A DNA stretch of 64,000 nucleotides. Source: an uncultured Chloroflexia bacterium (lineage in GTDB: Bacteria; Chloroflexota; Limnocylindria; Limnocylindrales; CSP1-4). The stretch spans positions 10,084 to 74,083 of the forward strand of contig CAVUKR010000004.1 of the NCBI GenBank assembly GCA_963742075.1. The letters are read 5' to 3'. Below the pieces are notes generated by a model. That model saw only the letters and a list, made by a program, of their open reading frames with translations. It searched no databases and was not told the DNA's origin. Shown here one piece after another: positions 1 to 64,000 of this stretch (positions are counted from its first letter, which is position 1; every line of letters starts with the position of its first letter). The translations under genes were made by a program, and so were the position numbers.

Positions 1-1
1 G

Positions 2-481
2 TCGCCGGTTCCCTCGCCGTCGTCACCGCCCGCGGCATTCGCGGTCTCGAGCCCGTCCTTCGCCGACGGCGCCGCCATCCCGACGAAGTTCACCTGCGAC
101 GGCGCCGGCATCTCACCCGAAGTAGCCTGGTCCGGCGCGCCCGATGGGACCCGGGCGCTCGCCCTCACGGTCATCGACCCAGACGCCGGCGACTTCGTCC
201 ACTGGCTTGTCTTCAACATCCCCGGGGCGACCTCGGGCTCCGTGGCGGCCGACGTCGGGACCGGTTCGAGTGCGCCACCACAGGGCAGGAACAGCCGGGG
301 TCAACGCGGCTACACCGGTCCGTGCCCGCCATCGGGACGGCACCACTACGTGTTCACGCTGTACGCGCTCGACGCCAGGCTCGGCCTGTCAGGGACACCC
401 AGCCGGTCGGCACTGGACGCGGCGATCAAGGGGCACGTGCTCTCGACGGCCGTGCTGACCGGGACGTACAAACGGCCCTGA
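2..481 (+). CDS. YbhB/YbcL (PEBP, Raf-kinase-inhibitor-like) family protein, 5'-partial
   Basis: The frame is open from the window edge. The translation (...FTCDGAGISPEVAWSGAPDGTRALALTVIDPDAGDFVHWLVFNIP...GYTGPCPPSGRHHYVFTLYALD) carries the bacterial PEBP signature. Confidence 0.85.
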   Translation, partial: SPVPSPSSPPAAFAVSSPSFADGAAIPTKFTCDGAGISPEVAWSGAPDGTRALALTVIDPDAGDFVHWLVFNIPGATSGSVAADVGTGSSAPPQGRNSRGQRGYTGPCPPSGRHHYVFTLYALDARLGLSGTPSRSALDAAIKGHVLSTAVLTGTYKRP

Positions 482-494
482 TGCGCCCTCCCGA

Positions 495-1232
495 CTAGAC
501 CGGCGGCTTCTCCCAGACCGAGACGTGCTTGCGACTCTCGCTCGTGAACGGCTCACGCCGCCATCCGCTCCAGCGCTCGCGCAGCCGCATGCCGGCGAGC
601 TGCGCCATCAGGTCGAGCTCGGCGGGCCAGACATAGCGAAACGGCATCGAGACGCGCTCGACGCGCCCGTCGTCGAACGTCAGGTGGTGCGAGATGAGCC
701 CCTGGTTCGCGATGTCGTACTCGTCGATCCCCCAGTGGTGTTCGCTCACGTCGAAGGGCCGGATCGTCTCGCCGGGCGGGAGGCGCTGGAGGTCGGGGAC
801 GCCCACTTCGATGACGAAGCAGCCGCCGGGCTCGAGGTGGGTCGCCACGTTGCGGAAGCACGCGACCTGGGTAGCCTGCGTCGTCAGGTTCTCGATCGTG
901 TTGAAGACGACGTAGGCGACCGCGAAGGACCCGTCCACCGTCGTCGTCGCGAAATCGCCGATCGTCACGCCGACGTCTGCGCCGCCCGGCTTGGCGCGGA
1001 GCCTCGCGACCATCGCCTCGGACAGCTCGATCCCGTGCACGGGCACGCCTCGCCCTGCGAGCGGGAGGGCGATCCGCCCGGTCCCTATCCCGAGCTCGAG
1101 CGCGCGGCCGGTCCCGGCGAGCTCCGCGAGGAAGTCGACGACGGGGTCGACCGCCGCGGCCTCGAACATCTCCGGGGACGATTCGTCGTACCTCGCGGCG
1201 ACCGGTTCATCGAAGTAGCCGTCGTCATGCAC
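495..1232 (-). CDS. Class I SAM-dependent methyltransferase
   Basis: Contains the LELGIGTGRIALPLAGRGVPVHGIELSEAMV motif I/II region. The start is taken at GTG 1232 (VHDDGYFDE...), because the ORF N-terminal extension to 1298 looks non-coding. Confidence 0.8.
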   Translation of the reverse strand: MHDDGYFDEPVAARYDESSPEMFEAAAVDPVVDFLAELAGTGRALELGIGTGRIALPLAGRGVPVHGIELSEAMVARLRAKPGGADVGVTIGDFATTTVDGSFAVAYVVFNTIENLTTQATQVACFRNVATHLEPGGCFVIEVGVPDLQRLPPGETIRPFDVSEHHWGIDEYDIANQGLISHHLTFDDGRVERVSMPFRYVWPAELDLMAQLAGMRLRERWSGWRREPFTSESRKHVSVWEKPPV

Positions 1233-1296
1233 CGACGGAATTCTACGGCACGTACGATTGTGCCGGAACCGGCCGACGGAACGAATGGAGGGCGCC

Positions 1297-1707
1297 ATGC
1301 TCGCGGACCACCTGGTGTTCCCGATCCTGCTGTCGATGGACCTGGGAGCGACCCGGGCGTTCTACCACGACACGCTCGGTCTCGAGATCCTGCGGGAGGA
1401 CGACGAGCGGATCATCTTCCGCTGCGGCGCGGGCTCGCAGGTCGCGGTCACCCTCAGCACGATCGGGACGTCGGACACGCAGACCCAGCTCGCGTGGCGG
1501 GTCCCCGACATCCACGCCGAGCTCGCCGACCTTCGAGCCCGCGGGGTGCGGATCGAGGCGTACGAGGCGCCAGACCCCGTGACGGACGCCGACGGCATCG
1601 CGGACATGGGCTACGCGTGGGCGGCCTGGTTCCTCGATCCGAGCGCGAACGCTCTGTCCGTCATCCAGCCGAAGGCGCCACCGGCCGCGCCGGCGCGCGT
1701 GCCCTGA
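1297..1707 (+). CDS. VOC (glyoxalase/bleomycin-resistance) family protein
   Basis: MLADHLVFPILLSMDLGATRAFYHDTLGLEILRED... is typical of the VOC fold. GGAGGG lies just upstream of ATG 1297. Alternative starts are at 1285 and 1258. Confidence 0.8.
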   Translation: MLADHLVFPILLSMDLGATRAFYHDTLGLEILREDDERIIFRCGAGSQVAVTLSTIGTSDTQTQLAWRVPDIHAELADLRARGVRIEAYEAPDPVTDADGIADMGYAWAAWFLDPSANALSVIQPKAPPAAPARVP

Positions 1708-1726
1708 TCGAGTGGCCTCCGGGCCA

Positions 1727-2602
1727 TCACGTCACGGCGGCGAGCATCTCCGCCCAATGGCTGATCGGGATCAGGTGGCCCTCGCCCGGGTAGGTCACGA
1801 GGGTCGCTCGCGGGATGGTCGAGGCGAGGTACGCGGCGTGGTTCGGACCGACCATCGCGTCGGATCCGCCCGCCCAGATGTGCGTGGGCTGGCGGATGTC
1901 GGCCACCGAGAAGCCCCAGGGCGAATACGCGTCGAGGTCGTCGGCCGAGTAGCCGGCCGATCCTTGCCGCGCTGATTCGCGCGTCTGCGTCTTCATCGCC
2001 TCGAGGGTCGCCGGATCGGCGAGAACCCGATCGTCGGATTCGCCCCAGCTCTCGGCGTACATCGTCTCCCAGCCGCCGCCGTTCAACCAGGCGCCTGCGG
2101 CGGCGATCGCCGCAAGGCCCGCCGAGCGGTCGACGGCGAGCAACTCCATGGCGGCCCTGTCTTCCGGTGTCAGCTCGTCGACCGCTCCCCGAACGAGCTC
2201 GATCGGTCCGACGCTTGCCGCGAGGCCGATCATCTCGACGCGATCCGGCACGCCGACACCCATGGCCATGGCGTACCGCCCACCGCCCGACCACCCGATG
2301 ACCGGACACGGTGGCAGCGTGAGCTGCTCTGCGAACTCCGCGTAGTCGCGAGGCGAGTCCAGCGGCGTGCGCCCGGGCAGCGGGTCGGAACCCCCATACC
2401 CAGGCCGATCGAATGTCAGAAGGCGCACGCCGGCGGCTTCGGTCGCCTCCTCATCGGGGCAGAACAGCCGAGAGGCGGGCGACCCGTGGATGAGGACGAC
2501 CAACTTGCCGTCGAGGTCACCCCACTCGCTGTACGCCAGCCGCCGGCCGTCGCGCAACTCGATCGTCCGATCGACCTTCGGGACCGCGGTCGCCTTCGTC
2601 AT
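1727..2602 (-). CDS. Alpha/beta hydrolase
   Basis: Contains VVLIHGSPASRLF and the nucleophile-elbow-like GWSGGGRYAM, with a C-terminal GEGHLIP histidine motif. Confidence 0.85.
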   Translation of the reverse strand: MTKATAVPKVDRTIELRDGRRLAYSEWGDLDGKLVVLIHGSPASRLFCPDEEATEAAGVRLLTFDRPGYGGSDPLPGRTPLDSPRDYAEFAEQLTLPPCPVIGWSGGGRYAMAMGVGVPDRVEMIGLAASVGPIELVRGAVDELTPEDRAAMELLAVDRSAGLAAIAAAGAWLNGGGWETMYAESWGESDDRVLADPATLEAMKTQTRESARQGSAGYSADDLDAYSPWGFSVADIRQPTHIWAGGSDAMVGPNHAAYLASTIPRATLVTYPGEGHLIPISHWAEMLAAVT

Positions 2603-2627
2603 GGCGGTCCGACCCGGCGTCCGGCCC

Positions 2628-3047
2628 CTAGGCCGGTGCGCCCGCCGGCACGACGCCGAGCTGCTGCATCATCGCCAGTAAATTGACGACACCCCAGTGC
2701 TCGTGGACCAGGCCGTCGTCGCCGAACCGCATGATGTCGATCAGCTGCACGTCCACGCTCTTGCCGGTGGCCGGCATGCCCATGAAGTCGCCCTGGTTGG
2801 TCCCCGTGGCGCGCACTCGGGCGACGGCCCTGTCACCGCTCGACATGACGTCTTCGGTGGTCATCCGCAGATCGGGGAACGCTGCGCGATACGCCCGGAA
2901 GAAGGTCTTGACGCCCTCCCTGGTCGGCGCGAGACCCGGTGTCACCTCGTGCTCGACGAAATCGTCGGCGAGAAGCTCCCCGAATCCATCGATGTCCCCA
3001 GCGTTGACCAGGTCGTACATGCGCTGGAGCGTCGCGGTGTGATCCAT
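2628..3047 (-). CDS. SnoaL-like ester cyclase (NTF2 fold)
   Basis: 139 aa. The motifs TFFRAYRAAFPDLRMTTEDV...GTNQGDFMGMPATGKSVDVQLIDIMRF are characteristic of the ester cyclase family. Confidence 0.85.
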   Translation of the reverse strand: MDHTATLQRMYDLVNAGDIDGFGELLADDFVEHEVTPGLAPTREGVKTFFRAYRAAFPDLRMTTEDVMSSGDRAVARVRATGTNQGDFMGMPATGKSVDVQLIDIMRFGDDGLVHEHWGVVNLLAMMQQLGVVPAGAPA

Positions 3048-3104
3048 CGAGCTTCTCCTTCGGGGTCTTGGGGACGTCGAGTGTATGGCAGACCAACGCT
3101 CGCG

Positions 3105-3521
3105 TCAGCGGGGCCGGGTCCCTCTCGCCGACACTACGGCGCCTACGGCGATCACGAATCCAGCGACCAGAAGCGCGATGGCGGCCGCGAGTAGCGGAGT
3201 GACGTTCGCATTGCCACAGAAGTCATCGGTCTTCGCGCAAGCGGAGATGGTGTTCCACGAGTAGAAGAGGAATAGCGCTCCATACCCGACGAGGAACCCG
3301 GCAAACCGGATGAGGAACCCCGCCGACGTCGAGAGGGAGCGCGGTCGCACCGCCAAGACGCGCCTGATGGTGATGAGCGCCGTAACAATGCCGACCGCGA
3401 GCAGTCCCAGCCCCACAACGGGCGACAGGTCGGTCAACAGGCCGCCGGCTGCCCCGACGATCAAGCCGGTAAGGAAACCACGAGCGCTCTCGGACCGGTA
3501 TAGCTCGCTATCAGTGGCCAT
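3105..3521 (-). CDS. Hypothetical integral membrane protein
   Basis: This is the C-terminal 138 codons of ORF 3105..4289, starting at ATG (MATDSELY...). It has 4 hydrophobic segments. The rest of the long ORF is Arg/Pro-rich and looks non-coding. Confidence 0.6.
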   Translation of the reverse strand: MATDSELYRSESARGFLTGLIVGAAGGLLTDLSPVVGLGLLAVGIVTALITIRRVLAVRPRSLSTSAGFLIRFAGFLVGYGALFLFYSWNTISACAKTDDFCGNANVTPLLAAAIALLVAGFVIAVGAVVSARGTRPR

Positions 3522-3737
3522 CGTCAGCCTGCAGTCGATACCTGGTCTGATCGTCCCCCAGAGTAAGCCCTCTTGCGAACGGGACACGCCCGAGGAAGGG
3601 CGGATGGTGATCGCGGCTGCGCTCGCGGCCCTGCTGATCGCCCAGCGAGCCTGAGAAGTCCGCGGGAGGCGCGACGCGAATCGCTGATGGGCCGGCCCGC
3701 CGCCGGATACGATGGCGTCTTCAGGGAGGTGCTTCAG

Positions 3738-4019
3738 ATGATGGCGATATTCGGGGCGATCCTGCCTCGCTTCGTGATCCTTGCCGGATGGGTGAACGAT
3801 CAGGCCGGCTGGAAAGCGGTCTTCGGATCTGAGATCTGGCTCCTGGGAGGGTTCCTCTTCTTCCCATGGACGACGCTCATCTACGCGTTGGTCCAGCCGA
3901 ACGGCCTGAGCCTCCTCAACTGGATCTTCCTCGGGTGCGCCCTGCTCATCGATCTTGGGACGTGGGGCATCGGGTTCTTCGCGGGCCGGAAGGAGTACTC
4001 CGCCTATCGCGGAACGTAG
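3738..4019 (+). CDS. Small membrane protein
   Basis: AGGGAGG lies 7 nt upstream of ATG 3738. The product (MMAIFGAILPRFVILAGW...) has 3 hydrophobic helices. Confidence 0.55.
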   Translation: MMAIFGAILPRFVILAGWVNDQAGWKAVFGSEIWLLGGFLFFPWTTLIYALVQPNGLSLLNWIFLGCALLIDLGTWGIGFFAGRKEYSAYRGT

Positions 4020-4061
4020 CGAGCCCGATCGACAGCCATACCTCGTTCGAGGAGAGATACC

Positions 4062-4445
4062 GTGAAACGACCGTTCGGGGTCACCATCCTCGCGATCATC
4101 TTCGGGGCGGCCGGCATCGCCTACATGATGCTCGGCTTCCAGCTGACCACCGGCGTCACGTTCGGACCGCTCCCGGCGGGGCAAGGCACATGGTTCTGGG
4201 GCTGGCTCATCGTGCTGACCGGTCTGGCGTTCTGGGCCGGGGGCGTGGCCGCATGGCGCCTGGCGCCGTGGGGATGGATGCTCGGGCACATCCTCGCGAT
4301 CCTCGGGATCCTCGAGGCCATCTTCACGCTGCTGGGCACCGGCAACCTGGGCTACGCGCTGGCCTCGACGGCATTCCCGTTCCTGCTGCTCTGGTACCTG
4401 AACCGGGCGTCCGTCAAGCGGGCCTTCGGCATCGCTGACGAATAG
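4062..4445 (+). CDS. Hypothetical membrane protein (4 TM)
   Basis: 127-aa ORF. MKRPFGVTILAIIFGAAGIAYMMLGF... is hydrophobic throughout. Confidence 0.6.
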   Translation: MKRPFGVTILAIIFGAAGIAYMMLGFQLTTGVTFGPLPAGQGTWFWGWLIVLTGLAFWAGGVAAWRLAPWGWMLGHILAILGILEAIFTLLGTGNLGYALASTAFPFLLLWYLNRASVKRAFGIADE

Positions 4446-4512
4446 CCGGGGTCATTCGGCAGAAGCGTCCGCCGGCGGCGAGCCCAACCCGGCTCGACCG
4501 CGCCGGATCTGA

Positions 4513-5425
4513 TCACGGAGTCAGCGTGACTGGCACCGGCCGGCCCTGCTGCACCTCGAGCACCGTTCGCTCGCCCAGCGGAGCGGCGAGCTCGAGCGCC
4601 GCGGTTCGCGGTGCCCCTTCGGCCGTGCAAGCCCCGATCGTCATGTGGGGATGGCGCGTCACGATGACGACAACCGCCAGATCTGACTCGACCGCCTCGG
4701 CCGTGTAGTCCTCGCCGCACGGCTGATCGCCTGGCAACGGTGCCCCGATGAACGCGACCGTGAGCTGGCGCCCGCCGACCGTCCCGCTGGCCGAGTCGAT
4801 GGCGAGCCCGACCGGAGGATCGTCGGGGTTCCAGGGTGGCAGGACGACGGCGATCGCGTCGGCGATAGCCGCGCGTGTCACGGTGACCGCCGTGCCCTCC
4901 ACGGTCAGGTCCCAGACGGGCGCGGTGGCGGATCCGCGGCTCGTCTCGATCGGGCCAGTCGTCAACCGCGCGTCGGTGATCCGCAGGGGCGTGCAGTCGC
5001 CACACGGCTCCGACGTGCCGGCTCTTGATCGCGGCGACAGCTTGTTGCGCGGAGATCAGGGCGACGGACACCGTCGTGCCGTCCTGCCAGCGAACCTCGC
5101 CGTCCGGTGGTGTCGCTGCCGGCAGGCTGGCGTCTGCCTCGACCAAGCCGGCCATCAGCGCGCGCTTGTTGTTGTCGCCGACCGCCGGCTCCCAGTCGCC
5201 GACCTGGCCGGTCAGTTCGCCGACGAGCACGACCGCTGACGGGCCGCCCGCCGCTGCCACCGCGTCGGCCCAACGGGTGAGTGCGTCGCGGGCCTGCTGT
5301 TGGAGCTTGGCCGAATCGTCGCCAATCCCCCCACAACCGGCCAGGACGAGCGCCATGGCAACCACGGCAAGAACTGCGCCGGGACGGAGACGCGGAGGGA
5401 CGGGGCGACGGACCGGACGGAGCAC
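4513..5425 (-). pseudogene. Lipoprotein gene with one frame change near 5020-5030 (true pseudogene or assembly indel)
   Basis: The N-terminal part (frame of ORF 4352..5425) has a signal peptide plus the lipobox LVLAGC. Coding-like sequence then continues in the frame of ORF 4513..4965 (...AAIKS / RAGTSEPCGDCTPLRITDARLTTGPIETS...). Confidence 0.5.
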
Positions 5426-5526
5426 GTCCAGACCGTCCGCCGCACCACGTCGAAAGTCAAGGCCGCCAATTCAGCGCCGCCGTGCTCAGCAGCGTGCCGC
5501 TGGGCCGAAGAGAGAACTCGGCGCCG

Positions 5527-5554
5527 TGGCAAATTCTTCGCCAATGTCACCCGG
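5527..5554 (+). repeat. Array repeat copy (23/28 match)
   Basis: Sequence tggcaaattcttcgccaatgtcacccgg. Its TGA on the minus strand is the stop of the upstream minus-strand ORF frame. Confidence 0.7.
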
Positions 5555-5962
5555 TATCCGATGTGCCCCATTCCCGGTGAAGCTCGTCCCAGGCCATCTG
5601 CGTCAACAGGCCGAACCAGGTCCGGAAACGCGCAGCGAATGACCAGCCATGAGTGTTCGACGCGACATTCCCGAGAGTCTCGAGGAGGCCGACCTTGAGC
5701 CGTATCGAACGCCGGCATCGCCTGTCCGAAGGTAGTGCTCGACGGTGGCAAAGACCGCCGGGAATTCGGCGGTGTCGGCCCGGTCGAGCAGCCCGACCAG
5801 GTGACGGGCGCACTCCCCAAGGTCGATGTAGACGCCACGCTCGCCGGGGTCCGGCCAGTCCGCAACGTAGTCACGCCACGGATCACGGAATGAAGGGCAT
5901 GCTTCAAGCAGCGCCGGGATGAGGACGCGATCGGGGTCGTGTGGTCCGGGCGGTTCCGTCAT
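5547..5962 (-). pseudogene. Immunity-like small protein, frame-shifted near 5700
   Basis: ATG 5962 overlaps the upstream stop (ATGA). The N-terminal part is MTEPPGPHDPDRVLIPALLEACPSFRDPWRDYVADW...ATVEHYLRTGDAGVR. The C-terminal part continues in the frame of ORF 5547..5813 (LKVGLLETLGNVASNTHGWSFAARFRTWFGLLTQMAWDEL). It is a paralog of 13893..14230. Confidence 0.5.
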
Positions 5963-6604
5963 TCGTCGCGACCTGGCCGCGAGCCATGGATCGGGTGCTC
6001 GGCCAGAACACGACGACGTAGATCGGCAGTCCGCTTGTGAGCCACGCTCGAGTCTCCCGTGGCGTCGAGGATCGCCTCGAAACGCCGCTCGCCAGCGGTC
6101 GTAGGTCGGCGTCCGTCGCACGATGTTCTCCATGCCTTGGGCATGCCGTACGCCAGGATTCGAGACGAAGTGGAAGCCGAACGACTCGGCCTTTTCGTCG
6201 ACGTCGTCGATGACCGCGAAGTCCCAGCGCAGCCAGCCGGGGTCTGACGGCATCTCGACCTCGGCCGGGAAGAAAGCGACCTCATCGCCAACGGAAAAGG
6301 GCGGGCCGGGCGGTTCCATGGCTTGGCGTTCGGGAATGTCACCCGAGGTCGTCGGCTCGATCGAAGCGATCGCCGAACCAGGAGCGTCCGGCGGCGTCGT
6401 ACTGGTGACCTCGCAGTGGTAGCAGCCATCGATTCCGTTGCCGCTGCGGTGCCAGTCGTGGCTTCCGCAATCCCTCGCCTTGGGTACGACCAACCCCAGT
6501 CGGTAGTACAGGACATCCGGCGTGTGGACCCGAAGCCACGCGCGCCATCGGGCATTGCGAAGGCTGAACGGGTAGTCGGCAACGTCTCGGTCTGACTGAG
6601 GCAC
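5959..6604 (-). CDS. Cys/His-motif protein (paralog of 12378..12608) with a C-terminal extension; probable frame change near 6090
   Basis: Leaderless signature TATCCT-GACGCC-GTG(6604). The N-terminus RDVADYPFSLRNARWRAWLRVHTPDVLYYRLGLVVPKARDCGSHDW...DGCYHC is about 80% identical to the second copy. The last part appears to continue in the frame that ends at 5959. Confidence 0.5.
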
Positions 6605-6629
6605 GGCGTCAGGATAGGTCGCGAACAGA

Positions 6630-6655
6630 TCGCAAAGCGTGCCTCAATGACACGG
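6630..6655 (+). repeat. Array repeat copy
   Basis: Sequence tcgcaaagcgtgcctcaatgacacgg, 25 nt from GTG 6604. Confidence 0.9.
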
Positions 6656-6671
6656 CGGGCGCAGTCGGCCG

Positions 6672-7490
6672 TCAATCCTGGTGATTTCGGGACTGCTCCC
6701 ATACGGCGACGATCGGCGGAAGGACTTCCACTATGAAACGTCGGGCGTCGTCAATCGAGGTCGGACCATGTGCGGTTGCCACTTCGAACACCGCGAGTCG
6801 ATCCGGCTCCGGTCCCGATAGCTGGATGGACCAAGATGGTTGCTCGACCCGCCAGACGAGGCCAGCGCGCTGACCGTCTGGTGCAATCACGTATGCGTCG
6901 CCAGTATGGTCAAGCGTGTCGAGCGACGATGTGATCAAACCGAGCCTCCAGCCCTCGGCTTCCACGCCATCGAGCACTGGGAACCCGTGGTAGACGGGGG
7001 CACCGGGCGGGGGCGCGAGAAACGCAGGGAGACGTGAATCAGCGGACTCGGCGGCGGTGTCCAGTGCGACCGGGTGACCAACCGTATCGAAGGGTCGGTC
7101 CGTTGGTGTCCAGGCTGGGAACGCCCCTCGAGCCTCGGGGACCGTTAGACGGCGCGTAGGAACGTCCTGACGACGGGGTCGCTTCTCCCCGCGACGGTCC
7201 GCCAGCAGCCACCGGGTGGCATACACGAACAATGCCAGGTCGAACGCGAGGAAGGCCCCGCCGACGAACAGCCGCCACTCGAGTTGCCCACGGACGTCGC
7301 CAGGGGAGTAGGTCACTGTCGGAAAGAAGACCCCCAGGACGAGGAAGACCATCGTCACGGGCCCAACGATCAAGAGCGCCTTCGCCGACGCGCGTCGTCG
7401 GACATAGGCATGGAACATACGCCAATAGGCGTCGTCGTCCATCTCTGTCCCTTTCGGACTCGGGGATCGTCCACCGCGTTCCAGCGACAT
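6672..7490 (-). CDS. Hypothetical membrane-anchored protein
   Basis: 272-aa ORF. The more likely start is ATG 7442, which has AAAGGGA 6 nt upstream. It has two TM helices followed by a soluble C-terminal domain. Confidence 0.6.
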   Translation of the reverse strand: MSLERGGRSPSPKGTEMDDDAYWRMFHAYVRRRASAKALLIVGPVTMVFLVLGVFFPTVTYSPGDVRGQLEWRLFVGGAFLAFDLALFVYATRWLLADRRGEKRPRRQDVPTRRLTVPEARGAFPAWTPTDRPFDTVGHPVALDTAAESADSRLPAFLAPPPGAPVYHGFPVLDGVEAEGWRLGLITSSLDTLDHTGDAYVIAPDGQRAGLVWRVEQPSWSIQLSGPEPDRLAVFEVATAHGPTSIDDARRFIVEVLPPIVAVWEQSRNHQD

Positions 7491-7526
7491 TCTCCGTCCG
7501 TACGACGGGGTGCGAGCGCCGCTTGG

Positions 7527-7553
7527 TCACTCAGTGTTCGCCAATAACACCAG
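7527..7553 (+). repeat. Array repeat copy, degenerate
   Basis: Sequence tcactcagtgttcgccaataacaccag, about 18/27 match to the consensus. Confidence 0.5.
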
Positions 7554-7595
7554 CACGTCACATGGTTGCGGCCCGCGCCTCCGGGGCTTTGGCGT

Positions 7596-8228
7596 TCAGC
7601 TGAGGAAGATCAGCGCGATTGCGATAGCGCTGGCCGCGACGACCGGTATCTGGAGCAAGCCGCTGCGCGAGATCTGCGCATGAGCGATCGCCTTCCCCGT
7701 CTGTTCATCGACGCCTCGCATCGCCCGAACCGCTGTCGCGCCGGTCGCGCCGATCGCGAGAGCGGACGCTCCACTGATCAGGCCGAGGATGACGAATGGC
7801 CAGTCAGTGAGGGCCTTCGTGGGTTCTTCGACGATGAAGAGCGCCAGCAATGCAACGACGATGCCAAGGACGACGACTTCGAGGATGTAGACGGCAGCGA
7901 GTGTCGATATCCGAGGATCGCCGACGCCCCGCTGGCGGGCAACGAGGGCGAGCCCGATGATGCCGCCAATCGCTGCAGGTCCAGCCGCCAAGAGTCCATC
8001 GGCCGGGTCCGTGACGTCGCCCGCGACAAAGATGGCCAGCAATCCGACGACCGTACCCAAGACGGCAGCGCCCAGGCAGAAGGCCATGAGGATCATCGCG
8101 AGACTTCGGCCCGTTGGGACCTGGCGGCTAACGACCGCTCCATCGGGGGGCCACGTGCCCGTGGAGATCAGACCGAGCGCGACGGCGGCCCCAAAGGAGG
8201 ATAAGCCAGTCATCAGCAGTGGGCCCAC
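7596..8228 (-). CDS. Hypothetical polytopic membrane protein
   Basis: 210 aa with about 6 hydrophobic helices. GAGAGG lies 6 nt upstream of GTG 8228. Confidence 0.6.
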   Translation of the reverse strand: MGPLLMTGLSSFGAAVALGLISTGTWPPDGAVVSRQVPTGRSLAMILMAFCLGAAVLGTVVGLLAIFVAGDVTDPADGLLAAGPAAIGGIIGLALVARQRGVGDPRISTLAAVYILEVVVLGIVVALLALFIVEEPTKALTDWPFVILGLISGASALAIGATGATAVRAMRGVDEQTGKAIAHAQISRSGLLQIPVVAASAIAIALIFLS

Positions 8229-8356
8229 GAAGAACCTCTCGACGGCGAGTGTCGGGCCAGCATAGCCACGCAGAGGCGCTCGATCAGCTTCGCCGTGCCA
8301 CCGCTTCGAGAAGGCCGCACAAACCGATCAGCTGACCGACGGAATATTCCCTGCCG

Positions 8357-8380
8357 TCACATAGCGTTCGTCAGTGACGC
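8357..8380 (+). repeat. Array repeat copy, degenerate
   Basis: Sequence tcacatagcgttcgtcagtgacgc, about 16/24 match. Confidence 0.4.
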
Positions 8381-8446
8381 TTGCTCTCGCCGGGCGCGCG
8401 GTCGGCCCATGCGCGACCGGGCGGGCTGGCGCGCCGTCTTCCTGCC

Positions 8447-8809
8447 ATGAAGGCGGTCGCCGGTCTGCTGCTCTGCTCACTCGTCGCGTGCTCCGCGGCG
8501 GGGGCTAGCGCCACGCCACCGATATCTGCCGAGGCAGCTCAGGCCGTGGCCCTCAGCAATGCCGGCTCGTCGACCCCACCGCGCGTCCTCTCGGTCCGGC
8601 TGTCCACCTACGGGCTGGAGACTTCCGGCGGGTTGGTCGTTGCCGCCGCCACACCGGTCTGGTCCGTTCTCATTGCCGGCTCCTTCCCGTCCTCCTGCGG
8701 CCCGTATACGGCCACCCCGCATCCCTGCCCGGCCCCAGCGACGACCGAGCGCGTGCTGGTCGACGCCAGAACGGGTTCCTTCATCGAGGGCGACATCCCG
8801 GGAACGTAA
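8447..8809 (+). CDS. Putative lipoprotein
   Basis: ATG 8447. MKAVAGLLLCSLVACSAAG is a signal peptide with a lipobox. Confidence 0.6.
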   Translation: MKAVAGLLLCSLVACSAAGASATPPISAEAAQAVALSNAGSSTPPRVLSVRLSTYGLETSGGLVVAAATPVWSVLIAGSFPSSCGPYTATPHPCPAPATTERVLVDARTGSFIEGDIPGT

Positions 8810-8839
8810 AGGGCCGGCCATGGCGAACGGAACGCGTGG

Positions 8840-8866
8840 TCGCAAAGCGTGCGCAGATGACACCAG
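8840..8866 (+). repeat. Array repeat copy
   Basis: Sequence tcgcaaagcgtgcgcagatgacaccag, lying between convergent ORFs. Confidence 0.9.
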
Positions 8867-8879
8867 AGATGGGCCCTGC

Positions 8880-9293
8880 TTAACGCTCGACGAGTTGGCA
8901 GGGACCGACGCCGCAGTAGACGCCAACCGCGACTCGCGTGCCATCAGCGAGGTCGAGCACGACTACGCCGACTGTCGAACTGCCCTCGGCGGTGCCGGGG
9001 ATGGACTCTTGGTAGAAGCCGTGGCCGACGATGGCCGCTGGGGCGACGCCTCGTTTGCTTGTCGCCGTATCTGTGGCGACTCGCAGATATTCATCGCATG
9101 TGGCATCAGCGTAGGCGGCGCAATCGAGGGGAGTTCCGAGCGTGTAGTGGTCGACCACCGTTCCTGATACAAGCGCGCCGCTTGCCGTCGATCCACCCGA
9201 GCATCCGGCGAGGACGATGGCTTGCATGAACACCATGAGTGCTAGAGCGCGGACTCGTGTCCGTTTGCGATTGTCCCGGCGAAGGGCCCTCAT
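8880..9293 (-). CDS. Putative lipoprotein
   Basis: Leaderless signature TACCCT-GAACTA-ATG(9293). The signal peptide ends in IVLAGCSGG. Confidence 0.65.
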   Translation of the reverse strand: MRALRRDNRKRTRVRALALMVFMQAIVLAGCSGGSTASGALVSGTVVDHYTLGTPLDCAAYADATCDEYLRVATDTATSKRGVAPAAIVGHGFYQESIPGTAEGSSTVGVVVLDLADGTRVAVGVYCGVGPCQLVER

Positions 9294-9318
9294 TAGTTCA
9301 GGGTACTGGCCGTTACAA

Positions 9319-9342
9319 TCGCATAGCGTGCTGGAACAACCC
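9319..9342 (+). repeat. Array repeat copy, degenerate
   Basis: Sequence tcgcatagcgtgctggaacaaccc. The first 13 nt are nearly perfect. Confidence 0.55.
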
Positions 9343-9393
9343 TAGAGAGTACCCACGGGACGTCCCGAAATCGGGACGACATCAAATCGATCG

Positions 9394-9744
9394 TCAGGGA
9401 GCCTGGCGACGCTCGACCTCTTCGAGCATCTCTCGCAGGATGTCAGCTTGATCGGTGGCCGACAGCAGATACGGGCCACGTCCTCGCAATGCCTCTCGCC
9501 GGCTCTGGATCCGGGTCCACTGACCATCGTCGCCCATCAGATCCACGCTCCACTCGTCCCGATCTCGCACGAGCCGTACGGCGACCGGTCGAGTCAGGAT
9601 GACCTCCTGGTTGCCGAAGGACTCGGAGTCGTAGCGGTCGCGCACAACCACGAAACCCCGGTCAGCAAGCCAAGACCGAAGATCGGCCATAACGGCATCG
9701 TCGGCTGTCCATCCGACGGCGCTCGGGTCCTTTCTGGAAGGCAT
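9394..9744 (-). CDS. Hypothetical small cytoplasmic protein (immunity-like)
   Basis: Leaderless signature TACCCT-N7-ATG(9744). 116 aa with no TM segment. Confidence 0.6.
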   Translation of the reverse strand: MPSRKDPSAVGWTADDAVMADLRSWLADRGFVVVRDRYDSESFGNQEVILTRPVAVRLVRDRDEWSVDLMGDDGQWTRIQSRREALRGRGPYLLSATDQADILREMLEEVERRQAP

Positions 9745-9770
9745 TGGGACGAGGGTACATCCCGGCCTGG

Positions 9771-9794
9771 TCAGTCAGCGTCCGCCGATGTCCC
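9771..9794 (+). repeat. Array repeat copy, degenerate
   Basis: Sequence tcagtcagcgtccgccgatgtccc, about 17/24 match. Its first 3 nt are the stop codon of ORF 9771..10094. Confidence 0.5.
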
Positions 9795-10094
9795 TTGAGC
9801 CGATGGCGTCCTCTCCGACACCGAGAGGAATACGCAGGTCGCGAGTGGACGTGCACCTTCGCGAAGCACGAGTCTCGCGTTTCGGGCGGAATCGGGCTGC
9901 GATCTCAGGAAGACTGCCAGGTACGAGCAGCCGCACGGTGCCTCGTCCGGAGTGGAGTGTGGGAGCGAGACGACCACGCTGAACGCGTCGCTAACCGGCT
10001 CTTGCTCAAACGTTGCGACGAGGCGGAGGGTCTCAGGCAATTGCCGAAGACTGTCTACCACCGTAACGGAGACGGTCGCCTCTGGATCGCGCAT
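9771..10094 (-). CDS. Hypothetical protein
   Basis: Leaderless signature TAGCCT-N8-ATG(10094). 107-aa ORF. Confidence 0.45.
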   Translation of the reverse strand: MRDPEATVSVTVVDSLRQLPETLRLVATFEQEPVSDAFSVVVSLPHSTPDEAPCGCSYLAVFLRSQPDSARNARLVLREGARPLATCVFLSVSERTPSAQGTSADAD

Positions 10095-10121
10095 GCGGTC
10101 TCAGGCTACCCGACCTTGGTG

Positions 10122-10244
10122 TCGCAAAGCGTGCGCGAATGTCACCCGGTCGCGTGCTGTCAAACCTAGCGGGATGTCGAGCCACGTCGATGCGGCCATG
10201 CCGGCTCGGGCGAACCAATCTGCCGGGAGGGAAACCTATGATCG
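10122..10244 (+). repeat. Extended 123-bp repeat, copy A (starts with the 28-mer at 10122-10149)
   Basis: About 90% identical to 15570..15693, with about 11 substitutions and one 1-nt indel. Confidence 0.9.
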
Positions 10245-10267
10245 CAAAGCGTGCGCCAATGACACAT
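10242..10267 (+). repeat. Array repeat copy
   Basis: Sequence tcgcaaagcgtgcgccaatgacacat, directly abutting extended copy A. Confidence 0.9.
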
Positions 10268-10364
10268 GACCGTGCGGCCCGCTGTGATGGTTGCAGTCGG
10301 CCCTTGACGAGGTTCTGGAGCGGGCACACGATCGTGCGGACAGCGACCCGCGCAGGGGGCCAAC

Positions 10365-10583
10365 TTGGGCGATCTGGAACGGATGCTCGATCTATACGGA
10401 CCGCTCTGGATCATGATGATGCTCTGGATCGGGCTTGCGGGCGCCGTCGCAATCGCCGCGGGCCGACGGGGCTACAACCAATACATCTGGTTTTTTGGAT
10501 GCCTGGTGCTATCCCCGCTCATCGGTTTCGTGCTCCTGGCACTGCTCACTCCCGGACGCGGAGGCCCTCATCGGCCAGCCTGA
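10365..10583 (+). CDS. Small two-TM membrane protein
   Basis: The start is TTG 10365 or ATG 10383. The product is MLDLYGPLWIMMMLWIGLAGAVAIAAGRRGYNQYIWFFGCLVLSPLIGFVLLALL. Confidence 0.55.
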   Translation: MGDLERMLDLYGPLWIMMMLWIGLAGAVAIAAGRRGYNQYIWFFGCLVLSPLIGFVLLALLTPGRGGPHRPA

Positions 10584-10632
10584 CCGCGCACGTCACTGGT
10601 GACCAACGTTTATCGGCGACGTTGCCGCATCG

Positions 10633-10660
10633 TCGCAAAGCGTGCGTCAATGTCACCCGG
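10633..10660 (+). repeat. Array repeat copy
   Basis: Sequence tcgcaaagcgtgcgtcaatgtcacccgg, followed by tcgcgcg as in the extended repeat. Confidence 0.9.
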
Positions 10661-10707
10661 TCGCGCGATCGACATGGGACCCCAGAATGTCTAGCAGCGT
10701 CGGAAGG

Positions 10708-11175
10708 TCAGCTAACACGGCCGACCTGAAAGTCGCCCGTGGCGGCCTCAACGAAGCCTTCCTCCGTCAGCCGGGTCTCCATAAGGGGCAGGCCGCGCTC
10801 GATCACAACTGCAACGATCTGGGCCGTCAGGCGATCGAGGTCCGTGCATGCGTCAAGGTCCCACCAATGGTCTTCCCCGTCGTCGATCAGCTCGCCAATC
10901 CGCAGCTGCCAGCTGCAACGATAGGAAGGCGGCTTCCGACTCGGATCGTGACCCTGGGCAGCTAAGACACGGTCAAGCCCAACCCCGATATTGATTGTGA
11001 ATCGCACGTGAGCCCGTGAACCGAACTGAGACTTCTGGAAGTTGACGACCCCCCAGCCGTCCGCTCCGCGTCGATGAAAGCTCGAACCGGTCTTGGTCAA
11101 TCCGCGTCCGCGTAGGGCCGGCGCGATGTCGGTCGTCAACCACCCTGCAAATCGTTCAACGGCTGTGTCAGGCAT
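10708..11175 (-). CDS. DUF4304-like protein
   Basis: The pattern APALRGRGLTKTGSSFHRRGADGWGVVNFQKSQFGSRAHVRFTINIGV matches DUF4304 as I recall it. AGAGGG Shine-Dalgarno upstream of ATG 11175. Confidence 0.75.
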   Translation of the reverse strand: MPDTAVERFAGWLTTDIAPALRGRGLTKTGSSFHRRGADGWGVVNFQKSQFGSRAHVRFTINIGVGLDRVLAAQGHDPSRKPPSYRCSWQLRIGELIDDGEDHWWDLDACTDLDRLTAQIVAVVIERGLPLMETRLTEEGFVEAATGDFQVGRVS

Positions 11176-11267
11176 GGCGGTTGCCCTCTATCGCATTCAA
11201 TCGACAAGCGGGCCACGAGTGTACGAGCCCGGACTTGTGTCACGTCTCGTGATACAGCGTCTATCTA

Positions 11268-11293
11268 TCGCAAAGCGTGCGCCAATAACGCTT
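11268..11293 (+). repeat. Array repeat copy
   Basis: Sequence tcgcaaagcgtgcgccaataacgctt. Confidence 0.85.
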
Positions 11294-11353
11294 GAGGTCG
11301 TGCGACCAAGGCGTGGGATCTATCGGCCGATGACGATGGATATCCGTACTGAC

Positions 11354-11713
11354 CTATTCGTGAATCCCAGCGAGAGCAAGGACGCCAACGAGGATAAGTA
11401 CCACGACAAGGACACCTCCCGTGACCAATACCGCCAGCAGCCGCTCATCCATGACTGGCTGACTGGGATATCCAAGATGACGGGCGATGAGCCACGCGCC
11501 CACGACCGTGACAGCGATCACTGCGCCAGCGTTACTCGGCGCTGCGACTGCGACCAGCACCGCCAAAGAGCCCAGGCCGAGCATGATCAGAAGCCGGAGA
11601 ACCACTGGCTTCCCGAGGGTGAGTCCTGCACGCCGAGCAGCGAAGAGGGCGCCGGTGATGGCGACCACTCCAACCAACGTCGCGCCGAGGAGGACGAAGA
11701 CCTCTCGACTCAC
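11354..11713 (-). CDS. Small membrane protein (4 TM)
   Basis: 119 aa and hydrophobic. GTG 11713 overlaps the stop of the upstream small ORF (GTGA). Confidence 0.6.
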   Translation of the reverse strand: MSREVFVLLGATLVGVVAITGALFAARRAGLTLGKPVVLRLLIMLGLGSLAVLVAVAAPSNAGAVIAVTVVGAWLIARHLGYPSQPVMDERLLAVLVTGGVLVVVLILVGVLALAGIHE

Positions 11714-11868
11714 GGGATCGGGCTCGCCTTGCAGTCATCTACAGCCACGACGATTGGCAGGGCAGCCGCAAGACAGACACAGATCAGACCCGGAGCCACC
11801 AGGCGCAGCGTCCCAGCCAAGGGGTCATCCATCAGCACGACGATATCCCGCGTCCGATGTGCGGGCAA
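11710..11868 (-). CDS. Candidate 52-aa single-TM peptide, translationally coupled
   Basis: Below the ORF-track size cut-off. TAGCCT-N9-TTG(11868). The product ...LRLVAPGLICVCLAAALPIVVAV... ends with its stop overlapping the next start. Confidence 0.3.
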   Translation of the reverse strand: MPAHRTRDIVVLMDDPLAGTLRLVAPGLICVCLAAALPIVVAVDDCKASPIP

Positions 11869-11909
11869 CGATCAGGCAGGCTACGCCACGAAGAGACACG
11901 GGCCTTTGG

Positions 11910-11936
11910 TCGCAAAGCGTGCGCCAATGTCACCAG
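11910..11936 (+). repeat. Array repeat copy
   Basis: Sequence tcgcaaagcgtgcgccaatgtcaccag. Confidence 0.9.
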
Positions 11937-11958
11937 ATCGACGACGGCAAGCTTGCTT

Positions 11959-12294
11959 CTATCGGGCGATCACGACGACGATCACGGCAAGCGACAGCAC
12001 CAGTGCAGCCACCAGAGCGCTCGTGAGCCATTTGGAGCGAGGCCGATCTCGAGTCAACCAGTACGCCGCGAAGCCGGCCGACGCTGCGGCGAGCACGAGG
12101 CCCAACGCCTCGGGTGCCGGCCCTTGGAGCAGGACTGCCAGCACGACCATGACGACCGCCAGCCCAACGAACAATCGAGCGAGCCACGGGCTGGCATCGA
12201 CAACCGCCTCGCGCCCGCCGCGTTGCCAGATTGGGAAGACGACGACCATGGCGGTCACGACCATCGTCACGAGGGCGGCGTAGGCGTAGGCCAC
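11959..12294 (-). CDS. Small membrane protein (about 4 TM)
   Basis: Leaderless signature TATCCT-CTTGCC-GTG(12294). The hydrophobic product is the C-terminal part of ORF 11959..12552. Confidence 0.5.
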   Translation of the reverse strand: MAYAYAALVTMVVTAMVVVFPIWQRGGREAVVDASPWLARLFVGLAVVMVVLAVLLQGPAPEALGLVLAAASAGFAAYWLTRDRPRSKWLTSALVAALVLSLAVIVVVIAR

Positions 12295-12335
12295 GGCAAG
12301 AGGATACGCACAGTCCGCAGACAGATGAGCTGCCG

Positions 12336-12363
12336 TCTGACAGAGTGCGCCGATAACGCCAGA
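12336..12363 (+). repeat. Array repeat copy, degenerate
   Basis: Sequence tctgacagagtgcgccgataacgccaga, about 18/28 match. Confidence 0.4.
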
Positions 12364-12377
12364 GTCTGATGGGCAGG

Positions 12378-12608
12378 CTACCCAGAGGGCGTCGCGGGCC
12401 TCGGCCTCGTGACATCGCGGTGGTAGCAGCCGTCGAGTCCGTGGCCCTTGTTGCGCCAATCGTGGCGCCCGCAATTGCGAGCCTTGGGCACCACCAATCC
12501 CAGACGGTAGTACAGGACATCGGGCGTGTGCACCCGAAGCCAGGTGCGCCATCGAGCATTCCGAATGCTGAACGGATAGTCAGCAACGTCGCGGGCTGGG
12601 TCTGACAT
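12378..12608 (-). CDS. Cys/His-motif small protein (paralog of the 6604 N-terminus)
   Basis: Leaderless signature TATGCT-GAGGCC-ATG(12608). The product contains RDVADYPFSIRNARWRTWLRVHTPDVLYYRLGLVVPKARNCGRHDW...DGCYH. Confidence 0.6.
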   Translation of the reverse strand: MSDPARDVADYPFSIRNARWRTWLRVHTPDVLYYRLGLVVPKARNCGRHDWRNKGHGLDGCYHRDVTRPRPATPSG

Positions 12609-12633
12609 GGCCTCAGCATAGGTGTCGGCCAGA

Positions 12634-12661
12634 TCGCAAAGCGTGCGTCAATGTCACTTGG
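12634..12661 (+). repeat. Array repeat copy
   Basis: Sequence tcgcaaagcgtgcgtcaatgtcacttgg. Confidence 0.9.
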
Positions 12662-12723
12662 CAGTACGGGCGAACCCGCGTTCCAGGGTCGTCGAGGCTG
12701 TCTGGAAAGGAAGGTTGGTGGGG

Positions 12724-13173
12724 CTACCGAGCGGCTTGGCTCACACCCCACGCGATCAGAACGACAACAGCCACCAATCCGACGATCAGCAGCACGCCAG
12801 CCAGCGTGCCCAGATAGTCCACGAAGGGTTCAGTCACCGCCGCCCCGATGTCATCTTGCGGACCTGTCGAGGTCACGGTGCGGGACAGACGAGTCAGGAA
12901 GCGGAGCACGATGGCGAGGTAGATGCCGCCGCCGATGACCAACCCCGCTCCCAGGAGTGGCTCGGTCGCCAGCATTTGGAGTCCGACCCACGGGAGCACG
13001 ATCGCGCCGATCAGTGTCGGCACGAACATCAACCATACGAACTGACCCTGCCGAGCCATCACGCGACGAGCTGCGCAGTGGCGCACGCCGACCAGCAGTA
13101 CCACAACGGCGATCGCGACGAGGACGGGTGTCTCCATCGCGGGAAGTGTCCATCGGGAGAAGCCGCGAATCAA
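12724..13173 (-). CDS. Hypothetical membrane protein (4 TM)
   Basis: 149-aa hydrophobic ORF. The start is TTG 13173 or ATG 13137. Confidence 0.6.
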   Translation of the reverse strand: MIRGFSRWTLPAMETPVLVAIAVVVLLVGVRHCAARRVMARQGQFVWLMFVPTLIGAIVLPWVGLQMLATEPLLGAGLVIGGGIYLAIVLRFLTRLSRTVTSTGPQDDIGAAVTEPFVDYLGTLAGVLLIVGLVAVVVLIAWGVSQAAR

Positions 13174-13260
13174 TCGCGCGACGGGCCCCTCGCCTTGCGG
13201 TGTCGGCGGGCACCCGAAGCCCGATGAGCGGGAAGGGACACCCGGCAGACCTCTCTGCTA

Positions 13261-13288
13261 TCCATCAGTGTCCGTTAATGTCACCCGG
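13261..13288 (+). repeat. Array repeat copy, degenerate
   Basis: Sequence tccatcagtgtccgttaatgtcacccgg, 19/28 match. The 3' half is perfect. Confidence 0.55.
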
Positions 13289-13411
13289 GCCGTCTCACGC
13301 CCTATGTATGGAATGCGCACGTGGACTCGACCCCCGGCGCAAGGTCCGCAATCAGATCGTGAAGTAGTCGCCCTCGGAGGATCCGTGGGAACGCGGAGGG
13401 GAGACGACTGG

Positions 13412-13930
13412 GTGTCCAAGCCGATCGGGCGCGGGATCGTGGTGGTGGCGTTGGCCGCAGCCGCTCTCCTCGTCGGCATCGTGATCATCCCTCGCATGGA
13501 AAACGTCTTCGCGGGCGCGGCTGGCATTCATGACGCCGCGTCGCTACCCGAGCAGATCAACATCTGCGGGCGCAGTTGGAGCAAAGACGCGTTGAACCGC
13601 GAGTTCAGCCTGGCCGAGATCCGGGCGCGGGACGGCATCGAGCCCGTCGTCGTGGACCCTGGACTGTTCGCGTCGTGCCCGGCCGGGCCGTGCACGACGC
13701 TGGCTCAGAGCGGTCCCTGCGATACCGTGATCTGCGTGCGCGTCGGCGAGGATGCTTACCTTGACTATGCGCTCCAAGGCAGACAGTACGCGCACGCCGC
13801 CAGAGCACGTGATAGCGAAGTTGACCGAGTCGGTGGCCGTAGCGAAATATCCTTGGCTCCGCCCAGCTTGATCCTGAGCGACACGAGCCGGTTCAGGCGG
13901 TCGAGCGGGGACAGGTTCTCGGCAAGGTGA
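13412..13930 (+). CDS. Membrane-anchored Cys-rich hypothetical protein
   Basis: GGAGGGGAG lies 8 nt upstream of GTG 13412. It has a signal-anchor helix followed by ...ICGRSWSKDAL...CPAGPCTTLAQSGPCDTVICVRVGEDAYLDYALQG. The C-terminal tail may be read-through. Confidence 0.5.
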   Translation: MSKPIGRGIVVVALAAAALLVGIVIIPRMENVFAGAAGIHDAASLPEQINICGRSWSKDALNREFSLAEIRARDGIEPVVVDPGLFASCPAGPCTTLAQSGPCDTVICVRVGEDAYLDYALQGRQYAHAARARDSEVDRVGGRSEISLAPPSLILSDTSRFRRSSGDRFSAR

Positions 13931-14230
13931 TGGATCGAAGCGACAGGTCCTCGAGGTTAGTCAGGAGCGAAAGCACCTCGATGCGCTTCGCTGACCACGA
14001 GGTGAAGGATTCGAGTCCTCGGAACCGATCTGGGAGCGTCAGGTGCCAGCCTTGCTTTCGGCCGGCGCGATATCGAGGTACACGAGGGGCCGTACCCAGA
14101 TGGCCTCGGCCTGGTGGGCTCGCCACGCATTCTTGAACGAGGGGCATGCGGCCACAAAGGCGGACATCACCGGCCCCGACTGGGCTTGATGCTGGTTCTC
14201 GCTGACCGGGCCGTCGCCCACATCACCCAT
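13893..14230 (-). pseudogene. Immunity-like protein remnant (paralog of 5547..5962), frame-shifted
   Basis: Leaderless signature TATCTT-GCGACG-ATG(14230). The motif FVAACPSFKNAWRAHQ parallels LLEACPSFRDPWRDY. Coding-like sequence continues in the frame of ORF 13893..14147. Confidence 0.4.
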
Positions 14231-14255
14231 CGTCGCAAGATACGGCACCGTCGAG

Positions 14256-14284
14256 TCGCAAAGCGTGCGGGAATGTCATCCGAG
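14256..14284 (+). repeat. Array repeat copy
   Basis: Sequence tcgcaaagcgtgcgggaatgtcatccgag. Confidence 0.9.
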
Positions 14285-14438
14285 CGCTTTGGAGCCCAAT
14301 GCGCGGTAGGACGAGGCCGTGGACACGATCGTGGCGGAGACTCGGCGCAGTCGCCAAAGAGGCTCTCGCGCCGGTCCAGTACTCTCGGCCCAACAGGAAG
14401 TTGGGCGACTCGGGCAGGAACGGAGCGTGAGACCGTCC

Positions 14439-14783
14439 ATGGTCGATACCTACGGTGGCGGCCTCTTCGTGGCCACGTGTGCCGTCTCGTTCTTCGTGTT
14501 GTTCTCGACGATCCTCTCCAGCCTGTTTGTTCCCGTGGATCGGCTCACCTCGATGCCAACGTGGTATCGGACACTGACCATCCCGAGGCGAACCCGCCCG
14601 GTGCTCCTGTACTACAAGGCGGCGTGCTCCGTGTTCCTGATCCTGAGCCTGACACTGCCGCTGTTCGTGCTCCTCAAGTGGGACCAGGTCGGGGCCCAAG
14701 ACCATGTCGCCGGGGCGGCGAGTTGGATCGGGATCCTGATCTGGTCCGCCGTTCTCTGGAGGACGGTCGGCGGGGTTCGGTAG
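14439..14783 (+). CDS. Small membrane protein (about 4 TM)
   Basis: ATG 14439 lies within ORF 14319..14783. The product begins MVDTYGGGLFVATCAVSFFVLFSTILSSLFV... Confidence 0.5.
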   Translation: MVDTYGGGLFVATCAVSFFVLFSTILSSLFVPVDRLTSMPTWYRTLTIPRRTRPVLLYYKAACSVFLILSLTLPLFVLLKWDQVGAQDHVAGAASWIGILIWSAVLWRTVGGVR

Positions 14784-14803
14784 GTCGCACTTTGTCGGTC
14801 GTG

Positions 14804-14830
14804 TCGCAAGGCGTGCGCCAATGTCACCCG
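14804..14830 (+). repeat. Array repeat copy
   Basis: Sequence tcgcaaggcgtgcgccaatgtcacccg. Confidence 0.9.
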
Positions 14831-14909
14831 AGGACTCAGGGCTCGACCTGCACATGAGCCGATGAGGTCATCAGGTGGCTTTGACCTGGGCGGCATAGTC
14901 CGCGGGCTG

Positions 14910-15395
14910 TCAGCCGGTGTTCGGTGGGTACTCGCCCACCCAGTACTGCTTGATCGCGACGCCCCGCGCCCGAAGTTCGACGAACAGTTCGCGGATCCGG
15001 GGCCGGGGCCAATAGCCAAGGGTCAGCCGGGTCACGGGCACGCCATCGCGTGTCAGCCGCAACGAGGCGATGTTCTCGAGGGTGAACTCGGCCTGCGTCC
15101 GCCCGTCGAGCGCAAGCACGACGCCCGGCCGCTGGAGCAGGACCTCGATCCAGCGCCGCACCACGACCGTGTCGTCGGAGAACGTCAGCTCGCGCTGGAT
15201 GTAGAGCCAGCCGCCGTCGATGAACAGAAACGCGAACGCGGCCATCACTACGACCAGGAACCCGACCCACCACTGCTCGGTGCCTACCCGCAGCGTCGCC
15301 ATACCCCGAACGGCGACCACCACCCCGGCCACGCACACCACGACAAAGAGGATCGGCCCCGGTTGGGGCGCTGGTGGATTGACGCGCGTCGTCAC
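14910..15395 (-). CDS. Membrane protein with a soluble C-terminal domain
   Basis: GTG 15395 overlaps the stop of the upstream small ORF (GTGA). It has two TM helices and then ...LYIQRELTFSDDTVVVRRW... Confidence 0.55.
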   Translation of the reverse strand: MTTRVNPPAPQPGPILFVVVCVAGVVVAVRGMATLRVGTEQWWVGFLVVVMAAFAFLFIDGGWLYIQRELTFSDDTVVVRRWIEVLLQRPGVVLALDGRTQAEFTLENIASLRLTRDGVPVTRLTLGYWPRPRIRELFVELRARGVAIKQYWVGEYPPNTG

Positions 15396-15541
15396 GTCGC
15401 GTCTGCTCCGGCGATCCCGCTCCCGGCAGAGATGACCTCGCTCGACAGGGCCCTCATACCGAACGCATCCTCGACGATGCTGCCTGTTGCCGGTCCGTCG
15501 GCCAGGACCGCCATTGAACCGACCATTACGAAGACACGCAT
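15392..15541 (-). CDS. Candidate 49-aa leaderless small ORF
   Basis: TACCAT-N9-ATG(15541), located 13 nt after the repeat. The product is MRVFVMVGSMAVLADGPATGSIVEDAFGMRALSSEVISAGSGIAGADAT. GC3 is about 75% by hand count. Confidence 0.3.
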   Translation of the reverse strand: MRVFVMVGSMAVLADGPATGSIVEDAFGMRALSSEVISAGSGIAGADAT

Positions 15542-15569
15542 CTGGAGTCCATGGTACGGGTCGTTCTCG

Positions 15570-15693
15570 TCGCAAAGCGTGCGCGAATGTCACCCGGTCG
15601 CGCGCTGTCAAACCTAGCCGGATGTCAAGCCACGTCGATGCGGCGAGGCCGGCTCGGCGCGAACCAAGTTGCCGGGCAAGAAACCTATGATCG
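15570..15693 (+). repeat. Extended 124-bp repeat, copy B (starts with the 28-mer at 15570-15597)
   Basis: About 90% identical to 10122..10244. Confidence 0.9.
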
Positions 15694-16288
15694 TGGAGTG
15701 AACATCTTCCAGATCGTCCTCGTTCTTGCCGTCTTGATCCTGTGGCTCTTACTCCTCAACTCGTGGCGGTTGAGGAACTGGCGGGCAGTAACCTTGGGTG
15801 CGGTTGGGACGATCGTGTTCCTGGCCGCCGGGATGCTTCCCAGCTCGGTCCGGGAAGTGGCTCAACCTGGCATCTGTTTCGTGTTCGTGTGGGTCTTCCT
15901 GTTCCGGCCGGGGCTCGTCGGCGTGATGCCCCCGGAGGAGTACGACTATGTCGATGCGCACATCCAGATCTTGCGGCGGATCGATCGGCGGAAGCACGCC
16001 TCCGATCGACCCGACCCGACGACCGCTCTCCGCGAATACGAGTCGGACGTACGATCGCTCGAAGCACTCGACGCGCCGCTGGCATGGTCGAAACTCCACC
16101 GGGACACGGTTCGAGAGCTGGAGCGACGATTGACCGCCATGAAGGCAGGAACGCTGCGGTCCCCTGAAGACTTGCGGCCATTTGACGACCGCTGGCTCGA
16201 GGTCGGGCAACTCTTCCGGGACACCCTGAGGGCCAGGGCTGGGTTCTGGACTGGCTGGCCCCATTTGGTCCGACGCTCGGGGTCGTAG
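15689..16288 (+). CDS. Membrane protein with a helical cytoplasmic C-terminal domain
   Basis: GTG 15689 starts VNIFQIVLVLAVLILWLLLLN... The same frame is also open back to the ATG inside the 28-mer. Confidence 0.55.
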   Translation, partial: DRGVNIFQIVLVLAVLILWLLLLNSWRLRNWRAVTLGAVGTIVFLAAGMLPSSVREVAQPGICFVFVWVFLFRPGLVGVMPPEEYDYVDAHIQILRRIDRRKHASDRPDPTTALREYESDVRSLEALDAPLAWSKLHRDTVRELERRLTAMKAGTLRSPEDLRPFDDRWLEVGQLFRDTLRARAGFWTGWPHLVRRSGS

Positions 16289-16297
16289 ACAGCGTCA

Positions 16298-16325
16298 TCG
16301 CAATGCGTGCGCCAATGTCACCTGG
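16298..16325 (+). repeat. Array repeat copy
   Basis: Sequence tcgcaatgcgtgcgccaatgtcacctgg, 10 nt after stop 16288. Confidence 0.9.
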
Positions 16326-16401
16326 CGAGCTTCGTCGACGGATAGGCAGCCTGTGGCAAGCTCTGGCGCTGAGACTCGGGAGCTTTCAACCAACTCTGCG
16401 G

Positions 16402-16428
16402 TCAGACAGCGTCCGCCAACGTCGCCTG
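16402..16428 (+). repeat. Array repeat copy, degenerate
   Basis: Sequence tcagacagcgtccgccaacgtcgcctg, about 19/27 match. It resembles the copy at 9771. Confidence 0.45.
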
Positions 16429-16566
16429 ACATGATCGACCGTCGACAGCCAGGACCTCGTAGGGCGGCCCCGGTGCCCCGGCCGGACAATGAACCGTCAC
16501 GTATCGGCGCTGCTTAGGCACGGCGTCTCGGCACGCGCTGCGGTCACGATCCCGAGAAGCGTCCAT
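16402..16566 (-). CDS. Candidate 54-aa leaderless ORF (possibly a remnant)
   Basis: TACCCT-CGGCGC-ATG(16566), located 13 nt after repeat 16592. The stop lies inside degenerate repeat 16402. Confidence 0.25.
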   Translation of the reverse strand: MDASRDRDRSACRDAVPKQRRYVTVHCPAGAPGPPYEVLAVDGRSCQATLADAV

Positions 16567-16591
16567 GCGCCGAGGGTACAGCGCCCCGGCA

Positions 16592-16618
16592 TCGCAAAGC
16601 GTGCGTCGATGACGCCAG
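16592..16618 (+). repeat. Array repeat copy (right-most)
   Basis: Sequence tcgcaaagcgtgcgtcgatgacgccag. Confidence 0.9.
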
Positions 16619-16673
16619 AGCGCATCGATCTCTGGCAGCGACCCGACAGTACCGGCCGCCTAGACTTGGTGCC

Positions 16674-16862
16674 ATGACCGACCTGGGTGTGACGCTGCTC
16701 TTCGCTGTTGCGGCGGTCTTCCTGGTGGTTGGACTCAGCGCGGGTATCGCGACGGAGCACACCGACGCCCAGCTACCCCGGGCGGTCACGTACGGACAGC
16801 GTCGTCGCCATGTCCGGCGTCGAGCGTTGCTCGTTGAAGTCCCAGTCATGGGCTTAGCGTGA
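16674..16862 (+). CDS. Possible small single-TM protein
   Basis: ATG 16674 starts MTDLGVTLLFAVAAVFLVVGLSAGIA... The tail overlaps the convergent DUF1801 gene. Confidence 0.3.
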   Translation: MTDLGVTLLFAVAAVFLVVGLSAGIATEHTDAQLPRAVTYGQRRRHVRRRALLVEVPVMGLA

Positions 16863-17264
16863 TTTCGCCGGAGGCTTCTTCTTTGCGAACTGGGGCGCCA
16901 GCTTCAGGTAATGGTCGAAGCCTGACTGGGCGATCTGGCCCAGTTCCTCGACTAGTGGCTCGTCGACGGTCGTGAAGTTGAAGCACGACTTGCCCTGCAT
17001 GCGGCGGCGCAGAGCGGGCGACATCGACTCGACGACCTCGGGTTGGGCGTAGACCGACATCAGGTAGACGCTGACGTAGCGCTTGCCCACGCGAGTGCCG
17101 CCGACGTAACCCCACGGCTCGGCTTCGAGCCCGGGGATCTGGAGGATCAGGCCGTCGGCATCGTCCTTGGTCGCCACCAGCCGCGAGCGGAACGGGTCGA
17201 AGATCATGCGAAGACGGCGATCGACCTCGGCGAAGGCCACCGTCGGTGGCGGACGACCACTCAC
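16854..17264 (-). CDS. DUF1801 (YdhG-like) domain protein
   Basis: The pattern ...WGYVGGTRVGKRYVSVYLMSVY...RRRMQGKSCFNFTTVDEPLVEELGQI... is typical of this family. Confidence 0.75.
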   Translation of the reverse strand: MSGRPPPTVAFAEVDRRLRMIFDPFRSRLVATKDDADGLILQIPGLEAEPWGYVGGTRVGKRYVSVYLMSVYAQPEVVESMSPALRRRMQGKSCFNFTTVDEPLVEELGQIAQSGFDHYLKLAPQFAKKKPPAKSR

Positions 17265-17266
17265 GG

Positions 17267-17707
17267 TCAGGCCAACCCTGTGGAAGGCACGACGACCTCG
17301 AATCCTTCGCGCTCCGCCGCTTGAGCGAGACGATCATCGAGGGTCACGAGCGGGAGCGAGGCCGGACGATCCTCGGATGCGCTGATCGCGGCGCCGAGCT
17401 GAAACGCGTCAGCTGCCCGCAGCCCATGCACGCGGAGGAGCCGATTGGCTGTCTGACGAATCCGGTCGACCGGCTGGACCTCCTGCCAAGCGTGCACGAG
17501 CTCGTCGAGACGTTGGATCGCTTTCGCGCTGCCAGGGCCATCCAGCCTCGCCTCGCGTTCCATTCGGGCGATGGCCGACACACATTCGACCCGAGTCGCC
17601 CACCAGACGATGATCTCGCCGTCCCGTTCGACCTCGGCCATGGCGGCCGAGGTCGAGGGCTCCCCGACGAGCAGGGGCACGATCGCCGACGTATCCCAGA
17701 ACCTCAT
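17267..17707 (-). CDS. vapC: Type II toxin, PIN-domain ribonuclease VapC
   Basis: MRFWDTSAIVPLL... carries the conserved acidic residues (D5, E, RAADAFQ, TLDDRL). It overlaps the upstream antitoxin by 4 nt. Confidence 0.9.
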   Translation of the reverse strand: MRFWDTSAIVPLLVGEPSTSAAMAEVERDGEIIVWWATRVECVSAIARMEREARLDGPGSAKAIQRLDELVHAWQEVQPVDRIRQTANRLLRVHGLRAADAFQLGAAISASEDRPASLPLVTLDDRLAQAAEREGFEVVVPSTGLA

Positions 17708-17997
17708 CGGCCGGATCGGCGCTCGTCGAGCACCGCTTCAACCGCGCTGGAGCCTGGCGTCAGCGGAGGCGGCGGGGTCCGCAACAGCTCTATCGGCAGG
17801 ACGCCTGTCCCGACCCGAATCAGCCCGGCGCGCTGAAGCCGAAGAAGCCGGCCGGTCGGGTCGGGGGCCGAACCCATGGGCTCGAGCATCGCCACGGCCC
17901 GCCCGCGATCGGTGATCACAACACTCTCTCCGCTGCGCACGAGGTCGATCAGCGCGCTCAGGCCGTTCTTTGCCTCGGTGATCGTTGCCGTCTTCAT
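17704..17997 (-). CDS. vapB: Type II antitoxin (Phd/YefM-type) partner of VapC
   Basis: MKTATITEAKNGLSALIDLVRSGESVVITDRGRAVAML is typical of a Phd/YefM N-terminus. Confidence 0.85.
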   Translation of the reverse strand: MKTATITEAKNGLSALIDLVRSGESVVITDRGRAVAMLEPMGSAPDPTGRLLRLQRAGLIRVGTGVLPIELLRTPPPPLTPGSSAVEAVLDERRSGR

Positions 17998-18172
17998 CTG
18001 CCTATTCTAGCCAGTTCGTTCTGGCCTGTATAGCCCGAGGTGTCGCCGGTCGTCTCTAGTCTCGATCTCTCCCCGGCGCGTCCATGCCTGCTCCACAAGT
18101 CGCGGCGACAGTGGGACGCGAACGCAGGCGAACGACCCGCGAACAGAACCAGACCGAACGTCGGAGGACGAC

Positions 18173-18481
18173 ATGAACGAACGAAATGCCAGCCGGGGCC
18201 CCAACTGGGCTGTCCTGCTCCTTATCCCAGCCGCGGTGATCGTCGCCAAGGGCATGCATCACCGCCGGATGATGTGGGAGTCCGATTGGACGCCGGAGGG
18301 CGCCGCCGGACACCGGCACGGGCATCACGGGAGGTTCGGCGGCAACGTCGAAGCCGGCTCATTCCGGCTGCCGCCGAAGATCGAGTGGATGCTCGACGCC
18401 TGGCACACCCGCGCCCACCAGAAGGCCGAGTCGACCGACGCGACGGCGCCCGAGACCCGAGAGGGATCGGAGACGGTCTGA
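18173..18481 (+). CDS. His-rich membrane-anchored hypothetical protein
   Basis: 102 aa with one TM helix. Contains HHRRMMW...GHRHGHHGRF and LDAWHTRAH. Confidence 0.5.
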   Translation: MNERNASRGPNWAVLLLIPAAVIVAKGMHHRRMMWESDWTPEGAAGHRHGHHGRFGGNVEAGSFRLPPKIEWMLDAWHTRAHQKAESTDATAPETREGSETV

Positions 18482-18490
18482 GAACCGCCC

Positions 18491-19474
18491 TCAGTAGGCC
18501 ACGAGCTTCCGGATGCCTTCGGCGATCTTCTCCGGGTTGACCATGAACCAGTCCTCGAGGACATGGTTGTAGGGCACGCCCGGGACCTCGGGGCCGGCGA
18601 TCCGCGTGACCGGCCCGTCGAGGTAGTCGAACGCCTCCTCGCCGACGATGGCCGCGACCTCCGCCCCGTAGCCCCCGAACTTGTTGTCCTCGTAGACGAC
18701 GAGGCACTTGCCGGTCTTGCGGACCGAGTCGAGCAATGTCTCGCGGTCGAGCGGCCGGAGCGTCCGCAGGTCGACGACCTCGGCGCTGATGCCGTCGTCG
18801 GCGACGCGGTCGGCCGCCTCGAGCGCGTAGTGGGCCATCAGCCCGTACGCGACAACGGTCACCTGCGAGCCCGGATGGGTGACCTTGGCGACTCCGAGCG
18901 GGACGGTGTAGTCCGTGTCCGGGACCTCGCCACGGACCGACCGGTACATCTTCTTGTGCTCGAAGAAGAGGACCGGATCCTCGTCGCGGATCGAGGAGCG
19001 GAGCAGACCGCGCGCGTCATAGGGCGTGGACGGCACGACGACCTTGAGCCCCGGGACGTGGGTGAAGAACGCCTCCACCGATTGCGAGTGGTAGAGCGCG
19101 CCGTGGACGCCGCCGCCGTACGGGGCGCGGATCGTCATCGGGACGCCGTAGCCGTTGTTCGAGCGGTAGCGCATCCGCGCCGCTTCGGAGACGATCTGGT
19201 TGAAGGCCGGGAAGATGAAGTCGGCGAATTGGATCTCGGGGACCGGCCGCAGCCCGTTCACCGCCGCGCCGATCGAGGCGCCGATGATCATCAATTCGGT
19301 CAACGGCGTGTCGATGACCCGGTCGTCGCCGAACTCCGCCCACAGCCCGTCGGTGGCCAGGAAGACACCGCCCTTCTTCCCGACATCCTCGCCGAGGACG
19401 ATGACCGTCTCGTCGCGGCGCATCTCGTCTGCGAGCGTCTCGCGGATCGCCTCGATGAACGTGCGGGGCGGCAT
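18491..19474 (-). CDS. 2-oxoacid (pyruvate/branched-chain) dehydrogenase E1 component, beta subunit
   Basis: 327 aa. The motifs VIVLGEDVGKKGGVF...DTPLTELMIIGASIGAA...PYGGGVHGALYHSQS are characteristic. Confidence 0.95.
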   Translation of the reverse strand: MPPRTFIEAIRETLADEMRRDETVIVLGEDVGKKGGVFLATDGLWAEFGDDRVIDTPLTELMIIGASIGAAVNGLRPVPEIQFADFIFPAFNQIVSEAARMRYRSNNGYGVPMTIRAPYGGGVHGALYHSQSVEAFFTHVPGLKVVVPSTPYDARGLLRSSIRDEDPVLFFEHKKMYRSVRGEVPDTDYTVPLGVAKVTHPGSQVTVVAYGLMAHYALEAADRVADDGISAEVVDLRTLRPLDRETLLDSVRKTGKCLVVYEDNKFGGYGAEVAAIVGEEAFDYLDGPVTRIAGPEVPGVPYNHVLEDWFMVNPEKIAEGIRKLVAY

Positions 19475-20502
19475 CAGCCGGCGGCCTCCGGATCCTCGGC
19501 GTAGACGTAGCGCATCGCCTGCGCAGGGTCGGGGTCTGGCTGGTGCTCGGCGTACTCGGTCGCGTCTTCGACCGCGGCGGCGATCTCGGCCGACATGGCG
19601 GCCTCGATCTCGTCGGTCAGGACGTCGGCATCGCGGAGCTGCTCGCGGAAGCGCGGCAGCGCGTCGTGCTCGCGACCGGATTCGAGGTCTTCCTCGGACC
19701 GGTACTTCGTCTGCTGATCGTCGGACGAGTGACCGGTCAGCCGGGTCACCTTCGCCTCGATCAGGGTCGGTCCCCCGCCGGAGCGGGCGAGCGCGACCGC
19801 CTCACGCGCCGCCGCGTAGCAGGCCAGCACGTCCGCCCCGTCCACGACGACGCCCGGGATCCCGTAGCCGGACGCCCGGTCGGCCACGTCCTCGACCGAG
19901 ACCTCCATCGCGGCCGGGACGCTGATCGCATAGCCGTTGTTCTCGACCACGAACACGAACGGCAGCTTGTGGATGGCGGCGAAGTTGAGGCCCTCGTGGA
20001 CGTCGCCCTGGTTCGACGAGCCCTCGCCCATGCTGGCCATGGCAACCTGGCCGGTCTTGCGGATCTTCGCCGCCAGCGCGATCCCGACCGCGTGGAGGAG
20101 CTGGGTCGCGACCGGCGACGAGACCGACACGATGTTGTGCTCGTGGCTGCCGTAGTGGCCCGGCATCTGGCGGCCGCCCGACGACGGGTCGGACGCGGTC
20201 GCGTACTGCGCGGTCATGATGTCGCGCGGGCTCATCCCGAACGTCAGGCAGGTCGCGATCGAGCGATAGAACGGCGCGATCCAGTCGTGGCCGCGTTCGA
20301 ACGCCCAGGCGATCCCGACCTGCGCCCCCTCGTGGCCCTGGCCGCTGATGACGAACGGGATGCGGCCGGCGCGGTTGAGGATCCACATCCGCTCGTCGAC
20401 CGCGCGCGCGAGCGCGACGTAGCGGTACATCTCGACGAGGTCGGCGTCGGTCAGGCCGACGCCGGCGCCGAGGTGGGAGTCGCTGTCGCGGGTGACCGCC
20501 AT
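19474..20502 (-). CDS. 2-oxoacid dehydrogenase E1 component, alpha subunit (TPP-dependent)
   Basis: ATG 20502 starts MAVTRDSD... The product contains FVISGQGHEGAQVG...GEGSSNQGDVHEGLNFAAIHKLPFVFVVENNGYAIS. Confidence 0.9.
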   Translation of the reverse strand: MAVTRDSDSHLGAGVGLTDADLVEMYRYVALARAVDERMWILNRAGRIPFVISGQGHEGAQVGIAWAFERGHDWIAPFYRSIATCLTFGMSPRDIMTAQYATASDPSSGGRQMPGHYGSHEHNIVSVSSPVATQLLHAVGIALAAKIRKTGQVAMASMGEGSSNQGDVHEGLNFAAIHKLPFVFVVENNGYAISVPAAMEVSVEDVADRASGYGIPGVVVDGADVLACYAAAREAVALARSGGGPTLIEAKVTRLTGHSSDDQQTKYRSEEDLESGREHDALPRFREQLRDADVLTDEIEAAMSAEIAAAVEDATEYAEHQPDPDPAQAMRYVYAEDPEAAG

Positions 20503-20554
20503 CGGTGCTGGTCCGGCCTCCTCGTGTCGCCGGGCGATGCCGGCCTTGCCTGCG

Positions 20555-21997
20555 CTAGAAGTTGAGCGAGCGCCCGTCGACGGCCATGGCCGCCTCGCCG
20601 ATGACCTCCGACAGCGTCGGATGCGCGTGGGTCGCGGCGCCGATCTCCCACGGCGTCGCCTCGAGCTCGAAGCCGAGCGATGCCTCGGCGATGAGGTCGG
20701 TGGCGTGCGGCCCGACGACGTGGACGCCGAGTGTGTCGTTCGTGTCGGCGTCGGCGATGACCTTGGCGAACCCCTCGTACTCACCGCCGATGATCGCCTT
20801 GGCGATCGCCTGGAACGGGACCTTGCCGATCTTGAGCGTGTGGCCGGCGGCGGTGGCCTGCGCCTCGGTCAGGCCGATCGAGGCGATCTCGGGGCGGCAG
20901 TAGGTCGCGCGCGGCTGGGCGGTGTAGTCCATCTCGGGGACGTCGGCGTCACCGGCGATGGTGTGCGCCGCGATGAGACCCTCGTGCGCCGCCGTGTGCG
21001 CCAGCCACAGCCCGCCGATCACGTCGCCGATCGCGTAGACGTGCGGCTCCTTGGTCCGCATCCGGCCGTTGACCTTGATGACGCCGCGGTCGGTCTCGAT
21101 CTTCGTTGTCTCGAGGCCGATGTCCTCGATGTTGGCGGCCCGGCCGGTGGCCACGAGCATCAGCTCGGCACGGAGCTCGGCCGGCTCCTTGCCGTCGGGT
21201 CCGACCATCAGGCAGATGCCGTTCTCGTCGGCGGTGACCGAGGCCGCGTCGAACCGGGCGCTGGTCATGACCGTCATGCCGCGCTTGGTGAAGCTGCGCT
21301 CGACGACCTTGCTGACGTCGGCGTCCTCGAGCGGGACGATCTGGGGGAGGTATTCGAGCAGCGTCACCTTGACGCCGACGTCGGCGTACATGCTGGCGAA
21401 CTCGACGCCGACCGCGCCCGCGCCGACGATGACGATGTCCTTCGGCAGCGTGTCCAGCCTGAGGATGTCGTCGCTCGTCACGATCCGCTTGCCGTCAGGC
21501 GTCAGCCCGGGGAGCGACTTGACCCGCGAACCGGTGGCCAGGATCACGTCGGTGGCGTTGAGGACGCGTTCGCCACCGCCGCCCGGCGTGCCGTCCTCGC
21601 CGGTCTGGCTGACCTTGACCTTGCCCGCGCCGTCGAGCCGTCCGCGGCCGGCGACCCAGGTCACCTTGTTCTTGTCGATGAGGGTCTTGAGCCCGGTCCA
21701 CATCCGCTTGACGACGGCGTCGCGCCGGGCCGCCATCGCCGCGTAGTCGACGACGGGATCGCCATCGATCACCACGCCGTAGTCCTTGGCATGGCGGACC
21801 CGCTCGGCGAAGGCCGCCGATTCGAGCAGCGCCTTGGTCGGGATGCAGCCGCGGTGGAGGCACGTGCCGCCGATCTTGTCCTCGTCGACCAGGGCGACCT
21901 TGAGGCCGAGCTGGGCGGCACGGAAGGCCGCCGAGTAGCCGCCGGTGCCCGCGCCGAGCACGACGAGGTCGAAGTCGTTGGAAGAGCCGACAGCCAT
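20555..21997 (-). CDS. lpdA: Dihydrolipoyl dehydrogenase
   Basis: Contains FDLVVLGAGTGGYSAAFRAAQLG...GGTCLHRGCIPTKALL and the C-terminal HAHPTLSE. Confidence 0.95.
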   Translation of the reverse strand: MAVGSSNDFDLVVLGAGTGGYSAAFRAAQLGLKVALVDEDKIGGTCLHRGCIPTKALLESAAFAERVRHAKDYGVVIDGDPVVDYAAMAARRDAVVKRMWTGLKTLIDKNKVTWVAGRGRLDGAGKVKVSQTGEDGTPGGGGERVLNATDVILATGSRVKSLPGLTPDGKRIVTSDDILRLDTLPKDIVIVGAGAVGVEFASMYADVGVKVTLLEYLPQIVPLEDADVSKVVERSFTKRGMTVMTSARFDAASVTADENGICLMVGPDGKEPAELRAELMLVATGRAANIEDIGLETTKIETDRGVIKVNGRMRTKEPHVYAIGDVIGGLWLAHTAAHEGLIAAHTIAGDADVPEMDYTAQPRATYCRPEIASIGLTEAQATAAGHTLKIGKVPFQAIAKAIIGGEYEGFAKVIADADTNDTLGVHVVGPHATDLIAEASLGFELEATPWEIGAATHAHPTLSEVIGEAAMAVDGRSLNF

Positions 21998-22182
21998 GGG
22001 TCAGGGAGCCTCGGAGCGCCTCGAAGCCGTCGTCGCGCGTCGGCTGGGCAGGTGGGTCATCGCGACCGATGGTACGCGCGGCATCGCGAGACGCGCAACC
22101 GAGCGACGCGGGCGCCTGATGCTAGACTCCGGCGGTCGAGCGTCCCTGCGGCCAGGGCTCGCCGATCGCCGCTGGAGCGTGC

Positions 22183-22839
22183 TTGGTGGACCCCGCGATC
22201 GTGCTTCGGACCGTCGTCCTGATGCTCATCGCCTACCTCCTGGGTTCGATCCCGATGGGGGTCGTCGTGGCCCGGGTCAGCGGAGGGACGGATCCGCGCA
22301 CGATCGGTTCGGGCCGGACGGGCGGCACGAACGCCCTGCGCGCGCTGGGACGCGGCCGGGCTGCCATCGTCGTGACCGGCGACCTTTTCAAGGGCGTCGT
22401 GCCGGTGCTGCTCGCCCGGTACGTCACCGGCGGCGATCCGCTCGTCGAGGTGCTGTGCGGCGCGGCCGCGGTGGCCGGCGCGATCTGGTCGGTCTTCGCC
22501 GGGTTCCGCAGCGGCCGGGGGGTCGGGACCGGGGTCGGGACGATGCTGGTCATCCAGCCCGTGGCGGTGCTGCTCGCGACGCCCGTCTTCATCGGGGTGA
22601 TCCTGCTGACGCGGTACGTGTCGCTCGGGTCGCTGATCGGCTCGGCGGCCATGTTCCCGGCCATGCTGCTGGTCCTGCTGGTCGTGCCGGACACGCCCCT
22701 GCCGTACGTCATCTACTCGGCCGTCGGGGCGGCGCTGATCTGGCTGGCCCATGCCGACAACATCGACCGGCTCCTCCACGGGACGGAGCGCAAGTTCGAC
22801 CTCGGGCTCCTCGCGGGCAAGCGCCCGAGCGGCGGGTGA
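22183..22839 (+). CDS. plsY: Glycerol-3-phosphate acyltransferase PlsY
   Basis: Contains YLLGSIPMGVVVAR...DPRTIGSGRTGGTNALRALG...DLFKGVVPVLLAR. Confidence 0.9.
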   Translation: MVDPAIVLRTVVLMLIAYLLGSIPMGVVVARVSGGTDPRTIGSGRTGGTNALRALGRGRAAIVVTGDLFKGVVPVLLARYVTGGDPLVEVLCGAAAVAGAIWSVFAGFRSGRGVGTGVGTMLVIQPVAVLLATPVFIGVILLTRYVSLGSLIGSAAMFPAMLLVLLVVPDTPLPYVIYSAVGAALIWLAHADNIDRLLHGTERKFDLGLLAGKRPSGG

Positions 22840-22894
22840 GAATCGGACGTAGGGATCCGGCACGGGGTGGTCGAGTTCTGGTGTCGTCCAGGGT

Positions 22895-23400
22895 GTGATC
22901 ATCGGTGCCGCCTTGGCGTTCCTGACGACGATCCGAGCTGGATGCGGTGGCGAAGGCGGAGACGACGACTGTCAACGGTTGGAGTTCGATCCGCAGGGCC
23001 GGCGACCCGGCAACGGACGTCGGTGCGTGCCTGCACTTGCAGAAGGCCCTGCGCGTCAACGTGTTCGAAGAGGCCGCGTACTGGACGACGAGCGTCGATA
23101 GCGCAGGGAGAAGCCAGATGCGTACCGCCTGCACTTCCCGCCAGGGCATTCCCGCCGAATGACGCCTCGGTCGCTACAGCGACGGACACTGTCGGGTACA
23201 TGGCGCGCAGTCCGACCGAGCCGGTCAAGCGTGGATGATCATTCGGGTGTCGTGACGAAGCCGGATGGTTCGGTCGACATCCTGCTCCAGTCGCAGGCGC
23301 GAGCGGGCCGGCCAGAACTGGCTGACCGACCCGACAGTCGATCGGGCCGATGTTCATCGCCGAGTTGGAGGAGCCGAGCCACCAGTGACCGGCGGCTGAC
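22895..23400 (+). pseudogene. Decayed DUF1214-like lipoprotein gene (several frame changes)
   Basis: Fragments lie in three frames: a signal peptide plus lipobox (MIIGAALAFLTTIRAGCGG), NVFEEAAYWTTSVDSAG, and VTKPDGSVDILLQS...AGQNWL. Confidence 0.35.
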
Positions 23401-24067
23401 CGTGAAGACGGCGCCAGGGTCTCGTCGACCTGACGCGCCTGATCCACCACACGGTCGGTATCGGCGACGCGACTAAGCGCCTGGTGTCGTGGCCATGGCG
23501 GGACGCTCTCGACCATCCGGCTCGTTCCCATCCAACGGCGGCTCGATTGCACTTCTTCCGAGCACGGCGACGCGGCAATGGCGCGCCCAGGCTTCGACGA
23601 GAGGCCGTCTTCCATGCGCTACGACTACTACTTCCTCAGGATGGTGTGCGGTGCGCTTCGGGGACCTCAGGGCGCTCGACGGTGGGCTGTCGGCGGTGGC
23701 AGGATGAGGCGGCCGCGTTGTCGGCCTTATGCGAGCGGGTCCGCCCCCCGGATGCGAGATGGACGCCGCCAGCGGGATGCTGACGGTCGGAGATCCAGGG
23801 ACTCGAGCTCCGAGCCGCGAGGACTGACCTGGAGCGATTCGGAGCGAGCACGACTGGCGGCTGTCGAGCGGACGAGTTTCGCGACACCTGGACCGATCTG
23901 TCGAAACGCGACGCGCGGCAGATCTGGCTCGCGGCGCGACAATTCGTCGCGCCGTGCCCAGGCTGACCCCGACCCCGAGAATCGAACGACCCGGGTCGGC
24001 TGACAACCCGGGTCGAGATCACGCTGGTTCGGCGGGCCGTGGGTCGGCCCGCACCGAGAGGACTGGG

Positions 24068-24475
24068 TCAGCCGCCGCGCTGGCTGCGGAAGCAATCGCT
24101 GCAGTACACCGGCTTGCCGCTGGTGGGTCGGAACGGGACCTGGGCCTCGCGGCCGCAGGACGAGCAAGTCGCCGAGAACATCTCGCGGGGACCGCGATCG
24201 CGGGAGCCGTAGCCGCCGCCACCGTAGCCGCCGCCCGAGCCACCGGCGGAATACCCGCCGCCGGCCCCGTAGCCGCCATACGAGCTGCCGCCACCGTCCG
24301 CATTGCGGGCGGCCTTGCGGCTGGCGCGGCAGGACGGGCAGCGGCGAGGCTCGGTGAAGCCACGCTGCGCGTAGAAATCCTGCTCGGAGGCGGTGAACAC
24401 GAACTCCTGTCCGCAGTCCGCGCAGGTCAGGTTCTTGTCGTTGTACACGAAGACAAAACTCCTCTCGGTAGCCAA
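24068..24475 (-). CDS. Zinc-ribbon protein (two CxxC pairs at each end) with a Gly/Tyr-rich linker
   Basis: Contains LTCADCGQEFVFTASEQDFYAQRGFTEPRRCPSCRASRK, a GGGSSYGGYGAGGGYSAGGSGGGYGGGGYG linker, and CSSCGREAQVPFRPTSGKPVYCSDCF. The likely true start is GTG 24448. Confidence 0.8.
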   Translation of the reverse strand: MATERSFVFVYNDKNLTCADCGQEFVFTASEQDFYAQRGFTEPRRCPSCRASRKAARNADGGGSSYGGYGAGGGYSAGGSGGGYGGGGYGSRDRGPREMFSATCSSCGREAQVPFRPTSGKPVYCSDCFRSQRGG

Positions 24476-24575
24476 CGCGAGCCCGTCGGGTTTCTCGCGT
24501 CAGCCGTGAGAGGAGTCCGAGTCGTGTCGAGCTACATATCCGGCCACGGACCCTTCCATGGCGTTTTCAGGCGGG

Positions 24576-24604
24576 ATGGTACGCGGTTCGCAAACGCTTG
24601 CCAA
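24576..24604 (-). promoter_or_regulatory. Sigma70-like promoter TTGGCA-N17-TACCAT upstream of the zinc-ribbon gene
   Basis: The hexamers are read directly on the minus strand. This would give a 5' UTR of about 100-130 nt. Confidence 0.5.
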
Positions 24605-24662
24605 TACCTGACTTTCGGGTCCCAGCGAGCACGAAATGGACCCGTCGCGCGCCGCGTCGCGG

Positions 24663-26408
24663 TCAGTCCCCGCCCGACGTCCTCTCGTCGGCCGGAGCCG
24701 GGTCGCCGGGTGGCGCGACCGAGAACTCGCGCCGCGCGGAGGCGAGGAACGCCTCGACCTCAAGACGTTGCCGCGCCTCGCCCCAACCGAGGTCGGTGCC
24801 GAGGATGGCCGCGACCCGCGGGGCGATCGCCGCTCCCCGATCGGGGAGTTCCTGGGCCACCCTGGTCCGGCGCGCGAGGACGTCATCGAGCGACAGGGCC
24901 AGCTCGTGGCGTGCGGCCCACGCGACCTCGGCCTCGAGGAAGACCCGGCCCGGGACGAGCGGATGCAGGAGGTCCAGCTCCGCGCCGAGGGCGACGACCG
25001 CGGGCGCCTCGGTCCCGTGCCGGGCGACCAGCCGTGCCGCCGTCTCCGGTCCGACCGTGCGCACGGCCGGGATCGTCGAGAGCTCACCGGCGATCCTGGC
25101 GAGGGCGTCCGTCTCCGCGGCACCGACCAGCCGCCGCTCGGCCGTGTCGCTCGGGCGACGTCTGGCCTCCTCCCGCCCGAGGACCGCGTCGATCACGTCG
25201 CGGGCCATCACCCGGTAGGTCGTGTACTTGCCGCCGCCGATCCGGACGACACCGGTCGGTTCGACCGTGACCCGGTGCTCGCGCGAGGCCTTGACCGTGG
25301 ATCCGCCCTGCGCGATGAGCGGTCGCAGCCCCGCGTACGTGCCGACCACATCGGCCCGGGTCAGGTCCACGTCCATCGTCGCGTTGACCGTGTCGAGGAG
25401 GCGGTCCACCTCCCAGCCGGCCGCGGACGGACGCGCGGCCGGCCCGTCGAACGGGGCGTCCGTGGTGCCGATCAGCCAGTGGTCGGGCCACGGGACCAGG
25501 AAGACGATCTTGCCCGGCACCCGGATGGTGAGCCCGGTCTTGTTCGGGATGCGTTCGCGCGGGACGACGAGATGGGCGCCGCGGCTCGGGAGGATCCGGA
25601 GCGAACCGCCCTTGAACGGATGGTCGGCCTCGGCGGCCCAGACGCCGGTCGCGTCGACCACCGCCCGCGTCCGGATCTCGAAGGTCCCGCCGGTCAGCAG
25701 ATCCTCGGCGCCCAGGGCGGTGATCGTCCCGCTCGTCTCGTCGGTGCGAACCCCAGTGGCACGGATCCGGGTGAGCGCCACACCGCCGGCCGCGACCGCC
25801 GTCCGGGCTACGGCCAGGGTGTACCGCGCGTCGTCCTCGACCCCATCGTGGTAGAGCAGCCCGCCGCGGAGGCCCTCGTGCCGAAGGGTCGGCGCGAGGT
25901 CCAGGGTGTCCGCCCGCGACAGGCGCCGATGCCAGCCGCCGTCGTGCCGTGCCCCGAGGATGTCGTAGAGCGTCAGGCCAGCGTCGTAGAACGCCTTCGA
26001 GGCGTACGGCAGCCCGTAGATCGGGAAGAGCAGCGGCTGGATCGTGACGAGATGCGGGGCCAGCGACAGCAGCCGCGACCGCTCGGCGAGCGCCTCGCGG
26101 ACCAGGCCGAAGCGGAACTGCTCGAGGTATCGCAGCCCGCCGTGGATGAGCCGCGACGAGCGCGAGGAGGTGCCGGCGGCGATGTCGTCCTGTTCGACCA
26201 GGACCGCGCGCATCCCGCGCGAGACCGCGTCGAGCACCGCTCCGCTGCCGACGATGCCGCCACCGACGATCACCACGTCCCACGTCTCGCCAGCCACGGC
26301 AGCGAGGTCAAGGGCCCGTCGCTCGAGCGGCGACACGCGACGGGGCGGCGTCTCCGACTGCTCGATCATCCTCCGGCCGAGCCGGGCGGCTGGCGCGAGA
26401 TCCGCCAC
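24663..26408 (-). CDS. glpD: FAD-dependent glycerol-3-phosphate dehydrogenase/oxidase
   Basis: Contains WDVVIVGGGIVGSGAVLDAVSRGMRAVLVEQDDIAAGTSSRSSRLIHGGLRYLEQ. The start is uncertain (26408 or about 26369). Confidence 0.9.
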   Translation of the reverse strand: MADLAPAARLGRRMIEQSETPPRRVSPLERRALDLAAVAGETWDVVIVGGGIVGSGAVLDAVSRGMRAVLVEQDDIAAGTSSRSSRLIHGGLRYLEQFRFGLVREALAERSRLLSLAPHLVTIQPLLFPIYGLPYASKAFYDAGLTLYDILGARHDGGWHRRLSRADTLDLAPTLRHEGLRGGLLYHDGVEDDARYTLAVARTAVAAGGVALTRIRATGVRTDETSGTITALGAEDLLTGGTFEIRTRAVVDATGVWAAEADHPFKGGSLRILPSRGAHLVVPRERIPNKTGLTIRVPGKIVFLVPWPDHWLIGTTDAPFDGPAARPSAAGWEVDRLLDTVNATMDVDLTRADVVGTYAGLRPLIAQGGSTVKASREHRVTVEPTGVVRIGGGKYTTYRVMARDVIDAVLGREEARRRPSDTAERRLVGAAETDALARIAGELSTIPAVRTVGPETAARLVARHGTEAPAVVALGAELDLLHPLVPGRVFLEAEVAWAARHELALSLDDVLARRTRVAQELPDRGAAIAPRVAAILGTDLGWGEARQRLEVEAFLASARREFSVAPPGDPAPADERTSGGD

Positions 26409-26647
26409 AGCAGCCAGCCCGTTCCGACGATGAGCACGAGGATGGCCAACGGCGTGTGGAAGACGATCTCCTGGAGACCGACCGGGAGGATGCTCGTCAG
26501 GACCGCCAGGCCGAGCACGACGGCGACGGCGATCCCCGCGACGATCAGGACCTCGCGCCAGCCGGCCTGACGGCCGACGCCCCGGGGTTCAGCCACGATC
26601 CGCCTCGGCCGGGATGCCGATCGGTGCGACGAGGACCCGGCCCGCAT
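26366..26647 (-). CDS. Small two-TM membrane protein
   Basis: Hydrophobic core VLIVAGIAVAVVLGLAVLTSILPV...LAILVLIVGTGWLLW. The start is uncertain. Confidence 0.45.
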   Translation of the reverse strand: MRAGSSSHRSASRPRRIVAEPRGVGRQAGWREVLIVAGIAVAVVLGLAVLTSILPVGLQEIVFHTPLAILVLIVGTGWLLWRISRQPPGSAGG

Positions 26648-27398
26648 GGGCCGCGCCGCGACGTGTCAGGAGGCCGGTCTTGGGCCGATGGAACGTGACC
26701 GTCAGGTCGGCGATGACCGCCGGATCGGACGGCTCGCCGCTCGACAGGTCGATCGCGGTCGGGGTGTCGACGGCGACGACCGGGACGCCGGCGGCGCGCG
26801 CCTGGCCGATGACCTCGACCGCCGCGCGGATCGGCTCTCGAAGCGCCCCGTGGACGCCGGTCCCGAGCAGCGCGTCCACGACGACGGCGGCCTTCTCGAC
26901 GCCGTGCGCGAACATCGCCACGTCGCGCGGCACCGCGAGGTGGACCTTGACGATCCCGTTGTCGCGGGCGACGCGGTCCCAGTTGCGTGCCGACGAGACG
27001 CCACGCGGCCGGGCCTCCGTGGCGACGACCGCGACGATCACCGACGCCCCGGCAAGGGCCAGTCGTCGCGCCGCCACGAACCCGTCGCCGCCATTGTTGC
27101 CCGGCCCGCACATGACGACGATCGGGCCACTCCCCCACCGGCCGAGGTCGCCCGCAAGCGCCTTGACCGCCGCCGCGACGGCCGTACCTGCGTGCTCCAT
27201 CAGCCGGAGCTCCGGATAGCCGAGCGCCTGGGCACGGAGGTCGGCGCCGGTCATCATCTCCGCGGAGATGGCGGGCAGGTCGGCTCGCGCGGCCCAGCGC
27301 CGGCGAAGTCCCCGCAGGTCCATCTCGAAGATAGGCGGGTCGTCGGCGGGCAGGAGCGGAGCTGCGTCCGGAGTCGGGGGGTGCGCAGTGGCAGGCAT
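26589..27398 (-). CDS. NAD(P)H-hydrate epimerase (YjeF N-terminal domain)
   Basis: ATG 27398. Contains LMEHAGTAVA...VVMCGPGNNGGDGFVAARRL...VDALLGTG. Confidence 0.85.
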   Translation of the reverse strand: MPATAHPPTPDAAPLLPADDPPIFEMDLRGLRRRWAARADLPAISAEMMTGADLRAQALGYPELRLMEHAGTAVAAAVKALAGDLGRWGSGPIVVMCGPGNNGGDGFVAARRLALAGASVIVAVVATEARPRGVSSARNWDRVARDNGIVKVHLAVPRDVAMFAHGVEKAAVVVDALLGTGVHGALREPIRAAVEVIGQARAAGVPVVAVDTPTAIDLSSGEPSDPAVIADLTVTFHRPKTGLLTRRGAAHAGRVLVAPIGIPAEADRG

Positions 27399-27420
27399 CG
27401 CGCCCGAAGCGTAGCCGAAG

Positions 27421-27984
27421 TCAGGGCGTGGGCTGGGGTTCCCGAAGCCGCGCGACGATGTGGGCGGGCAGCTCGTAACCCTGCCACGGCTCGGCCTTGG
27501 TCGGCTTGTCGTCCACAAGCCCAACGACCTCGAACGAATACCAGCCTGTCGTATCGCCACCGGCGGTCACGAAGACCACGATCGCGTCGAACGGGTAGAG
27601 GCGATCGCACAGGGCGGTCGGCGAGCACGCGTCGTCCACGACGATGCGCGTGGCGCCGGCGACCTCTGCCTCGTGTCCCTTTCGGGCCAGCTCGATGGCC
27701 TTCGCACACGCGGCGGGCGAGATCCTGCCGCAGTCCCCGTTCCCGGGCTGCGCGGACGCCGGCGTGGTCGAAGCCGGAACGTCCGACGTCGACGGCGAAG
27801 GGGTCGCCAAAGCGGGCGTCGGTGACCCGATCGGGCTCGGGTCGGTCCGAGCGGACCCGCCGCCCTGCGATCGGGGCGCGACGACGATGAACGCGATGAT
27901 CGCGACCGCGATCAACAGGAGGCCGATGGGCAGCCTCCGGTCCGCCGGACGGCCCGGATCGGGGGAAGGAACCGGGAACGTCAT
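27421..27984 (-). CDS. Membrane-anchored hypothetical protein
   Basis: ATG 27984 (MTFPVPS...). It has a TM helix, a Pro/Ser/Thr linker and a Cys-containing domain. It overlaps mutY by 4 nt. Confidence 0.6.
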   Translation of the reverse strand: MTFPVPSPDPGRPADRRLPIGLLLIAVAIIAFIVVAPRSQGGGSARTDPSPIGSPTPALATPSPSTSDVPASTTPASAQPGNGDCGRISPAACAKAIELARKGHEAEVAGATRIVVDDACSPTALCDRLYPFDAIVVFVTAGGDTTGWYSFEVVGLVDDKPTKAEPWQGYELPAHIVARLREPQPTP

Positions 27985-28838
27985 GGGCGGACGCGTGCCA
28001 TTCCGGCATCGAGGTCCAGGAACCCTTCGCGTTCGAGGCCCCGTGCAGCGAGGCCGATCGCATTTCCGTCGTGGTGGCCCAGCCGTTCGGGCAGCCGCAC
28101 CCAGGTCCCGGCCGGCGCCTCCGTCACGGCCGCGACGAGACGACCGCGAAGCCAGCGGGTCGTCATCGCGAACGGCACGACCGCGGTCTTCGGCCCTTCG
28201 ATGACGACCATGCCCCGTGAGGCGCACAGCGTCGCGAGTGGGCAGGCATCGCAGAGCGGGGCACGGGCGGTGCACGTCGCCGACGCGAGATCCATGACGG
28301 CATCGAGCCAGCGACCGGGTCGTCCGCGGGCGACGAGGTCATCCGCCGCGGCCTGGAGACCGGGCGAGCCCGGCGGCACTCCCAGCACGCGACCGACGAC
28401 TCGTCGCACGTTCACGTCGAGTGGTGCGACGGGAACGCCGAATGCCGAGGCGGCGACGGCGCGGGCGGTGTACGGACCGATCCCCGGCAACAGCTCGAGC
28501 TCCGCGACTGTCGCCGGCACGCGGCCGTCGTGGTCCGCGACGATCGTCCGGGCCGCGTCACGGAGGGTCAGGGCCCGCCGGTTGTAGCCCAGCCCTGCCC
28601 ATGCGGCGAGCAGCTCGTGAGTCCCGGCGTCGGCCAGGTCCCCGGGTGTCGGCCAGCGGTCCACGAATCGACGCCAGGCCGGCCCGACGCGCTCGATCCC
28701 GGTCTGTTGCGACATGACCTCCGCGACCAGCACCTCCCAGGGACTCGACGCCGTACGGATGAGGAGCGGTCGGCGCGCGGTGTCGTGCCATCGGAAGAGA
28801 CGCGAAGTGAACCGTCGTCGAGTGATGGGGATGGCCAC
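27981..28838 (-). CDS. mutY: A/G-specific adenine glycosylase (HhH-GPD, 4Fe-4S)
   Basis: Contains PWEVLVAEVMSQQTGIERV...LGYNRRA...LPGIGPYTA...CTARAPLCDACPLATLC. GTG 28838 start. Confidence 0.85.
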   Translation of the reverse strand: MAIPITRRRFTSRLFRWHDTARRPLLIRTASSPWEVLVAEVMSQQTGIERVGPAWRRFVDRWPTPGDLADAGTHELLAAWAGLGYNRRALTLRDAARTIVADHDGRVPATVAELELLPGIGPYTARAVAASAFGVPVAPLDVNVRRVVGRVLGVPPGSPGLQAAADDLVARGRPGRWLDAVMDLASATCTARAPLCDACPLATLCASRGMVVIEGPKTAVVPFAMTTRWLRGRLVAAVTEAPAGTWVRLPERLGHHDGNAIGLAARGLEREGFLDLDAGMARVRP

Positions 28839-28856
28839 GCCCCTACGATAGGCGAC

Positions 28857-29798
28857 ATGAAGTTCGGTGCCGCGGTCTGGATCAACCAGACGACCTGGCC
28901 GGAGCTGCGCGACGCGTGTCTCGCCGCGGAAGCCGCCGGTTGGGATTCGCTGTGGATCGACGACCACCTGCTCGCCGACGAGGGGGATCCGACCGACCCG
29001 AAGCTCGAGGGTTGGGCGACCCTGTCCGCGCTGGCGGGCATCACCGACCGTGTCCGGCTCGGGCTGCTCGTGGCGGCCAACACGTTCCGCGGCCCGGGCC
29101 TGACGGCCAAGCTCGCGACGACAGTCGACCACATCTCCAACGGACGGCTCGTCCTCGGCCTCGGTGGCGGCTGGTTCGAGCGCGAGCACGACGCCTTCGG
29201 GATCGACTTCGGTGGCGGGTTCGGGGAGCGACTCGACCGGCTCGAGGAGGCCGTCGGGCTCATCCGGCGGTTGCTCGATGGCGAGCGCGTGACCCACGAG
29301 GGCCGGTTCTACACGATGCACGACGCGCTCTGCACGCCGCGACCGGTCCAGCCTCGCCTGCCGATCCTGATCGGCGGATCCGGGCCTACCAAGACGCTCC
29401 GGACGACAGCTCGCCACGCCGACCTGTGGAACGGCTACGGCCCGCCCGAGCTGATCGCGGCGACGAGCGAGATCCTGCGGGAGCGCTGCGCGGAGGCCGG
29501 CCGCCCCTACGACGCCATCGAGCGGACCGTGACCATCGACGCGGTCATCCGTGAATCCACCGACCAGGCGCTCGCCGCCTGGGCCGACATCGCCCGCCGA
29601 TACGGGCTCGATGGGCGCACGGGCGCCGACGGCTCGGACCGCGGGCTCTCGGTCGGAGGGTCCGTCGCGGACGTCGCCGCCTATCTCGACGGCTACCGCC
29701 GGCTCGGGGTCGGCGAGATCGTCTTCACGTTCCGCGCCCCGTTCGACCTCGAGACGATCGGACGGGTCGGGGAGCTGAGGGCCGCCCTCAGATCTTGA
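28857..29798 (+). CDS. LLM-class F420-dependent (luciferase-like) oxidoreductase
   Basis: Contains MKFGAAVWINQ...WDSLWIDDHL...VLGLGGGWFEREHDAFG. Confidence 0.9.
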   Translation: MKFGAAVWINQTTWPELRDACLAAEAAGWDSLWIDDHLLADEGDPTDPKLEGWATLSALAGITDRVRLGLLVAANTFRGPGLTAKLATTVDHISNGRLVLGLGGGWFEREHDAFGIDFGGGFGERLDRLEEAVGLIRRLLDGERVTHEGRFYTMHDALCTPRPVQPRLPILIGGSGPTKTLRTTARHADLWNGYGPPELIAATSEILRERCAEAGRPYDAIERTVTIDAVIRESTDQALAAWADIARRYGLDGRTGADGSDRGLSVGGSVADVAAYLDGYRRLGVGEIVFTFRAPFDLETIGRVGELRAALRS

Positions 29799-31233
29799 GC
29801 ATCACGTGCTTGACGACCGTGTAGTCCTCGATCGCGTACATGCTCTGGTCCTTGCCGTAGCCGGACTCCTTGAATCCACCGTGCGGCATCTCGGACACGA
29901 GCATGAAATGGTCGTTGATCCAGACGGTCCCGAACTGGATCGCCTTGGCGACGCGCATCGCCTTGCCGGCATCGCCCGTCCAGACCGAGGCCGCGAGGCC
30001 GAACCGGACGTCGTTGGCCCAGGCGATGGCCTGCGCCTCGTCGCTGAAGCGCTGGACGCTGACGACCGGGCCGAACACCTCGTCCTGGACGATCTCGCTG
30101 CGCTGGTCCGGGCCCGCCACCACGGTCGGTTCGTAGTAGGCACCCGGGCGCTGCGGTCGATGGCCGCCGGTCACGATCTCGGCGCCCGAACGCGCGCGAT
30201 CGACCATCCCCTCGACCTTGTCGGCCTGGGCGGCCGCGATGAGCGAGCCCATCTCGATGTCGTCGCCCTCGGCCGGGTCTCCCCACTTGATGGTCTTGAC
30301 CGCGTCGGCCAGGTCGGCCACGAACTTGTCGTAGATCTTCGGGCCGGTGATGACCCGGCAGGCGGCCGTGCAGTCCTGGCCGCTGTTCCAGTAGCCGAAC
30401 AGCTTGATGTTCTCGATGACGGCCTCCATGTCGGCGTCGTCGAAGACGATGACGGGCGCCTTGCCACCGAGCTCGAGGTGGAGCCGCTTGACCTTCTCGG
30501 CCGCGGTCCGGGCGATGTGCTTGCCGGTGTCGGTGTCGCCGGTGACCGAGATCATCCCGACCTTGGGATGCGCGACGAGCGGGTCGCCGATCGTGGCGCC
30601 GGTCCCGGTGATCACGTTGAGGACGCCGGGCGGGAGGATGTCCGCGGCGATCTCGGCGAGGACGAGCGCCGTCAGCGGCGTGCGGGCCGACGGCTTGAGG
30701 ACGACCGCGTTGCCGGCCGCGAGGGCCGGGCCGATCTTCCAGCCGGCCATCATGATCGGGTAGTTCCACGGCGCGATCGACGCCACCACGCCGACCGGCT
30801 CGCGACGGATCATCGAGGTGTGGCCGGCCATGTACTCGTTGGCGGCCTTGCCCTCCATCACCCGCGCAGCCCCGGCGAAGAAGCGCAGGTTGTCGACGAC
30901 GACCGGGATCTCGTCGATCGCCGCGCCGACCGGCTTGCCGGCGTTCTTCGACTCGAGCCGCCCGAGCTCGTCGGCGCGCGCCTCGATCGCGTCGGCCAGC
31001 TTGAGGAGCATCCCGCTCCGTTCGGCCGGGGTCGTGTGCTGCCAGGTCTCGAACGCGGTCGCGGCCGCGTTGACGGCGCGGTCCACGTCCTCGGCCGCTG
31101 ACGCCTGGACCCTGGCGATGACCTTGCCGTCGGCCGGGTTCTCGACGTCGAGCGTCGTCCCGGCGGCCGAGTCGACCCATTCGCCGCCGATGAACTGCTG
31201 ATAGGTCTTGACGCGCTCGAGGACGTCGGTCAT
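29788..31233 (-). CDS. NAD-dependent aldehyde dehydrogenase
   Basis: 481 aa. Contains FIGGEWVDS...LELGGKAPVIVF...NSGQDCTAACR. Confidence 0.95.
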   Translation of the reverse strand: MTDVLERVKTYQQFIGGEWVDSAAGTTLDVENPADGKVIARVQASAAEDVDRAVNAAATAFETWQHTTPAERSGMLLKLADAIEARADELGRLESKNAGKPVGAAIDEIPVVVDNLRFFAGAARVMEGKAANEYMAGHTSMIRREPVGVVASIAPWNYPIMMAGWKIGPALAAGNAVVLKPSARTPLTALVLAEIAADILPPGVLNVITGTGATIGDPLVAHPKVGMISVTGDTDTGKHIARTAAEKVKRLHLELGGKAPVIVFDDADMEAVIENIKLFGYWNSGQDCTAACRVITGPKIYDKFVADLADAVKTIKWGDPAEGDDIEMGSLIAAAQADKVEGMVDRARSGAEIVTGGHRPQRPGAYYEPTVVAGPDQRSEIVQDEVFGPVVSVQRFSDEAQAIAWANDVRFGLAASVWTGDAGKAMRVAKAIQFGTVWINDHFMLVSEMPHGGFKESGYGKDQSMYAIEDYTVVKHVMLKI

Positions 31234-31412
31234 CGGGGTCCCTCCTGGGCTGACGTGGGTTCGGATGGCAGTGTGGACATCGTAGTCCGGCCCGGAAACC
31301 CCGTCCCGTCACGCGGTCGGCGGGAGTCCTGTCGCTCCTTCTCAGCAACCTCTCAGGTTCGACGCTGACGGTGGCCCAAGTCGAGCATGACGTCGAAGGA
31401 GGAGTCGACCTG

Positions 31413-32459
31413 GTGCGACCGGCCCGGAGGCTGAGGTCCGCTGCGCGCCCTCTTCTTGGCGTCGCAGCGATGGTGGCCCTCTCAGCGTGCGGCAACAGCC
31501 CATCTGCTCCGCCGGCCTCGATCCCGAACTCTCTTCCAGCCTCAGCGCCGACGGATGTACCCGTCCCGAGCGCGACGAAGGATGCATCGAGGTCACCGAT
31601 CACGCTCGCCAGCCCGACGCCGGGGCCGTTGCGTCTCGCGATCGGCGTCCTGCCATGGCGCCTCGACGTCGGCCTGAGTCGGGCAGTCGCCTTCGCCGAT
31701 GGAGGAACGATCGTGGTCGCCGGTGGGCTGACAGCGAACGGGACGTCCGGTGAGGTCCGTCAGATCGACGTCGCGACAGGGCGGCTCGGCGGGATCGGAC
31801 GATTGCCACGATCCGTGCACGACGGTTCGGGCGCGGTCATCGGCGGCAACCTGCTGTTGTTCGGAGGCGGCAGCACGGTCGCCGGTCGTACGGTCCAGCT
31901 CGTCTCGCCCGGGGCCACGGGCAAGCTGGTCGGGAGTCTGCCCGCCTCGCGAGCGGACCTCTCGACGATCACGGTCGGGGACCGTGTCTATGTCATCGGC
32001 GGCGGGTCGAGCGGTGCACCGGATCCGCGGATCTGGGCGACCGCCGACGGTACCTCCGCGCACTTGGTCGGTCGGCTGGAGATCGGCGTTCGGTACGCCG
32101 CCGTCGCGGCCTCTGGCACGTCGATCTTCGTCTTCGGAGGCGCGACATCGAGCGGTGATCGCGGCGAGATCCAGCGGTTCGACACGACGACCGGACGGAC
32201 GACGGTAGTCGGTCGACTTCCGGTCCGCGTCTCCCATGCGGCCGCGATGGTGCTCGCCGGCCGGATCCTCGTGATGGGCGGCGGCTCGAGCCTCGAGATC
32301 TGGTCGTTCGATCCAGCGCTCGCAACAGTCACGAAGGTCGGCCGCCTTCCATACCGCGAGTCCGACGCCGCAGCGGTCGTCGTCGGCAGCCGCGGCTATC
32401 TGATCGGTGGGGAAGACCCGGCTTTCCTTGACACGGTGATCTCAGTGGATGTCCAGTGA
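31413..32459 (+). CDS. Kelch-repeat beta-propeller lipoprotein
   Basis: GGAGGAG lies 8 nt upstream of GTG 31413. It has a signal peptide with the lipobox ALSACG and repeated ...GGxxxxG...V..FD motifs. Confidence 0.7.
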   Translation: MRPARRLRSAARPLLGVAAMVALSACGNSPSAPPASIPNSLPASAPTDVPVPSATKDASRSPITLASPTPGPLRLAIGVLPWRLDVGLSRAVAFADGGTIVVAGGLTANGTSGEVRQIDVATGRLGGIGRLPRSVHDGSGAVIGGNLLLFGGGSTVAGRTVQLVSPGATGKLVGSLPASRADLSTITVGDRVYVIGGGSSGAPDPRIWATADGTSAHLVGRLEIGVRYAAVAASGTSIFVFGGATSSGDRGEIQRFDTTTGRTTVVGRLPVRVSHAAAMVLAGRILVMGGGSSLEIWSFDPALATVTKVGRLPYRESDAAAVVVGSRGYLIGGEDPAFLDTVISVDVQ

Positions 32460-32499
32460 AGGCCGGCTGGCTCGGTCGGCAACGACGGAGGAAGAAGAC

Positions 32500-33726
32500 G
32501 TGACCGACCGGCAGCCGATGGCCCATCCAACGTCGTCGAATCACGGCGTGCCGCGCGGTCCATCGGGTCCGGTCCTGCTCGGGTCCGTCCTTGCTGCGGC
32601 TGTCGTCGTCGGAGCGTTGCTGGTCGCGAACGTGGTCGGGACCCAAAGCCCAGGGATCGCGGGGACCGGAGCCGGCCGATCCGAACGCCCTTCGGGCAAC
32701 GAGCCGGCCGCGGGCGGGTCAAGCGGGCCCACCTCGGCGTCGGCCCCCGGCGACGCCATGCCCACGGCCCCCGTTCCCCAGGCACCGGGTGCCACACCCA
32801 GCCCATCCGTCCCGGTCACCGCCGGGCCGTTCGCCGGGTACCTCATGATCGCCGACCGCCAGAACGGCCGGATCCTGATGGTCGATACCGCTGGGACCAT
32901 CCACTGGCAGTTCCCGAAACCTCATGGCCTCCCCGCCGGTCAGGGCTTCTCGGCCGATGACGCCTTCCTGTCGCCGGACGGCAAGACGATCACCGCGAAT
33001 GAGGAGGGACATCAGGTCATCGTCCGAATCGACATCGCGACGCAGCGGATCATCTGGGAGTACGGCACGTACGACCGCGCGGGCTCGGGCCTTGGCCGGC
33101 TGCACACACCGGACGATGCCTACCCGCTGGCGAACGGCGACGTCATCGTCGCCGACATCGGGAACTGCCGGATCATCGAGGTCTCCCAAGACAAGAAGAT
33201 CGTGCGGCAATGGGGTCGAACGGGCGCCTGCGCCATCAACGCCCCGCGAACCTATGGGAGCCCGAACGGCGATACACCCCTCCCCGACGGCGGAGTGCTC
33301 ATCACCGAGATCCACGGGTCGCGAGTCGTGCGCCTCGACCGAACCGGGCACGTCGTCTTCGACATCCACGTGCCGACGGCCTACCCGTCCGACGCCCAGC
33401 TCCTGGCGAACGGTGACGTCCTGGTCGTCGACTATGCGAACCCGGGCGCGATCCTGAAGGTGGACCGACACGGGAAGGTGCTGTGGCGCTACGGGCCGAG
33501 ATCCGGTGCCGGCCGGCTGGACCATCCGAGCCTGGCCATCGAGCTGCCGAACGGCCTGATCGCGGTCAACGACGACTTCCGGAATCGCGTGGTGCTCATC
33601 GATCCGAAGACGGATCGGATCGTCTGGCAGTACGGACGGACGGATCAGCGTGGGCGCGGCAAGGAGCACCTGTTCACGCCCGACGGCATCACGCCGATCC
33701 CTCTGTCGGTCGCGGCGACGATCTAG
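32500..33726 (+). CDS. Membrane-anchored beta-propeller protein (NHL/arylsulfotransferase-like repeats)
   Basis: GGAGGA lies 7 nt upstream of GTG 32500. It has a TM anchor and repeated ...NGRILMVD..G.I.WQ... blades. Confidence 0.7.
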   Translation: MTDRQPMAHPTSSNHGVPRGPSGPVLLGSVLAAAVVVGALLVANVVGTQSPGIAGTGAGRSERPSGNEPAAGGSSGPTSASAPGDAMPTAPVPQAPGATPSPSVPVTAGPFAGYLMIADRQNGRILMVDTAGTIHWQFPKPHGLPAGQGFSADDAFLSPDGKTITANEEGHQVIVRIDIATQRIIWEYGTYDRAGSGLGRLHTPDDAYPLANGDVIVADIGNCRIIEVSQDKKIVRQWGRTGACAINAPRTYGSPNGDTPLPDGGVLITEIHGSRVVRLDRTGHVVFDIHVPTAYPSDAQLLANGDVLVVDYANPGAILKVDRHGKVLWRYGPRSGAGRLDHPSLAIELPNGLIAVNDDFRNRVVLIDPKTDRIVWQYGRTDQRGRGKEHLFTPDGITPIPLSVAATI

Positions 33727-33736
33727 ATCGCCCGCT

Positions 33737-35053
33737 TCACGCCTCGGCCCAGGGTCGGGCGGTCACGGCTTCGCGCTCGATGAGGTCGGCCGCCCGGATG
33801 GTCCCGGGATCGGCCTTGAGACGGGCCGACACGCCCTCGAGGCGCGCCCGCAGAGCCCGGTCGGCGAGCAACGCGTCGATCGCGTCGGTGAGTTCCTCGT
33901 CACGGAAGTCGTAGGTGGCCAGGCGCCGCCCGAAACCGGTCTCCTCGACCCGTTGCGCGTTGTCGACCTGGTCCCAGAACAGGGGCAGGACGATCATCGG
34001 CTTGCCGTGGTGGAACGCCTCGGTGACCGTGTTGTTGCCGCCGTGCGTGATCACCAGGTCGACCTGCGGGAGGATCGCGGGCTGCGGCAGGAATCCCTCG
34101 CCGGTCTGGTTGTCGTGGAGCGTGATCCGATCGGCCAACGGACCCTTGGAGACGATCACCCGGTGTCGCGTGGTCCCGAGCAGGTCCACCAGGCGCTGCA
34201 TCAGGCCGACATCGGCCGAGCCGAGGCTGCCGAGCGAGAGGTAGATGAGCGCCCCGTCACGGTCTCGGAGGTGGTCCGGGAGCTCCCAGGTCGCCTCTGC
34301 GGCTCGGACCGAGGAGTCCAGTCGGTGCCAGGTCGGCCCGAGCGGGCGCTCGCGCGCGTAGTCCGCGTCGGCTGGGTAGACGTACAGGTTGAGCCACGGC
34401 GATTCCGCGATGAAGTCGGGCCCCTGCGGGCCGTAGCGCAACCCGGCGTCGCCGTGCTCTCGACAGAACGTGTCGAATTCGTCCCACAGGTCGCGGTGCG
34501 TCCGCCCGACCTCATCCAGGAAGGTCCGCCAGCCGCGGCGGTCACCGGCGGCGTAGCCGGACGAGAACGGCGGCACCGCCGGATCCTTCAGCTCGGCCGG
34601 GTTGCACGACACGATCCGGACCCACGGCCGGCCGGACGCGGCGAGCGCCGGGAAGCCGACCACGTTGTCCTCGACGATCACGTCCGGCGCGAGCTCGTCG
34701 ATGATCTCGGTCAGGCGCGCGTCGACGTACATCGCGCCGTCGACCAGCGCCCGCCAGGTCGGCGCCATGAACTCGCCGAGCTGCTCGATCGTCGGCTTGC
34801 GGAAGACCGGCGCGGTGTCACGGATGAAGTCGATCCAGAACTGCCCCGGGACCTCCTCGACCTCGGGCCTGGGACCGAGCCGCATCAGGCGCTCCTCGAA
34901 GCCCTTGGCCTCGAGGGTCCCGGCGAACGACTCCTCGACGATGAACACGACCCGATGACCGCGCGCTCGGAGGACCTGCCCGATCCCGACGCAGTTGTTG
35001 GTCGGCCCGAAGGCGCCCTCGGGGAAGAAGACGATCGTCCGTCCCTGGCTCAT
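33737..35053 (-). CDS. GT1-family (MGT/UDP-glycosyltransferase-like) glycosyltransferase
   Basis: Contains the C-terminal donor motif VDLVITHGGNNTVTEAFHHGKPMIVLPLFWDQVDNAQRV. Confidence 0.9.
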   Translation of the reverse strand: MSQGRTIVFFPEGAFGPTNNCVGIGQVLRARGHRVVFIVEESFAGTLEAKGFEERLMRLGPRPEVEEVPGQFWIDFIRDTAPVFRKPTIEQLGEFMAPTWRALVDGAMYVDARLTEIIDELAPDVIVEDNVVGFPALAASGRPWVRIVSCNPAELKDPAVPPFSSGYAAGDRRGWRTFLDEVGRTHRDLWDEFDTFCREHGDAGLRYGPQGPDFIAESPWLNLYVYPADADYARERPLGPTWHRLDSSVRAAEATWELPDHLRDRDGALIYLSLGSLGSADVGLMQRLVDLLGTTRHRVIVSKGPLADRITLHDNQTGEGFLPQPAILPQVDLVITHGGNNTVTEAFHHGKPMIVLPLFWDQVDNAQRVEETGFGRRLATYDFRDEELTDAIDALLADRALRARLEGVSARLKADPGTIRAADLIEREAVTARPWAEA

Positions 35054-35850
35054 CCGCCGATGATGGCGGAGCCGCGTCGCCGCCGCTCGGCGGCCGACCA
35101 CGGGACGACCAGCCGCTCGACGATGCCGACGCCGAGATAGAGCGCGACCGACACCACGGCGGTGAGCAGGATGGCGGCGAAGACGAGGTCGGTCCGGAAG
35201 CTGTTCTGCGACAGCTTCATCCAGATCCCGAGGCCGTCGGTCGCACCGACGTACTCGCCGAAGATCGCCCCGATCACCGCATAGACGACGCTGATCCGCA
35301 GGCCGGTGAAGAGCGACGGCAGCGCCGACGGCCAGCGCAACGCCCAGAACGTCTGCTGTGCGGTGGCGCCGAGCGAGCGCATCAGCAGCATCGCGTCCTC
35401 CTCGACCCGACCGAACCCGTCGAGGAGCGCGACGGTGACCGGGAAGAACGTCACCAGCACGACGATCAGGACCTTGGGCAGCAGGCCGAACCCGAACCAG
35501 ATGACGAACAGCGGGGCGATCGCCACGATCGGGATCGTCTGGCTCGTCACGAGGAGAGGCTCGACGGCGCGGCGGACGGGCGCCCATCGATCGAGCGCGA
35601 TCGCCGTCCCGGTCGCCAGCGCGACCGACAGCCCGCAGCCGACGAGCGCCTCGACCAGGGTCGGGACGAGGTTGGCGACGGCGGCCGCGCGGAAATCCCA
35701 CAGGGCCCCGAGCACCCGCGTCGGCGCCGGCAGCGTGATCGGGTCCAGCCCGGCGACCCGGACGTACGCCTCCCAGGCCAGCACGATCACACCGATGAGC
35801 GCGAGCGGCGGGCCCCAGCGGGCGAGGCGCCGGGACGGGCCGGCGGTCAC
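35050..35850 (-). CDS. ABC transporter permease (NitT/TauT-type; ThiX-like)
   Basis: GTG 35850 overlaps the SBP stop (GTGA). The product has 6 TM helices and contains LLMRSLGATAQQTFWALRWPSALP. Confidence 0.9.
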   Translation of the reverse strand: MTAGPSRRLARWGPPLALIGVIVLAWEAYVRVAGLDPITLPAPTRVLGALWDFRAAAVANLVPTLVEALVGCGLSVALATGTAIALDRWAPVRRAVEPLLVTSQTIPIVAIAPLFVIWFGFGLLPKVLIVVLVTFFPVTVALLDGFGRVEEDAMLLMRSLGATAQQTFWALRWPSALPSLFTGLRISVVYAVIGAIFGEYVGATDGLGIWMKLSQNSFRTDLVFAAILLTAVVSVALYLGVGIVERLVVPWSAAERRRRGSAIIGG

Positions 35851-36947
35851 GGCAGGTAGTCGTTGCTGAACAGCGCCGCGTAGTCGGGCGGTGCGCCGAG
35901 CGGCTTGCCGTCGGGTCCGGTCAACAGCTTCTGGTCGTACAGGAACCCCGAATACCCCTGCCACTCGGCCAGCGTCTGGCGGCCGACCGCGCCCTGCGGG
36001 TCGCGCAGGAAGCCGCCGGACGCGAGGAACTCCTGACTCGCCTTGGGCAGGGCCGGGTTCCCGTCGAAGACGCCCGGGTTCGACGCCACGAGGATCGCCG
36101 CCGCGCCGTCCGGGTCGTCGGCGGCGAGCTCGAAGCCGCGGACGGTCGCCGCCACGAACGCGCGCGCGAGCTCGGGCTTCGCGGCGAGCCAGCGGCTGTC
36201 GCAGGCCAGCACGACCTGGTAGAAGTCCGGGAAGCCGTAGTCGCCGAAATCGAAGGTCCGGAGCGGGATCCCCCGCTCGCCGGCCTCGATCCCCTCCCAT
36301 GCCGCGAAGGTGATCACGAAGTCGGCACGTTTCGCGTAGAGCGCCTCGTACGCGGCGGTGTCGAGCGTCACCGTCTTGAACGTTCCCTTCCCGCCGTCGG
36401 CCTTGATCACCGACTTCAGGGTCGGCTCCTCGTTCGGATAGCCGAAGCCGGCGTACGTGCGGCCGTCGAGGTCGCGCGGTCGCTCGATGTCGGACGACGC
36501 GAGGACGGCGATCTGCTGGGCGGTGTGCTGGAGGATCGCCATCACCGAGACGATCGGCGCACCGGCGGCCGCGGCGAAGGTGAGGGCGTCCTGGAAGCTG
36601 ATCCCGCATTCGGCCTGCCCGGCGGCGATCAGCGCTTCGGGCGTCGTGGTGCCGTAGGGCAGGATCCGCAGATCCACGCCGGCGTCGTCGTACCAGCCCT
36701 TGGCGCCGGCGACGTAGAAGCCCGTGTGGTTGGTGTTCGGGGTCCAGTCGAGGGCGAGCCGGACGGTCCCGAGCGGCTTCGCGGTGGGCGTGGCCGTCGG
36801 CGCCGGGGTCGGCGCAGCGGTTGGCGCCGCGGACGTTGGCGACGACACGGCCGGATTCGACGGAGACGGCGCGGGTGATCCAGCAGTCGAGCCGCATGCG
36901 GTGATGAGGAGCGCGACACCGCACAGGGTCGCGAGGATCCGCCTCAT
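35847..36947 (-). CDS. NMT1/THI5-like ABC substrate-binding lipoprotein (ThiY-like)
   Basis: Lipobox LLITACGS and the motif LALDWTPNTNHTGFYVAGAKGWYDDAGVDL. Located downstream of the TPP riboswitch. Confidence 0.9.
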   Translation of the reverse strand: MRRILATLCGVALLITACGSTAGSPAPSPSNPAVSSPTSAAPTAAPTPAPTATPTAKPLGTVRLALDWTPNTNHTGFYVAGAKGWYDDAGVDLRILPYGTTTPEALIAAGQAECGISFQDALTFAAAAGAPIVSVMAILQHTAQQIAVLASSDIERPRDLDGRTYAGFGYPNEEPTLKSVIKADGGKGTFKTVTLDTAAYEALYAKRADFVITFAAWEGIEAGERGIPLRTFDFGDYGFPDFYQVVLACDSRWLAAKPELARAFVAATVRGFELAADDPDGAAAILVASNPGVFDGNPALPKASQEFLASGGFLRDPQGAVGRQTLAEWQGYSGFLYDQKLLTGPDGKPLGAPPDYAALFSNDYLP

Positions 36948-37003
36948 GCGGTCGTCCGCGGGCTTCGGGGCATCGGATTCTCCAGTCTGATCTCGCAGAG
37001 GTA

Positions 37004-37033
37004 ACGCCGCCCCCGGGAAAACGGGGACGGCGT
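37004..37033 (-). promoter_or_regulatory. 12-bp GC-rich hairpin (riboswitch expression platform)
   Basis: ACGCCGTCCCCG-TTTTCC-CGGGGGCGGCGT. There is no U-tract, so this is a sequestering or I-shaped terminator candidate. Confidence 0.5.
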
Positions 37034-37046
37034 CAGCGAGTCGACG

Positions 37047-37136
37047 GGCCTGCTTCCTTCGCCGGTACTAGCCGGATCAGGTTCCGCGGGTCTGTGGCGA
37101 TGGCCACACTCTCAGCGCACGTGCGCTCCCCGGAGG
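37047..37136 (-). promoter_or_regulatory. TPP (THI-box) riboswitch
   Basis: The minus strand reads GGGGAGCGCACGTGCGCTGAGAG...ACCCGCGGAACCTGATCCGGCTAGTACCGGCGAAGGAAG. This matches the conserved CUGAGA...ACCUGAUCNGGNUAAUNCCNGCGNAGGGA core. Confidence 0.85.
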
Positions 37137-37276
37137 CGGTATTCGATTGTGGCCGGATGGTACACCCGTCCGAATGTCACCCCGAAAACGTGGCTTCCGG
37201 CCGATGACACGCGAACGGTGGCTTCGCAGGATGGAGTCGTTGGAATCTGTCCCGCAGCTCCGTAGGAGGGCCCTTC

Positions 37277-38203
37277 ATGAAACGACTGTTCCTTATCATC
37301 GCCACGGTCGCCATCCTGATGGGCCTCGCCGCGCCGGCCGTCCTGGCAGCCGATCCGGGACAGCACAACGGCACGGTGCTGATGGCCTTCAACGGAGACG
37401 TCACGGTGCCGGCAGGTGAGGTGGCGGACGCGGTCATCGTGACCAACGGGACCGCCAAGATCGCCGGAGAGGTCAAGAGCGTCGTCGTCATCAGTGGGAC
37501 GGCGGACCTCCAGGGCGCGAAGATCGAGAATGTCTTCGTCACCAGCGGCACGGTCACCATCGGCGCCGGCACGACCGTCTCCGGCGACGTCCGGACGATC
37601 AACGCGACCGTCACGCAGGACCCGACCGCCGTCGTCAGTGGCACGGTCCGCGCCGCCGACGCCGACCTCATCGCGTTCGGTGCGGCCATCGTCCCGCTGA
37701 TCGTGCTGTTCTTCCTCGGCTTCGCCCTCGTCACGATCGTCGCGGCGCTCGCCCTGGCGGGTCTCGCGGCGCGGCAGGTCCGGAACGCCGAGGCGCTCAT
37801 CAGCCGGGAGCCCGCCGAGACCTTCGTCTTCGGCCTCGCCGGCCTGATCGTCGTCCCGCTCGCGGCCATCCTGGCCATGGTGACGATCATCGGCCTCCCG
37901 CTCGGACTCGCCATCCTGCTGATGGTCTGGCCGGCGGCGGCCTTTGCCGGGTACCTGATCGCCGGGATCTGGATCGGTGAATGGCTGCTCTATCGTGGCG
38001 ACGCGCCGCGACCGGAGCGTCCGTACCTGGCGTCCGTCCTCGGGCTGATCGTCCTGCAGGTCGCCGGGCTCGTCCCATTCGTGGTGCCGATCGCCAGCCT
38101 GTTCGGGTTCGGTGCCGTCCTGCTGCTCGCCTGGCGGATCTTCCGCCAGCACGGCGCGAGCCCTGTCGTCGCGCCACCGGCGGCGCAGCCGATGGGCGTC
38201 TGA
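37277..38203 (+). CDS. Bactofilin-like beta-helix domain protein with a C-terminal multi-TM region
   Basis: Signal peptide, then repeated G.V..V.V..G.A.I.G.V segments, then about 5 TM helices. Confidence 0.7.
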   Translation: MKRLFLIIATVAILMGLAAPAVLAADPGQHNGTVLMAFNGDVTVPAGEVADAVIVTNGTAKIAGEVKSVVVISGTADLQGAKIENVFVTSGTVTIGAGTTVSGDVRTINATVTQDPTAVVSGTVRAADADLIAFGAAIVPLIVLFFLGFALVTIVAALALAGLAARQVRNAEALISREPAETFVFGLAGLIVVPLAAILAMVTIIGLPLGLAILLMVWPAAAFAGYLIAGIWIGEWLLYRGDAPRPERPYLASVLGLIVLQVAGLVPFVVPIASLFGFGAVLLLAWRIFRQHGASPVVAPPAAQPMGV

Positions 38204-38214
38204 ACGCTTCCTTC

Positions 38215-39099
38215 TCAGCCGTCTCGGCCGGTGTGCCCCTCGGGCGCACCGGCCGTCCTCTGTCCGAGCCAGGCGATGACCTCGTCCACGATGGCCGGCC
38301 CTTCTGGCTCGTTGTGGAGCTCATGCCGGAGGTTCGGATAGGTCCGGCGCTCGACCAGTGGCGCGTCCGCCAGGACCGCCGAAGCCGCCACGGGCACCAG
38401 CCCGTCATCCTCGCCGTGGAGGACCAGGGTCGGGATCCCGAACCCCCGCGTCGCGACCGCGCGCACGCGGGCCTGCTCGGCCAGCGCGAGCGCGCCGAAG
38501 CGGGCGGTGCTGACCTTGACGCAGAACGGATCGTCCACCGTCTTCGCCGCGACCGAAGGATCGCGCGACAGCGTCTCGCCGTCGATGCCGTTGGTGATCG
38601 CCACAGTAGGCGCGACGCGGGCAACGACGGGTGCGAGCCGCTTCTTCCAGCCGGGCAGCGAGGAGTCGAGCCCTGGCGACGAGAGGACCGCGAGATCCGG
38701 CTTCGGCCGGTCGTCCAGGAGGTAGCCGGCCGCGATCAGCCCGCCCAGGGAATGGGCGTACAGGACGATCGGTCGGCCCTTGGAACCGGCCCGGAGGTCC
38801 GCCAGCCGCGCTTCGAGATCGTCGTGGTATTGCGACCACCGCTCGACGTCGCCACGCCGGCCGCCGGAGCCGCCCATCCCGCGATGATCGTAGGCCGCCA
38901 CTTCGAGACCGGCGCCGGTCAACTGGTCGCCGACGTGCTCGTAGCGGCCGGAGTGTTCGCCGAGACCGTGGACCAGCAGGACCGATCCCCACGGCGGGCC
39001 GGCCCACGCGCCGCCGGCCTCGACCTCGTCGTCCGGCCAGTGGCGGACGAGCAGGTCCGTTCCGTCGGTGGCGCGAACGTGGCTGACGATCGAAGGCAT
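38215..39099 (-). CDS. Alpha/beta hydrolase (lysophospholipase / monoacylglycerol lipase-like)
   Basis: Contains LLVHGLGEHSGRYEHV...YAHSLGGLIA...LVLHGEDDGLVP...HELHNE. Confidence 0.9.
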   Translation of the reverse strand: MPSIVSHVRATDGTDLLVRHWPDDEVEAGGAWAGPPWGSVLLVHGLGEHSGRYEHVGDQLTGAGLEVAAYDHRGMGGSGGRRGDVERWSQYHDDLEARLADLRAGSKGRPIVLYAHSLGGLIAAGYLLDDRPKPDLAVLSSPGLDSSLPGWKKRLAPVVARVAPTVAITNGIDGETLSRDPSVAAKTVDDPFCVKVSTARFGALALAEQARVRAVATRGFGIPTLVLHGEDDGLVPVAASAVLADAPLVERRTYPNLRHELHNEPEGPAIVDEVIAWLGQRTAGAPEGHTGRDG

Positions 39100-39172
39100 C
39101 GCCCGAAGCGTACGCGAACGGGCCCGAGCGTCGATGCCCGGGCCCGCCTGTCGGTCGAGACTACCGTGACCG

Positions 39173-40633
39173 CTATCGATCGACCTCGGCGAACGCGTAC
39201 GCCGGCTCGCCGGCCAGTTGCCCGTCGCGCTCCGGCAGGACGAGCGACGGCGTCCGGGCACGCGCTCCGGCCCGAGCCGGGATGAACAGGGCGGCGAGGG
39301 CTCCGAGCCCGACGACCACGGCACCCATCGCGATGGCCGGCTGCAGGCCTGCCACGTACGCGATCGGATCGTTGTAGCTGCCGTTCGCGGTGAAGACCGC
39401 GGCCAGGACCGCCACGCCGAAGACGCCACCGACCTCACGGATCGTGTTCGTCGCGCCCGAGGCCTTGCCTTCCTCCTCCGGCCGGACCGCCGACAGGACG
39501 ACGTTGGCGATCGGCGCGAAGAAGAGACCCATCCCGATGCCCGCGAGGATGAACGGGACGACCATCGCTTCGTACGGCACCGTGGGGGTCACGACGACGG
39601 CGAGCCAGCCAAGGGCCACGGCCTGGAGCGCCATCCCGGTGGCAAGGATCGGGCGACCACCGATCCGATCGGCGAGGATCCCGGCCATCGGCGCCACGAT
39701 GATCGGCATCCCGGTCCACGGCAGCGTCCGAAGACCAGCCTGGAACGGGCTGTAGCCCTGGACGACCTGGAAGAACTGGCTGAGCAGGAAGATCGACCCG
39801 AACATCCCGAAGTACATCAGGAGTGACACGCCGTTGGCGGCGCTGAAAGCGCGGCTCCGGAAGAAGCTGAGCGGCAGCATCGGATGGGCCGTCCGCGCCT
39901 CCCAGATGGTGAACGCGACGAGGAGAACGGCGCCGGTCGCGATCGCACCGACGACCTCAGGGCTCCCCCAGCCGCGGTCGTTGCCGTTGATGACGCCCCA
40001 GACGAGGGCCAGCAGTCCAGCGCTGATGAGGCCGAGGCCCGGGATATCAATCCGGCCTTCCGGACCGTAGGTCTCGGTCAGGCCGTATGAGGCCAGCGGG
40101 ATCACGACGAGCCCGATCGGCACGTTGAGCCAGAAGATCCAGTGCCAGTCGAGGCCCTCGGCGATGGCACCACCGACGAGCGGACCGATCGCGATCGCCA
40201 GGCCGGCGATCCCGCCCCACGCGCCGAGTGCGACGGCGCGACGCTCGCGTGGGACCGCGGCCGACAGGATCGTCAGGGTCAACGGCGTGACGATGGCGCC
40301 ACCGACGCCCTGGATGGCGCGGGCGATGATGAGGACCTGCGTCGACGGCGACAGCGCGGCGAGGGCCGACCCCCCGATGAACGTCGCCATCCCGACGAGG
40401 AAGACCCGCTTGCGACCGAAACGGTCACCGAGCGCGGCGCCCGTGATCAGGAACACGGCGAAGGTCAGCGTGTAGGCGTTGACCATCCACTGCAGGTCCG
40501 CCAGCGATGCACCGAGGTCGCGCTTGATGACGGGCAGCGCGGTCGTCACGACGAGGTTGTCGAGGGCGACCATGAACAGTGCGAGGGAGGTGATGACGAA
40601 CGTCCAGATGGCGTTGCGCCGGGTGCGATCCAT
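39173..40633 (-). CDS. MFS transporter, DHA2 (EmrB/QacA, 14-TM) family
   Basis: 486 aa. Contains LDNLVVTTALPVIKRDLGAS...WMVNAYTLTFAV...GDRFGRKRVFL. Confidence 0.9.
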   Translation of the reverse strand: MDRTRRNAIWTFVITSLALFMVALDNLVVTTALPVIKRDLGASLADLQWMVNAYTLTFAVFLITGAALGDRFGRKRVFLVGMATFIGGSALAALSPSTQVLIIARAIQGVGGAIVTPLTLTILSAAVPRERRAVALGAWGGIAGLAIAIGPLVGGAIAEGLDWHWIFWLNVPIGLVVIPLASYGLTETYGPEGRIDIPGLGLISAGLLALVWGVINGNDRGWGSPEVVGAIATGAVLLVAFTIWEARTAHPMLPLSFFRSRAFSAANGVSLLMYFGMFGSIFLLSQFFQVVQGYSPFQAGLRTLPWTGMPIIVAPMAGILADRIGGRPILATGMALQAVALGWLAVVVTPTVPYEAMVVPFILAGIGMGLFFAPIANVVLSAVRPEEEGKASGATNTIREVGGVFGVAVLAAVFTANGSYNDPIAYVAGLQPAIAMGAVVVGLGALAALFIPARAGARARTPSLVLPERDGQLAGEPAYAFAEVDR

Positions 40634-40658
40634 GTCCGATGGGCTCCTTCCGAAGTAA

Positions 40659-40675
40659 GTTAGTGGTCACTAAGT
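40659..40675. promoter_or_regulatory. Palindromic operator GTTAGTGGTCACTAAGT (putative TetR site)
   Basis: Inverted repeat 25 nt upstream of the MFS start. It nearly matches the site at 41301. Confidence 0.6.
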
Positions 40676-40712
40676 ACAGCGGCCAAAAAAGGGGCAGGTC
40701 GGCCGACGATCT

Positions 40713-41291
40713 TCAGACGGCACCTCCCAGCTCGCTGAATCTCGCGAGTGAACCGCTGAGCGACCACGATTCGGGCGACCCGCCGAGCTCGAGCGCGGCC
40801 GCGACGTTGAGGAGCATCCCCTCGGCGAAGAAGTGATGGATCTCCTCGTTCGACGCGCCGCTGTCGCGCTTGACCGAGGCGTACAGCTCCGTGAACTCCT
40901 CGCGCACGACCTGCCGGACGTCCTCGTCGCCGCAGGCGGCGTATGCCTGGAGCTGGACTCGCAGCAGGTCCCGGTCCGCCAGCAACCGCATGTAGGCCGT
41001 CCCCATCAATTCGAGGATCGAGCAGGCCTGATCGTCGGACGGTCCGCGGCGGGCGGCCTCGTGGAACACCAGCCTCGTCCGCTGGAAGCCGTGGCGGACC
41101 GCGGCGAGGAACAGTTCGCGCTTGGTCCCGAACAACTGGAAGAGGTACGGCTGCGAGACGCCCACGGCGCGAGCGATCGAATCGGTCGAGGTCCCGGCGT
41201 AGCCGCCCTCGGCGAATTCATGCAGAGCTGCCACGATGATCGCGTCGCGGCGCTCATCGGCGGTCTGTCTGCCGGTCGTTGTCGCGTTCAT
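40713..41291 (-). CDS. TetR/AcrR family transcriptional regulator
   Basis: ATG 41291. The HTH region is GYAGTSTDSIARAVGVSQPYLFQLFGTKRELF. Confidence 0.9.
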   Translation of the reverse strand: MNATTTGRQTADERRDAIIVAALHEFAEGGYAGTSTDSIARAVGVSQPYLFQLFGTKRELFLAAVRHGFQRTRLVFHEAARRGPSDDQACSILELMGTAYMRLLADRDLLRVQLQAYAACGDEDVRQVVREEFTELYASVKRDSGASNEEIHHFFAEGMLLNVAAALELGGSPESWSLSGSLARFSELGGAV

Positions 41292-41300
41292 GACACGTAA

Positions 41301-41317
41301 CTTAGTGAGTACTAAGT
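41301..41317. promoter_or_regulatory. Palindromic operator CTTAGTGAGTACTAAGT (putative TetR autoregulatory site)
   Basis: ACTTAGT-N4-ACTAAGT inverted repeat, 10 nt upstream of the tetR ATG, in the divergent intergenic region. Confidence 0.6.
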
Positions 41318-41352
41318 CAGTTGTCAAGCCCGAGGTTCGACGCCCGGCTACC

Positions 41353-42177
41353 ATGCCGCCGATGAGCGGTTGGGTCGAGGTCGGCGATCGCGTGTTCGTG
41401 CGGCGCTACGCCTTCTTCGACCAGAACATCGGGGTCGTGCTCGGCGACGGCGCGGCGCTCGTCGTGGACACCCGCTCGACGCACGTGCAGGCGCGCGAGA
41501 TCCTGGCCGACCTTCGCGGACTGACGGACTCGCCGGTGACGGTCGTCGTGGACACCCACGGTCACTTCGACCACGTCCTCGGCAATCACGTGTTCCGCCC
41601 CGCCACGATCTGGGGACACGCGCGCTGCGTGGCGTTCATGAGCAGGACCGTCGGACCCAGGATGGCCAGGATCGCCGAGGACAGCCCGGAGATCGCGACC
41701 GATCTCGCCGAAGTCGTCGTCGACCCGCCCGACCGGGTCTTCACGGAGACGGCCTCTGTGGACGTCGGCGACCGGCGGGTCGAGCTTCGCTTCCTCGGCC
41801 GCGGGCACACCGATCACGACATCGTCGTCCGGGTGCCCGACGCCGCGGTGCTCTTCGCCGGCGATCTCCTCGAGGGCGGTGCCGTCCCCTTCTTCGGCGA
41901 CGCGTACCCCCTGGACTGGTCGGAGACCGCCTACCGGGTCGCCGAGCTCGCGGTCGGCGTGGTCGTGCCCGGACACGGCGACCATGCCGGACGCCCGTTC
42001 GCCGAGGCGCAGGCGGTCGCGATCGGAGAGCTGGCCTTCCTGGCACGGCGGGTGCGCGACGGGGAGCTCACCCTCGACGAGGCCGTGACGCACACGCCAT
42101 TCCCGGCCTACCCGCCCGACGAGGTCCGCCGGCCGATCCTCCGAGCGCTCATGCAACTCCGAGGCGAGCTCGACTAG
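41353..42177 (+). CDS. MBL-fold metallo-hydrolase
   Basis: Contains VVVDTHGHFDHVLGN and a later GHTDHD. The start is 41353 or 41362. Confidence 0.85.
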   Translation: MPPMSGWVEVGDRVFVRRYAFFDQNIGVVLGDGAALVVDTRSTHVQAREILADLRGLTDSPVTVVVDTHGHFDHVLGNHVFRPATIWGHARCVAFMSRTVGPRMARIAEDSPEIATDLAEVVVDPPDRVFTETASVDVGDRRVELRFLGRGHTDHDIVVRVPDAAVLFAGDLLEGGAVPFFGDAYPLDWSETAYRVAELAVGVVVPGHGDHAGRPFAEAQAVAIGELAFLARRVRDGELTLDEAVTHTPFPAYPPDEVRRPILRALMQLRGELD

Positions 42178-42250
42178 GCGCGCGGCCCCCGCGGTGCGGG
42201 CGACGACCTGATGCCGCCATGGACCTGACTCGGCGCGCCGAGTCGACCGC

Positions 42251-43261
42251 CTACTCCGCGATCCGAACGATCCATCGACCTCGGGCGGCGCCCGCCACGA
42301 TGCCGTCCAGCGCCTCGTCCAGCCCGTCGAGGGTGACCTCCGTGGCGTGCACCCCCAATTCACGGGGCCGAAGGTCCGTGGCGATGCGGTCCCAGAGCTC
42401 ACGGCGTCGCGCGATCGGCATGTTCACGGAATCCATCCCGAGCAGCGCGACGCCTCGCAGGATGAACGGGAAGACGGTGGTCTCGAGTTTGGCGCCGCCC
42501 GCGTTCCCCGAGGCGGCGACGGCCGCGCCGGTCCGCAGTGTCCGCAGGACGTACGGAAGCGTCGCCGCGCCTACGGCATCGACGGCACCCGCCCACCGTT
42601 CCGATTCGAGCGGCCGGCCCTCGCCGGTCACCTCGTCCCGTGCCAGGATCCCGGCCGCCCCCAGCGTCCGCAGCCGGGCAGCCTCGTCGGGCTTGCCGGT
42701 CGCCGCCCAGACCTCGTAGCCACGGTCGGCCAGGATCGCGACGGCGGTGCCGCCGACCCCGCCGGACGCTCCCGTGACGAGGACCGGCCCGTCCGCCGGT
42801 GAGAGCCCACGATCCTCGAGCGCCACCACCGACATCGCCGCCGTGAACCCGGCCGTGCCGACCGCCATCGCGTCGCGCGGCGAGAACCCGGGCGCGAGCG
42901 GCACGACCCATCCGGCCGGCACGCGCTGGTACTCGCTGAAGCCACCGTGCCTCGAGACGCCCAGCTCGTAGCCGTGGGCGAGGACGGCCTCGCCGACCCG
43001 GATCGTGGGTTCGTCGCTGGCGACGACCTCGCCGGCCAGGTCGATCCCCGGGATGAGCGGGCTGATCCGGGCGACCTTGCCGTCGGCGCGGGTGGCCAGG
43101 CCGTCCTTGTAGTTGACGCTCGACCACTCGACCCGAACCTCGACCTCGCCGGGCGGCAGTCCCGTCTCGCGGAACGGTCGGACGCCACGCTCGACCGCGT
43201 CGCCGGACTTCTCGGCGACGTAGGCGCGGAACGTGGCGGGGATGCCGGACATCACGCCCAT
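42251..43261 (-). CDS. YhdH/AcuI-type NADPH:quinone (acrylyl-CoA) oxidoreductase
   Basis: Contains VEWSSVNYKDGLA...IPGIDLAGEV...VLVTGASGGVGGTAV. The start is 43261 or 43252. Confidence 0.9.
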   Translation of the reverse strand: MGVMSGIPATFRAYVAEKSGDAVERGVRPFRETGLPPGEVEVRVEWSSVNYKDGLATRADGKVARISPLIPGIDLAGEVVASDEPTIRVGEAVLAHGYELGVSRHGGFSEYQRVPAGWVVPLAPGFSPRDAMAVGTAGFTAAMSVVALEDRGLSPADGPVLVTGASGGVGGTAVAILADRGYEVWAATGKPDEAARLRTLGAAGILARDEVTGEGRPLESERWAGAVDAVGAATLPYVLRTLRTGAAVAASGNAGGAKLETTVFPFILRGVALLGMDSVNMPIARRRELWDRIATDLRPRELGVHATEVTLDGLDEALDGIVAGAARGRWIVRIAE

Positions 43262-43389
43262 CGTAGGTCGCGACGGCGGGCAACGTTGCGTTTCGGTCGT
43301 GATGGTTGACGGGTCACCGAGTTTTGGGCACCATGCCCGGACCGTGACCCACACCCAAGTCTCCTGGAAGATGTGTATGCGCTGGCGGC

Positions 43390-44953
<1,564 letters not shown>

Positions 44954-44957
<4 letters not shown>

Positions 44958-46096
44958 CGGTCGGGATCCGGACGACGGGAGCGACCACGGTGGCGCGATC
45001 CCGTGCCATCGAGGAGGCTGTTCCCCCGACAGGGACCGGCCGCCTCGAATTGGTCGCGCTCGGCCCGTTCGAGCTCGACGACGGCACGAGCCTGCCGGGA
45101 CTGACCGTCGCGTACCGGCACGACGGTCCCGGCCCCGCCGAGGGGCCGCAGGTCCTCGTCGTCCACGCGCTGACCGGATCGGCCGACGCGGCCGGCGACT
45201 GGTGGGAGCCGCTCATCGGGCCGGGCCGTGCGCTCGATACCGAGCGGGTCGGGGTGCTCGCCGCGAACCTGCTCGGCGGTCGGTACGGAACGACGGGCGC
45301 CACCTCGCTCGATCCGCGGACCGGTCGCCCGTACGGCGCCGGCTTCCCGGGCGTCTCGACGCGCGACCAGGCACGCGCCCAGTGGCGGCTGCTCGACGCG
45401 CTCGGGATCGATCGCCTCGAGCTCGTCGTCGGTGGCTCGCTCGGCGGGATGGTGGCGCTCGAGATCGCGCTCGCCCGGCCGGATGCCGTCCGGAACGTGA
45501 TGCCGATCGCGGCTCCCGCCGCCACCGGCCCGATGGCCGTCGCCTGGAATCATCTCCAGGTGCAGCTTATCGACCGGCTCGGTCTCGACGGCCTCGCCCT
45601 TGCGCGCCAGCTTGCGATGACGACGTACCGGAGCGAAGCCGACTTCGAGGAGCGCTTCGGCCGCTCGACCGAGGCGGACGGCCAGCCGTCGATCGTCAGC
45701 TACCTCGACCACCAGGGCCGCAAGCTGGTCGACCGGTTCGACCCGGCGACCTATCGGATCCTGGCGGGGGCGATGGACCGCCACGACATCGGCGCCGGAT
45801 GGGGCGGCCTCGACGGCGCGTTCGAGCGTCTGGCGGACAGCGGGACGCGGCTGACGGGCGTCGGCATCGAAGACGACATCCTGTACGGCCCGCGCCAGGT
45901 CCACGCCCTCGTCGAAGGCGCGCGCGGCCTCGGCGTGGAGGCGAGCTATCGCGAGATCCGCTCGACCAAAGGGCACGATGCGTTCCTGGTCGAGTGGGAC
46001 CAGCTGGCCGCGATCCTCGCGGAGGCGCTCGGCTCGAGCGACGACCACCGGAGGAGCGCAGCGGTCGACGGCTTGACGTGGGGCGTCAACCGGTAG
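44954..46096 (+). CDS. metX: Homoserine O-acetyltransferase
   Basis: GTG 44954 overlaps the metY stop (GTGA). Contains VVHALTGSADAAGDWW...VGGSLGGMVALE...GHDAFL. Confidence 0.9.
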
Positions 46097-46114
46097 GCCG
46101 ACACGCCCGACGGG

Positions 46115-47083
46115 TCAGATCAGCCGCTCGCGGAGCCAGCGGAGTCTCGCCACGTCGTGGAACCCCTGGCCGCCCTCATGCTCGTTGTACGGGTATTCGC
46201 GGATCTCCTTGGGGCCGCCGTAGGCGTTGTATGCGGCAAAGACCGTGGATGGCGGACTGATCTCGTCCATCAGCCCCACCGAGAACAGCGCTGGGGCCAT
46301 CGCGCGACGGCCAAGGATCGCCACGTCGACGTATGACAGGGTGCGCATCACCCGCTCGACGTGATCGCGATGCACCTTGAGGTAGCGCGCGATCTCGCCA
46401 TACGGGTCCGCGTCGACGAGCGTGATCGCCCGCGGGAAGTCGCTCAGGAACGGGACCTCGGGCATGGCCGCGGCGACATCGGGGAGAAGGGCCGCCACGG
46501 CGATGCTCAGCCCGCCGCCCTGGCTCCCCCCGGTGACCGCCACCCGACCCGGGTCGACGAGGTCGTTGCTGCGGACCGCCTCGACCGCGCGCACGGCGTC
46601 CACGTAGACACGCCGGTAGTAGTACGTCTCCGGATCGAGGATCCCGCGGGTCATGAACCCAGGGTGCGCCGGCGCGCCGGCCGGCTCCGGATCGGGGGTC
46701 TCGCCGACCGACCAGCCCGAGCCCTGGCCGCGCGTGTCCATCACGAGGTGGGCATAGCCCGCAGTGGCCCACAGGATCCGCTCGTGGGCGAGGCCTCGCC
46801 CACCGCCATAGCCCAAGAATTCGACCACGGCGGGGAGCGGGCCGGGCCGCCCGGACGGGACGTGCAGCCACGCCCGGATCGGCGATCCGCCGTAGCCTGC
46901 GTAGGTCACGTCGAACGTGTCGACGACCGCGAGGCCGTTGTCGATCGCGGTGAATGTCGGGGCGAGATCGTGCGAGCGGGCATCCGCCAGCGTGTCCGTC
47001 CAGAACCGGTCGAGGTTCGCGGGGACGTCAAGCTGCGGCTGGTAGGTGCGCAGCTCGGCGATCGGCAGGTCGAACTGGGCCAC
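46115..47083 (-). CDS. Acetylxylan esterase / cephalosporin-C deacetylase (CE7)
   Basis: Contains RTYQPQLDVPANLDRFW...RGQGSGW...VTGGSQGGGLS... Confidence 0.9.
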   Translation of the reverse strand: MAQFDLPIAELRTYQPQLDVPANLDRFWTDTLADARSHDLAPTFTAIDNGLAVVDTFDVTYAGYGGSPIRAWLHVPSGRPGPLPAVVEFLGYGGGRGLAHERILWATAGYAHLVMDTRGQGSGWSVGETPDPEPAGAPAHPGFMTRGILDPETYYYRRVYVDAVRAVEAVRSNDLVDPGRVAVTGGSQGGGLSIAVAALLPDVAAAMPEVPFLSDFPRAITLVDADPYGEIARYLKVHRDHVERVMRTLSYVDVAILGRRAMAPALFSVGLMDEISPPSTVFAAYNAYGGPKEIREYPYNEHEGGQGFHDVARLRWLRERLI

Positions 47084-47194
47084 GACGATCGTCCTCCCTG
47101 CTCTGCCGCGCCCTGCGGGTCGCTCAGGTCGAGCGTGACGCGAGCATACGGTCCCGGAGGTCCCCGTCGGGCAGCGTCCGCGACGACCGGCAGT

Positions 47195-47404
47195 TCAGGC
47201 GGGCTCGGGTCCCGCCAGCGGCCAAGTCCGGAGCATCCCGTCCGGAGACAGGAACGAACCGTCCGGCAGGAGATTCCAGTCGTCGTCAGGATCGATGTAG
47301 TCGGCGGATTCCCAGCCCTCCGGGCCGAGTGCCACGGTCGATCCGGGGTCCTGCGTCTCCACTTCGTCCTCGACCCGCTCGTCGACCACGATGGTCTCGT
47401 CCAT
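47195..47404 (-). CDS. Small acidic hypothetical protein
   Basis: 69-aa ORF, Asp/Glu-rich. Confidence 0.4.
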   Translation of the reverse strand: MDETIVVDERVEDEVETQDPGSTVALGPEGWESADYIDPDDDWNLLPDGSFLSPDGMLRTWPLAGPEPA

Positions 47405-47469
47405 GCCACACCTCCTGCCGACCTCGATGGTAAACCCCGGGTACCAGCCCCCCGGAAGGGGTCAGGATC

Positions 47470-47952
47470 CTACCCGGCGGTCACGAGCGCCTTGGCGACT
47501 GGAGTCTCGATCAAGGTCCGGTACTCGGTCTCCGGAGCATCCGAGCCGGGACCGACCAAGTAGCGTTCGCGCGTCGGCCCGACCTCCTCGTAGTCGTTGT
47601 CTCGGATCCACGTCTCGAGCGCCCGGTACGCGCCCGGGAGCTCCTCGTATCGACCGACGTGGAGCGTCTGGGCCACGGTTGCCGCAGGGATGACACGGTC
47701 CTCGAACTCGCTCGGGATGGGGCGCGCAGTGCCGACCGGGAGGCAGACCTCGACATCGATCCGCGTCGGGCTCCACTCGTGGTAGATGACGACCGGCTCG
47801 CCGTTCGGCTCGATGCCAAGTGGCCCGAGGCCCGCCATCAGGGCGTCGTACGACGAACCGATGTACGCGGACAGGCCCGCCCTGATGACGAGGCCGCGCT
47901 GTGAGACCACGCGCTGGTCCGGGATCTCGCGGGTGATGACCTCGTACGCCAT
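47470..47952 (-). CDS. GyrI-like small-molecule-binding domain protein
   Basis: 160 aa. Contains ...VAQTLHVGRYEELPGAYRALETWI...RERYL... It has no DNA-binding domain. Confidence 0.85.
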   Translation of the reverse strand: MAYEVITREIPDQRVVSQRGLVIRAGLSAYIGSSYDALMAGLGPLGIEPNGEPVVIYHEWSPTRIDVEVCLPVGTARPIPSEFEDRVIPAATVAQTLHVGRYEELPGAYRALETWIRDNDYEEVGPTRERYLVGPGSDAPETEYRTLIETPVAKALVTAG

Positions 47953-48066
47953 GGCTGACTCCTCCTTGTCCGGACGACGCTCCGCCGACCAGCCGGGATG
48001 CGGCGCCAGTGTCGTCCCGTAGACGACCGGCAGCCAGAGCCGTTGGACCCGATGCGGCCGACGAAC

Positions 48067-48906
48067 CTAGGAGGCCGGGGTGGGACCGACGTCCGGCGTC
48101 GGGTCCACGACGGGCGTGGGGTCGGCGGACGGCGTGGCGTCCGGTGTCGCTACGGGCGTCGGGGTCGGCGTCGGTGCCGGGGTCGTCTGTACGAGCCAGA
48201 GATACTGGCGGAGCGTGAGACCGCTGACATGGACCATGGCCGCGGTCGCCCGACCGACGTAGCGGAAGTGCCATGGCTCGTACGCATAGCAGGTGACGCT
48301 CGACTTCCCCTTCGGATACGACATCACGAAGCCGTACTTCCAGGCGTTCTTGCGCATCCACGTGCCGGCCCTGGTCTTTCCCCAGTCGCGGTAGTCCCAG
48401 GGGGCCGACCCGCCGTAGCTTCGGAAATCGAGCGTGGTCCCGAGCTGGTGCTCGCTGTGGCCGGCCCGGGCGCTCGACTTGAGCGCAGCGCCGTAGCCCA
48501 GGATGCGCGTCCAGTAGGAGAACGTCGCTCGTTGGTTCGAGAAGCTCCGATAGGCTGACTCGACCGCGAGGCGGGCCCCCGCGGCTCGAGCGGCTCGCGC
48601 CATCGCGCGCAGGTCGGCGATGACGAACGCACGCACCTTGTGGCCGCCGTTGAGTCCCGCGTTCGCCGTCGATCGCAGGTCGTGCGGCGCGTACCCGCTC
48701 GTCAGCCGATACGTGGTGTCGAGGACCGTCCGATCCCAGGCGGTCAGCGTGAGCTGGGCGGTCGCGACATCGGTGACGCGGCACGATGGGACGGCACTCG
48801 CCGATACGACGGTCGCGGCCACGCCCGTCGCCGTCATCACGACGAGCAGCAGGACGAGCAGGCGCGCGGTCCTGATCCAGTGCCTCGATGATGCCATGGC
48901 GGCCAT
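48067..48906 (-). CDS. M15-family D-Ala-D-Ala carboxypeptidase (VanY-like), secreted
   Basis: Contains SAYRSFSNQ...SEHQLGTTLDF...EPWHFRYVG, an N-terminal signal peptide and a C-terminal Pro/Thr tail. Confidence 0.85.
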   Translation of the reverse strand: MAAMASSRHWIRTARLLVLLLVVMTATGVAATVVSASAVPSCRVTDVATAQLTLTAWDRTVLDTTYRLTSGYAPHDLRSTANAGLNGGHKVRAFVIADLRAMARAARAAGARLAVESAYRSFSNQRATFSYWTRILGYGAALKSSARAGHSEHQLGTTLDFRSYGGSAPWDYRDWGKTRAGTWMRKNAWKYGFVMSYPKGKSSVTCYAYEPWHFRYVGRATAAMVHVSGLTLRQYLWLVQTTPAPTPTPTPVATPDATPSADPTPVVDPTPDVGPTPAS

Positions 48907-49044
48907 CTTCGCAGCGATCGCCGGCCCCCGTCGCCCACCTGAACGTACCGTCGGGCCGGTCCCGCGCGCTCGCATCGCACGAGGCCTGGCGCCCGCTCTC
49001 CCCGGGGCCGGCGGCTCGATGCGGTATCATCGCCGCCGCTCCAC

Positions 49045-49119
49045 TGGCGAGTGGCCAAGCGGTAAGGCGCCTGACTCTGGATCAGGAGATCGAAGGTTCG
49101 AATCCTTCCTCGCCAGCCA
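49045..49119 (+). tRNA. tRNA-Gln (anticodon CTG), CCA encoded
   Basis: Manual fold: acceptor stem TGGCGAG/CTCGCCA, anticodon stem CCTGA/TCAGG with loop CTCTGGA, T-loop GGTTCGAATCC, discriminator G plus CCA. Confidence 0.9.
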
Positions 49120-49329
49120 TTTTCTGCTCACCTGGCGGCAACGAGCGACCTCTCGACGGCACCGACATCCATCTCCGTGGCTGTCACGGTGGCTGTCAAG
49201 ATTCGGCCCCCGCTTGGCACACAACCGCGTAGCCCTGATCGGTTCGTCGACTGCGATCGCCGGCACCGTCGCGATCAGCGCTGAGAGGAGCCAGGGAGCT
49301 GGCGGCAGCTTCGGTGTATGCCAGGTCGG

Positions 49330-49815
49330 TCAGGGTATCCACACTCTGGCCGCGACCACCCAGAGGAGGACGGCGTCGATCCCGAGGCCGAGCACCAGCA
49401 GGGGCTCGAAGAAGAGGACCAGGAGGACCGCCGACGTGACGGCCGACGCTGCGACGATCGGCTGCCACCAGCCTGACGGCACGATGATCCCGACCGTGGA
49501 CAACGCGGCCAACGAGAAACCGACGACGACCACGGTGATCAGAGCAACCCCGATGATCCGAACCATGTTCGCGTCGAGGCCGGCGCCGGTGATGGCCCAC
49601 GATCGGGCCATGTCGAACGGCCAGTCCGGCCCGCCGTCAGTCGGCGCAGGCACGGGCACAACGAACAACGCGTGGACGACGCCGTGGCCGATCAGTAGGG
49701 CCGCCAGCAACCATCGCCCCGCAGCGATGTCGCGCGACAGCAGCCACCAAATCGCACCGCCGACCACCACCAGCACCACTGCCCAGGGCAGGATGCCGGC
49801 CATCGTCCTCACCAT
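49330..49815 (-). CDS. Hypothetical membrane protein (5 TM)
   Basis: AAAGGAGAG lies 5 nt upstream of ATG 49815. Confidence 0.65.
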   Translation of the reverse strand: MVRTMAGILPWAVVLVVVGGAIWWLLSRDIAAGRWLLAALLIGHGVVHALFVVPVPAPTDGGPDWPFDMARSWAITGAGLDANMVRIIGVALITVVVVGFSLAALSTVGIIVPSGWWQPIVAASAVTSAVLLVLFFEPLLVLGLGIDAVLLWVVAARVWIP

Positions 49816-49838
49816 CACATCTCTCCTTTCCCGGCCCG

Positions 49839-50024
49839 TTAGCCGTCCATGACGATCCGGAGGGTCCGGCGGAACGTGGCGTCCCTCAAGCCGCGCAGGC
49901 GCTCGGCGAGCGCCTCGGGCAATCCGACCCACGCCGTCTCAACGACGGGGGAGCTGAGCACCGAGTAGCCGACCGTGAACGCGACGAGCGACTGGTACAG
50001 CTCCACGGCGTCATCCGGCGCCAC
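49839..50024 (-). pseudogene. Possible C-terminal remnant of a TetR-like regulator
   Basis: 61-aa ORF (...VELYQSLVAFTVGYSVLS...) with no N-terminal HTH. Confidence 0.25.
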
Positions 50025-50158
50025 GCCCTGGTCGATCAGGTACAGCAGGCCGGACGCCCCCCACGGTCGGTCCTGCGGGCCGCCAAGGGGACGGCCCAGG
50101 GCGATTCACCGAGCGCGGCGGGATGCTCCTCGAGGGTGCCACCGCCCACTCCGCCGAC

Positions 50159-50737
50159 TCAGGTCCGTGTCAGCGATGCCAGCCAGGCGCTCGCTCCGCC
50201 GTCCGCCAGTCTCGCCGCGAACCGCTCCGCGACGATCGAGTCGACCGTCCAACGTCTCGCGAACGTCTCGCGGATCTCGCGCTCGGTCACGCGGCGGGGG
50301 CCCATGTCGCCAGGCTGGTGCTCGTCGAAACAGAGCAGGAAGTAACTGGCACCGGCCTTGAGCGCCGCGTGGAGGCTCCGCTCGAACCGGATACGATCGG
50401 GATCGGAGAACGTGTGGAACAGGCCGCAGTCGATGGCGACATCGAACGTCCGACCGAGGGCGTCTAGCGCCAGCGCATCCGCGACCTGGAACGCTACGCG
50501 GATGTCGCGCTCGGTCGCCTTGGCGCGTGCCCGCTCGATCGCCGTCGGCGCGGCATCCACCCCCACCACGTCGAGACCCCGCGAGGCGAGATAGAGCGCG
50601 TTCTCGCCCGTCCCGCAGCCGACGTCGAGCACCGTGCCCTCGATCGCGCCCTCCTCAGCGAGGCGCACGATCGCCGGCTGCGGCCGCCCGATGTCCCACG
50701 GTGGCTCGCCGCTTCGGTACGCCCACTCGAAGCCCAT
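50159..50737 (-). CDS. Class I SAM-dependent methyltransferase
   Basis: ATG 50737 (MGFEWAYRSGEPPWDIG...). Contains VLDVGCGTGENALYLA. Confidence 0.85.
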   Translation of the reverse strand: MGFEWAYRSGEPPWDIGRPQPAIVRLAEEGAIEGTVLDVGCGTGENALYLASRGLDVVGVDAAPTAIERARAKATERDIRVAFQVADALALDALGRTFDVAIDCGLFHTFSDPDRIRFERSLHAALKAGASYFLLCFDEHQPGDMGPRRVTEREIRETFARRWTVDSIVAERFAARLADGGASAWLASLTRT

Positions 50738-51044
50738 GACCAGAGACGATACCCGGACCGGTCGCCATCGTCCCGCGGGCCAGGCACCAAGGCCCGAGCC
50801 AGCCCCACTGCACGGCCGACCCGGCGCCGGGACCAACGGCTCGACGATAACTCCCCATATCGTCAGGCGCGAGGAACCCGACGTTCTTCGTGGCGCCTCA
50901 AGCCTGCCCGACGTCGAATGCCCATGGCGGCCGCGGACGGCCCGGGCGTACCATCGAGCCGTGCACTCGTGCGCTCGGCGACAAGCATTGGCAGTCGGCC
51001 ATGCACCTCGGCGCTGGCGGCTGCGGCCACCCACGGCGATCACC

Positions 51045-51896
51045 ATGGCGACGGTCGCCCTCGTCGTCGTGGCCTGCGCGAGCTCGACCACCAGCGGGCC
51101 ATCCGGGAGTTTGCCCCCAGCTTCCGGATTGTCGGTGCCCCTCTCCACGGCCTCAGCCCCGCCGAGCACAGGCGCGGGCTACGATGTGCCGACGCCCGAG
51201 CCGGTCAATAGCGTGGCGGTGCCCGAAGTACCCTGCCCGACGACCTTCGCGTTGCCAACGGAGACGCTGCCGCCCCTGCCCAAGACGATGACCGCGACGG
51301 TGACACCCGCCGTGGCGGGCCGCGTGACGTACTACGGGAACGGGACGCTGACGGTCCTCGGTCCGAAGGACTGGCACTGTGAAGCCTCGGTCGGCATCGA
51401 CGGCTCGGGCCGCATGACGATCACACCGCCGGGTCAGCCCGCCCGGTCCGGTAGCCCGGCACCAACAGGCTCAATATTGACAAGCCCGAGGCAGGAGGTT
51501 TACGGGCAGGCACTCACCGCCGCCAGCGCAGGCCCGTGCGTCGGATGCGTCGTCGCGATGGCCTGCGGCTTGTTCCCCGAGGCGTTGAACCTCATGGCGC
51601 AGCCGGGCCTCGCCTGCTCGAGCGCGCCCCCGGCCGGTGAGCAAGTGACTCGCCCCCAGCCCCGCTCCGCCGTCTTCATGGACCCGCCGGGCGTGGCTGG
51701 GACTGGCGATCCCTCGGGCGGCGCCTACCGGGCGTTCGGGTTCCTCGTCTTCGATCCCGGCGCCGCGGCCGGCGGCAGCGGTCGGTCAGCTCCCTCGGCG
51801 CTCAAGATGACCTGCACGCTCCCCGACGCGCTGGCGCCCATCTGCGACGAACTGGTGGAAGGCGTCGGGCGGGGACAGACGACCGCGGGCGGCTGA
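51045..51896 (+). CDS. Putative Cys-rich lipoprotein
   Basis: MATVALVVVACASS lipobox. The start may lie further upstream (TTG at about 50985). Confidence 0.6.
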   Translation: MATVALVVVACASSTTSGPSGSLPPASGLSVPLSTASAPPSTGAGYDVPTPEPVNSVAVPEVPCPTTFALPTETLPPLPKTMTATVTPAVAGRVTYYGNGTLTVLGPKDWHCEASVGIDGSGRMTITPPGQPARSGSPAPTGSILTSPRQEVYGQALTAASAGPCVGCVVAMACGLFPEALNLMAQPGLACSSAPPAGEQVTRPQPRSAVFMDPPGVAGTGDPSGGAYRAFGFLVFDPGAAAGGSGRSAPSALKMTCTLPDALAPICDELVEGVGRGQTTAGG

Positions 51897-52148
51897 TGGC
51901 TTTTGGGTGCTGCACCCTGTGCACCGCCGCCTGTGCCGAATGCTCGCGATAGCCGCGGCCGCACGAAGCCGAAGATCAGGCTAGTCGGTAGCCGACGCGG
52001 CCGCTCGAAGCGCTACGCTCCAGCCGGGAAGCTTGGACGGTTGGCGCTCTCGCCAGGACGACCCGATCGGCAGGCGCGTCTGCGGGTTCGGAGCGATCTC
52101 AACCGACGTTTCGCTGACGTACGCAAATACCGCTCGAGGTTGGGGCCT

Positions 52149-52577
52149 CTAGAACATCCCGTTGTCGTTCTTCGTGTCTGCCGGATCGGGCACGACCTGG
52201 AGGACGTCCCAGTGTTCGACGATCTTGCCGTTGTCGTCGAACCGGAAGATGTCGATGCCCGCATAGTCGTGGTCGCCCGGCCAGTGCTGGTAGCAGTGGA
52301 GGACCACGTAGTCATCCTCGGCGATGGCGCGTTTCACGTCGACCCGCTTGCCGGGGTACTCGCGAGCCATGCGGTCGAAGTAGTCGATGAATGCGTCCTT
52401 GCCGTCACCCACGCCGGGGTTGTGCTGCCGGTAGTCCGCGCCGGTGTATCGCTCCTGTGCCTCTCGCGGCTGGTTGTCGTTGAACATCAGCTCGTAGAAA
52501 TCGATCGCGGTGTGCTTGTTCGCCTGCGGATCGCTCAATGGGCATTCCTCCGGGATCGGCTCGGTCCACGAGCTCAC
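52149..52577 (-). CDS. SnoaL-like / NTF2-family protein
   Basis: 142 aa. Contains ...[24 protein letters not shown]...[18 protein letters not shown]. Confidence 0.85.
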
Positions 52578-52663
52578 GGTTGGTCAGGCGCGGGGCGGCG
52601 ATGACCCTTGGGTCACCCCATCCGCTCGACGCCCACGGCGGCGTCGCCACGCGGGGGCATCGA

Positions 52664-53095
52664 ATGGCGCTGTGTTCAACCGGCGACGGGGTATTCCCGC
52701 CGAAGACCTGCGCCCTGCCGGCGGGGACGTACTCCGCGGCCCCGTTCGCACCGGTCTTCCGGTTCACGATCGGTGCCGGCTGGTCGAACACCCTCGCGGG
52801 CATCAACGCGGGCGGTATCGTCATGGGCAAACCGGACACGACGGGGTTCGGCTGGTCGACCGGGATGATGGCCGAAGATGGCTCCAATGTCGGAAAGACG
52901 ACCGATACGCTCCTCGCCTATTTCGCGTCGCAGCCGAGCATCTCGGTGTCGGCTCCGACCCCGGTCATCGTGGGCGACATACCACGTCTCGCGATCGACT
53001 TCACCTTGCGCAACGGAGCGGATCTTCAGGAAGCGGAGAAGAACGAGGTCAGTACGAGGTTGGAGAGAAGGTGCGCGCCATCATCGTGGACGTGA
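52664..53095 (+). CDS. Hypothetical protein, possibly a truncated fragment
   Basis: ATG 52664. No signal peptide. The 3' end overlaps a convergent gene. Confidence 0.3.
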   Translation: MALCSTGDGVFPPKTCALPAGTYSAAPFAPVFRFTIGAGWSNTLAGINAGGIVMGKPDTTGFGWSTGMMAEDGSNVGKTTDTLLAYFASQPSISVSAPTPVIVGDIPRLAIDFTLRNGADLQEAEKNEVSTRLERRCAPSSWT

Positions 53096-53446
53096 ACGGA
53101 GCCATCGTGTTGGTAGGCTCGTCCCATCGGCGAACCAGAAGTCGCCGCTACCGACGACGCGGTGGATCGTGTTCGAGGGTGTCGCGACCCACTGGTCCTC
53201 GCTCCCGACGACGCGGACCGACAAGTCGCTCGGCCGGCCACCCGGCCAGTTCTCCATGATCGCCCGGTCGTTCGCGCTACCGCGGACCCGCTCGCCCGAC
53301 TGGGGCCACTCACGCACCCAGTCCGGGTCGCGCAAGGCACCGGCCGAGTCGTAGTCATGGGCGGCATGCGTTTCGTAGTAGCGACGGACGATCTCCTCGT
53401 TTGACGCGTTCGCCACGTTCTCTCCCTCGGGTGCGATGAAGAGCAA
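53081..53446 (-). CDS. NTF2-like protein, with the C-terminus apparently frame-shifted
   Basis: Contains EEIVRRYYETHAAHDYD...WPQSGERVRG... Coding-like sequence continues in another frame after about 53110. Confidence 0.5.
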   Translation of the reverse strand: MLFIAPEGENVANASNEEIVRRYYETHAAHDYDSAGALRDPDWVREWPQSGERVRGSANDRAIMENWPGGRPSDLSVRVVGSEDQWVATPSNTIHRVVGSGDFWFADGTSLPTRWLRSRPR

Positions 53447-53824
53447 CCGTGATGCGGCCGGTCCCCGCGGTCAAGCCTCATGTTCGGGTCAGGCGTCGTG
53501 CCGTCGGCGCCGGCCGGCGTGCTCTGGGTGGTCGTCATCAGGACGGTATCGCGACTGGTTTATGGAAGCATGACGTGGATAGGATCGGTTCGACCCTCGC
53601 CAGCCAGCTACCACGGGTAGGCTCCTCGCGGGTGGCGCCAGCCACGCCGGGTACCCGTCGAAGAGCGCCCGGCCATCCGTGCTCTGATCGCCGAGTCCGA
53701 TCCACGCCGTCAGGTGGCTCTATCCCGCAACCCAGCCGGGGGTCCATGGGGATCTTCCACGGCAATTCGCGCGCCAGGCGTCGGCGCGTACGCGATCCGC
53801 GACCAGGTTTACCCTTACGCGGTC

Positions 53825-54646
53825 ATGGACGCCCGAGATCTACGAGCCTTCATCCCAGGGATGAGCCGGCTTTTCCCGACCGGTCGGGTCGCGGTCCTCC
53901 GGCTCTACGGACCCATCGGCGGCGGGGCGAGGACGGCCGACTGGATCGAGTTGGCCCGTCGTCTCCGGGAGTCGAAGCGGGTGCCGGCCGTCGTCCTCGA
54001 CATCGACTCGCCCGGCGGCTCTGCGACCGCGTCGGACGACATGTTCCTGGCCCTCGAGCGGCTCGCCGCAAGGAAGCCGCTGATCGCCGCGATCCGCGGG
54101 ACCGGCGCGTCGGGCTCCTACCTCGCCGCCATGGCGGCTCGCCGGATCGTCGCCCAGCCGCACGCCATCGTCGGCTCGATCGGTGTCATCTCGGCCGGTC
54201 CGAGGCTCCCGCGACTGCTCGACCGGCTGGGCATCAGCGTCACGGAGAACCGTGCCGGCAGGCTCAAGGGTATGGGAGCCCCGTGGCGCGACGCGACCGA
54301 CGAAGAGCGCGCCAAGGAGCAGGCGGTCGTCGACGCGTTCTATGACGCGTTCGTCAGTCGCGTGGCTCAGGGCCGGCACCTGCCGGAGGCGACGGTCCGG
54401 GACCTCGCGACCGGAGAGATCTGGCTCGGCAATGAGGCCCTCGCCCTGGGGCTGGTCGACGAGATCGGCGACCTGGAACGGGCCGTCGAGCTGGCGGCCG
54501 CGGCCGCCGGCGTGCCGGCTCGCTCCGCCCCGGTCCGCCTGCATCAATCACTGTTCAGTCGATTCGCCGGACGATTCGCTACGAGCCTGGCGGGGGCCGT
54601 TGCCGACGAGATCGAAGCCCGACTTGAGAGTCGCCTACGGACGTGA
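53825..54646 (+). CDS. sppA: Signal peptide peptidase SppA (S49, 36K type)
   Basis: Contains AVVLDIDSPGGSATASD...IRGTGASGSYLAAMAA...GSIGVI... The start could be 53825, 53861 or 53714. Confidence 0.85.
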   Translation: MDARDLRAFIPGMSRLFPTGRVAVLRLYGPIGGGARTADWIELARRLRESKRVPAVVLDIDSPGGSATASDDMFLALERLAARKPLIAAIRGTGASGSYLAAMAARRIVAQPHAIVGSIGVISAGPRLPRLLDRLGISVTENRAGRLKGMGAPWRDATDEERAKEQAVVDAFYDAFVSRVAQGRHLPEATVRDLATGEIWLGNEALALGLVDEIGDLERAVELAAAAAGVPARSAPVRLHQSLFSRFAGRFATSLAGAVADEIEARLESRLRT

Positions 54647-54948
54647 CACTCGACCAAGGCCTGCGGCGTCGGCGGGAACCGCACCGAGCGCTTCGGGATC
54701 CCGACGGTCGAGGTGACGTTCGCCGTGAAGGTGATCGGCCGGCCACGATCGACCGGTCGGCCGAGTAGGAGATGGTCGCGGTCGGGGTCACCTGGTTGAT
54801 GACGATCGGCCCCGAGCCGGTGGCATTCGAGGAGTTGCCGTCAGCCCTGGTGAAGGACGCGAGGACACTCCTAGGTGACTTGGGAACCGGGTCGCGAGGT
54901 TCGTGTCTTGGGGGCGGGCGCATCGAGCAGCCTCGGTAGACTTGAACC

Positions 54949-55884
54949 ATGCGATACGTCGAATCCGATGGTCTTCTCGTTTCCCGGATCGGGCTCGGCA
55001 CCTGGCAGTTCGGTTCCCGCGAGTGGGGCTACGGCCCGGCCTACGCCTCCGACGTCGCCCCCGCGCTGCTGCGCCGCTCGGTCGAGCTCGGGATCACGCT
55101 GATCGACACCGCTGAGATGTACGGCCCGGGCCACTCGGAACGGATCATCGGCGCCACTCTCGTCGCTATGGCACCGGCGGAGCGGGCTCGCCTCGTCATC
55201 GCCACGAAGTTCCTGCCGATCGCGCCCGCGGAGCCGATCCTCGCCTGGCAAGCCGCCGGGAGCCGGCGCCGGCTCGGCGTCGACGCACTCGACCTCTACT
55301 ACGCGCACTGGCCGAACCCGCTCGTATCGGTGCGCCGAGTGATGCAGGCGGTCCGTCCGCTCATGGCGGCGGGTCTCGTGCGCCGCGTCGGGGTCAGCAA
55401 CTACTCGCTGGACCAGTGGTCCACGGCGGAGCGCGCGCTGCGCGCACCCATCGTGGCAAACCAGGTCCGGTTCAGTCTCGTCAGCCCTGGCCCTGCCTCG
55501 GATCTGGTTCCATACGCCGCTGCGGAGGACCGGCTGGTCGTCGCCTACTCGCCGCTCGGACAGGGACTGCTGGCCGGGGCCGCGGCCTCAGGTACCGTCC
55601 GCGGACTGCGCGCGATGAATCCGCTGTTCGGGCAGGATGGCGGGAGACGGATGGCCCCGCTCGTCGACGCGATCGACGAGATCGCCGCCGCCCACGAGGC
55701 CACGAGCGCCCAGGTCGCCCTGGCGTGGGTGCTCCACCACCCGAACACCGTCGCGATCCCGGGCGCCCGGACGCTCGAGCAACTCGAGGAGAATGCAGCC
55801 GCAGCCGACCTCATGCTTTCGGAGGCCGAGTTCAGGTGGCTTTCGGGCGAGGCAGAGGCTTTCGCGGCCAGCCGGCGATCCTGA
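54949..55884 (+). CDS. Aldo/keto reductase
   Basis: Contains GLGTWQFG...GITLIDTAEMYG...NQVRFSL... Confidence 0.9.
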   Translation: MRYVESDGLLVSRIGLGTWQFGSREWGYGPAYASDVAPALLRRSVELGITLIDTAEMYGPGHSERIIGATLVAMAPAERARLVIATKFLPIAPAEPILAWQAAGSRRRLGVDALDLYYAHWPNPLVSVRRVMQAVRPLMAAGLVRRVGVSNYSLDQWSTAERALRAPIVANQVRFSLVSPGPASDLVPYAAAEDRLVVAYSPLGQGLLAGAAASGTVRGLRAMNPLFGQDGGRRMAPLVDAIDEIAAAHEATSAQVALAWVLHHPNTVAIPGARTLEQLEENAAAADLMLSEAEFRWLSGEAEAFAASRRS

Positions 55885-55933
55885 CGCTGAACGGGCAAGG
55901 AATTCAGGCATCGGCCGCTCATTCCGGTTCCGC

Positions 55934-58900
55934 ATGTTGTACGCTCCAAAACGCCCGAGCCGACGTCACTTGGGAGCGCGTGTGGTCTGCGCCAGCTGTG
56001 GCACCGAAAATCCGGCGGACAAGCGTTTCTGCGGCGACTGTGGAGCGCCGCTCTCGTCGGGCTGTCCGTCATGTGGCGCCAACAATCCGCCCGGCAAGCG
56101 TTTCTGCGGCGATTGCGGGACTGCACTCGGCACCGCGGCCGGGATCGCGTCGGTCGGTGGTGCGAGCTCCCAGTCCGCCAGCCCGATATCCGGTGAGACG
56201 GCCGTTGCGGAGCGCCGACTCGTGTCGATCCTCTTCGCGGATCTCGTCGGCTTCACGCCGTTCTCCGAGGAGCGCGATAGCGAGGAAGTCCGCGAGACCC
56301 TGACCCGCTACTTCGAGCTCGCGACCGAGGTCATCGGGCGCTATGGCGGAACGGTCGAGAAGTTCATCGGCGATGCGGTCATGGCTGTCTGGGGGACGCC
56401 GACCGTCCGCGAAGACGACGCCGAACGTGCCGTGCGTGCCGCCCTCGAGCTCGTCGACGCCGTCGGGGTTGTCGGCCCGGGTATCAGCGCGCGGGTAGGC
56501 GTGCTGACCGGCGAGGCGGCCGTAACCCTCGGTGCCACCAACCAGGGAATGGTCGCGGGCGACATCGTCAACACCGCCGCCCGGCTGCAGTCGGTCGCAC
56601 CGGCCGGCACGGTCCTTGTCGGCGAGGCGACCCACCGCGCCGCGTCGTCGGCCATCGCGTTCGAACCGGCCGGCGAGCAGCTGCTCAAGGGCAAGGTCGC
56701 CCCCGTCCCGGCGTTCCGTGCCTTGCGGGTCGTCGCCGAGCGTGGCGGCCGCGGCCGGTCAGACACGCTCGAGGCCCCGTTCGTCGGACGTGACGACGAG
56801 CTCCGACTCGTCAAGGACCTCTACCATGCGACCGTCCGCGAAGGCCGAACCCGGTTGGTGTCGATCACGGGTATCGGCGGGATCGGCAAGAGCCGCCTTA
56901 CCTGGGAGTTCGAGAAGTACCTCGACGGGATCGTCGGGATCGTGTGGTGGCACCGCGGCCGATCACCGGCGTACGGCGAGGGAATCACCTTCTGGGCGTT
57001 GAGCGAGATGGTCCGCGGCAGGGCCGGGCTGGCGGAGACCGACGACGAGCAGGTCACGCGGGCGAAGGTGAGCGAGCTTCTCGACGGGTTGACCTTCGAG
57101 ACGGCTGAGCGTCGCTGGGTCGAGCTTGCCCTCCTCGCGCTCCTGGGGGTCGAGACCGGGATCGACTCCGAGCAGCTGTTCGGCGCCTGGCGGACCTTCT
57201 TCGAGCGGCTCGCCGCGATCAGCCCGGTCATCCTCGTGTTCGAGGACCTCCATTGGGCGGACAGCGGCACGCTCGACTTCATCGACCATCTGCTCGAGTG
57301 GAGCCGGGCCATCCCGCTCTACATCGTGACCCTCGCGCGGCCCGAGCTCATCGATCGTCGCTCCGACTGGGGCGCCGGCCGGCGCAACTTCACCAGCCTC
57401 TACCTCGAGCCGCTCCCGGAGCCCGCGATGCGAGCGCTCCTCGCAGGGCTCGTGCCCGGTCTCCCGGAGGCCGCCGTGCGCGTGGTCGTTGCGCGAGCGG
57501 AAGGCATCCCGCTCTATGCGGTCGAAACGGTCCGGATGCTCGTGGCCGAGGAACGGCTCATCGAGGCCGGCAATGGCACGTATGTGCCGACCGGGGACCT
57601 CACCGCCCTTGCCATCCCGGAGACGCTCACGGCGCTGATCGCCGCGCGGCTTGACGGGCTGGATCCCGCCGACCGCAGTCTGGTGATGGACGCCGCGGTC
57701 CTCGGGCAGAGCTTCACGCCGGCCGGGCTCGCGGTGGTGTCCGGGATCGATGTCGCGGTCCTCGAACCACGCCTGCGGGCCCTCGTGCGACGTGAGCTGT
57801 TCGCGCACGAAACCGACGCCCGCAGCCCGGAGCGCGGGCAATACGCCTTCGTCCAGGCGCTCATCCGCGAGGTCGCATACAACACCCTGGCCAAGCGCGA
57901 CCGCAAGGTTCGCCACCTCGCGGCGGCTCGTTTCTTCGAATCGCTCGAGACCGACGAGATCGCCGCCGCCCTCGCTGGGCACTATCTCGCGGCCCGTGAC
58001 AACGCTGCCGATGGAGCGGAGGCGGACGCCCTCGGTGCCCAGGCTCGGCTCGCCCTGCGCGCTGCTGCTGAGCGGGCCGTGGCGCTCGGCTCCAACGAGC
58101 AGGCGCTCGGACTCATCGAGCAGGCCTTGGCCGTGACCTCATCGCCGGCCGATCAGGCGGATCTCCTCGAACTCGCGGGTGATGCCGCGACGGCCGGCGG
58201 CCACCATGGGGCCGCCGAACGACATCTTCGCGCCGCCATCGAGGCGCGGACCGGACTGGGGGATCGGCCAGGGACCGCCCGGGCGACGGCCGCCCTCGGT
58301 CGGTCGCTCTTGACGGCTTATCGGACGGCCGATGCGATCGCGATCCTCGTGCCTGCCGTCGAGGCGTTCGCGGATCTGGCTGACGATCCCGCGGTCATCG
58401 GGCTCGAGGGCCAGCTTGCTCGCGCCTACTTCCTGGCCGATGACAACCGTCGTGCGATCGAGGTCGCCGATCGGGTCCTGGAGGCCGCCGAGCACGCGGA
58501 CCTGGTGGCGATCGTGGCCGATACGCTCATCACGAAGGGGACCGCCCTCGGGATCCTCGGCCGGTCGACCGAGGGCCTCGGTGTGCTGGGGGCTGGCGCA
58601 TCCCTCGCCGAAGCTCACGACCTGAGCGCCACGCTGATGCGAGCGCACATCAACCTCTCTTTCCACGAGGCGAATCGTGACCCGAGGGCGGCGCTCAACT
58701 ACGCCCGAACCGGCCTGGCGCTCGCGCGGCGATTCGGCGCAACCAGTCCGGCCACAATCCTGCTTGGCAATAGCGTCGATGGCGCGCTCCGGGCGGGTGA
58801 GTGGTCCTGGGCCCTCAAGGAGCTCGAGCCCGCCCTTGCCGATCGACTCGAGGCGTCCGATCGGATCACGTTGCTCGCGACGGCGATCAGCATCGACGCC

Positions 58901-59539
58901 TGTCGCGGCGGGTCGACCGCCGGACCTCTCGAGGAGCTCATCGAACTCGTCGGCTCGAGCCTCGAACCCGGCATCCAGGGAGTCAACCATTCGGCGAGAG
59001 CTATGGTGTTCTTTGCCGCCGGTCGCCTGGCCGAGGCCCGCGCAGCCTGGCACGATCTCGCCGAAATCTCGACGGGGAACCTGGCCGAAGCGCACGCTCG
59101 CAGCGCCCGGGCCGCGCTCTGGCTCGGTGACTCCGCCGGAGCGGCGTCGGACGTCGCCGCCCTGGATGCCGCTGGGATCCACGGGCTGGCGATCGAGGCA
59201 GATCGGGCGACCACGCGTGCCGGCATCGCGGCCCTCGAGGGACGGTCGGGCGAAGCCCTCGTCCGCTACCGCGACGCGCTGCGCTCCTGGGGTGAGCTGG
59301 GGCTCGCCTGGGATGAGGCACTGTGCGGCCTCGACATGGCCCTCCTCCTCGACCCGGCGCAGCCGGATGTCCGCGCCGCCGCCGAGTCCGCCCGCGAGAT
59401 CCTGGTCCGCCTGGGCGCCGCGCCGTTCATCGAGCGCCTCGACAGGGCGATGGCGTCGACGTCGGATCAGGTCAGTCCGGTCCGGCCGGCCGAGAGTGTC
59501 GTCATGCGAGGCGCGATGAACACGCCCGCAGCGTCATGA
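55934..59539 (+). CDS. Double zinc-ribbon / class III adenylate-guanylate cyclase / AAA(STAND) ATPase / TPR multidomain protein
   Basis: Contains CASCGTENPADKRFCGDCGAPLSSGCPSCGANNPPGKRFCGDCG; the cyclase motifs SILFADLVGFT...FIGDAVMAVWG...NTAARLQ; the P-loop ITGIGGIGKSRL; and a long helical-repeat C-terminus. Confidence 0.9.
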   Translation: MLYAPKRPSRRHLGARVVCASCGTENPADKRFCGDCGAPLSSGCPSCGANNPPGKRFCGDCGTALGTAAGIASVGGASSQSASPISGETAVAERRLVSILFADLVGFTPFSEERDSEEVRETLTRYFELATEVIGRYGGTVEKFIGDAVMAVWGTPTVREDDAERAVRAALELVDAVGVVGPGISARVGVLTGEAAVTLGATNQGMVAGDIVNTAARLQSVAPAGTVLVGEATHRAASSAIAFEPAGEQLLKGKVAPVPAFRALRVVAERGGRGRSDTLEAPFVGRDDELRLVKDLYHATVREGRTRLVSITGIGGIGKSRLTWEFEKYLDGIVGIVWWHRGRSPAYGEGITFWALSEMVRGRAGLAETDDEQVTRAKVSELLDGLTFETAERRWVELALLALLGVETGIDSEQLFGAWRTFFERLAAISPVILVFEDLHWADSGTLDFIDHLLEWSRAIPLYIVTLARPELIDRRSDWGAGRRNFTSLYLEPLPEPAMRALLAGLVPGLPEAAVRVVVARAEGIPLYAVETVRMLVAEERLIEAGNGTYVPTGDLTALAIPETLTALIAARLDGLDPADRSLVMDAAVLGQSFTPAGLAVVSGIDVAVLEPRLRALVRRELFAHETDARSPERGQYAFVQALIREVAYNTLAKRDRKVRHLAAARFFESLETDEIAAALAGHYLAARDNAADGAEADALGAQARLALRAAAERAVALGSNEQALGLIEQALAVTSSPADQADLLELAGDAATAGGHHGAAERHLRAAIEARTGLGDRPGTARATAALGRSLLTAYRTADAIAILVPAVEAFADLADDPAVIGLEGQLARAYFLADDNRRAIEVADRVLEAAEHADLVAIVADTLITKGTALGILGRSTEGLGVLGAGASLAEAHDLSATLMRAHINLSFHEANRDPRAALNYARTGLALARRFGATSPATILLGNSVDGALRAGEWSWALKELEPALADRLEASDRITLLATAISIDACRGGSTAGPLEELIELVGSSLEPGIQGVNHSARAMVFFAAGRLAEARAAWHDLAEISTGNLAEAHARSARAALWLGDSAGAASDVAALDAAGIHGLAIEADRATTRAGIAALEGRSGEALVRYRDALRSWGELGLAWDEALCGLDMALLLDPAQPDVRAAAESAREILVRLGAAPFIERLDRAMASTSDQVSPVRPAESVVMRGAMNTPAAS

Positions 59540-59625
59540 TCGCCGCGACCCGGTCGGGACAGGAGATCGAAGACTAGCCTTCCTCGCCAGCCAACTTCCG
59601 GGCAACGTCACCCCCGGTGCCTGGC

Positions 59626-60711
59626 TCAACCGAAGGTGAAGCAATACGCCTCCACGCCCGCCTCGAGGAACTCGATCTCGAAGGTGCGCTCGGCGATCGG
59701 CCCCGGCTGGCGGATCAGCTGATAGGTCCGCTGCTCCTTCACGACGCCGGAGCCGTCGTAGGCGGAATCGGTCCCGTGGGCGGCTTCGGCGAGCCGGCCA
59801 TCGAGGAAGACCCGGAACGGGATGGAGGCGCCCCTGGACGCCGGCCCCATCACGAGGTTGACATCGCGTGCATGGAACCGGAAGGCGATCCGTCCGCCGG
59901 GCCCCGCCGACACCGCTGCATGCCGAGCCACCGTCCAGTCCCCCGACAGCGCCCAGGAGTTGAGGGGCAGGCGCGGAGGCGCGACATAGGTCCGCGGCTC
60001 GTCGAAGCGCGCTACGTCTTCCTGCGCGAAGCCCGTGCTCTGGGCATACCCCGTGTACGTCTCGGGCGACTGGAGCGTCCGCCAGTCGGCTGCGACTTCG
60101 AGTCCGACTGGGTTGACGTCCACGAGGTCCTGGTCGACGTCAGCCACGCCGGCGTCCATCAGGAGCTGCTGGATCACCATCTCTGTCGCGGCGTACTCAC
60201 CCTCGCCGAAGTGGTGATGCCGGAGCCGACCCTCACCATCGGCGATGTAGATGGCGGGCCAGAAGTGGTTGTCGAAGGCGCGCCAGACCCCGTAGTCGCC
60301 GTCGATCGCGATCGGGTACTCGACACCGAACGTGTTCGAATGCGCGACGACGTTGTCGACGTCGCGCTCGAAGCCGAATTCGGGCGTGTGGACGCCGACG
60401 ACCGTCAGACCCGCGTCGCCGTACTTCGCTGCCCAGGCCCGGACGTAGGGCAGCGTTCGCAGCCAGTTCACGCACGTGTAGGTCCAGAAGTCGACGAGGA
60501 CGATCCGTCCCCGGAGTCCCTCTGGCGTCAGCGGCTCGGAGTTGAGCCACCCGGTGGCGCCACCGAACGAGGCCAGGCGACCCTCGATCGGCAGGGCAAG
60601 CTGCTCGCCCGCCAGCCGGTGGGCGATGGACCGGATCAAGCCCGGCCTGGGCGGCTCGGAGATTCTCGCCGCGCCTGATGCGAGGCCGGGGTTGCTGGTG
60701 TCGTCGGACAT
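59626..60711 (-). CDS. DipZ-type thioredoxin-like protein with a CVNW motif in place of CxxC
   Basis: Contains VLVDFWTYTCVNWLRTLPYVRAW...VVGVHTPEF...FWPAIYI plus a DipZ-like C-terminal domain. Confidence 0.85.
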   Translation of the reverse strand: MSDDTSNPGLASGAARISEPPRPGLIRSIAHRLAGEQLALPIEGRLASFGGATGWLNSEPLTPEGLRGRIVLVDFWTYTCVNWLRTLPYVRAWAAKYGDAGLTVVGVHTPEFGFERDVDNVVAHSNTFGVEYPIAIDGDYGVWRAFDNHFWPAIYIADGEGRLRHHHFGEGEYAATEMVIQQLLMDAGVADVDQDLVDVNPVGLEVAADWRTLQSPETYTGYAQSTGFAQEDVARFDEPRTYVAPPRLPLNSWALSGDWTVARHAAVSAGPGGRIAFRFHARDVNLVMGPASRGASIPFRVFLDGRLAEAAHGTDSAYDGSGVVKEQRTYQLIRQPGPIAERTFEIEFLEAGVEAYCFTFG

Positions 60712-60848
60712 ATCCGCCCTCCTCGGTCGATGTGTGCTCGCGACCGTCAGTGTCTAACCTGCGGGACTGATCCGCCGGGCGCTGCCGCCGTCGCGATGGT
60801 CATCCGCACTCTCATCTTCTTCTAATACTCGACGGGTACCGTGGCGGC

Positions 60849-61196
60849 ATGACGACATCCCTGCGCGCCCGGACCGACCATCGAGCGATCGCCGACCAGC
60901 GCCTGTCGGACCTGACCCTCGCCACCGCGGTGGCCGGCCTGGCTGCCACGATCGGCTTCGGCTGGCTGGCGGCCGTGACGTACGCGGGGGTCGCGACCCC
61001 ACCCACCGCCGACCCGGCCCAGAACACGATCGACACGCCGCGGACCCTGACGGGCACCGGCCCGTCGACCACCGGCGGCTCGACGACGACCCGGCCACGG
61101 ACCACGACGGGCGGCGACACGTTCCTCGGCGGTGGCTCGTCGAGCGGCACATCGCGATCGACCGGGCGAGCGCACGTGTCGACGGGCTCGTCCTAG
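60849..61196 (+). CDS. Membrane-anchored Thr/Gly/Ser-rich protein
   Basis: 115 aa with one TM helix and a low-complexity tail. It ends 2 nt before the apbE-like gene. Confidence 0.5.
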   Translation: MTTSLRARTDHRAIADQRLSDLTLATAVAGLAATIGFGWLAAVTYAGVATPPTADPAQNTIDTPRTLTGTGPSTTGGSTTTRPRTTTGGDTFLGGGSSSGTSRSTGRAHVSTGSS

Positions 61197-61198
61197 GC

Positions 61199-62137
61199 GT
61201 GCTCGAGCAGGCCGACTGGCGCGCCCTCGGCACCAACGCCCACCTCCTCGTCCTCGACGGCGACCTCGCCGCGGCACGAACGGCGGTGGAGCGGCTGCTC
61301 GACGATGTCGACCGTACGTATAGCCGGTTTCGGCCCGACAGCGAGCTGATGCGCCTCCAGGCATCGACCGGCCGGACTACTCGGGTCAGTCCGCTGCTGT
61401 GGCAAGCCGTCACGACGGCCATCGACGTCGCCCGCGAGACCGACGGGGCGGTCGACCCGACCATCGGGCGGGCGATGCGGATCATCGGCTATGACGACGA
61501 TTTCGGCCGCGTCAGCGGACGCGACGCGGTGATCCATGTCGAGCTCGGAGCGGTACCCGGCTGGCAGGTCGTCGGCCTCGACGCCGCGACGCGGACGATC
61601 CGGATCCCGGCCGCCGTCGAGCTCGATCTCGGCTCGAGCGGCAAGGCCCTGGCCGCCGACCTGGCCGCCACGGTCGCGCGAGCCGCCGCGCCCGATGGCG
61701 GTGTCCTCGTCAGCCTCGGCGGCGACATCGCGACCTCGGGTCGCGCCCCCGACGGTGGCTGGCGGGTCCTCGCCAGCGAGGACAGCGAGACGCCGGTCGA
61801 TGCCGCCGGCGAGGTCGTCGCGATCACGTCTGGCGCCGTCGCCACCTCGAGCACCACCGTCCGCCGGTGGCGCGCCGCGGACGGGACCACGCGGCACCAC
61901 CTCGTCGATCCCGCGACGGGCGCCCCGGTCGACGGACCGTGGCGGACCGTCACGGTCGTCGCCGACACGTGCGTCGCGGCCAATGCCGCGGCGACCGAGG
62001 CGATCGTCCTGGGCGCACGCGCGCTCGCGCGCCTGGCGGTCCGCGGCCTGACCGCCCGGCTGGTCGACACCGAGGGACGGGTCGTTCGCGTCGGGGGCTG
62101 GCCCGATCCCATCGTCGCCATGGCGGGGCGCGCCTGA
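61199..62137 (+). CDS. FAD:protein FMN transferase (ApbE family)
   Basis: Contains ALGTNAHLLV...SRFRPDSEL...GAVDPTIG...LDLGSSGKALAAD...VSLGGD. Confidence 0.9.
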   Translation: MLEQADWRALGTNAHLLVLDGDLAAARTAVERLLDDVDRTYSRFRPDSELMRLQASTGRTTRVSPLLWQAVTTAIDVARETDGAVDPTIGRAMRIIGYDDDFGRVSGRDAVIHVELGAVPGWQVVGLDAATRTIRIPAAVELDLGSSGKALAADLAATVARAAAPDGGVLVSLGGDIATSGRAPDGGWRVLASEDSETPVDAAGEVVAITSGAVATSSTTVRRWRAADGTTRHHLVDPATGAPVDGPWRTVTVVADTCVAANAAATEAIVLGARALARLAVRGLTARLVDTEGRVVRVGGWPDPIVAMAGRA

Positions 62138-62745
62138 TGTTCGACCAGATCCTGTGGTTCAGCACGCGCGGCGCGGGGATCGTCTCGCTGCTGCTCTCGA
62201 CGCTGGTCGTTTGCCTGGGTTTCGCAACGGCGGCGCGCTGGCAGGCCCCGGGCTGGCCGCGGTTCCTGACCGTCGAATTCCACCGCTCGATGGCGCTCCT
62301 GTCGATCGTCTTCGTGGCCATCCACGTGCTGACCGCGATCCTCGATCCATTCACATCGCTCGGTGTCCTGGCGGCGATCGTGCCGCTCGCGTCGTCCTAT
62401 CGACCGCTGGCGGTCGCCTTCGGAGTGATCTCCGTCGACCTGCTCGTCGCGGTCATCATCACCAGCCTGCTCCGCGAACGGATCGGGCACCGGCTCTGGC
62501 GCGCCGTGCACTGGCTCGCGTGGGCGGCCTGGCCGCTGGCGATCCTCCACAGCCTGACCGCCGGGAGCGACGCGTTCGCCACCTGGATGCTGGTGCTGGT
62601 CGGGGCCTGCTGCCTGGCGGTCGCCGCGACGCTCGCCTGGCGGCTCGCCGTGGGCGGGTCGATCCGGAGCACGCTCGGCGGGGTGACCGCTCGCTCATCA
62701 CGGCCGCCGCGACCGGACGGACGGGCGCCGAGGAGTGGCCGGTGA
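62137..62745 (+). CDS. Ferric-reductase-like transmembrane (heme b) protein
   Basis: ATG overlaps the apbE stop (TGATG). It has 6 TM helices with conserved His (FHRSMALLS, IHVLTAIL, AVHWLAW, ILHSL). Confidence 0.8.
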   Translation: MFDQILWFSTRGAGIVSLLLSTLVVCLGFATAARWQAPGWPRFLTVEFHRSMALLSIVFVAIHVLTAILDPFTSLGVLAAIVPLASSYRPLAVAFGVISVDLLVAVIITSLLRERIGHRLWRAVHWLAWAAWPLAILHSLTAGSDAFATWMLVLVGACCLAVAATLAWRLAVGGSIRSTLGGVTARSSRPPRPDGRAPRSGR

Positions 62746-63989
62746 CGCCGCAGCGCATCCTCGCCGGCCCTCCGCCCGACGCCGGCGCCGAGTCCCTCCG
62801 CGACCATGAGAGCCGCATCGGGCCGCGCCCTTCGGGCGACGGCCTGATCCCGGTCATCGGGGCGAGCGGCCTGCTCGGTCGAGGCGGCGCGGGCTTCCCG
62901 GTCGGGCGCAAATGGGCGACGGTGGCCGAGCGCGGGGAGGGACGCGCGGTCGTCCTGGCCAATGGCGCCGAGGGCGAGCCATTGAGCGCCAAGGACCGCG
63001 CGATCATGGCCATGCGACCGCATCTCGTCCTCGATGGCGCTGAGCTGGCGGCCGATGCGGTCGGCGCCGAGCGGATCATCCTGTACGTCGGTGGTGAGCA
63101 CCACGCGGCCATCAACGCGATCGAGCGGGCGATCGACGAGCGCGCCGCGAGCGGATCGCGCCGGGGGGCCCGCGAGGGCGTCCCGCTCGAGCTCGTGGCA
63201 GCGCCGCACACGTACGTCGCGGGCGAGGAATTGGCGGCCGTCCACTACCTCGAGGCCGGCGACGCCCGCCCGACGTCGGTCCCGCCTCGCCCATACGAAC
63301 GTGGCGTGGACGGGCGACCGACCCTGGTCCAGAACGTCGAGACGCTGGCGCACGCGGCGCTCATCGCCCGTTTCGGCGACGCCTGGTATCGCGAGATCGG
63401 GAGCGGGGCCACGCGCGGGAGCGCGGTGGTCACCGTCGGCGGCGCGGTTCGCCACCCCGGGGTGACCGAGATCGCCATCGGGACGACCGTTCGCCAGCTG
63501 GCCGCCTCGGCCGGCGCCGCCGACGGGGTCGGGGCGGTCCTGCTCGGCGGGTATTTCGGTGGCTGGCTTCGCGCGAACGAGGCATTCGATCTGCCGCTCG
63601 ACCCGGTCGCTCTCCGGGCAGCCGGGAGCGCGTTCGGATGCGGCGTCGTGCACCTGCTGCCACCCGACGCGTGTGGCGTTCGCGCCACGGCCCGGATCCT
63701 CGACTACATGGCGGGCCAGAGCGCCGCCCAGTGCGGTCCGTGCGTGTTCGGGCTGCGCTCGATCGCAGACGCGGCGGCGCGCCTCGCCGTCCCGCGCAGT
63801 GGCGACGGGCGAGACCTCGAGCGGGTCGTCCGCTGGTCCGGGATGCTCGCCGGCCGTGGCGCCTGCAAACATCCGGACGGCGCGGCCGGGATGCTGCGCA
63901 GCGCCCTTCGCGTGTTCGCCGACGAATTCGCCCGGCATGAGCGGTCCGGGACGTGCATCCAGCCCGACCGGCGCGGTCAGGCAGCCTGA
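62742..63989 (+). CDS. NuoF-like (SLBB plus 4Fe-4S) NADH-oxidoreductase-related protein
   Basis: GTG overlaps the upstream stop (GTGA). Contains GRGGAGFPVGRKW...ANGAEGEPLSAKDR...QSAAQCGPCVFG...CKHPDG. Confidence 0.85.
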   Translation: MTPQRILAGPPPDAGAESLRDHESRIGPRPSGDGLIPVIGASGLLGRGGAGFPVGRKWATVAERGEGRAVVLANGAEGEPLSAKDRAIMAMRPHLVLDGAELAADAVGAERIILYVGGEHHAAINAIERAIDERAASGSRRGAREGVPLELVAAPHTYVAGEELAAVHYLEAGDARPTSVPPRPYERGVDGRPTLVQNVETLAHAALIARFGDAWYREIGSGATRGSAVVTVGGAVRHPGVTEIAIGTTVRQLAASAGAADGVGAVLLGGYFGGWLRANEAFDLPLDPVALRAAGSAFGCGVVHLLPPDACGVRATARILDYMAGQSAAQCGPCVFGLRSIADAAARLAVPRSGDGRDLERVVRWSGMLAGRGACKHPDGAAGMLRSALRVFADEFARHERSGTCIQPDRRGQAA

Positions 63990-64000
63990 TGGCGGAGTCC

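Follow-up and report, generated by a model that had tools for sequence, protein, structure and literature searches.

A co-oriented 28-bp core as a candidate promoter module and cassette junction in a poly-immunity-like gene array of Chloroflexota

A 28-bp element recurs along one 11-kb island of small genes in a soil-type Chloroflexota genome, and the locus raises the question whether this element serves the expression of these genes, their exchange between genomes, or both. An earlier note had counted about 21 copies, all on one strand of the window (the whole 64-kb stretch of DNA analysed here). Combining a weight matrix with a repeat search, we observed 22 copies of the core, all on the same strand and all within 5527-16619; the remaining 53 kb had none, nor did shuffled sequence. 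The matrix, built from 13 window copies and run on both strands at a cut-off of at least 10 bits, gave 20 matches on one strand only, every one inside 5527-16619; the copies at 9771 (9.2 bits) and 13261 (7.8 bits) fell below the cut-off. The top score elsewhere in the window, on both strands, was 3.4 bits, and 20 shuffled windows gave no match. Repeat finding grouped 14 copies in register (+ strand as written), and a mismatch search with the 28-mer of the earlier note returned 7 copies at three mismatches or fewer, against 0 expected. Identity to this 28-mer was 79-96% for the 14 copies classed as good (starting at 5527, 6630, 8840, 10122, 10242, 10633, 11268, 11910, 12634, 14256, 14804, 15570, 16298 and 16592) and 61-71% for seven degenerate ones (7527, 8357, 9319, 9771, 12336, 13261 and 16402). 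The array and its single orientation were thus borne out, with one copy added at 6319-6346 (71% identity).

Copies are spaced 104-1622 nt apart. The look-alike proposed at 24588 proved to be no copy, since it scores about -31 bits ungapped and its likeness needs an indel. The element had been described as lacking dyad symmetry, and single-strand folding z-scores of -1.6 to 0 agree; its separation from CRISPR, attC, REP hairpins and IS ends was likewise supported by the absence of a hairpin, the irregular spacing and the lack of any Rfam match. Matrix matches are confined to the same island (5500-16900, minus strand), which comprises some 22 cores and some 25 small genes and has a GC content of 62-65%, against about 70% in the flanks, with GC3 also lowered. 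The proposal of an accessory island built of cassettes, with a conserved element that bounds or regulates them, is supported by this confinement and by the breaks in homology described below.

The functional orientation of the element is the minus strand, on which the core consensus reads yCnrGTGwCATTssCGsACrCTtTGCGA. The 28-bp core, 13 nt of semi-conserved spacer and a TAnnnT-type -10 together make up an oriented module of about 48 bp, one per unit. Among 161 distinct copies taken from 50-odd related loci, TAnnnT lies 11-14 nt past the core in 51, and at exactly 13 nt in 35 of these, compared with 0.7% at random positions of the same DNA. An ORF of at least 35 aa starts 5-10 nt past that -10 in 42 of the 161 copies (control, 0.12%), and in core-linked promoters the distance from -10 to start codon is 6-8 nt. 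A leaderless promoter, in which the core spans roughly -53 to -26, is accordingly predicted for about one third of copies. Native genes of the same window have leaderless promoters of the form TTGACA-17-TAnnnT-7-ATG; no TTGACA-like -35 was found at 16-18 nt in the motif promoters, and a consensus scan detected no sigma-70-type site within the island. Since weak conservation extends past the core (CGT at positions 35-37, T42 and C45), the repeat is a promoter-sized module. Transcription is predicted to start from these modules, and the core may replace the canonical -35 in a promoter of the primary-sigma type.

This geometry recurs along the island, where all cores lie on the minus strand. At the proximal edge of the array, a 62-aa membrane-protein gene (16674-16862) occupies the opposite, plus strand; its 66%-identical homologue lies right behind a core in L070 (CAWEYB010000002). 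Behind the core at 16592-16619 (40.7 bits) come 13 nt, TACCCT, 6 nt and the ATG of a 54-aa ORF (16402-16566), whose stop is the terminal TGA of a degenerate core of the ..GACGCTGTCTGA type (16402-16429, 16.4 bits). After the core at 15570-15597 (44.9 bits), 13 nt and TACCAT precede the ATG of ORF 15392-15541 (49 aa), which is coupled through a GTGA overlap to ORF 14910-15395 (161 aa). Spacers of 13 nt likewise follow the cores at 14256-14283 (41.2 bits; TATCTT, 6 nt, ATG of the 63-aa ORF 14039-14230), 12634-12661 (46.1 bits; TATGCT, 6 nt, ATG of ORF 12378-12608, a 76-aa Cys/His protein of a very narrow family) and 10122-10149 (44.9 bits; TAGCCT, 8 nt, ATG of the 107-aa ORF 9771-10094). The stop of this last ORF is the final TGA of a degenerate core (9771-9798), which in turn has a TACCCT box 13 nt behind it and, a further 7 nt on, the ATG of ORF 9394-9744 (116 aa). 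The same layout is seen at the degenerate core 9319-9346 (15.8 bits; 13 nt, TACCCT, 6 nt, ATG of ORF 8880-9293, 137 aa, lipoprotein-like) and at 6630-6657 (34.6 bits; 13 nt, TATCCT, 6 nt, GTG of a further gene of the 76-aa family, 6378-6604).

Other cores lie upstream of genes: 12336-12363 (degenerate, 16.0 bits) of a membrane-protein ORF (11959-12294); 11910-11937 (47.9 bits, the window's top score) of ORFs 11710-11868 and 11354-11713; 11268-11295 (41.0 bits) of a DUF4304 gene (10708-11175, Pfam E = 2.7e-20); 8357-8384 (degenerate, 14.6 bits) of a membrane-protein ORF (7596-8228); and 7527-7554 (degenerate, 10.9 bits) of ORF 6672-7490 (272 aa), whose homologue adjoins the array in L066. Decay is also evident. 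The degenerate core at 13261-13288 (71% identity), identified by repeat family and matrix score, has upstream of it a stretch (13290-14038) that resembles decayed coding sequence. The gene 6378-6604, second member of the 76-aa family here, is fused in frame to decayed downstream sequence, and the degenerate core missed by the earlier note (6319-6346, 16.0 bits) lies inside the resulting long ORF, 5603-6604. The last, decayed core (5527-5554, 19.9 bits) marks the distal end of the array, with a DUF7674 remnant just upstream (about 5603-5960).

Promoter use alone does not explain the conservation of the core. In 46 of 159 cases (about 29%) it faces the 3' end of an opposite-strand gene, and only 4 of these 46 cores have a -10, yet they score equal or higher (median 40.5 vs 34.6 bits). 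Such cores in the window are 16298-16325 (43.8 bits), facing the gene 15698-16288 with a decayed -10, TACGAC; 14804-14831 (43.5 bits) and 10633-10660 (46.4 bits), both without -10, facing a membrane-protein gene (14319-14783) and a small membrane-protein gene (10365-10583); and 8840-8867 (42.0 bits), facing a lipoprotein gene with an LVAC lipobox (8447-8809). Because near-perfect cores face opposite-strand genes in this way, the core must be more than part of a promoter.

One possible, though rather doubtful, alternative is that site-specific recombination is the main role of the core, which would be an attachment site analogous to attC or the rAID repeat, with the recombinase encoded elsewhere in the genome. 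Excision would release cassettes of payload plus core, insertion would place them at the 3' edge of a core already present, and the promoter role would have been acquired secondarily, allowing inserted genes to be expressed. The convergent cores fit this proposal, as do the presence of one core per unit regardless of payload orientation, the sharp fall in conservation at position 28|29, and the location of arrays at two or more distinct conserved chromosomal sites, behind a PEP-utilising enzyme gene and behind BCKDH E1-beta.

Comparison between genomes is relevant both to a promoter module with a junction role and to an attachment site. All blastn homology blocks between genomes start or stop in or at a core. 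Four genomes have in common a housekeeping gene with a shortened core directly behind its stop, and all diverge right after ...CTTTGCGA; a conserved flank that ends in a core variant, with variable DNA immediately after ...TTTGCGA, is what an attachment site would give. The 76-aa gene retains its own spacer and -10 behind 6 different cores with 6 different upstream neighbours. Identity at variable core positions was 0.76 for pairs with only the upstream flank in common, against 0.54 for downstream-flank-only pairs and 0.53 for random pairs, from few and partly non-independent pairs; the core thus tends to move together with its upstream unit, again as expected of an attachment site. However, the break fell at the 5' and not the 3' edge of the core in 4 of 13 upstream-sharing pairs, and homologous exchange within a conserved stretch of 13-14 nt predicts every junction observation equally well. 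To our knowledge, core sites of tyrosine and serine recombinases, attC sites and HUH targets all show a dyad or hairpin, and the core has neither dyad symmetry nor a stable hairpin. One 16-copy array does have a large serine recombinase and a HUH Rep-like gene 2 kb upstream, but the L025 serine recombinase has no homologue in any other locus, and no recombinase adjoins the window's array or any of more than 10 others whose flanks were available.

Across 53 loci we collected 178 copies, none on the opposite strand, with a median spacing of 549 nt; since both database scans required CGCACGCTTTGCGA, this sample is biased to the CGCACGCTTTGCGA core variant. Same-orientation arrays were found only in Chloroflexota MAGs and environmental contigs, and the element is restricted to this one lineage. 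In relatives it forms such arrays at different chromosomal sites and is not evenly dispersed: on contigs of 1.4-2.9 Mb the exact pattern is limited to one stretch of 8-16 kb. A cassette-gene homologue (72% identical) in another lineage has an ordinary promoter without the core. That the core has no dedicated function, being a portable strong promoter spread by repeated local duplication or a decaying short dispersed repeat located by chance in a variable island, is very improbable. Local duplications that include cores do exist: a 143-nt segment (10102-10244 and 15550-15693), whose homology ends exactly at the 3' edge of the core at 10242-10269 (45.8 bits), and 261 nt shared at 81% identity by the two window copies of the 76-aa family. 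Degenerate copies are also many, notably at the distal end of the window's array. Against this, the same invariant core positions recur in dozens of genomes, before unrelated genes and with unalignable flanks; the single orientation has no exception; cores lacking promoter use show no greater decay than others; and the element keeps to its island here and to one stretch in its relatives.

No enrichment of intrinsic terminators was observed between units, and so read-through would need some other control. Cluster A mycobacteriophages carry stoperators, many asymmetric operator sites in short intergenic gaps with one orientation relative to transcription; these are sites of 13-14 bp in phage genomes with a known repressor. 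A comparable operator array, at which a silencing or road-block repressor would keep the island off or stop read-through until a signal arrives, is unlikely here. The asymmetric site, its strict single orientation, its occurrence once per intergenic gap and its presence where a promoter is absent are consistent with it, as is the report that rAID-1 expression is induced by a competitor (10.1101/471110). However, the sites here are 28 bp long, chromosomal and mark exchange junctions, the fixed position at -53 to -26 in a third of copies better fits a promoter element, no repressor candidate was found, and the context is not that of a phage, scans of viral contigs for the element giving chance matches only.

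What the arrays carry suggests their role. In relatives the genes include Barstar, Imm1, T6SS_Tdi1_C, DUF4265, DUF4279 (a reported immunity family; PMC9424270, PMC13304343), DUF4304, DUF6193 and DUF6869, together with APH, GNAT and glyoxalase; the L137 array has MafI2, DMP19 and DUF6714. Recognised families in the window are DUF4304 and DUF7674, and only 1-2 of its approximately 25 genes match a recognised immunity family. Because the arrays of relatives carry immunity families and the window has DUF4304, the island looks like a heterogeneous poly-immunity locus, an assignment that draws mostly on the relatives' cargo and on the many small membrane proteins.

Among described systems, those nearest to these arrays are rAID-1, poly-immunity loci and integron cassette arrays. 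As in rAID-1 of gut Bacteroidales, short genes from unrelated families, most of them in one orientation and many of orphan immunity types, are separated by conserved repetitive intergenic motifs, have a GC content below that of the rest of the genome and vary strongly in content between genomes. Unlike rAID-1, the present arrays belong to Chloroflexota, lack a XerD-family recombinase (none at the array head or anywhere in the 64-kb window), use a different repeat with a defined promoter geometry and leaderless starts, have about a quarter of their genes inverted, and lie directly behind housekeeping genes. Integron attC sites are imperfect palindromes of 57-141 bp, folded in single-stranded form and containing GTTRRRY, and CALINs are clusters of attC without an integrase. 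The likeness to these lies in one oriented site per cassette, tending to the 3' end of the unit, in functionally unrelated cassettes shuffled between genomes and in a site variant at a fixed proximal boundary; however, the core is short, asymmetric and unstructured, there is no IntI, and the cassettes are not promoterless. Tandem, mostly same-orientation, structurally unrelated immunity genes without adjacent toxins, at usually one or two loci per genome that differ greatly between related genomes, also describe poly-immunity loci, for which polycistronic transcription was suggested and which were reported as extended only in proteobacteria, bacteroidetes, firmicutes and actinobacteria (Zhang et al. 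2012, PMC3482391). The arrays here differ in phylum and in providing every unit with a promoter-like module of its own and a conserved boundary repeat. In T6SS arrays of Vibrio cholerae (PMC5361080), orphan immunity genes are reported to accumulate by recombination at conserved sequences, which is the point of likeness, through sequential displacement of effector-immunity pairs; an active effector and T6SS cluster lies upstream of those arrays, whereas no toxin or secretion genes were seen with the present array.

Taken together, we lean, with some reserve, towards a promoter module serving at the same time as cassette junction in an array of orphan immunity and resistance genes. The mobile unit appears to consist of spacer and -10, gene or genes, and core, and an incoming gene would therefore bring its own -10, to be completed by the core of the preceding unit. 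Exchange would most likely proceed through the 13-14 identical bases in the right half of the core, serving as recombination homology. The core itself may be the docking site of a lineage-specific DNA-binding factor, whether activator, repressor or sigma region; our search gave no candidate protein, and such a factor, if present, would switch all cassettes together.

A search of the window with the 28-mer of the element, allowing up to three mismatches, gave 7 matches where none are expected by chance, and a repeat search aligned 14 copies in register, every one on the plus strand as written. This bears out the earlier note, which had proposed a recurrent same-strand element of 28 bp (here called the core). 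The 14 good copies match the 28-mer at 79-96% identity and the 7 degenerate ones at 61-71%; an additional copy, overlooked before, was found at 6319. A weight matrix derived from 13 copies yielded 20 hits at a threshold of at least 10 bits, on a single strand and all within 5527-16619, which we refer to as the island. In the other 53 kb of the window, searched on both strands, the top score was 3.4 bits and no core was found; twenty shuffled versions of the window gave zero hits, and a diverged look-alike pointed out previously at 24588 is not a copy of the core. With 62-65% GC, the island stands out from the roughly 70% of its surroundings, and its GC3 is also lower. Its distal end (5527-6650) has a decayed look: the cores are weak, overlapping ORFs suggest frameshifts, and a gene for a 76-aa protein is fused in frame via core 6319 to a truncated DUF7674 gene. 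Just outside the island, a lipoprotein-like minus-strand ORF (4352-5425, signal peptide plus Cys) seemingly continues in another frame at 4513-4965, a possible frameshift or assembly error.

The informative strand is the minus strand, on which the core reads CCGGGTGACATTGGCGCACGCTTTGCGA; upstream and downstream follow this reading below, and window copies are named by their start coordinates. The edges of the core are sharp, conservation starting at position 1-2 and falling off after position 28, and conservation around it is confined to about 48 nt. No dyad symmetry was detected, as had been claimed, and ssDNA folding z-scores were -1.6 to 0 on both strands. The core contains no GTTRRRY box, and an Rfam search of the island matched no known RNA family. 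A second core variant (..CGGACACTGTGCGA, ..CTAAGCGA or ..CTGAnTGA) occurs alongside the main one in the same arrays. Over all arrays, the bases at core positions 17 and 20 vary in concert (112 copies with C/G, 25 with G/A, 10 with A/A and few mixed combinations), and the two sub-types within single arrays could represent two putative binding specificities. The core was rejected as a coding repeat or conserved peptide of the kind seen in Rhs or CDI orphan modules, since upstream ORFs usually end before or inside it and its variable positions coincide with second codon positions of the sole open frame. Some ..CTGAnTGA cores have TGA in three frames, and several ORFs terminate on a core TGA. A three-frame stop module was likewise discarded, as all-frame stops occur in just 5 of 161 cores and ORF ends inside the core are not enriched (26% vs 23% in the control).

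To determine the distribution of the core, one genome per species was scanned with an exact pattern, which returned 99 stretches, and those also bearing the left half of the core were taken as true hits. These were solely Chloroflexota MAGs of 65-71% GC (labelled uncultured Chloroflexia, Ca. Limnocylindrales or Chloroflexota bacterium), most of which hold several copies: 16 in 8.5 kb in the related loci L025 and L001 together, 13 in L093 and L039, 9 in L066 and 6 in L041. A stricter pattern identified 36 environmental metagenome contigs with several copies apiece. Because both scans demanded ..CGCACGCTTTGCGA, the sample over-represents this variant. Together with two loci reached via a protein homologue, the scans gave 53 loci (284 kb) with 178 copies, none of them on the opposite strand. 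On contigs of 1.4-2.9 Mb from these relatives the exact pattern occurs only in a single 8-16-kb stretch, which speaks against a repeat scattered genome-wide. A plasmid origin was rejected, the element having no plasmid match, as was a phage origin, the viral-contig matches being low-GC chance hits without the left half of the core. The limited set of literature searched held no description of the core and nothing relevant for such a system in Chloroflexota.

Eight window copies (6630, 9319, 9771, 10122, 12634, 14256, 15570 and 16592) have one common downstream layout: the core, 13 nt, a -10 box of the form TAnnnT, 6-8 nt, and the start codon (ATG or GTG) of an ORF on the minus strand. Among 161 distinct copies, TAnnnT lies 11-14 nt past the core in 51 (at exactly 13 nt in 35), compared with 0.7% of random positions in the same sequences, and in 42 of them an ORF of at least 35 aa begins 5-10 nt past the -10, against 0.12% in the control. 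About one third of the copies thus show the -10 expected of leaderless promoters (TAnnnT 6-8 nt before a start codon). Native genes of the window have the identical leaderless geometry plus a normal -35, e.g. TTGACA-17-TAAGTT-7-ATG, which puts the core at about -53 to -26, the place expected for an activator site or an unusual -35 region. A TTGACA-like hexamer is absent 16-18 nt upstream of the -10, the -35 position reading ACGCTT or CGCTTT; just 13 nt separate the core's TTGCGA from the -10, and a sigma-70-type promoter consensus scan of the island found no sites. We considered an ECF-type promoter, for which G[C/G/A]AC at core positions 16-19 plus CGT at 35-37 could serve as elements, but their spacing is short and CGT 35-37 is weakly conserved. 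Copies without a full -10 retain weaker downstream conservation (CGT 35-37, T42, C45, G48), and many have boxes decayed by one base, such as TACCCG or TAGCCC; the repeated unit is therefore a module the size of a promoter, about 48 nt long. Elsewhere in the window (41291-41353), the palindrome ACTTAGTACTCACTAAGT is common to a pair of divergent leaderless promoters, one of them TTGACA-17-TAAGTT-7-ATG, and resembles an operator for a local repressor.

Promoter use does not account for every core. Out of 159 classifiable cores, a co-oriented gene comes next in 83 and no confident gene call in 30, while in 46 (about 29%, all arrays) the core is followed by the 3' end of a gene on the other strand. 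Inverted genes make up 5 of the window's approximately 25, and opposite-strand genes lie behind cores at 8447-8809, 10365-10583, 14319-14783 and 15698-16288. A -10 is present at just 4 of these 46 cores, and at 9 it is spoiled at the final base, yet their core scores are at least as high as those of the others (median 40.5 vs 34.6 bits). The 28-bp core is therefore maintained whether or not it drives the next gene. It is possible that it is kept as a binding site with another role, as a boundary, road-block or recombination site, or that exchange keeps renewing it. Its asymmetry and single orientation are compatible with operator arrays of the stoperator type; no candidate binding protein or cognate repressor for the core was found.

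We then compared array contents. Proteins are rarely common to different arrays and content varies between syntenic loci. Where DNA blocks are shared between related loci, blastn places their starts or stops within or at a core: the first aligned base is at core position 5-7, the last at position 22 or 2 nt beyond the core. A duplication of 143 nt within the window (10102-10244 and 15550-15693) ends precisely at the edge of core 10242. In four genomes a conserved gene for a PEP-utilising enzyme is followed, directly after its stop codon, by a shortened core (..GCGACAGCACGCTTTGCGA), and the sequences diverge immediately past this core; a second recurrent array site lies downstream of BCKDH E1-beta (window, L112 and L120). 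The gene for the 76-aa protein occurs behind a core six times, each time retaining its own spacer and -10, and in these six settings both the core variant and the upstream neighbour differ. A homologue with 72% identity, from another lineage, lacks a core and is preceded by an ordinary promoter. When cores were compared at their variable positions, pairs sharing only the upstream flank (13 pairs) had an identity of 0.76, those sharing only the downstream flank (21 pairs) 0.54 and random pairs 0.53; the pairs are few and partly non-independent, and crossover mapping from hybrid cores had too few independent ones to separate homologous from site-specific exchange. This flank dependence suggests that the core tends to go with the preceding unit and that the junction lies close to the core's 3' edge; in four exceptions the break is at the 5' edge. 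Exchange might proceed by homologous recombination over the 13-14 identical bases in the right half of the core. That it is instead catalysed by an unlinked recombinase we consider doubtful.

Flanks were inspected for a recombinase in the window and in more than ten related arrays. Pfam found none in the island flanks (VapBC, BCKDH and membrane proteins), none among the best 25 families listed for 36 further window proteins, a listing that may have passed over a weak match, and none adjoining the array in more than ten related loci with readable flanks, L025 excepted. There (contig CAWHDR010000005, 2211-4314), a large serine recombinase and a Rep-like ORF with an HUH motif (HLHFAL) sit 1-3 kb (about 2 kb) upstream of a 16-copy core array. 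As this is the sole array with such neighbours, it may be array cargo on an integrative element; the pair was rejected as an array-linked system for want of counterparts in other loci or the window, as was the HTH_17 protein of L136. In L136 (8903-9400), four CTGCCAGTCGACA-type repeats lie between this excisionase-like HTH_17 gene and a small core array, an arrangement reminiscent of the arm sites of an integrated element. Two other window features were recorded: a VapBC-type pair (PIN domain plus PhdYeFM antitoxin; 17267-17997, minus strand) between the BCKDH operon and the proximal array end, and a TPP riboswitch (RF00059, 65.5 bits; 37036-37142, minus strand), unrelated to the core array and adjoining a gene with an NMT1/THI5-like match from somewhere in the set of window proteins.

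The array is not a member of the integrons, rAID-1 arrays, CRISPR or REP/MITE families, and fails on the defining features of each. An integron array has at its head an IntI tyrosine recombinase together with attI and Pc; in the window flanks Pfam found no recombinase. Its attC sites are 57-141 bp long, imperfect inverted repeats folding into hairpins and carrying R''/R' boxes (GTTRRRY), whereas the core has none of these. In integrons each cassette has one oriented site, at its 3' end; for the cores the orientation rule is absolute, and identity at variable core positions may track the upstream flank, judging by 13 and 21 pairs with four exceptions. The rAID-1 clusters, immunity-gene arrays of Bacteroidales, start with a conserved XerD-family tyrosine recombinase gene, for which no counterpart was found in the flanks inspected, and consist of short co-oriented orphan-immunity genes; the core arrays hold immunity-type families in relatives, only DUF4304 and DUF7674 in the window, and some opposite-strand genes. 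Repetitive conserved intergenic motifs and a GC content below that of the genome are common to rAID-1 and the window island. CRISPR repeats of 24-48 bp recur with a regular period and spacers alike in length; here spacing is irregular (104-1622 nt in the window, median 549 nt overall) and ORFs fill the intervals. REP and MITE units are palindromic or hairpin-forming and dispersed genome-wide, whereas the core is confined to the island and has neither inverted repeats coinciding with its copies nor a stable single-strand fold. The earlier note was thus correct in setting aside CRISPR, attC and REP hairpins. The functional resemblance to rAID-1 and integron cassette arrays appears strong.

Among the approximately 25 window genes, the only recognised families are DUF4304 (10708-11175, Pfam E = 2.7e-20) and the DUF7674 remnant at the distal end (Pfam); the remaining products are mostly small membrane proteins, lipoproteins or proteins without a family. 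Pfam matches for 56 proteins from relatives' arrays comprised Barstar, Imm1, T6SS_Tdi1_C, DUF4265, DUF4279, DUF4304, DUF6193 and DUF6869, and further APH, GNAT, glyoxalase and SnoaL; the L137 array encodes MafI2, DMP19 and DUF6714. According to published work, DUF4279 is a family of immunity proteins (PMC9424270, PMC13304343). The array cargo showed no toxin domains. A polymorphic toxin upstream of the arrays was rejected, the long shared ORF being the PEP-utilising enzyme, i.e. housekeeping synteny. Eight immunity-type families among the 56 scanned proteins is a count pooled over arrays, no single array being shown with four; such pooled content, lacking toxin domains, would fit the heterogeneous poly-immunity loci defined by Zhang et al. 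(PMC3482391), although most genes of the window itself have no family. Extended poly-immunity loci were reported there only in four other phyla (PMC3482391). The 76-aa Cys/His protein, with two paralogues in the window (12378-12608 and 6378-6604, minus strand) and a conserved C..H..C.HC pattern, belongs to no Pfam family; among 5.8 billion proteins it has just 19 homologues, every one of them from an environmental assembly. In a core-free lineage (L138-L141, JGI/Logan contigs), a gene of this family is first in a three-gene operon adjoining Fic, RES and AAA_14/DUF4143 genes, a conflict-system neighbourhood.

From sequence comparison, we lean towards the array being a poly-immunity cassette array in which the core is both the upstream part of a leaderless promoter and the crossover point for cassette exchange. 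A conserved promoter module would head, or strictly speaking tail, each of its units; the core would provide the upstream promoter part, presumably via a lineage-specific DNA-binding factor, and would also be where cassettes cross over. It seems quite unlikely that this is an undescribed cassette-capture platform of soil Chloroflexota, with the core as attachment or crossover site for an unlinked recombinase and the upstream half of a split promoter. If true, landing behind a resident core would switch on a cassette that brings no more than a -10 and a leaderless gene, and the platform would be a functional analogue of the integron made of unrelated parts.

To our knowledge, gene acquisition and expression in poly-immunity and rAID-type arrays are unexplained, even in the well-studied Bacteroidales. 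The arrays with cores offer an unusually legible version, with a sharp asymmetric 28-bp core, a promoter geometry that is fixed, a variant of the core where array and chromosome meet, and junctions at base resolution, and this makes a dedicated recombinase or regulator and circular cassettes testable questions. Chloroflexota are a dominant and poorly cultured soil phylum. Extended immunity arrays would now reach this phylum, which points to intense contact-dependent or toxin-mediated competition in the group.

Follow-up and report, generated by a model that had tools for sequence, protein, structure and literature searches.

Does a 28-nt sequence that recurs, always in the same orientation, ahead of small genes regulate these genes, or does it mark the ends of the DNA segments that carry them? 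The question is raised by a stretch of 64 kb (the window) whose host is very probably a soil bacterium of the Chloroflexota rather than of the Actinobacteria, the frame in which an earlier note on this DNA had placed the leaderless signature of the locus.

The repeat array in the window

A weight matrix built from the copies of the repeat recovers 22 of them that score 16 bits or more, and every one lies within 5527-16619 on the minus strand; in the rest of the 64 kb, no match on either strand reaches 8 bits. Read on the minus strand, the consensus of the 28-mer is TC-GGTGWCATTssCGsACrCTTTGCGA, and ACGCTTTGCGA is found 14 times with at most one mismatch, exclusively on the minus strand (6630-16602), for a chance expectation of 0.68. 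The array of co-oriented repeats (5527-16619, minus strand, spacing 104-995 nt) is a low-GC island, with a G+C content of 0.62-0.65 against about 0.70 in the flanks, where a weak GC3 signal inside the island makes the gene calls of the array uncertain. Below, each repeat is called a junction and the DNA between two junctions a cassette; the cassette ORFs of the window end 12-62 nt 5' of the next repeat.

Eight junctions carry a fixed geometry that the earlier note had described, made up of the repeat, 13 nt, a TANNNT hexamer, 6-9 nt and an ATG or GTG codon, and all eight cases hold down to the position of the start codon. Following the minus strand, the repeat at 16592-16619 (37.6 bits) precedes TACCCT (16573-16578), 6 nt and an ATG at 16566; the one at 15570-15597 (43.8 bits) precedes TACCAT (15551-15556), 9 nt and an ATG at 15541; and those at 14256-14283 (38.9 bits) and 12634-12661 (43.9 bits) are followed respectively by TATCTT (14237-14242) with an ATG at 14230 and TATGCT (12615-12620) with an ATG at 12608, both after 6 nt. 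The repeat at 10122-10149 (43.8 bits) is associated with TAGCCT (10103-10108), 8 nt and an ATG at 10094, and the one at 6630-6657 (28.5 bits) with TATCCT (6611-6616), 6 nt and a GTG at 6604. The remaining two copies are degenerate and lack the common end, ACGCTTTGCGA, that the note had attributed to all eight: the copy at 9771-9798 (21.1 bits), upstream of TACCCT (9752-9757), 7 nt and an ATG at 9744, ends in GCTGACTGA, its TGA being the stop codon of ORF 9771-10094, and the copy at 9319-9346 (17.7 bits), upstream of TACCCT (9300-9305), 6 nt and an ATG at 9293, ends in ACGCTATGCGA.

The other 14 copies have no TANNNT at +13. They include the best copy of the array (11910-11937, 47.4 bits), which has TCTCTT at this position, and the copy upstream of the DUF4304 cassette (11268-11295, 38.6 bits), which has TATCAC. 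Three more, without a -10 at +13, are followed by cassette ORFs on the plus strand that are probably inverted: 16298-16325 (41.7 bits; ORF 15551-16288), 14804-14831 (41.1 bits; ORF 14319-14783) and 8840-8867 (40.0 bits; ORF 8381-8809, with a lipoprotein signal). The copy at 10633-10660 (44.7 bits) also lacks a -10, and the one at 10242-10269 (43.5 bits) leads into a 92-nt cassette devoid of ORFs (10150-10241) that has a second copy at 15598-15693. The rest are degenerate: 16402-16429 (22.1 bits), whose last three bases, TGA, terminate ORF 16402-16566; 13261-13288 (22.1 bits); 12336-12363 (16.7 bits); 8357-8384 (22.1 bits); 7527-7554 (27.9 bits), upstream of an ORF with a Shine-Dalgarno-type start (6672-7490); 6319-6346 (24.2 bits), inside the long ORF 5603-6604; and, furthest downstream, 5527-5554 (28.4 bits). 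The copy at 12336 corresponds to a ninth case with a longer spacer, which is confirmed: TATCCT (12301-12306) lies 29 nt after the repeat and 6 nt before a GTG at 12294.

Predicted leaderless promoters at a fixed distance from the repeat

The association between the repeat and the hexamer extends beyond the window. Among the 82 unique junctions of the window and the genome loci, 23 have TANNNT exactly at +13, where the background rate per position is 0.0017 (P about 1e-44), and the independent arrays of other Chloroflexota bins on their own give 15/60 (P about 1e-28). Soil metagenome contigs add 25 of 145 junctions, plus eight with the hexamer at +12. The overall count is 49/228, and junctions bearing a -10 make up about 20-35% of the total. 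In 15 of 25 cases, 6 or 7 nt separate the hexamer from the start codon. Moreover, the hexamer occurs only where the cassette ORF is co-oriented with the repeat (17/69 vs 0/26; Fisher P = 0.005), and 13 of these 17 ORFs start at +24 to +28.

A -10 box located 6-9 nt before the start codon leaves no room for a Shine-Dalgarno sequence, and we agree that this arrangement is the one expected of leaderless mRNAs. Judging from the sequences, it is a general habit of this lineage that includes its core genes: among 121 core ORFs with high GC3, 17 have TANNNT 6-8 nt before the start, and none has it at 3, 5, 10 or 11 nt. The junctions differ from the core -10 boxes in the over-representation of C at the fourth position of the hexamer (84% vs 7/17). 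Conservation, though weaker, is also seen in another box at +14 to +18 (T[A/C]CCC), which is kept even in junctions without a promoter; this suggests that the 13-nt spacing may stem from the junction site and not from an operator.

Cassette contents and cassette ends

The cassette bodies are almost all unrelated to each other, with only seven shared families among 83 cassettes. Many of their genes belong to immunity families of polymorphic toxins, so the locus can be regarded as a heterogeneous polyimmunity array; the families found are Imm1, Barstar, T6SS_Tdi1_C, DUF4304, DUF4265, DUF4279, DUF6881 and DUF7674, together with SUFU, Imm74, DUF6188 (four times) and DUF6869 (three times). Most cassette proteins of the window match no family, the two recognized being DUF4304 (10708-11175, minus strand, E = 2.7e-20) and DUF7674. 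The latter is found at the C-terminal end of a 333-aa ORF (5603-6604, minus strand) that reads through a degenerate repeat and probably represents fused or decayed cassettes. A 76-aa gene (12378-12608, minus strand), which has homologues in four metagenome arrays, is a paralogue of the N-terminal part of this ORF. Two further minus-strand genes code for a 137-aa protein with a signal or lipoprotein-like N-terminus (8880-9293) and a 107-aa protein without family match (9771-10094). Finally, the 116-aa gene at 9394-9744 (minus strand) has 14 homologues, mostly of 113-117 aa, so that conservation extends to the gene and to its start alike; one of these homologues lies between two repeats, beside Imm26 and Imm33-like genes.

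Among genomes, multi-copy arrays in a single orientation were found only in Chloroflexota bins; they are also present on 55 soil metagenome contigs, and viral contigs have none. The motif is about 85-100% identical across genomes that carry unrelated cassettes, which argues for selection on the motif itself. Arrays with differing cassettes lie downstream of the same PPDK-like gene in four loci (L014, L025, L030 and L038) and of the same mfd gene in three others (L045, L056 and L062), and a locus syntenic with the window (L110) has other cassettes.

Comparison of related arrays shows where these differences start: homology breaks at the 3' end of the repeat (TTGCGA|). In a two-gene module common to the window, L022 and L025, it extends from directly after GCGA| to the next repeat or into it. 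A separate solo cassette of the window (52100-53545, minus strand), made up of an NTF2-like gene (53081-53446) and a SnoaL-like gene (52149-52577) with degenerate repeat remnants at its edges, is 91-93% identical to modules found in other contexts in L022 and L025. A cassette common to L038, L027 and L014 kept its 3' repeat and diverges directly after GCGAC, the 5' repeat not being co-inherited. Some cassettes have no more of the repeat in front of them than its final 3-6 nt: an esterase cassette starts exactly at TTGCGA in L020 and L031, the rest of the repeat being absent in L031, and a mini-cassette of the window starts at CGA| next to non-repeat DNA. The comparison of L018 and L029 is also consistent with the repeat as a boundary, but the 3' side is less regular, as homology between these two ends at the stop codon. 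Above all, the repeat behaves like a boundary of mobile gene cassettes, a point absent from the earlier note.

Competing explanations for the repeat

Several scenarios may explain these observations. The one that we consider probable is that small mobile cassettes, carrying immunity-type genes and in many cases a leaderless promoter that begins 13 nt inside the cassette, form an array in the chromosome, with the 28-mer as their junction site. Each cassette would begin just past TTGCGA, contain a single small gene (now and then two, or no gene at all) and run to the following repeat, which would be its own 3' end. Cassettes would be gained, lost and exchanged by recombination resolving at the 3' end of the repeat, with a recombinase encoded away from the array. 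In about a fifth to a third of them, the -10 would begin 13 nt past the crossover point and be followed 6-7 nt later by the start codon of a leaderless mRNA. At such junctions the repeat would cover -26 to -53, as the earlier note had correctly calculated, and the hexamer would overlie the T[A/C]CCC box belonging to the junction itself, which is the likely reason for the fixed spacing. The other cassettes, with Shine-Dalgarno-type starts of their own, differently spaced leaderless starts, inverted genes or decay, would presumably rely for their expression on signals that they carry or on read-through.

Alternatively, the 28-mer could have a regulatory role and no other, as an operator, as an activator site or as an unusual -35 region through which one transcription factor or alternative sigma factor co-regulates the island; recombination between identical copies of such a regulatory site would then have produced the cassette-like boundaries incidentally. 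The distance from repeat to -10 is indeed strict (12 or 11 nt in a few junctions instead of 13, and almost never 14-19), a pattern characteristic of class II activators or of the spacing between -35 and -10 elements that would also fit a sigma contact. The logo reveals three phased boxes (ATTGGCG, CTTTGCG and G at +8) about 11 nt apart, which we take to resemble OmpR/PhoB- or SARP-type direct-repeat sites, and the motif is strongly conserved in front of unrelated genes. Since the region contains no canonical -35/-10 pair, a bound factor or unusual upstream element is plausible, which partly supports the regulon proposed in the earlier note. Yet the geometry on which it was built is limited to 8/22 copies in the window and 49/228 overall. 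In about 75-80% of the copies a -10 is missing from the position that the model requires, copies also precede inverted ORFs and segments without ORFs, and solo copies lie in convergent intergenic regions without a downstream gene (L025 and L018). Conversely, cassettes with just the last 3-6 nt of the repeat exist, and the leaderless -10 boxes of a syntenic locus persist despite the decay of its repeat, so the repeat is not obligatory for transcription. As the arrival of unrelated genes behind the same 28-mer is also left unexplained, a purely regulatory role seems unlikely, though the junction repeat could possibly double as the binding site of a shared regulator or as the upstream half of a promoter.

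It is less likely still that no dedicated machinery is involved and that the arrays result from local duplication and divergence, with exchange through RecA or microhomology at a promoter remnant that is short and conserved and has no present function as a recombination site. Duplications within the array do exist (6393-6653 vs 12397-12657, 81%; 10102-10244 vs 15550-15693, about 87%), and one would expect homologous exchange, too, to resolve in the longest invariant stretch, ACGCTTTGCGA. The flanks of the arrays consist of housekeeping genes, without a recombinase except for a serine recombinase found with a Rep gene in L008, and neither an excised circle nor a direct pair of insertion and empty site was seen. 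Nevertheless, for 76 of the 83 cassettes no relative was detectable among the other cassettes, which makes duplication rare, and the identity of the motif across unrelated cassettes speaks for selection. At 28 bp, the repeat also offers very little length for homologous recombination to work efficiently. Given the strong conservation of the repeat, a crossover within its bounds looks the same as homologous recombination, and the evidence against the plain form of that process would come only from the two left junctions that share just a 3-6 nt core with the repeat.

We give very little credence to an RNA-level element after each gene (a 3'-UTR stabilizer, processing site, terminator or small RNA), which would fit the position of the repeats 12-62 nt past stop codons: nothing matches Rfam, a folding signal and a consistent pairing partner are both absent, terminator-like sites are at chance level, and variation within the repeat follows sub-families instead of compensatory changes. 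Equally improbable is a classical integron array without integrase (CALIN) in which the 28-mer would be part of attC. GTTRRRY or RYYYAAC cores are absent, IntI was not found, nothing is conserved upstream of position -3, and on either strand the folding energy is the same as after shuffling (mean z about 0).

The locus nonetheless resembles integrons in its co-oriented array, in the succession of a small ORF and a repeat, in its very diverse content and in the presence of some inverted cassettes. It differs from them in that the motif has no inverted partner on either strand, no folding signal and no adjacent recombinase, and in that many cassettes would carry their own promoter. The locus is thus best read as a cassette platform of an integron-like or rAID-like kind.

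Repeat array and its distribution

The core ACGCTTTGCGA, with at most one mismatch, matches the window 14 times, always on the minus strand and between 6630 and 16602, for a chance expectation of 0.68. Repeat finding extended the unit to about 28 nt, ending in TTGCGA, and a weight matrix derived from the good copies retrieved 22 copies of at least 16 bits, again all on the minus strand (5527-16619); neither strand of the rest of the 64-kb window contains a site of at least 8 bits. The island formed by these copies has a G+C content of 0.62-0.65, compared with about 0.70 in its surroundings. Its ORFs end 12-62 nt upstream of the following repeat, and at least two co-oriented short genes, a skewed G+C content and conserved intergenic motifs are found together, as in the rAID-1 clusters considered below. 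Two degenerate repeats (9771-9798 and 16402-16429) end in TGA instead of CGA, and the cassette ORF upstream of each uses this TGA, in frame, as its stop codon.

The window is otherwise ordinary chromosome, with genes for BCKDH, an aldehyde dehydrogenase, an MFS transporter and similar functions. The 5' neighbours of the array are a 136-aa protein, VapBC and BCKDH. The VapC (PIN) and Phd/YefM toxin-antitoxin pair (17267-17997, minus strand) lies at the upstream edge of the array and is missing from L110, a metagenome contig syntenic with the window (L-numbers designate other loci, from Chloroflexota genome bins or soil metagenome contigs). The synteny comprises DAO, PlsY, Lpd, E1-alpha and E1-beta and then a run of small genes, and the locus equivalent to the array (L110 7280-11239, downstream of BCKDH E1-beta) contains mostly decayed repeats. 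A phage or plasmid origin of the array was rejected: a megablast search with window 5000-18000 gave no match to either, and viral contigs hold 12 single motif matches at chance level and zero arrays.

In an exact-pattern motif scan of one genome per species, multi-copy arrays in a single orientation were found only in bins titled Chloroflexia, Chloroflexota, Chloroflexi or Candidatus Limnocylindrales; the matches in other phyla are single and lack the 5' half of the motif. A metagenome scan provided 55 further contigs with 145 unique junctions.

Cassette boundaries and cargo

If a cassette is taken as the segment running from just after the TTGCGA of one repeat through the next repeat, the cassette bodies are nearly all unrelated, with 7 shared families among 83 cassettes. 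An NTF2/SnoaL module is common to the window, L025 and L022, with homology extending from right after the GCGA of one repeat to or into the next, and its three flanks are mutually unrelated. In the window it forms a solo two-gene cassette (52100-53545, minus strand; NTF2-like 53081-53446, SnoaL-like 52149-52577) between decayed repeat remnants; this 1.4-kb module is 91-93% identical to its counterparts in the two Chloroflexota bins, L022 and L025, which lie in unrelated contexts. The solo cassette coincides with a local dip in G+C (0.66). A second cassette, common to L038, L027 and L014, has co-inherited its 3' repeat, divergence setting in directly after GCGAC, and in its 5' repeat 4 of 24 positions vary despite 93-95% identity of the body. 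The esterase cassettes of L020 and L031 are homologous from exactly TTGCGA on, the remainder of the repeat being absent from L031. Finally, a 92-nt mini-cassette devoid of ORFs occurs twice in the window (10150-10241 and 15598-15693, about 88% identity); at the second site homology begins with the CGA, the only part of an upstream repeat present there, which adjoins non-repeat DNA.

Different cassettes also occupy the same site in different genomes, downstream of a PPDK-like gene in four genomes (L014, L025, L030, L038) and downstream of mfd in three contigs (L045, L056, L062), where the homology between genomes stops at the stop codon of the housekeeping gene. Arrays located directly downstream of mfd, the PPDK-like gene or dnaB (L029) are co-oriented with that gene, and the context of the mfd stop codon, GAGTGA, resembles a common variant of the repeat 3' end. 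The large conserved protein upstream of several arrays is this PPDK-like or Mfd housekeeping protein and neither a toxin nor a recombinase.

The arrays are thus made up of tandem cassettes, each with an ORF and a 3' site, and the crossover falls at the 3' end of that site. Judging from these alignments, the repeat behaves as the junction of a cassette platform, the unit running from just after one TTGCGA to the next with the repeat at its 3' end. Recombination at the repeat may be site-specific.

The best ORF lies on the opposite strand in about a quarter of the cassettes. In the window, plus-strand ORFs at 8381-8809, 13268-13930, 14319-14783 and 15551-16288 are, from their codon-position G+C, probably real genes running against the array; one of them has a lipoprotein signal, and TANNNT 13 nt after the repeat is absent from their cassettes. 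A cassette head at 6393-6653 is duplicated at 12397-12657 (81% identity over 261 nt) and encodes a family of 76-aa proteins (MSDPARDVADYPFS...) in which Cys and His residues are conserved; four metagenome arrays (L055, L065, L068, L079) contain homologues that share its geometry of -10 box and start codon. The 333-aa ORF at 5603-6604 (minus strand) reads through a degenerate repeat (6319-6346) and its GC-frame shifts from one part to the next, as though two or three cassettes had fused or were decaying; its C-terminal end carries DUF7674.

Pfam families recognised in the cassettes of the genome loci are DUF4304 (twice), DUF4265, DUF6881, DUF6193, Barstar, DUF4279, Imm1, T6SS_Tdi1_C, DUF7674 and DUF6869, and those of the metagenome arrays are DUF6188 (four), DUF6869 (three), SUFU, Imm74, DUF4304 and DUF7674. 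The window's own cassettes contain recognised members of DUF4304 and DUF7674 only, most cassette proteins being unmatched, and a search of ten of the window's cassette proteins against NCBIfam returned a single sub-threshold match. The 116-aa leaderless-type gene at 9394-9744 has 14 homologues, nearly all of 113-117 aa, and this agreement in length indicates a real gene with a correctly placed start. One of these homologues has a repeat on either side and Imm26 and Imm33-like genes as neighbours. In L110 a PNPOx gene is found near the homologue of the 116-aa gene, and in L109 both genes occur together without repeats. Across arrays, the family names of immunity type are Imm1, Imm26, Imm33-like, Imm74, Barstar, SUFU and Tdi1_C. 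These names suggest an immunity function for the cassettes, and, as a family, the arrays match the heterogeneous polyimmunity loci described by Zhang et al. (PMC3482391).

Promoters at the junctions

The earlier note had described eight modules in which the repeat is followed by 13 nt, a TANNNT hexamer, 6-9 nt and ATG or GTG. All eight are present, start codons included, two of them behind degenerate repeats, and so is the ninth (start 12294), in which a spacer of 29 nt follows a degenerate copy. The 14 other copies of the window have no TANNNT 13 nt downstream (position +13, counted from the repeat 3' end), and the claim of a fixed geometry holds for the modules it listed and not for the repeat at large. 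Outside them the arrangement recurs. In the window and the genome loci, TANNNT stands exactly 13 nt after the repeat in 23 of 82 unique junctions (P ~ 1e-44, for a background rate of 0.0017 per position), and in 15 of 60 when the window is left out (P ~ 1e-28); a start codon follows the hexamer at 6 or 7 nt in 15 of 25 cases. The metagenome junctions have the hexamer at +13 in 25 of 145 and at +12 in 8, mostly with ATG or GTG 6-7 nt later. Over all junctions pooled, the geometry is found in 49 of 228, others having a -10 box at other offsets. The observation is thus confirmed and holds across genomes, yet for a minority of copies.

A leaderless signature of sigma-A type, TANNNT 6-8 nt before the start codon with no Shine-Dalgarno sequence, is seen at eight window junctions and at one more with a longer spacer. 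The same arrangement is found among 121 core ORFs of high GC3 from the window and the other loci, 17 of which have TANNNT 6-8 nt before a candidate start, whereas the hexamer never lies 3, 5, 10 or 11 nt before it. Such core starts include window 22709, 41361 and 54948, and one of the 17 genes has a textbook TTGACA-N17-TAAGTT promoter. The leaderless arrangement is therefore not special to the island, being also present in core genes of this high-GC Chloroflexota lineage. At the junctions, TANNNT at +13 is confined to cassettes whose ORF runs in the direction of the repeat (17 of 69 co-oriented cassettes versus 0 of 26 inverted ones, P = 0.005), and the ORF starts at +24 to +28 in 13 of the 17 co-oriented cases. 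Junctions with TANNNT at +13 are, on these sequence grounds, credible leaderless promoters, from which leaderless transcription would start.

At promoter-type junctions the repeat covers -26 to -53, as calculated in the earlier note, which saw in this position a fit to a shared operator, activator site or unusual -35 region. Two findings speak against a simple operator. Junctions without a promoter keep G and T at +8 and +9 (68% and 55%), T at +14 (60%) and C at +15 and +17 (52% and 66%), T at +19 not being conserved, and position 4 of the hexamer is C at 84% of promoter junctions versus 7 of 17 core -10 boxes. Both observations indicate that the -10 box overlies a second conserved box of the junction, T[A/C]CCC, an overlap that could account for the fixed 13 nt without any regulator. 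Moreover, a TACCAT-N6-GTG box persists in L110 although the repeats there have largely decayed. On the other side, the spacing distribution is sharp, with 13 nt dominant, 12 and 11 far rarer and 14-19 nt almost absent, and a promoter scan of the region found no canonical two-hexamer promoter. A sharp spacing and the lack of a -35 box would also be compatible with a factor that sits on the repeat and touches RNA polymerase; a search of the genes in and next to the arrays examined gave no candidate regulator. A canonical sigma-70 promoter using the repeat's own GTGACA or TTGCGA as -35 was rejected, since the spacers would be 31 and 13 nt and the scan was empty.

The right-hand box spans +8 to +18 of all junctions and reads G, T, four variable nucleotides and T[A/C]CCC; it is conserved also at junctions that lack a promoter. 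A protein might bind it as the second half of its site.

Nature of the junction site and relation to known systems

Several identities of the repeat could be discarded. An attC-like site is ruled out: the motif has no inverted partner of at least 8 bits on the reverse strand, and folding of 83 junctions, compared with shuffled sequence, gave a mean z of about 0 on both strands. GTTRRRY and RYYYAAC cores are missing from the consensus, and no conservation was detected upstream of position -3. The same folding result, together with an Rfam search that returned only two chance-level matches unrelated to the repeat, argues against a known RNA family or structured RNA. Terminator-like sites in the region are at chance level. 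REP/RAYT, MITE or Correia-type repeats do not correspond to a motif that is asymmetric, unfolded and restricted to arrays, and the 11-6-11 symmetry of dif/Xer-like sites is contradicted by visual inspection of the consensus, whose arms are not inverted repeats of each other. Between GGGTGA at the repeat 5' end and the box located at +14 to +19, inverted symmetry is weak (2.36 of 6 positions complementary versus 1.4-1.9 at other shifts), with no covariation between the two. Lastly, frame 2 of the repeat reads RVTLAHALR; just two copies, both degenerate, continue the frame of the upstream ORF, and a coding role is therefore rejected as a general explanation.

No Phage_integrase domain was found in ORFs within about 5 kb on either side of the window array or in the flanks of 10 other arrays, and the rest of the window shows no recombinase among the best 25 of 46 listed families. 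Nor was a XerD-like tyrosine recombinase found 5' of an array: in the other loci, the array flanks are a PPDK-like gene, mfd, dnaB, a DEAD helicase or YmdB. Among the arrays examined, only that of L008 has a recombinase nearby. This large serine recombinase (Resolvase and Recombinase domains) lies with a rolling-circle Rep gene just upstream of the array (L008 1929-4527), and both may belong to an unrelated integrated element.

It is possible, though we consider it rather doubtful, that these arrays represent a new gene-capture platform of the Chloroflexota, independent of integron integrases and of attC folding, whose site doubles as a leaderless promoter. An unlinked putative recombinase would then insert circular cassettes at a double-stranded junction site of about 45 bp, with the crossover at the end of TTGCGA. 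The site would also supply the upstream half and the -10 box of the promoter, so that a captured immunity gene would be expressed on landing.

Arrays of orphan immunity genes, which defend against contact-dependent toxins, are known mainly from gut Bacteroidales. The same logic would operate here in an abundant, almost uncultured soil lineage, with a different junction (a short asymmetric double-strand repeat and no adjacent recombinase) and with expression solved cassette by cassette by predicted leaderless promoters. To our knowledge, integrons are the only well-understood cassette-capture platform. If recombination at the repeat is site-specific, the arrays would be a second, mechanistically distinct bacterial way of building cassette arrays, and their compact site of 28-45 bp could be used to find the enzyme. 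The motif is also a search handle for hundreds of unknown small proteins in soil metagenomes, many of them candidate immunity proteins.

The arrays resemble those of integrons (IntI, attI, attC) in their tandem, mostly co-oriented small cassettes, each an ORF with its own recombination-type repeat, in the crossover at the repeat 3' end, in their diverse and mostly unknown cargo with occasional inverted cassettes, and in the differing content of the same locus in relatives. They differ in having a 28-bp asymmetric motif conserved as double-stranded sequence instead of a folded imperfect palindrome, no adjacent integrase, no apparent attI or Pc, and locations at several chromosomal sites downstream of housekeeping genes. 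Many cassettes here also bring their own -10 box, whereas integron cassettes are mostly promoterless and depend on a common Pc. The rAID-1 (recombinase-associated acquired interbacterial defence) clusters of Bacteroidales are recognised by four traits, a tyrosine recombinase, short orphan-immunity genes in one orientation, a G+C skew and intergenic motifs that are conserved (Ross et al. 2019, doi 10.1101/471110; PMC12247911). The present arrays share with them short co-oriented genes that include orphan immunity families, the skew, the intergenic motifs and an integron-like variability; the XerD-like gene whose 5' position defines rAID-1 has no counterpart here, phylum and motif are different, and the motif here comes with a leaderless promoter geometry. 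The cargo of rAID-1 neutralises interbacterial toxins, a role for which the present cassettes offer candidates by family name. Extended heterogeneous polyimmunity loci had been described in four phyla only, the Proteobacteria, Bacteroidetes, Firmicutes and Actinobacteria, with expression assumed to be polycistronic (Zhang, Aravind et al. 2012, PMC3482391). Like them, the arrays taken as a family align many unrelated immunity-type genes in tandem, have no toxin gene and vary between relatives; unlike them, they belong to Chloroflexota and have a defined junction repeat and predicted per-cassette promoters.

As for expression, in the leaderless promoters known from Actinobacteria and Deinococcus-Thermus TANNNT precedes ATG or GTG by about 6-7 nt and a Shine-Dalgarno sequence is missing (Zheng et al. 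2011, PMC3160421; Cortes et al. 2013, PMC3898074). The junctions share both traits in a different phylum, with the difference that their -10 box is fixed at 13 nt from a 28-bp repeat and biased to TACCCT. In activator-dependent promoters, such as those with PhoB pho boxes or SARP sites, direct-repeat sites replace the -35 box. The repeat is similarly asymmetric, borders on the -35 region and, where a -10 box follows, keeps a strict distance to it, with a sub-box phasing of about 11 nt, but most of its copies have no downstream promoter; the resemblance is a lead. The archaeal halovirus HF2 also has short repeats recurring between genes with promoter elements; those promoters are AT-rich and archaeal, and no cassette mobility is described for the virus (PMC8707807). 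Literature searches gave no description of such arrays in Chloroflexota. The locus works like an integron or rAID-1 yet fails the defining features of both, having no IntI, attC or 5' XerD-like gene, and it is filed here as a polyimmunity or cassette array that has a junction repeat of its own and whose junctions incorporate a promoter geometry.

Follow-up and report, generated by a model that had tools for sequence, protein, structure and literature searches.

A strictly co-oriented intergenic repeat as a candidate boundary site of gene-cassette arrays in soil Chloroflexota

Introduction

Integrons are the textbook gene-capture system. A complete integron combines the intI tyrosine recombinase with an attI site at the head of the array, and integrase-less arrays are known as CALINs (Cury et al. 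2016, PMC4889954). The attC sites are imperfect inverted repeats (R''-L''...L'-R') of 57-141 nt, which fold into hairpins and contain a GTTRRRY core (PMC4889954). Further arrays built from a recombinase and a repeat, with sites and mechanisms still undefined, are hinted at by the rAID-1 (recombinase-associated acquired interbacterial defence) clusters of Bacteroidales, whose defining feature is a XerD-family tyrosine recombinase next to the array, immediately upstream of it (Ross et al., bioRxiv 10.1101/471110; 10.1101/2025.05.03.651265). Heterogeneous polyimmunity loci (Zhang et al. 2012, PMC3482391) sometimes adjoin XerC/D recombinases; when they were described, extended ones were known only from proteobacteria, bacteroidetes, firmicutes and actinobacteria.

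Here we analyse a repeat array of a Chloroflexota genome, found in a 64-kb window, by which we mean the whole stretch of DNA under study. The array shares with integrons and CALINs the succession of gene and recombination site with all sites co-oriented, as well as diverse, mostly orphan cassettes of about 0.5 kb, the content of which varies among relatives at a fixed chromosomal locus (PMC4889954). It differs from them in having no attC hairpin, R/L boxes, GTTRRRY core or IntI, and in displaying a promoter-like arrangement at each junction instead of the single Pc promoter at the array head of integrons. With rAID-1, judging from the available text, it has in common arrays of short genes (roughly 100-300 codons) whose GC is skewed, a repeated motif between the genes that is conserved and 'reminiscent of integrons', and content that varies between strains (10.1101/471110; 10.1101/2025.05.03.651265). 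The content of rAID-1 clusters includes orphan immunity genes; in the arrays studied here only a few explicit immunity-type matches occur among or next to the cassettes. Against the same partial description, our locus has no adjoining XerD-family recombinase, belongs to Chloroflexota and not Bacteroidota, is of high and not low GC, has about one fifth of its genes reversed and carries many cassettes encoding enzymes or membrane proteins in place of recognisable immunity proteins; split-promoter geometry and leaderless starts are not among the features described for rAID-1 there. The polyimmunity loci, in what is available of their account, are likewise tandem, mostly co-oriented sets of unrelated small genes that vary between strains, whereas the conserved boundary site found here is not described for them in that portion (PMC3482391). 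Immunity function has been shown for none of the Chloroflexota cassettes.

Results

The element, which reads TCGCAAAGCGTGCGCCAATGTCAC on the plus strand, is present in 22 copies, all 22 on that strand and all within 5527-16615 (Table 1); its functional reading, E_rc, is on the minus strand and corresponds to GTGACATTGGCGCACGCTTTGCGA. When both strands of the 64 kb were scanned with a 34-nt weight matrix, 22 sites scored at least 23 bits, every one on the plus strand and together spanning 5523-16621, while the next best score elsewhere on either strand was 7.7 bits. At three mismatches or fewer the 24-nt consensus matches the window 12 times and shuffled sequence not once, and the chance expectation for the 22 copies is none. 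The element logo was built from 197 copies; the minus-strand site consensus is (T)CnG-GTGWCATTnnCGCACGCTTTGCGA, with a conserved part of just 24-27 nt.

The anatomy of the array is directly observed. GC content is 61-65% over most of the array (6-17 kb; 68% at 8-9 kb) against approximately 68-74% in most of the remaining window. An internal duplication of 125 nt relates 15569-15693 to 10121-10244 at 91% identity. In the other 53 kb the element occurs only as decayed copies around another cassette pair, near 52110, 52584 and 53520. The window's only Rfam matches at gathering score, a tRNA and a TPP riboswitch, lie beyond the array. A CRISPR array, in which repeats of 24-48 nt alternate with spacers of about 30-40 nt, is ruled out by the repeat spacing of 104-2074 nt and by the protein-coding intervals.

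The original prediction had noted nine copies of the element, at either end of plus-strand modules. All of them are genuine, but they are only part of the array. The copies at 8840, 10633, 14804 and 16298 have 1-3 mismatches to the 24-nt consensus and lie, at exactly the coordinates given, 31, 50, 21 and 10 nt past the stops of the plus-strand ORFs 8381-8809, 10365-10583, 14319-14783 and 15551-16288. Among the remaining five, those at 10242, 14256 and 15570 are strong matches, and those at 8357 and 13261, degenerate with 7-8 mismatches (30.7 and 27.6 bits), are clearly real.

Table 1. Element copies and arrays in the 64-kb window
Feature	Coordinates	Strand	Remarks
Whole cassette array	5527..16615	-	22 co-oriented elements and ~21 cassettes, ~11 kb
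Element copy, degenerate	5527..5550	-	24.5 bits
Element copy, degenerate	6319..6342	-	23.4 bits; within read-through ORF 5603-6604
Element copy	6630..6653	-	then N13-TATCCT and leaderless GTG at 6604
Element copy, degenerate	7527..7550	-	upstream of minus-strand gene 6672-7490
Element copy, degenerate	8357..8380	-	between divergent genes 7596-8228 (-) and 8381-8809 (+)
Orphan element copy	8840..8863	-	between convergent genes 8381-8809 (+) and 8880-9293 (-); no -10 box
Element copy, degenerate	9319..9342	-	then N13-TACCCT; upstream of 8880-9293 (-)
Element copy, degenerate	9771..9794	-	then N13-TACCCT; upstream of 9394-9744 (-)
Element copy	10122..10145	-	then N13-TAGCCT; upstream of 9771-10094 (-)
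Orphan element copy	10242..10265	-	edge of 96-nt ORF-less mini-cassette 10146-10241
Orphan element copy	10633..10656	-	between convergent genes 10365-10583 (+) and 10708-11175 (-); no -10 box
Element copy	11268..11291	-	then N13-TATCAC; upstream of DUF4304 gene 10708-11175 (-)
Element copy, perfect consensus match	11910..11933	-	upstream of 11354-11713 (-)
Element copy, degenerate	12336..12359	-	upstream of membrane-protein gene 11959 to ~12297 (-)
Element copy	12634..12657	-	then N13-TATGCT-N6-ATG; upstream of 76-aa gene 12378-12608 (-)
Element copy, degenerate	13261..13284	-	upstream of 12724-13173 (-)
Element copy	14256..14279	-	then N13-TATCTT; upstream of 14039-14248 (-)
Orphan element copy	14804..14827	-	between convergent gene 14319-14783 (+) and minus-strand gene with stop at 14910; no -10 box
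Element copy	15570..15593	-	then N13-TACCAT; part of 125-nt duplication 15569-15693
Orphan element copy	16298..16321	-	10 nt past stop of plus-strand gene ending 16288; no -10 box
Element copy, degenerate	16402..16425	-	31.5 bits
Element copy	16592..16615	-	then N13-TACCCT; first array copy in minus-strand reading direction
Satellite mini-array	52110..53540	-	pair of minus-strand SnoaL-like genes, 52149-52577 and 53081-53446; 91-93% identity to cassettes of L022 and L025

Read on the minus strand, 43 of the 197 copies have TANNNT at offset 13, against a background of 0.47 per offset, and a start codon follows 6-7 nt past the box in 28 of these 43. The phasing of the -10 box relative to the element is fixed. 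The TTGCGA end of the element is just 13 nt from TANNNT, compared with 16-18 nt for canonical sigma-70 spacing; canonical promoters of that class (TTGACA-like -35, 16-18 nt, TATAAT-like -10) number 0 in 5000-17500 versus 1.6 expected, and the element was rejected as one of them. We take it to supply the upstream half of a split promoter serving leaderless genes, its role in activating transcription being inferred in the absence of transcription data.

A -10 box is present with 34 of the 79 forward cassettes but with just 3 of the 23 reverse ones. As had been predicted, the copies at 8840, 10633, 14804 and 16298 lack the minus-strand N13-TANNNT arrangement, which is also missing at 10242 (hexamers TCGCCA, TCGCCG, GTGCGA, GACCCC and TCCCGG). 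Copies unable to drive a co-oriented gene are conserved as well as those able to, with a median score of 38.2 bits for elements preceding reversed cassettes and 35.9 bits for promoter-type copies.

For comparison we assembled 47 loci, each with two or more copies, from Chloroflexota MAGs, where arrays reach 13 copies per 8 kb, and from soil metagenomes. Co-orientation is strict: mixed orientation was observed in none of the 47. The cassettes scored for orientation, with a median length of 528 nt, comprise 79 in forward and 23 in reverse orientation, 22 being ambiguous.

Turnover of cassettes at the site is likewise a matter of observation. Related genomes have flanking genes in common and different cassettes, with homology breaking inside the element or at its end. 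In three genomes a flank of approximately 90-92% identity ends in ...GCACGCTT(TG) and gives way to unrelated cassettes, and the successor of one cassette (C) is D in L014 and L027 but H in L038. The locus of our array is syntenic with L115, L084 and L072, which hold different cassettes, and the SnoaL two-gene unit, 91-95% identical among the window, L022 and L025, occupies three different contexts. Metagenome population variants agree up to the last base of the element (L075/L088 at 99.8%, L075/L098 at 100% identity), beyond which L075 is unrelated to the other two, which agree with each other. Such contigs could in principle be chimeric at repeats.

A turnover sample was drawn from element pairs alike only in the flank 5' of the element in the minus-strand reading. 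Its 10 stringent pairs differ at 0.8 and 0.7 positions in the two element halves, as opposed to 2.6 and 2.2 in matched background pairs, and their identity falls to background from the first base past GCGA. The breakpoints could not be resolved to a single nucleotide. In a looser junction sample each half of the element, 5' or 3', tends to keep company with the flank on its own side, which suggests that breakpoints may vary along the element; such variation would fit homologous recombination. Comparative genomics had been proposed as a check for module shuffling, and relatives with flanks of 90-96% identity do hold different cassettes. The module-boundary role put forward in the original prediction is supported by these differences and by the homology blocks that start and stop in the element.

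The diversity of the cassettes is equally evident. The 121 cassette proteins fall into 107 clusters, of which 95 are singletons with no relative in the set, and the repeat is therefore no leftover of tandem gene duplication. Of the 104 cassette proteins scanned against Pfam, most have no family and some are enzymes; matches among or next to the cassettes include Imm1, Barstar, Tdi1 (Tdi1_C), MafI2, DMP19 and SnoaL, all but the last of these making up the few explicit immunity-type matches. Small membrane proteins and lipoproteins are also encoded, and toxin-antitoxin neighbours are present. This content suggests that the arrays take part in conflicts with other bacteria or with phages.

A Pfam comparison of the main ORFs of the 64-kb window, about 50 in number, gave no integrase, resolvase or transposase. 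There is no recombinase less than 10 kb from the arrays of L135 and L136, and the 25 commonest Pfam families of 123 ORFs flanking arrays include no recombinase family; the sole recombinase seen was a large serine recombinase in L008. Neither the element nor its logo has visible dyad symmetry of the kind present in tyrosine or serine recombinase core sites. Folded as a consensus, 13 copies with their 40-nt flanks form a stem of only 4 bp, a reverse-complement partner of the element is not seen above 8 bits anywhere in the window, and the element contains no GTTRRRY/RYYYAAC core. Xer/dif modules (pdif, IMEX) were considered and rejected on the lack of dyad symmetry in the logo and on the arrangement of all sites as direct repeats; a Xer/dif site is 28 bp long, with two 11-bp inverted arms round a 6-bp spacer, and pdif modules lie between oppositely oriented sites.

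Discussion

What could be the nature of this repeat? We interpret it as the boundary site of a chromosomal gene-cassette array, integron-like or rAID-1-like, with a new site and no linked integrase, and rate the chances of this being correct as slightly better than even. The site is short, unstructured and of the double-strand type, and a cassette usually consists of one small gene, in either orientation, and one copy of the site, which for co-oriented genes lies 3' of the gene it travels with, as attC does. Cassettes would be gained, lost and reordered by recombination, either inside the site or at the TTTGCGA with which it ends, the most likely agent being a recombinase encoded elsewhere in the genome and short-homology recombination being the alternative. 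The recombination mechanism is unproven, and site-specific and short-homology recombination are not distinguishable from these data. That a recombinase binds the site is inferred, as is the movement of cassettes in the form of circles, since neither a circular cassette nor an excision junction was observed.

Another possibility is that the element acts solely as a promoter or operator, bound by an activator or an alternative sigma factor that governs an island of small genes, with no dedicated recombination system. Cassette differences would then arise incidentally, as repeated promoters undergo homologous recombination, deletion or gene conversion with one another. We regard this as unlikely, though by no means negligible. 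The strongly non-random N13-TANNNT-N6/7-start geometry, the lack of canonical -35/-10 promoters in the array, the missing linked recombinase and the absence of dyad symmetry all speak for it, and the association of halves with flanks in the looser sample is what distributed crossovers would produce; moreover, at 24-27 bp the element is near the minimum for RecA-type exchange. It leaves unexplained, however, why each reversed gene keeps a co-oriented copy of its own where it meets its convergent neighbour, why orphan copies without a -10 box are equally conserved, why none of the 47 arrays is of mixed orientation, why 95 unrelated singleton genes stand behind one and the same site, and why the element is missing from the other 53 kb save for the decayed copies. 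The earlier statement that the element is 'not simply a promoter' holds as regards the boundary role, but a promoter role at co-oriented genes, inferred from the fixed geometry, is real too, and the statement cannot be extended to 'not a promoter'.

The original prediction also allowed that orphan copies might be antisense promoters firing into the 3' ends of reversed genes. These copies are indeed fully conserved and aimed at the 3' ends of plus-strand genes, and the idea is not excluded; it is not favoured because they have no -10 box. TANNNT is missing from 20 of the 23 elements preceding reversed cassettes, as against its presence with 34 of the 79 forward ones, nothing indicates that initiation is possible without it, and cassette turnover would be left unexplained, all of which makes this reading quite improbable to us. 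We can hardly credit a classical integron array without integrase, with the repeat as part of attC: repeats of one orientation that separate short and diverse genes, mostly without annotation and lower in GC, speak for it, but it is contradicted by the mere 4-bp stem, the lack of a reverse-complement partner and of the core motif, the conservation of 24-27 nt only and the failure to find IntI among the ORFs scanned in the window.

If the repeat is a cassette boundary, as we prefer to think, its promoter-like geometry may have a place in the same system. A co-oriented cassette would supply its own TAyCCT -10 box exactly 13 bp past the site, with the start codon a further 6-7 nt on, giving a leaderless mRNA, and any cassette junction or circularised cassette would consequently rebuild a complete promoter. 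In IS911 and IS30 circles a promoter is assembled on joining of the two ends of the mobile unit, and in activator-dependent promoters without a -35 box, exemplified by the T4 MotA box, 12±1 bp from the -10, and by mycobacterial PafBC/RecA-NDp, the place of that box is taken by a conserved element lying a short and constant distance ahead of TAnnnT. The likeness of our element to IS-circle junctions and MotA/PafBC-type promoters is in geometry only; to our knowledge, neither a transposase nor a cognate activator is known for it.

The boundary site is sharply defined here (24-27 bp, 197-copy logo), with natural variants differing exactly at the site, and it occurs in abundance in soil members of the Chloroflexota, a phylum that is large but has received little study. 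Arrays of this kind would escape IntegronFinder-type searches. If confirmed, they would represent a second, mechanistically different route to cassette accumulation and a way of expressing each cassette independently, and PCR that uses the site as a handle could recover the pool of cassettes present in these uncultured bacteria. We put forward more tentatively, as a conjecture somewhat likelier to fail than to hold, that soil Chloroflexota possess an undescribed cassette-capture system in which one double-stranded 27-bp site is both the crossover site of a recombinase encoded elsewhere and a split-promoter half, every captured gene being expressed autonomously and leaderless wherever it lands. 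If true, this would be a functional integron without attC hairpins, linked IntI or a single Pc promoter.

Copies and conservation of the element

The 24-nt element that bounds the small-gene cassettes of the array has the plus-strand consensus TCGCAAAGCGTGCGCCAATGTCAC in the window. With at most three mismatches allowed, 12 copies are found there and none in 100 shuffles. A weight matrix made from 20 copies and applied at a cut-off of 23 bits recovers 22 sites between 5523 and 16621, every one on the plus strand, the best remaining score on either strand being 7.7 bits. All coordinates assigned to element copies in the original prediction proved correct, and the four copies it had described as following plus-strand genes without the N13-TANNNT geometry (8840, 10633, 14804 and 16298) do lie 31, 50, 21 and 10 nt past the ORF stops and do lack that geometry on the minus strand. 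The array has a GC content of 61–65% over most of its length, whereas most of the window is at about 70%.

We give the element in its minus-strand reading, E_rc (GTGACATTGGCGCACGCTTTGCGA), with E numbers for its positions, since roughly two thirds of the cassette genes run in that direction. A logo built on 197 non-identical copies, collected from the window, from MAGs and from metagenomes, lengthens the site to TCnG-GTGWCATTnnCGCACGCTTTGCGA and marks E2, E4, E9, E10, E13, E16, E19 and E20 as variable. Alignment folding gives no hairpin of the element beyond a 4-bp stem, no dyad symmetry was found in it, Rfam has no match inside the array, and string searches for the motif in the searchable literature returned unrelated primers only.

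When one genome per species was scanned for the exact pattern, multi-copy element loci were detected only in Chloroflexota MAGs ('uncultured Chloroflexia', Candidatus Limnocylindrales). By this distribution, the window comes from a high-GC member of the Chloroflexota. Metagenomes supplied dozens more contigs with co-oriented arrays, mostly from soil samples if their unchecked identifiers are taken at face value; phage-borne arrays are absent from IMG/VR, where single matches occur at chance level only.

Promoter geometry and orientation

In the minus-strand reading a TAnnnT box, in most cases TAyCCT, stands 13 nt downstream of the element. This offset is found in 43 of the 197 copies (background 0.47 per offset), and a further 14 copies have the box at offsets 11–12; a start codon stands 6–7 nt past the box in 28 of the 43. 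Judged by sequence, the arrangement is that of a leaderless-mRNA promoter in which the element covers about -49 to -26. The array contains no canonical TTGACA-17-TATAAT promoters and no excess of terminators. Other assignments were considered: TGGCGCACGCTTTGCG on the minus strand has the GG-N10-GC spacing of a sigma-54 promoter, a reading rejected because the would-be GG falls on E9-E10, the most variable pair in the logo, and both a SigB/SigF-like GTTT-N13-GGGTA and a CRP-like GTG-N9-CAC show suggestive spacing, mismatch the conservation pattern and remain speculation.

Each plus-strand gene in the window has its own co-oriented copy where it meets its convergent neighbour, and these copies lack the -10 box. 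Of the 124 cassettes across all loci, 79 hold a gene co-oriented with the element and 23 a gene in reverse, with 22 ambiguous; the -10 box goes with 34 of the 79 forward cassettes and only 3 of the 23 reversed ones. Elements before reversed cassettes are nevertheless conserved as well as promoter-type copies (median score 38.2 versus 35.9 bits, copies below 20 bits being left out). Mixed orientation is seen in none of the 47 loci with at least two copies.

Cassette turnover

The module shuffling expected of a boundary element is evident among relatives, which share flanks, carry different cassettes and break at the element. Three comparison loci (L014, L025 and L038) have in common a flank with xanthine-dehydrogenase-like and PPDK-like genes (about 90–92% identity), which terminates in a degenerate element, ...GCACGCTT(TG); beyond it the three sequences are mutually unrelated. 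Cassette C is followed by cassette D in L014 and L027 and by cassette H in L038, the break lying directly after ...TTTGCGACC. The window array itself has a methyltransferase as its left neighbour (protein 81% identical in L115) and, to its right, a small unannotated gene (16854-17264; counterpart in L072) and an E1-beta gene (counterpart in L084). The locus is conserved across these four sequences, and the cassettes between the flanks differ. Further breaks come from population variants in soil metagenomes. L075:1-533 is 99.8% identical to L088:1468-2000, and L075:376-533 is 100% identical to L098:1-158; each of these stretches stops at the last base of an element, past which L075 carries one cassette and the two other contigs another. 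L075 and L088 also have their cassettes in different order.

Two SnoaL-like genes make up a 1.4-kb unit, bounded by elements that have decayed in the window, which recurs in three different contexts at 91–95% identity (window 52118-53520, L022 and L025). The few ordinary flank genes that the window has in common with L028 or L031 reach only about 72–73% DNA identity, which suggests that the unit may have been transferred recently; this is an inference, made without a genome-wide measure of how far the window has diverged from L022 or L025.

Ten stringent element pairs whose only common flank is the one 5' of E_rc differ by 0.8 and 0.7 mismatches in the two element halves, against 2.6 and 2.2 in the matched background, and their identity falls to background level from the first base past GCGA. 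In these pairs the whole element is inherited together with its 5' flank, which places it 3' of the gene it travels with for co-oriented genes, as attC is. In pairs with only the 3' flank in common, homology starts right after GCGA or within TTTGCGA, and a looser junction sample has a gradient from 5' to 3', with which variable crossovers would be compatible too. According to all three analyses, the junction lies within the element or at its 3' end. Its nucleotide remains unresolved, and a site-specific enzyme cannot therefore be distinguished from short-homology recombination.

Cassette content and neighbouring genes

Most cassette proteins belong to no Pfam family. The matches include Imm1, Barstar, DUF6188 (three proteins), DUF4265, DUF4279, DUF4304, DUF6193, DUF6881 and SnoaL, together with enzymes (amine oxidase, LLM oxidoreductase, PHB depolymerase, APH); Tdi1_C, MafI2 and DMP19 are found within or next to other arrays, and small membrane proteins and lipoproteins abound among the window's cassettes. 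The 121 cassette proteins form 107 clusters, 95 of them singletons, which rules out tandem duplication of a gene family: the repeats are not left over from duplicating one gene with its promoter.

Among 5.8 billion proteins, one recurrent cassette protein, 76 aa long and Cys/His-rich, has just 19 relatives. Its gene at 12378-12608 is duplicated, at 81% DNA identity, by the N-terminal ~76 aa and promoter of a 333-aa ORF with DUF7674 in its C-terminal part, apparently two cassettes fused by read-through. Another duplication comprises an element and some 100 nt of non-coding DNA (10121-10244 and 15569-15693, 91% identity). It ends in a further element at 10242, and at 15690 in no more of the element than 'ATCG', followed directly by a plus-strand gene; an ORF-less mini-cassette is one possible reading, a 5' leader common to both copies another. 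In an element-less lineage (L137, also L138-L140), a homologue of the 76-aa protein sits inside a four-gene block just upstream of a metE-like gene; the ~115-nt direct repeats flanking the block in L137 (5005-5120 and 6925-7040) could stem from another mode of insertion or from duplication of a leader.

Coordinates of individual features (window positions unless a locus is named)
Feature	Position	Strand	Remarks
333-aa ORF	5603-6604	-	spans decayed element at 6319
Duplicated segments of 333-aa ORF and 76-aa gene	6393-6653 and 12397-12657		
VapC (PIN) / Phd-YefM pair	17267-17997	-	directly beside array head
TPP riboswitch	37036-37142	-	ordinary; upstream of NMT1/THI5-like gene (35847-36947)
Decayed mini-array	52110-53540		two SnoaL-like genes, GC 65%; eroded element copies at about 52110, 52584 and 53520; 91-93% identity to cassettes of two other Chloroflexota genomes; ~3 kb downstream of tRNA-Gln gene (49045-49119)
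1300-aa protein	55637-59539	+	tandem zinc ribbons (DNA repeat at 55997-56118), adenylate/guanylate cyclase domain, AAA_16 ATPase domain
Large serine recombinase (Resolvase + Recombinase domains) and rolling-circle Rep-like protein	L008 1929-4527		~1-3 kb upstream of array

By Pfam, the main ORFs of the 64-kb window, which comprise metabolic genes and a toxin-antitoxin pair adjoining the array, include no integrase, resolvase or transposase. No recombinase is present among the 25 most frequent Pfam families of 123 array-flanking ORFs at other loci or within 10 kb on each side of the small arrays of L135 and L136, and none appears consistently among the direct neighbours of the largest arrays or in 20-kb contexts. 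The sole recombinase seen near any array, at L008, is probably part of an independent integrated element together with its Rep-like neighbour. Toxin-antitoxin pairs are common in chromosomal integron arrays; at L104 a pair of small ORFs similar to that of the window adjoins the element, putatively a ribbon-helix-helix antitoxin and a PIN toxin as read from their sequences without a Pfam scan.

Discussion

What could be the nature of an element that is both part of a predicted promoter and a boundary between cassettes? The main rival interpretation holds it to be a promoter or operator and nothing more, whose repetition merely permits recombination. The promoter-like spacing belongs to this reading as well; it leaves unexplained, however, both the conserved co-oriented copies without a -10 box around reversed genes and the strict polarity of the arrays. 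These same observations uphold the original prediction that the element, flanking modules whatever the gene direction, is not simply a promoter.

Known recombination sites do not account for it either. The element is not an attC site, as alignment folding yields no hairpin and it has no inverse partner in the window. For Xer/dif, GCGTGCGCCAATGT bears a weak likeness, with a gap, to the E. coli XerC arm and spacer; the XerD arm and dyad symmetry are absent. The closest described systems are integrons and CALINs (PMC4889954), heterogeneous polyimmunity loci (PMC3482391) and rAID-1 clusters, in which skewed GC goes with a conserved motif between the genes and with an XerD-like recombinase next to them (10.1101/471110; 10.1101/2025.05.03.651265). 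Integrons are defined by attC and IntI, and the array fails both tests; it likewise fails the adjacent-recombinase test by which rAID-1 is defined.

The best-supported interpretation, its mechanism still to be shown, is that of an integron-like array whose cassettes are separated by a new site, which at the same time forms the upstream half of a split promoter. In this view the stretch from -49 to -26 would come from the site, and the -10 box and leaderless start from each co-oriented cassette itself, such that any junction would rebuild a promoter.
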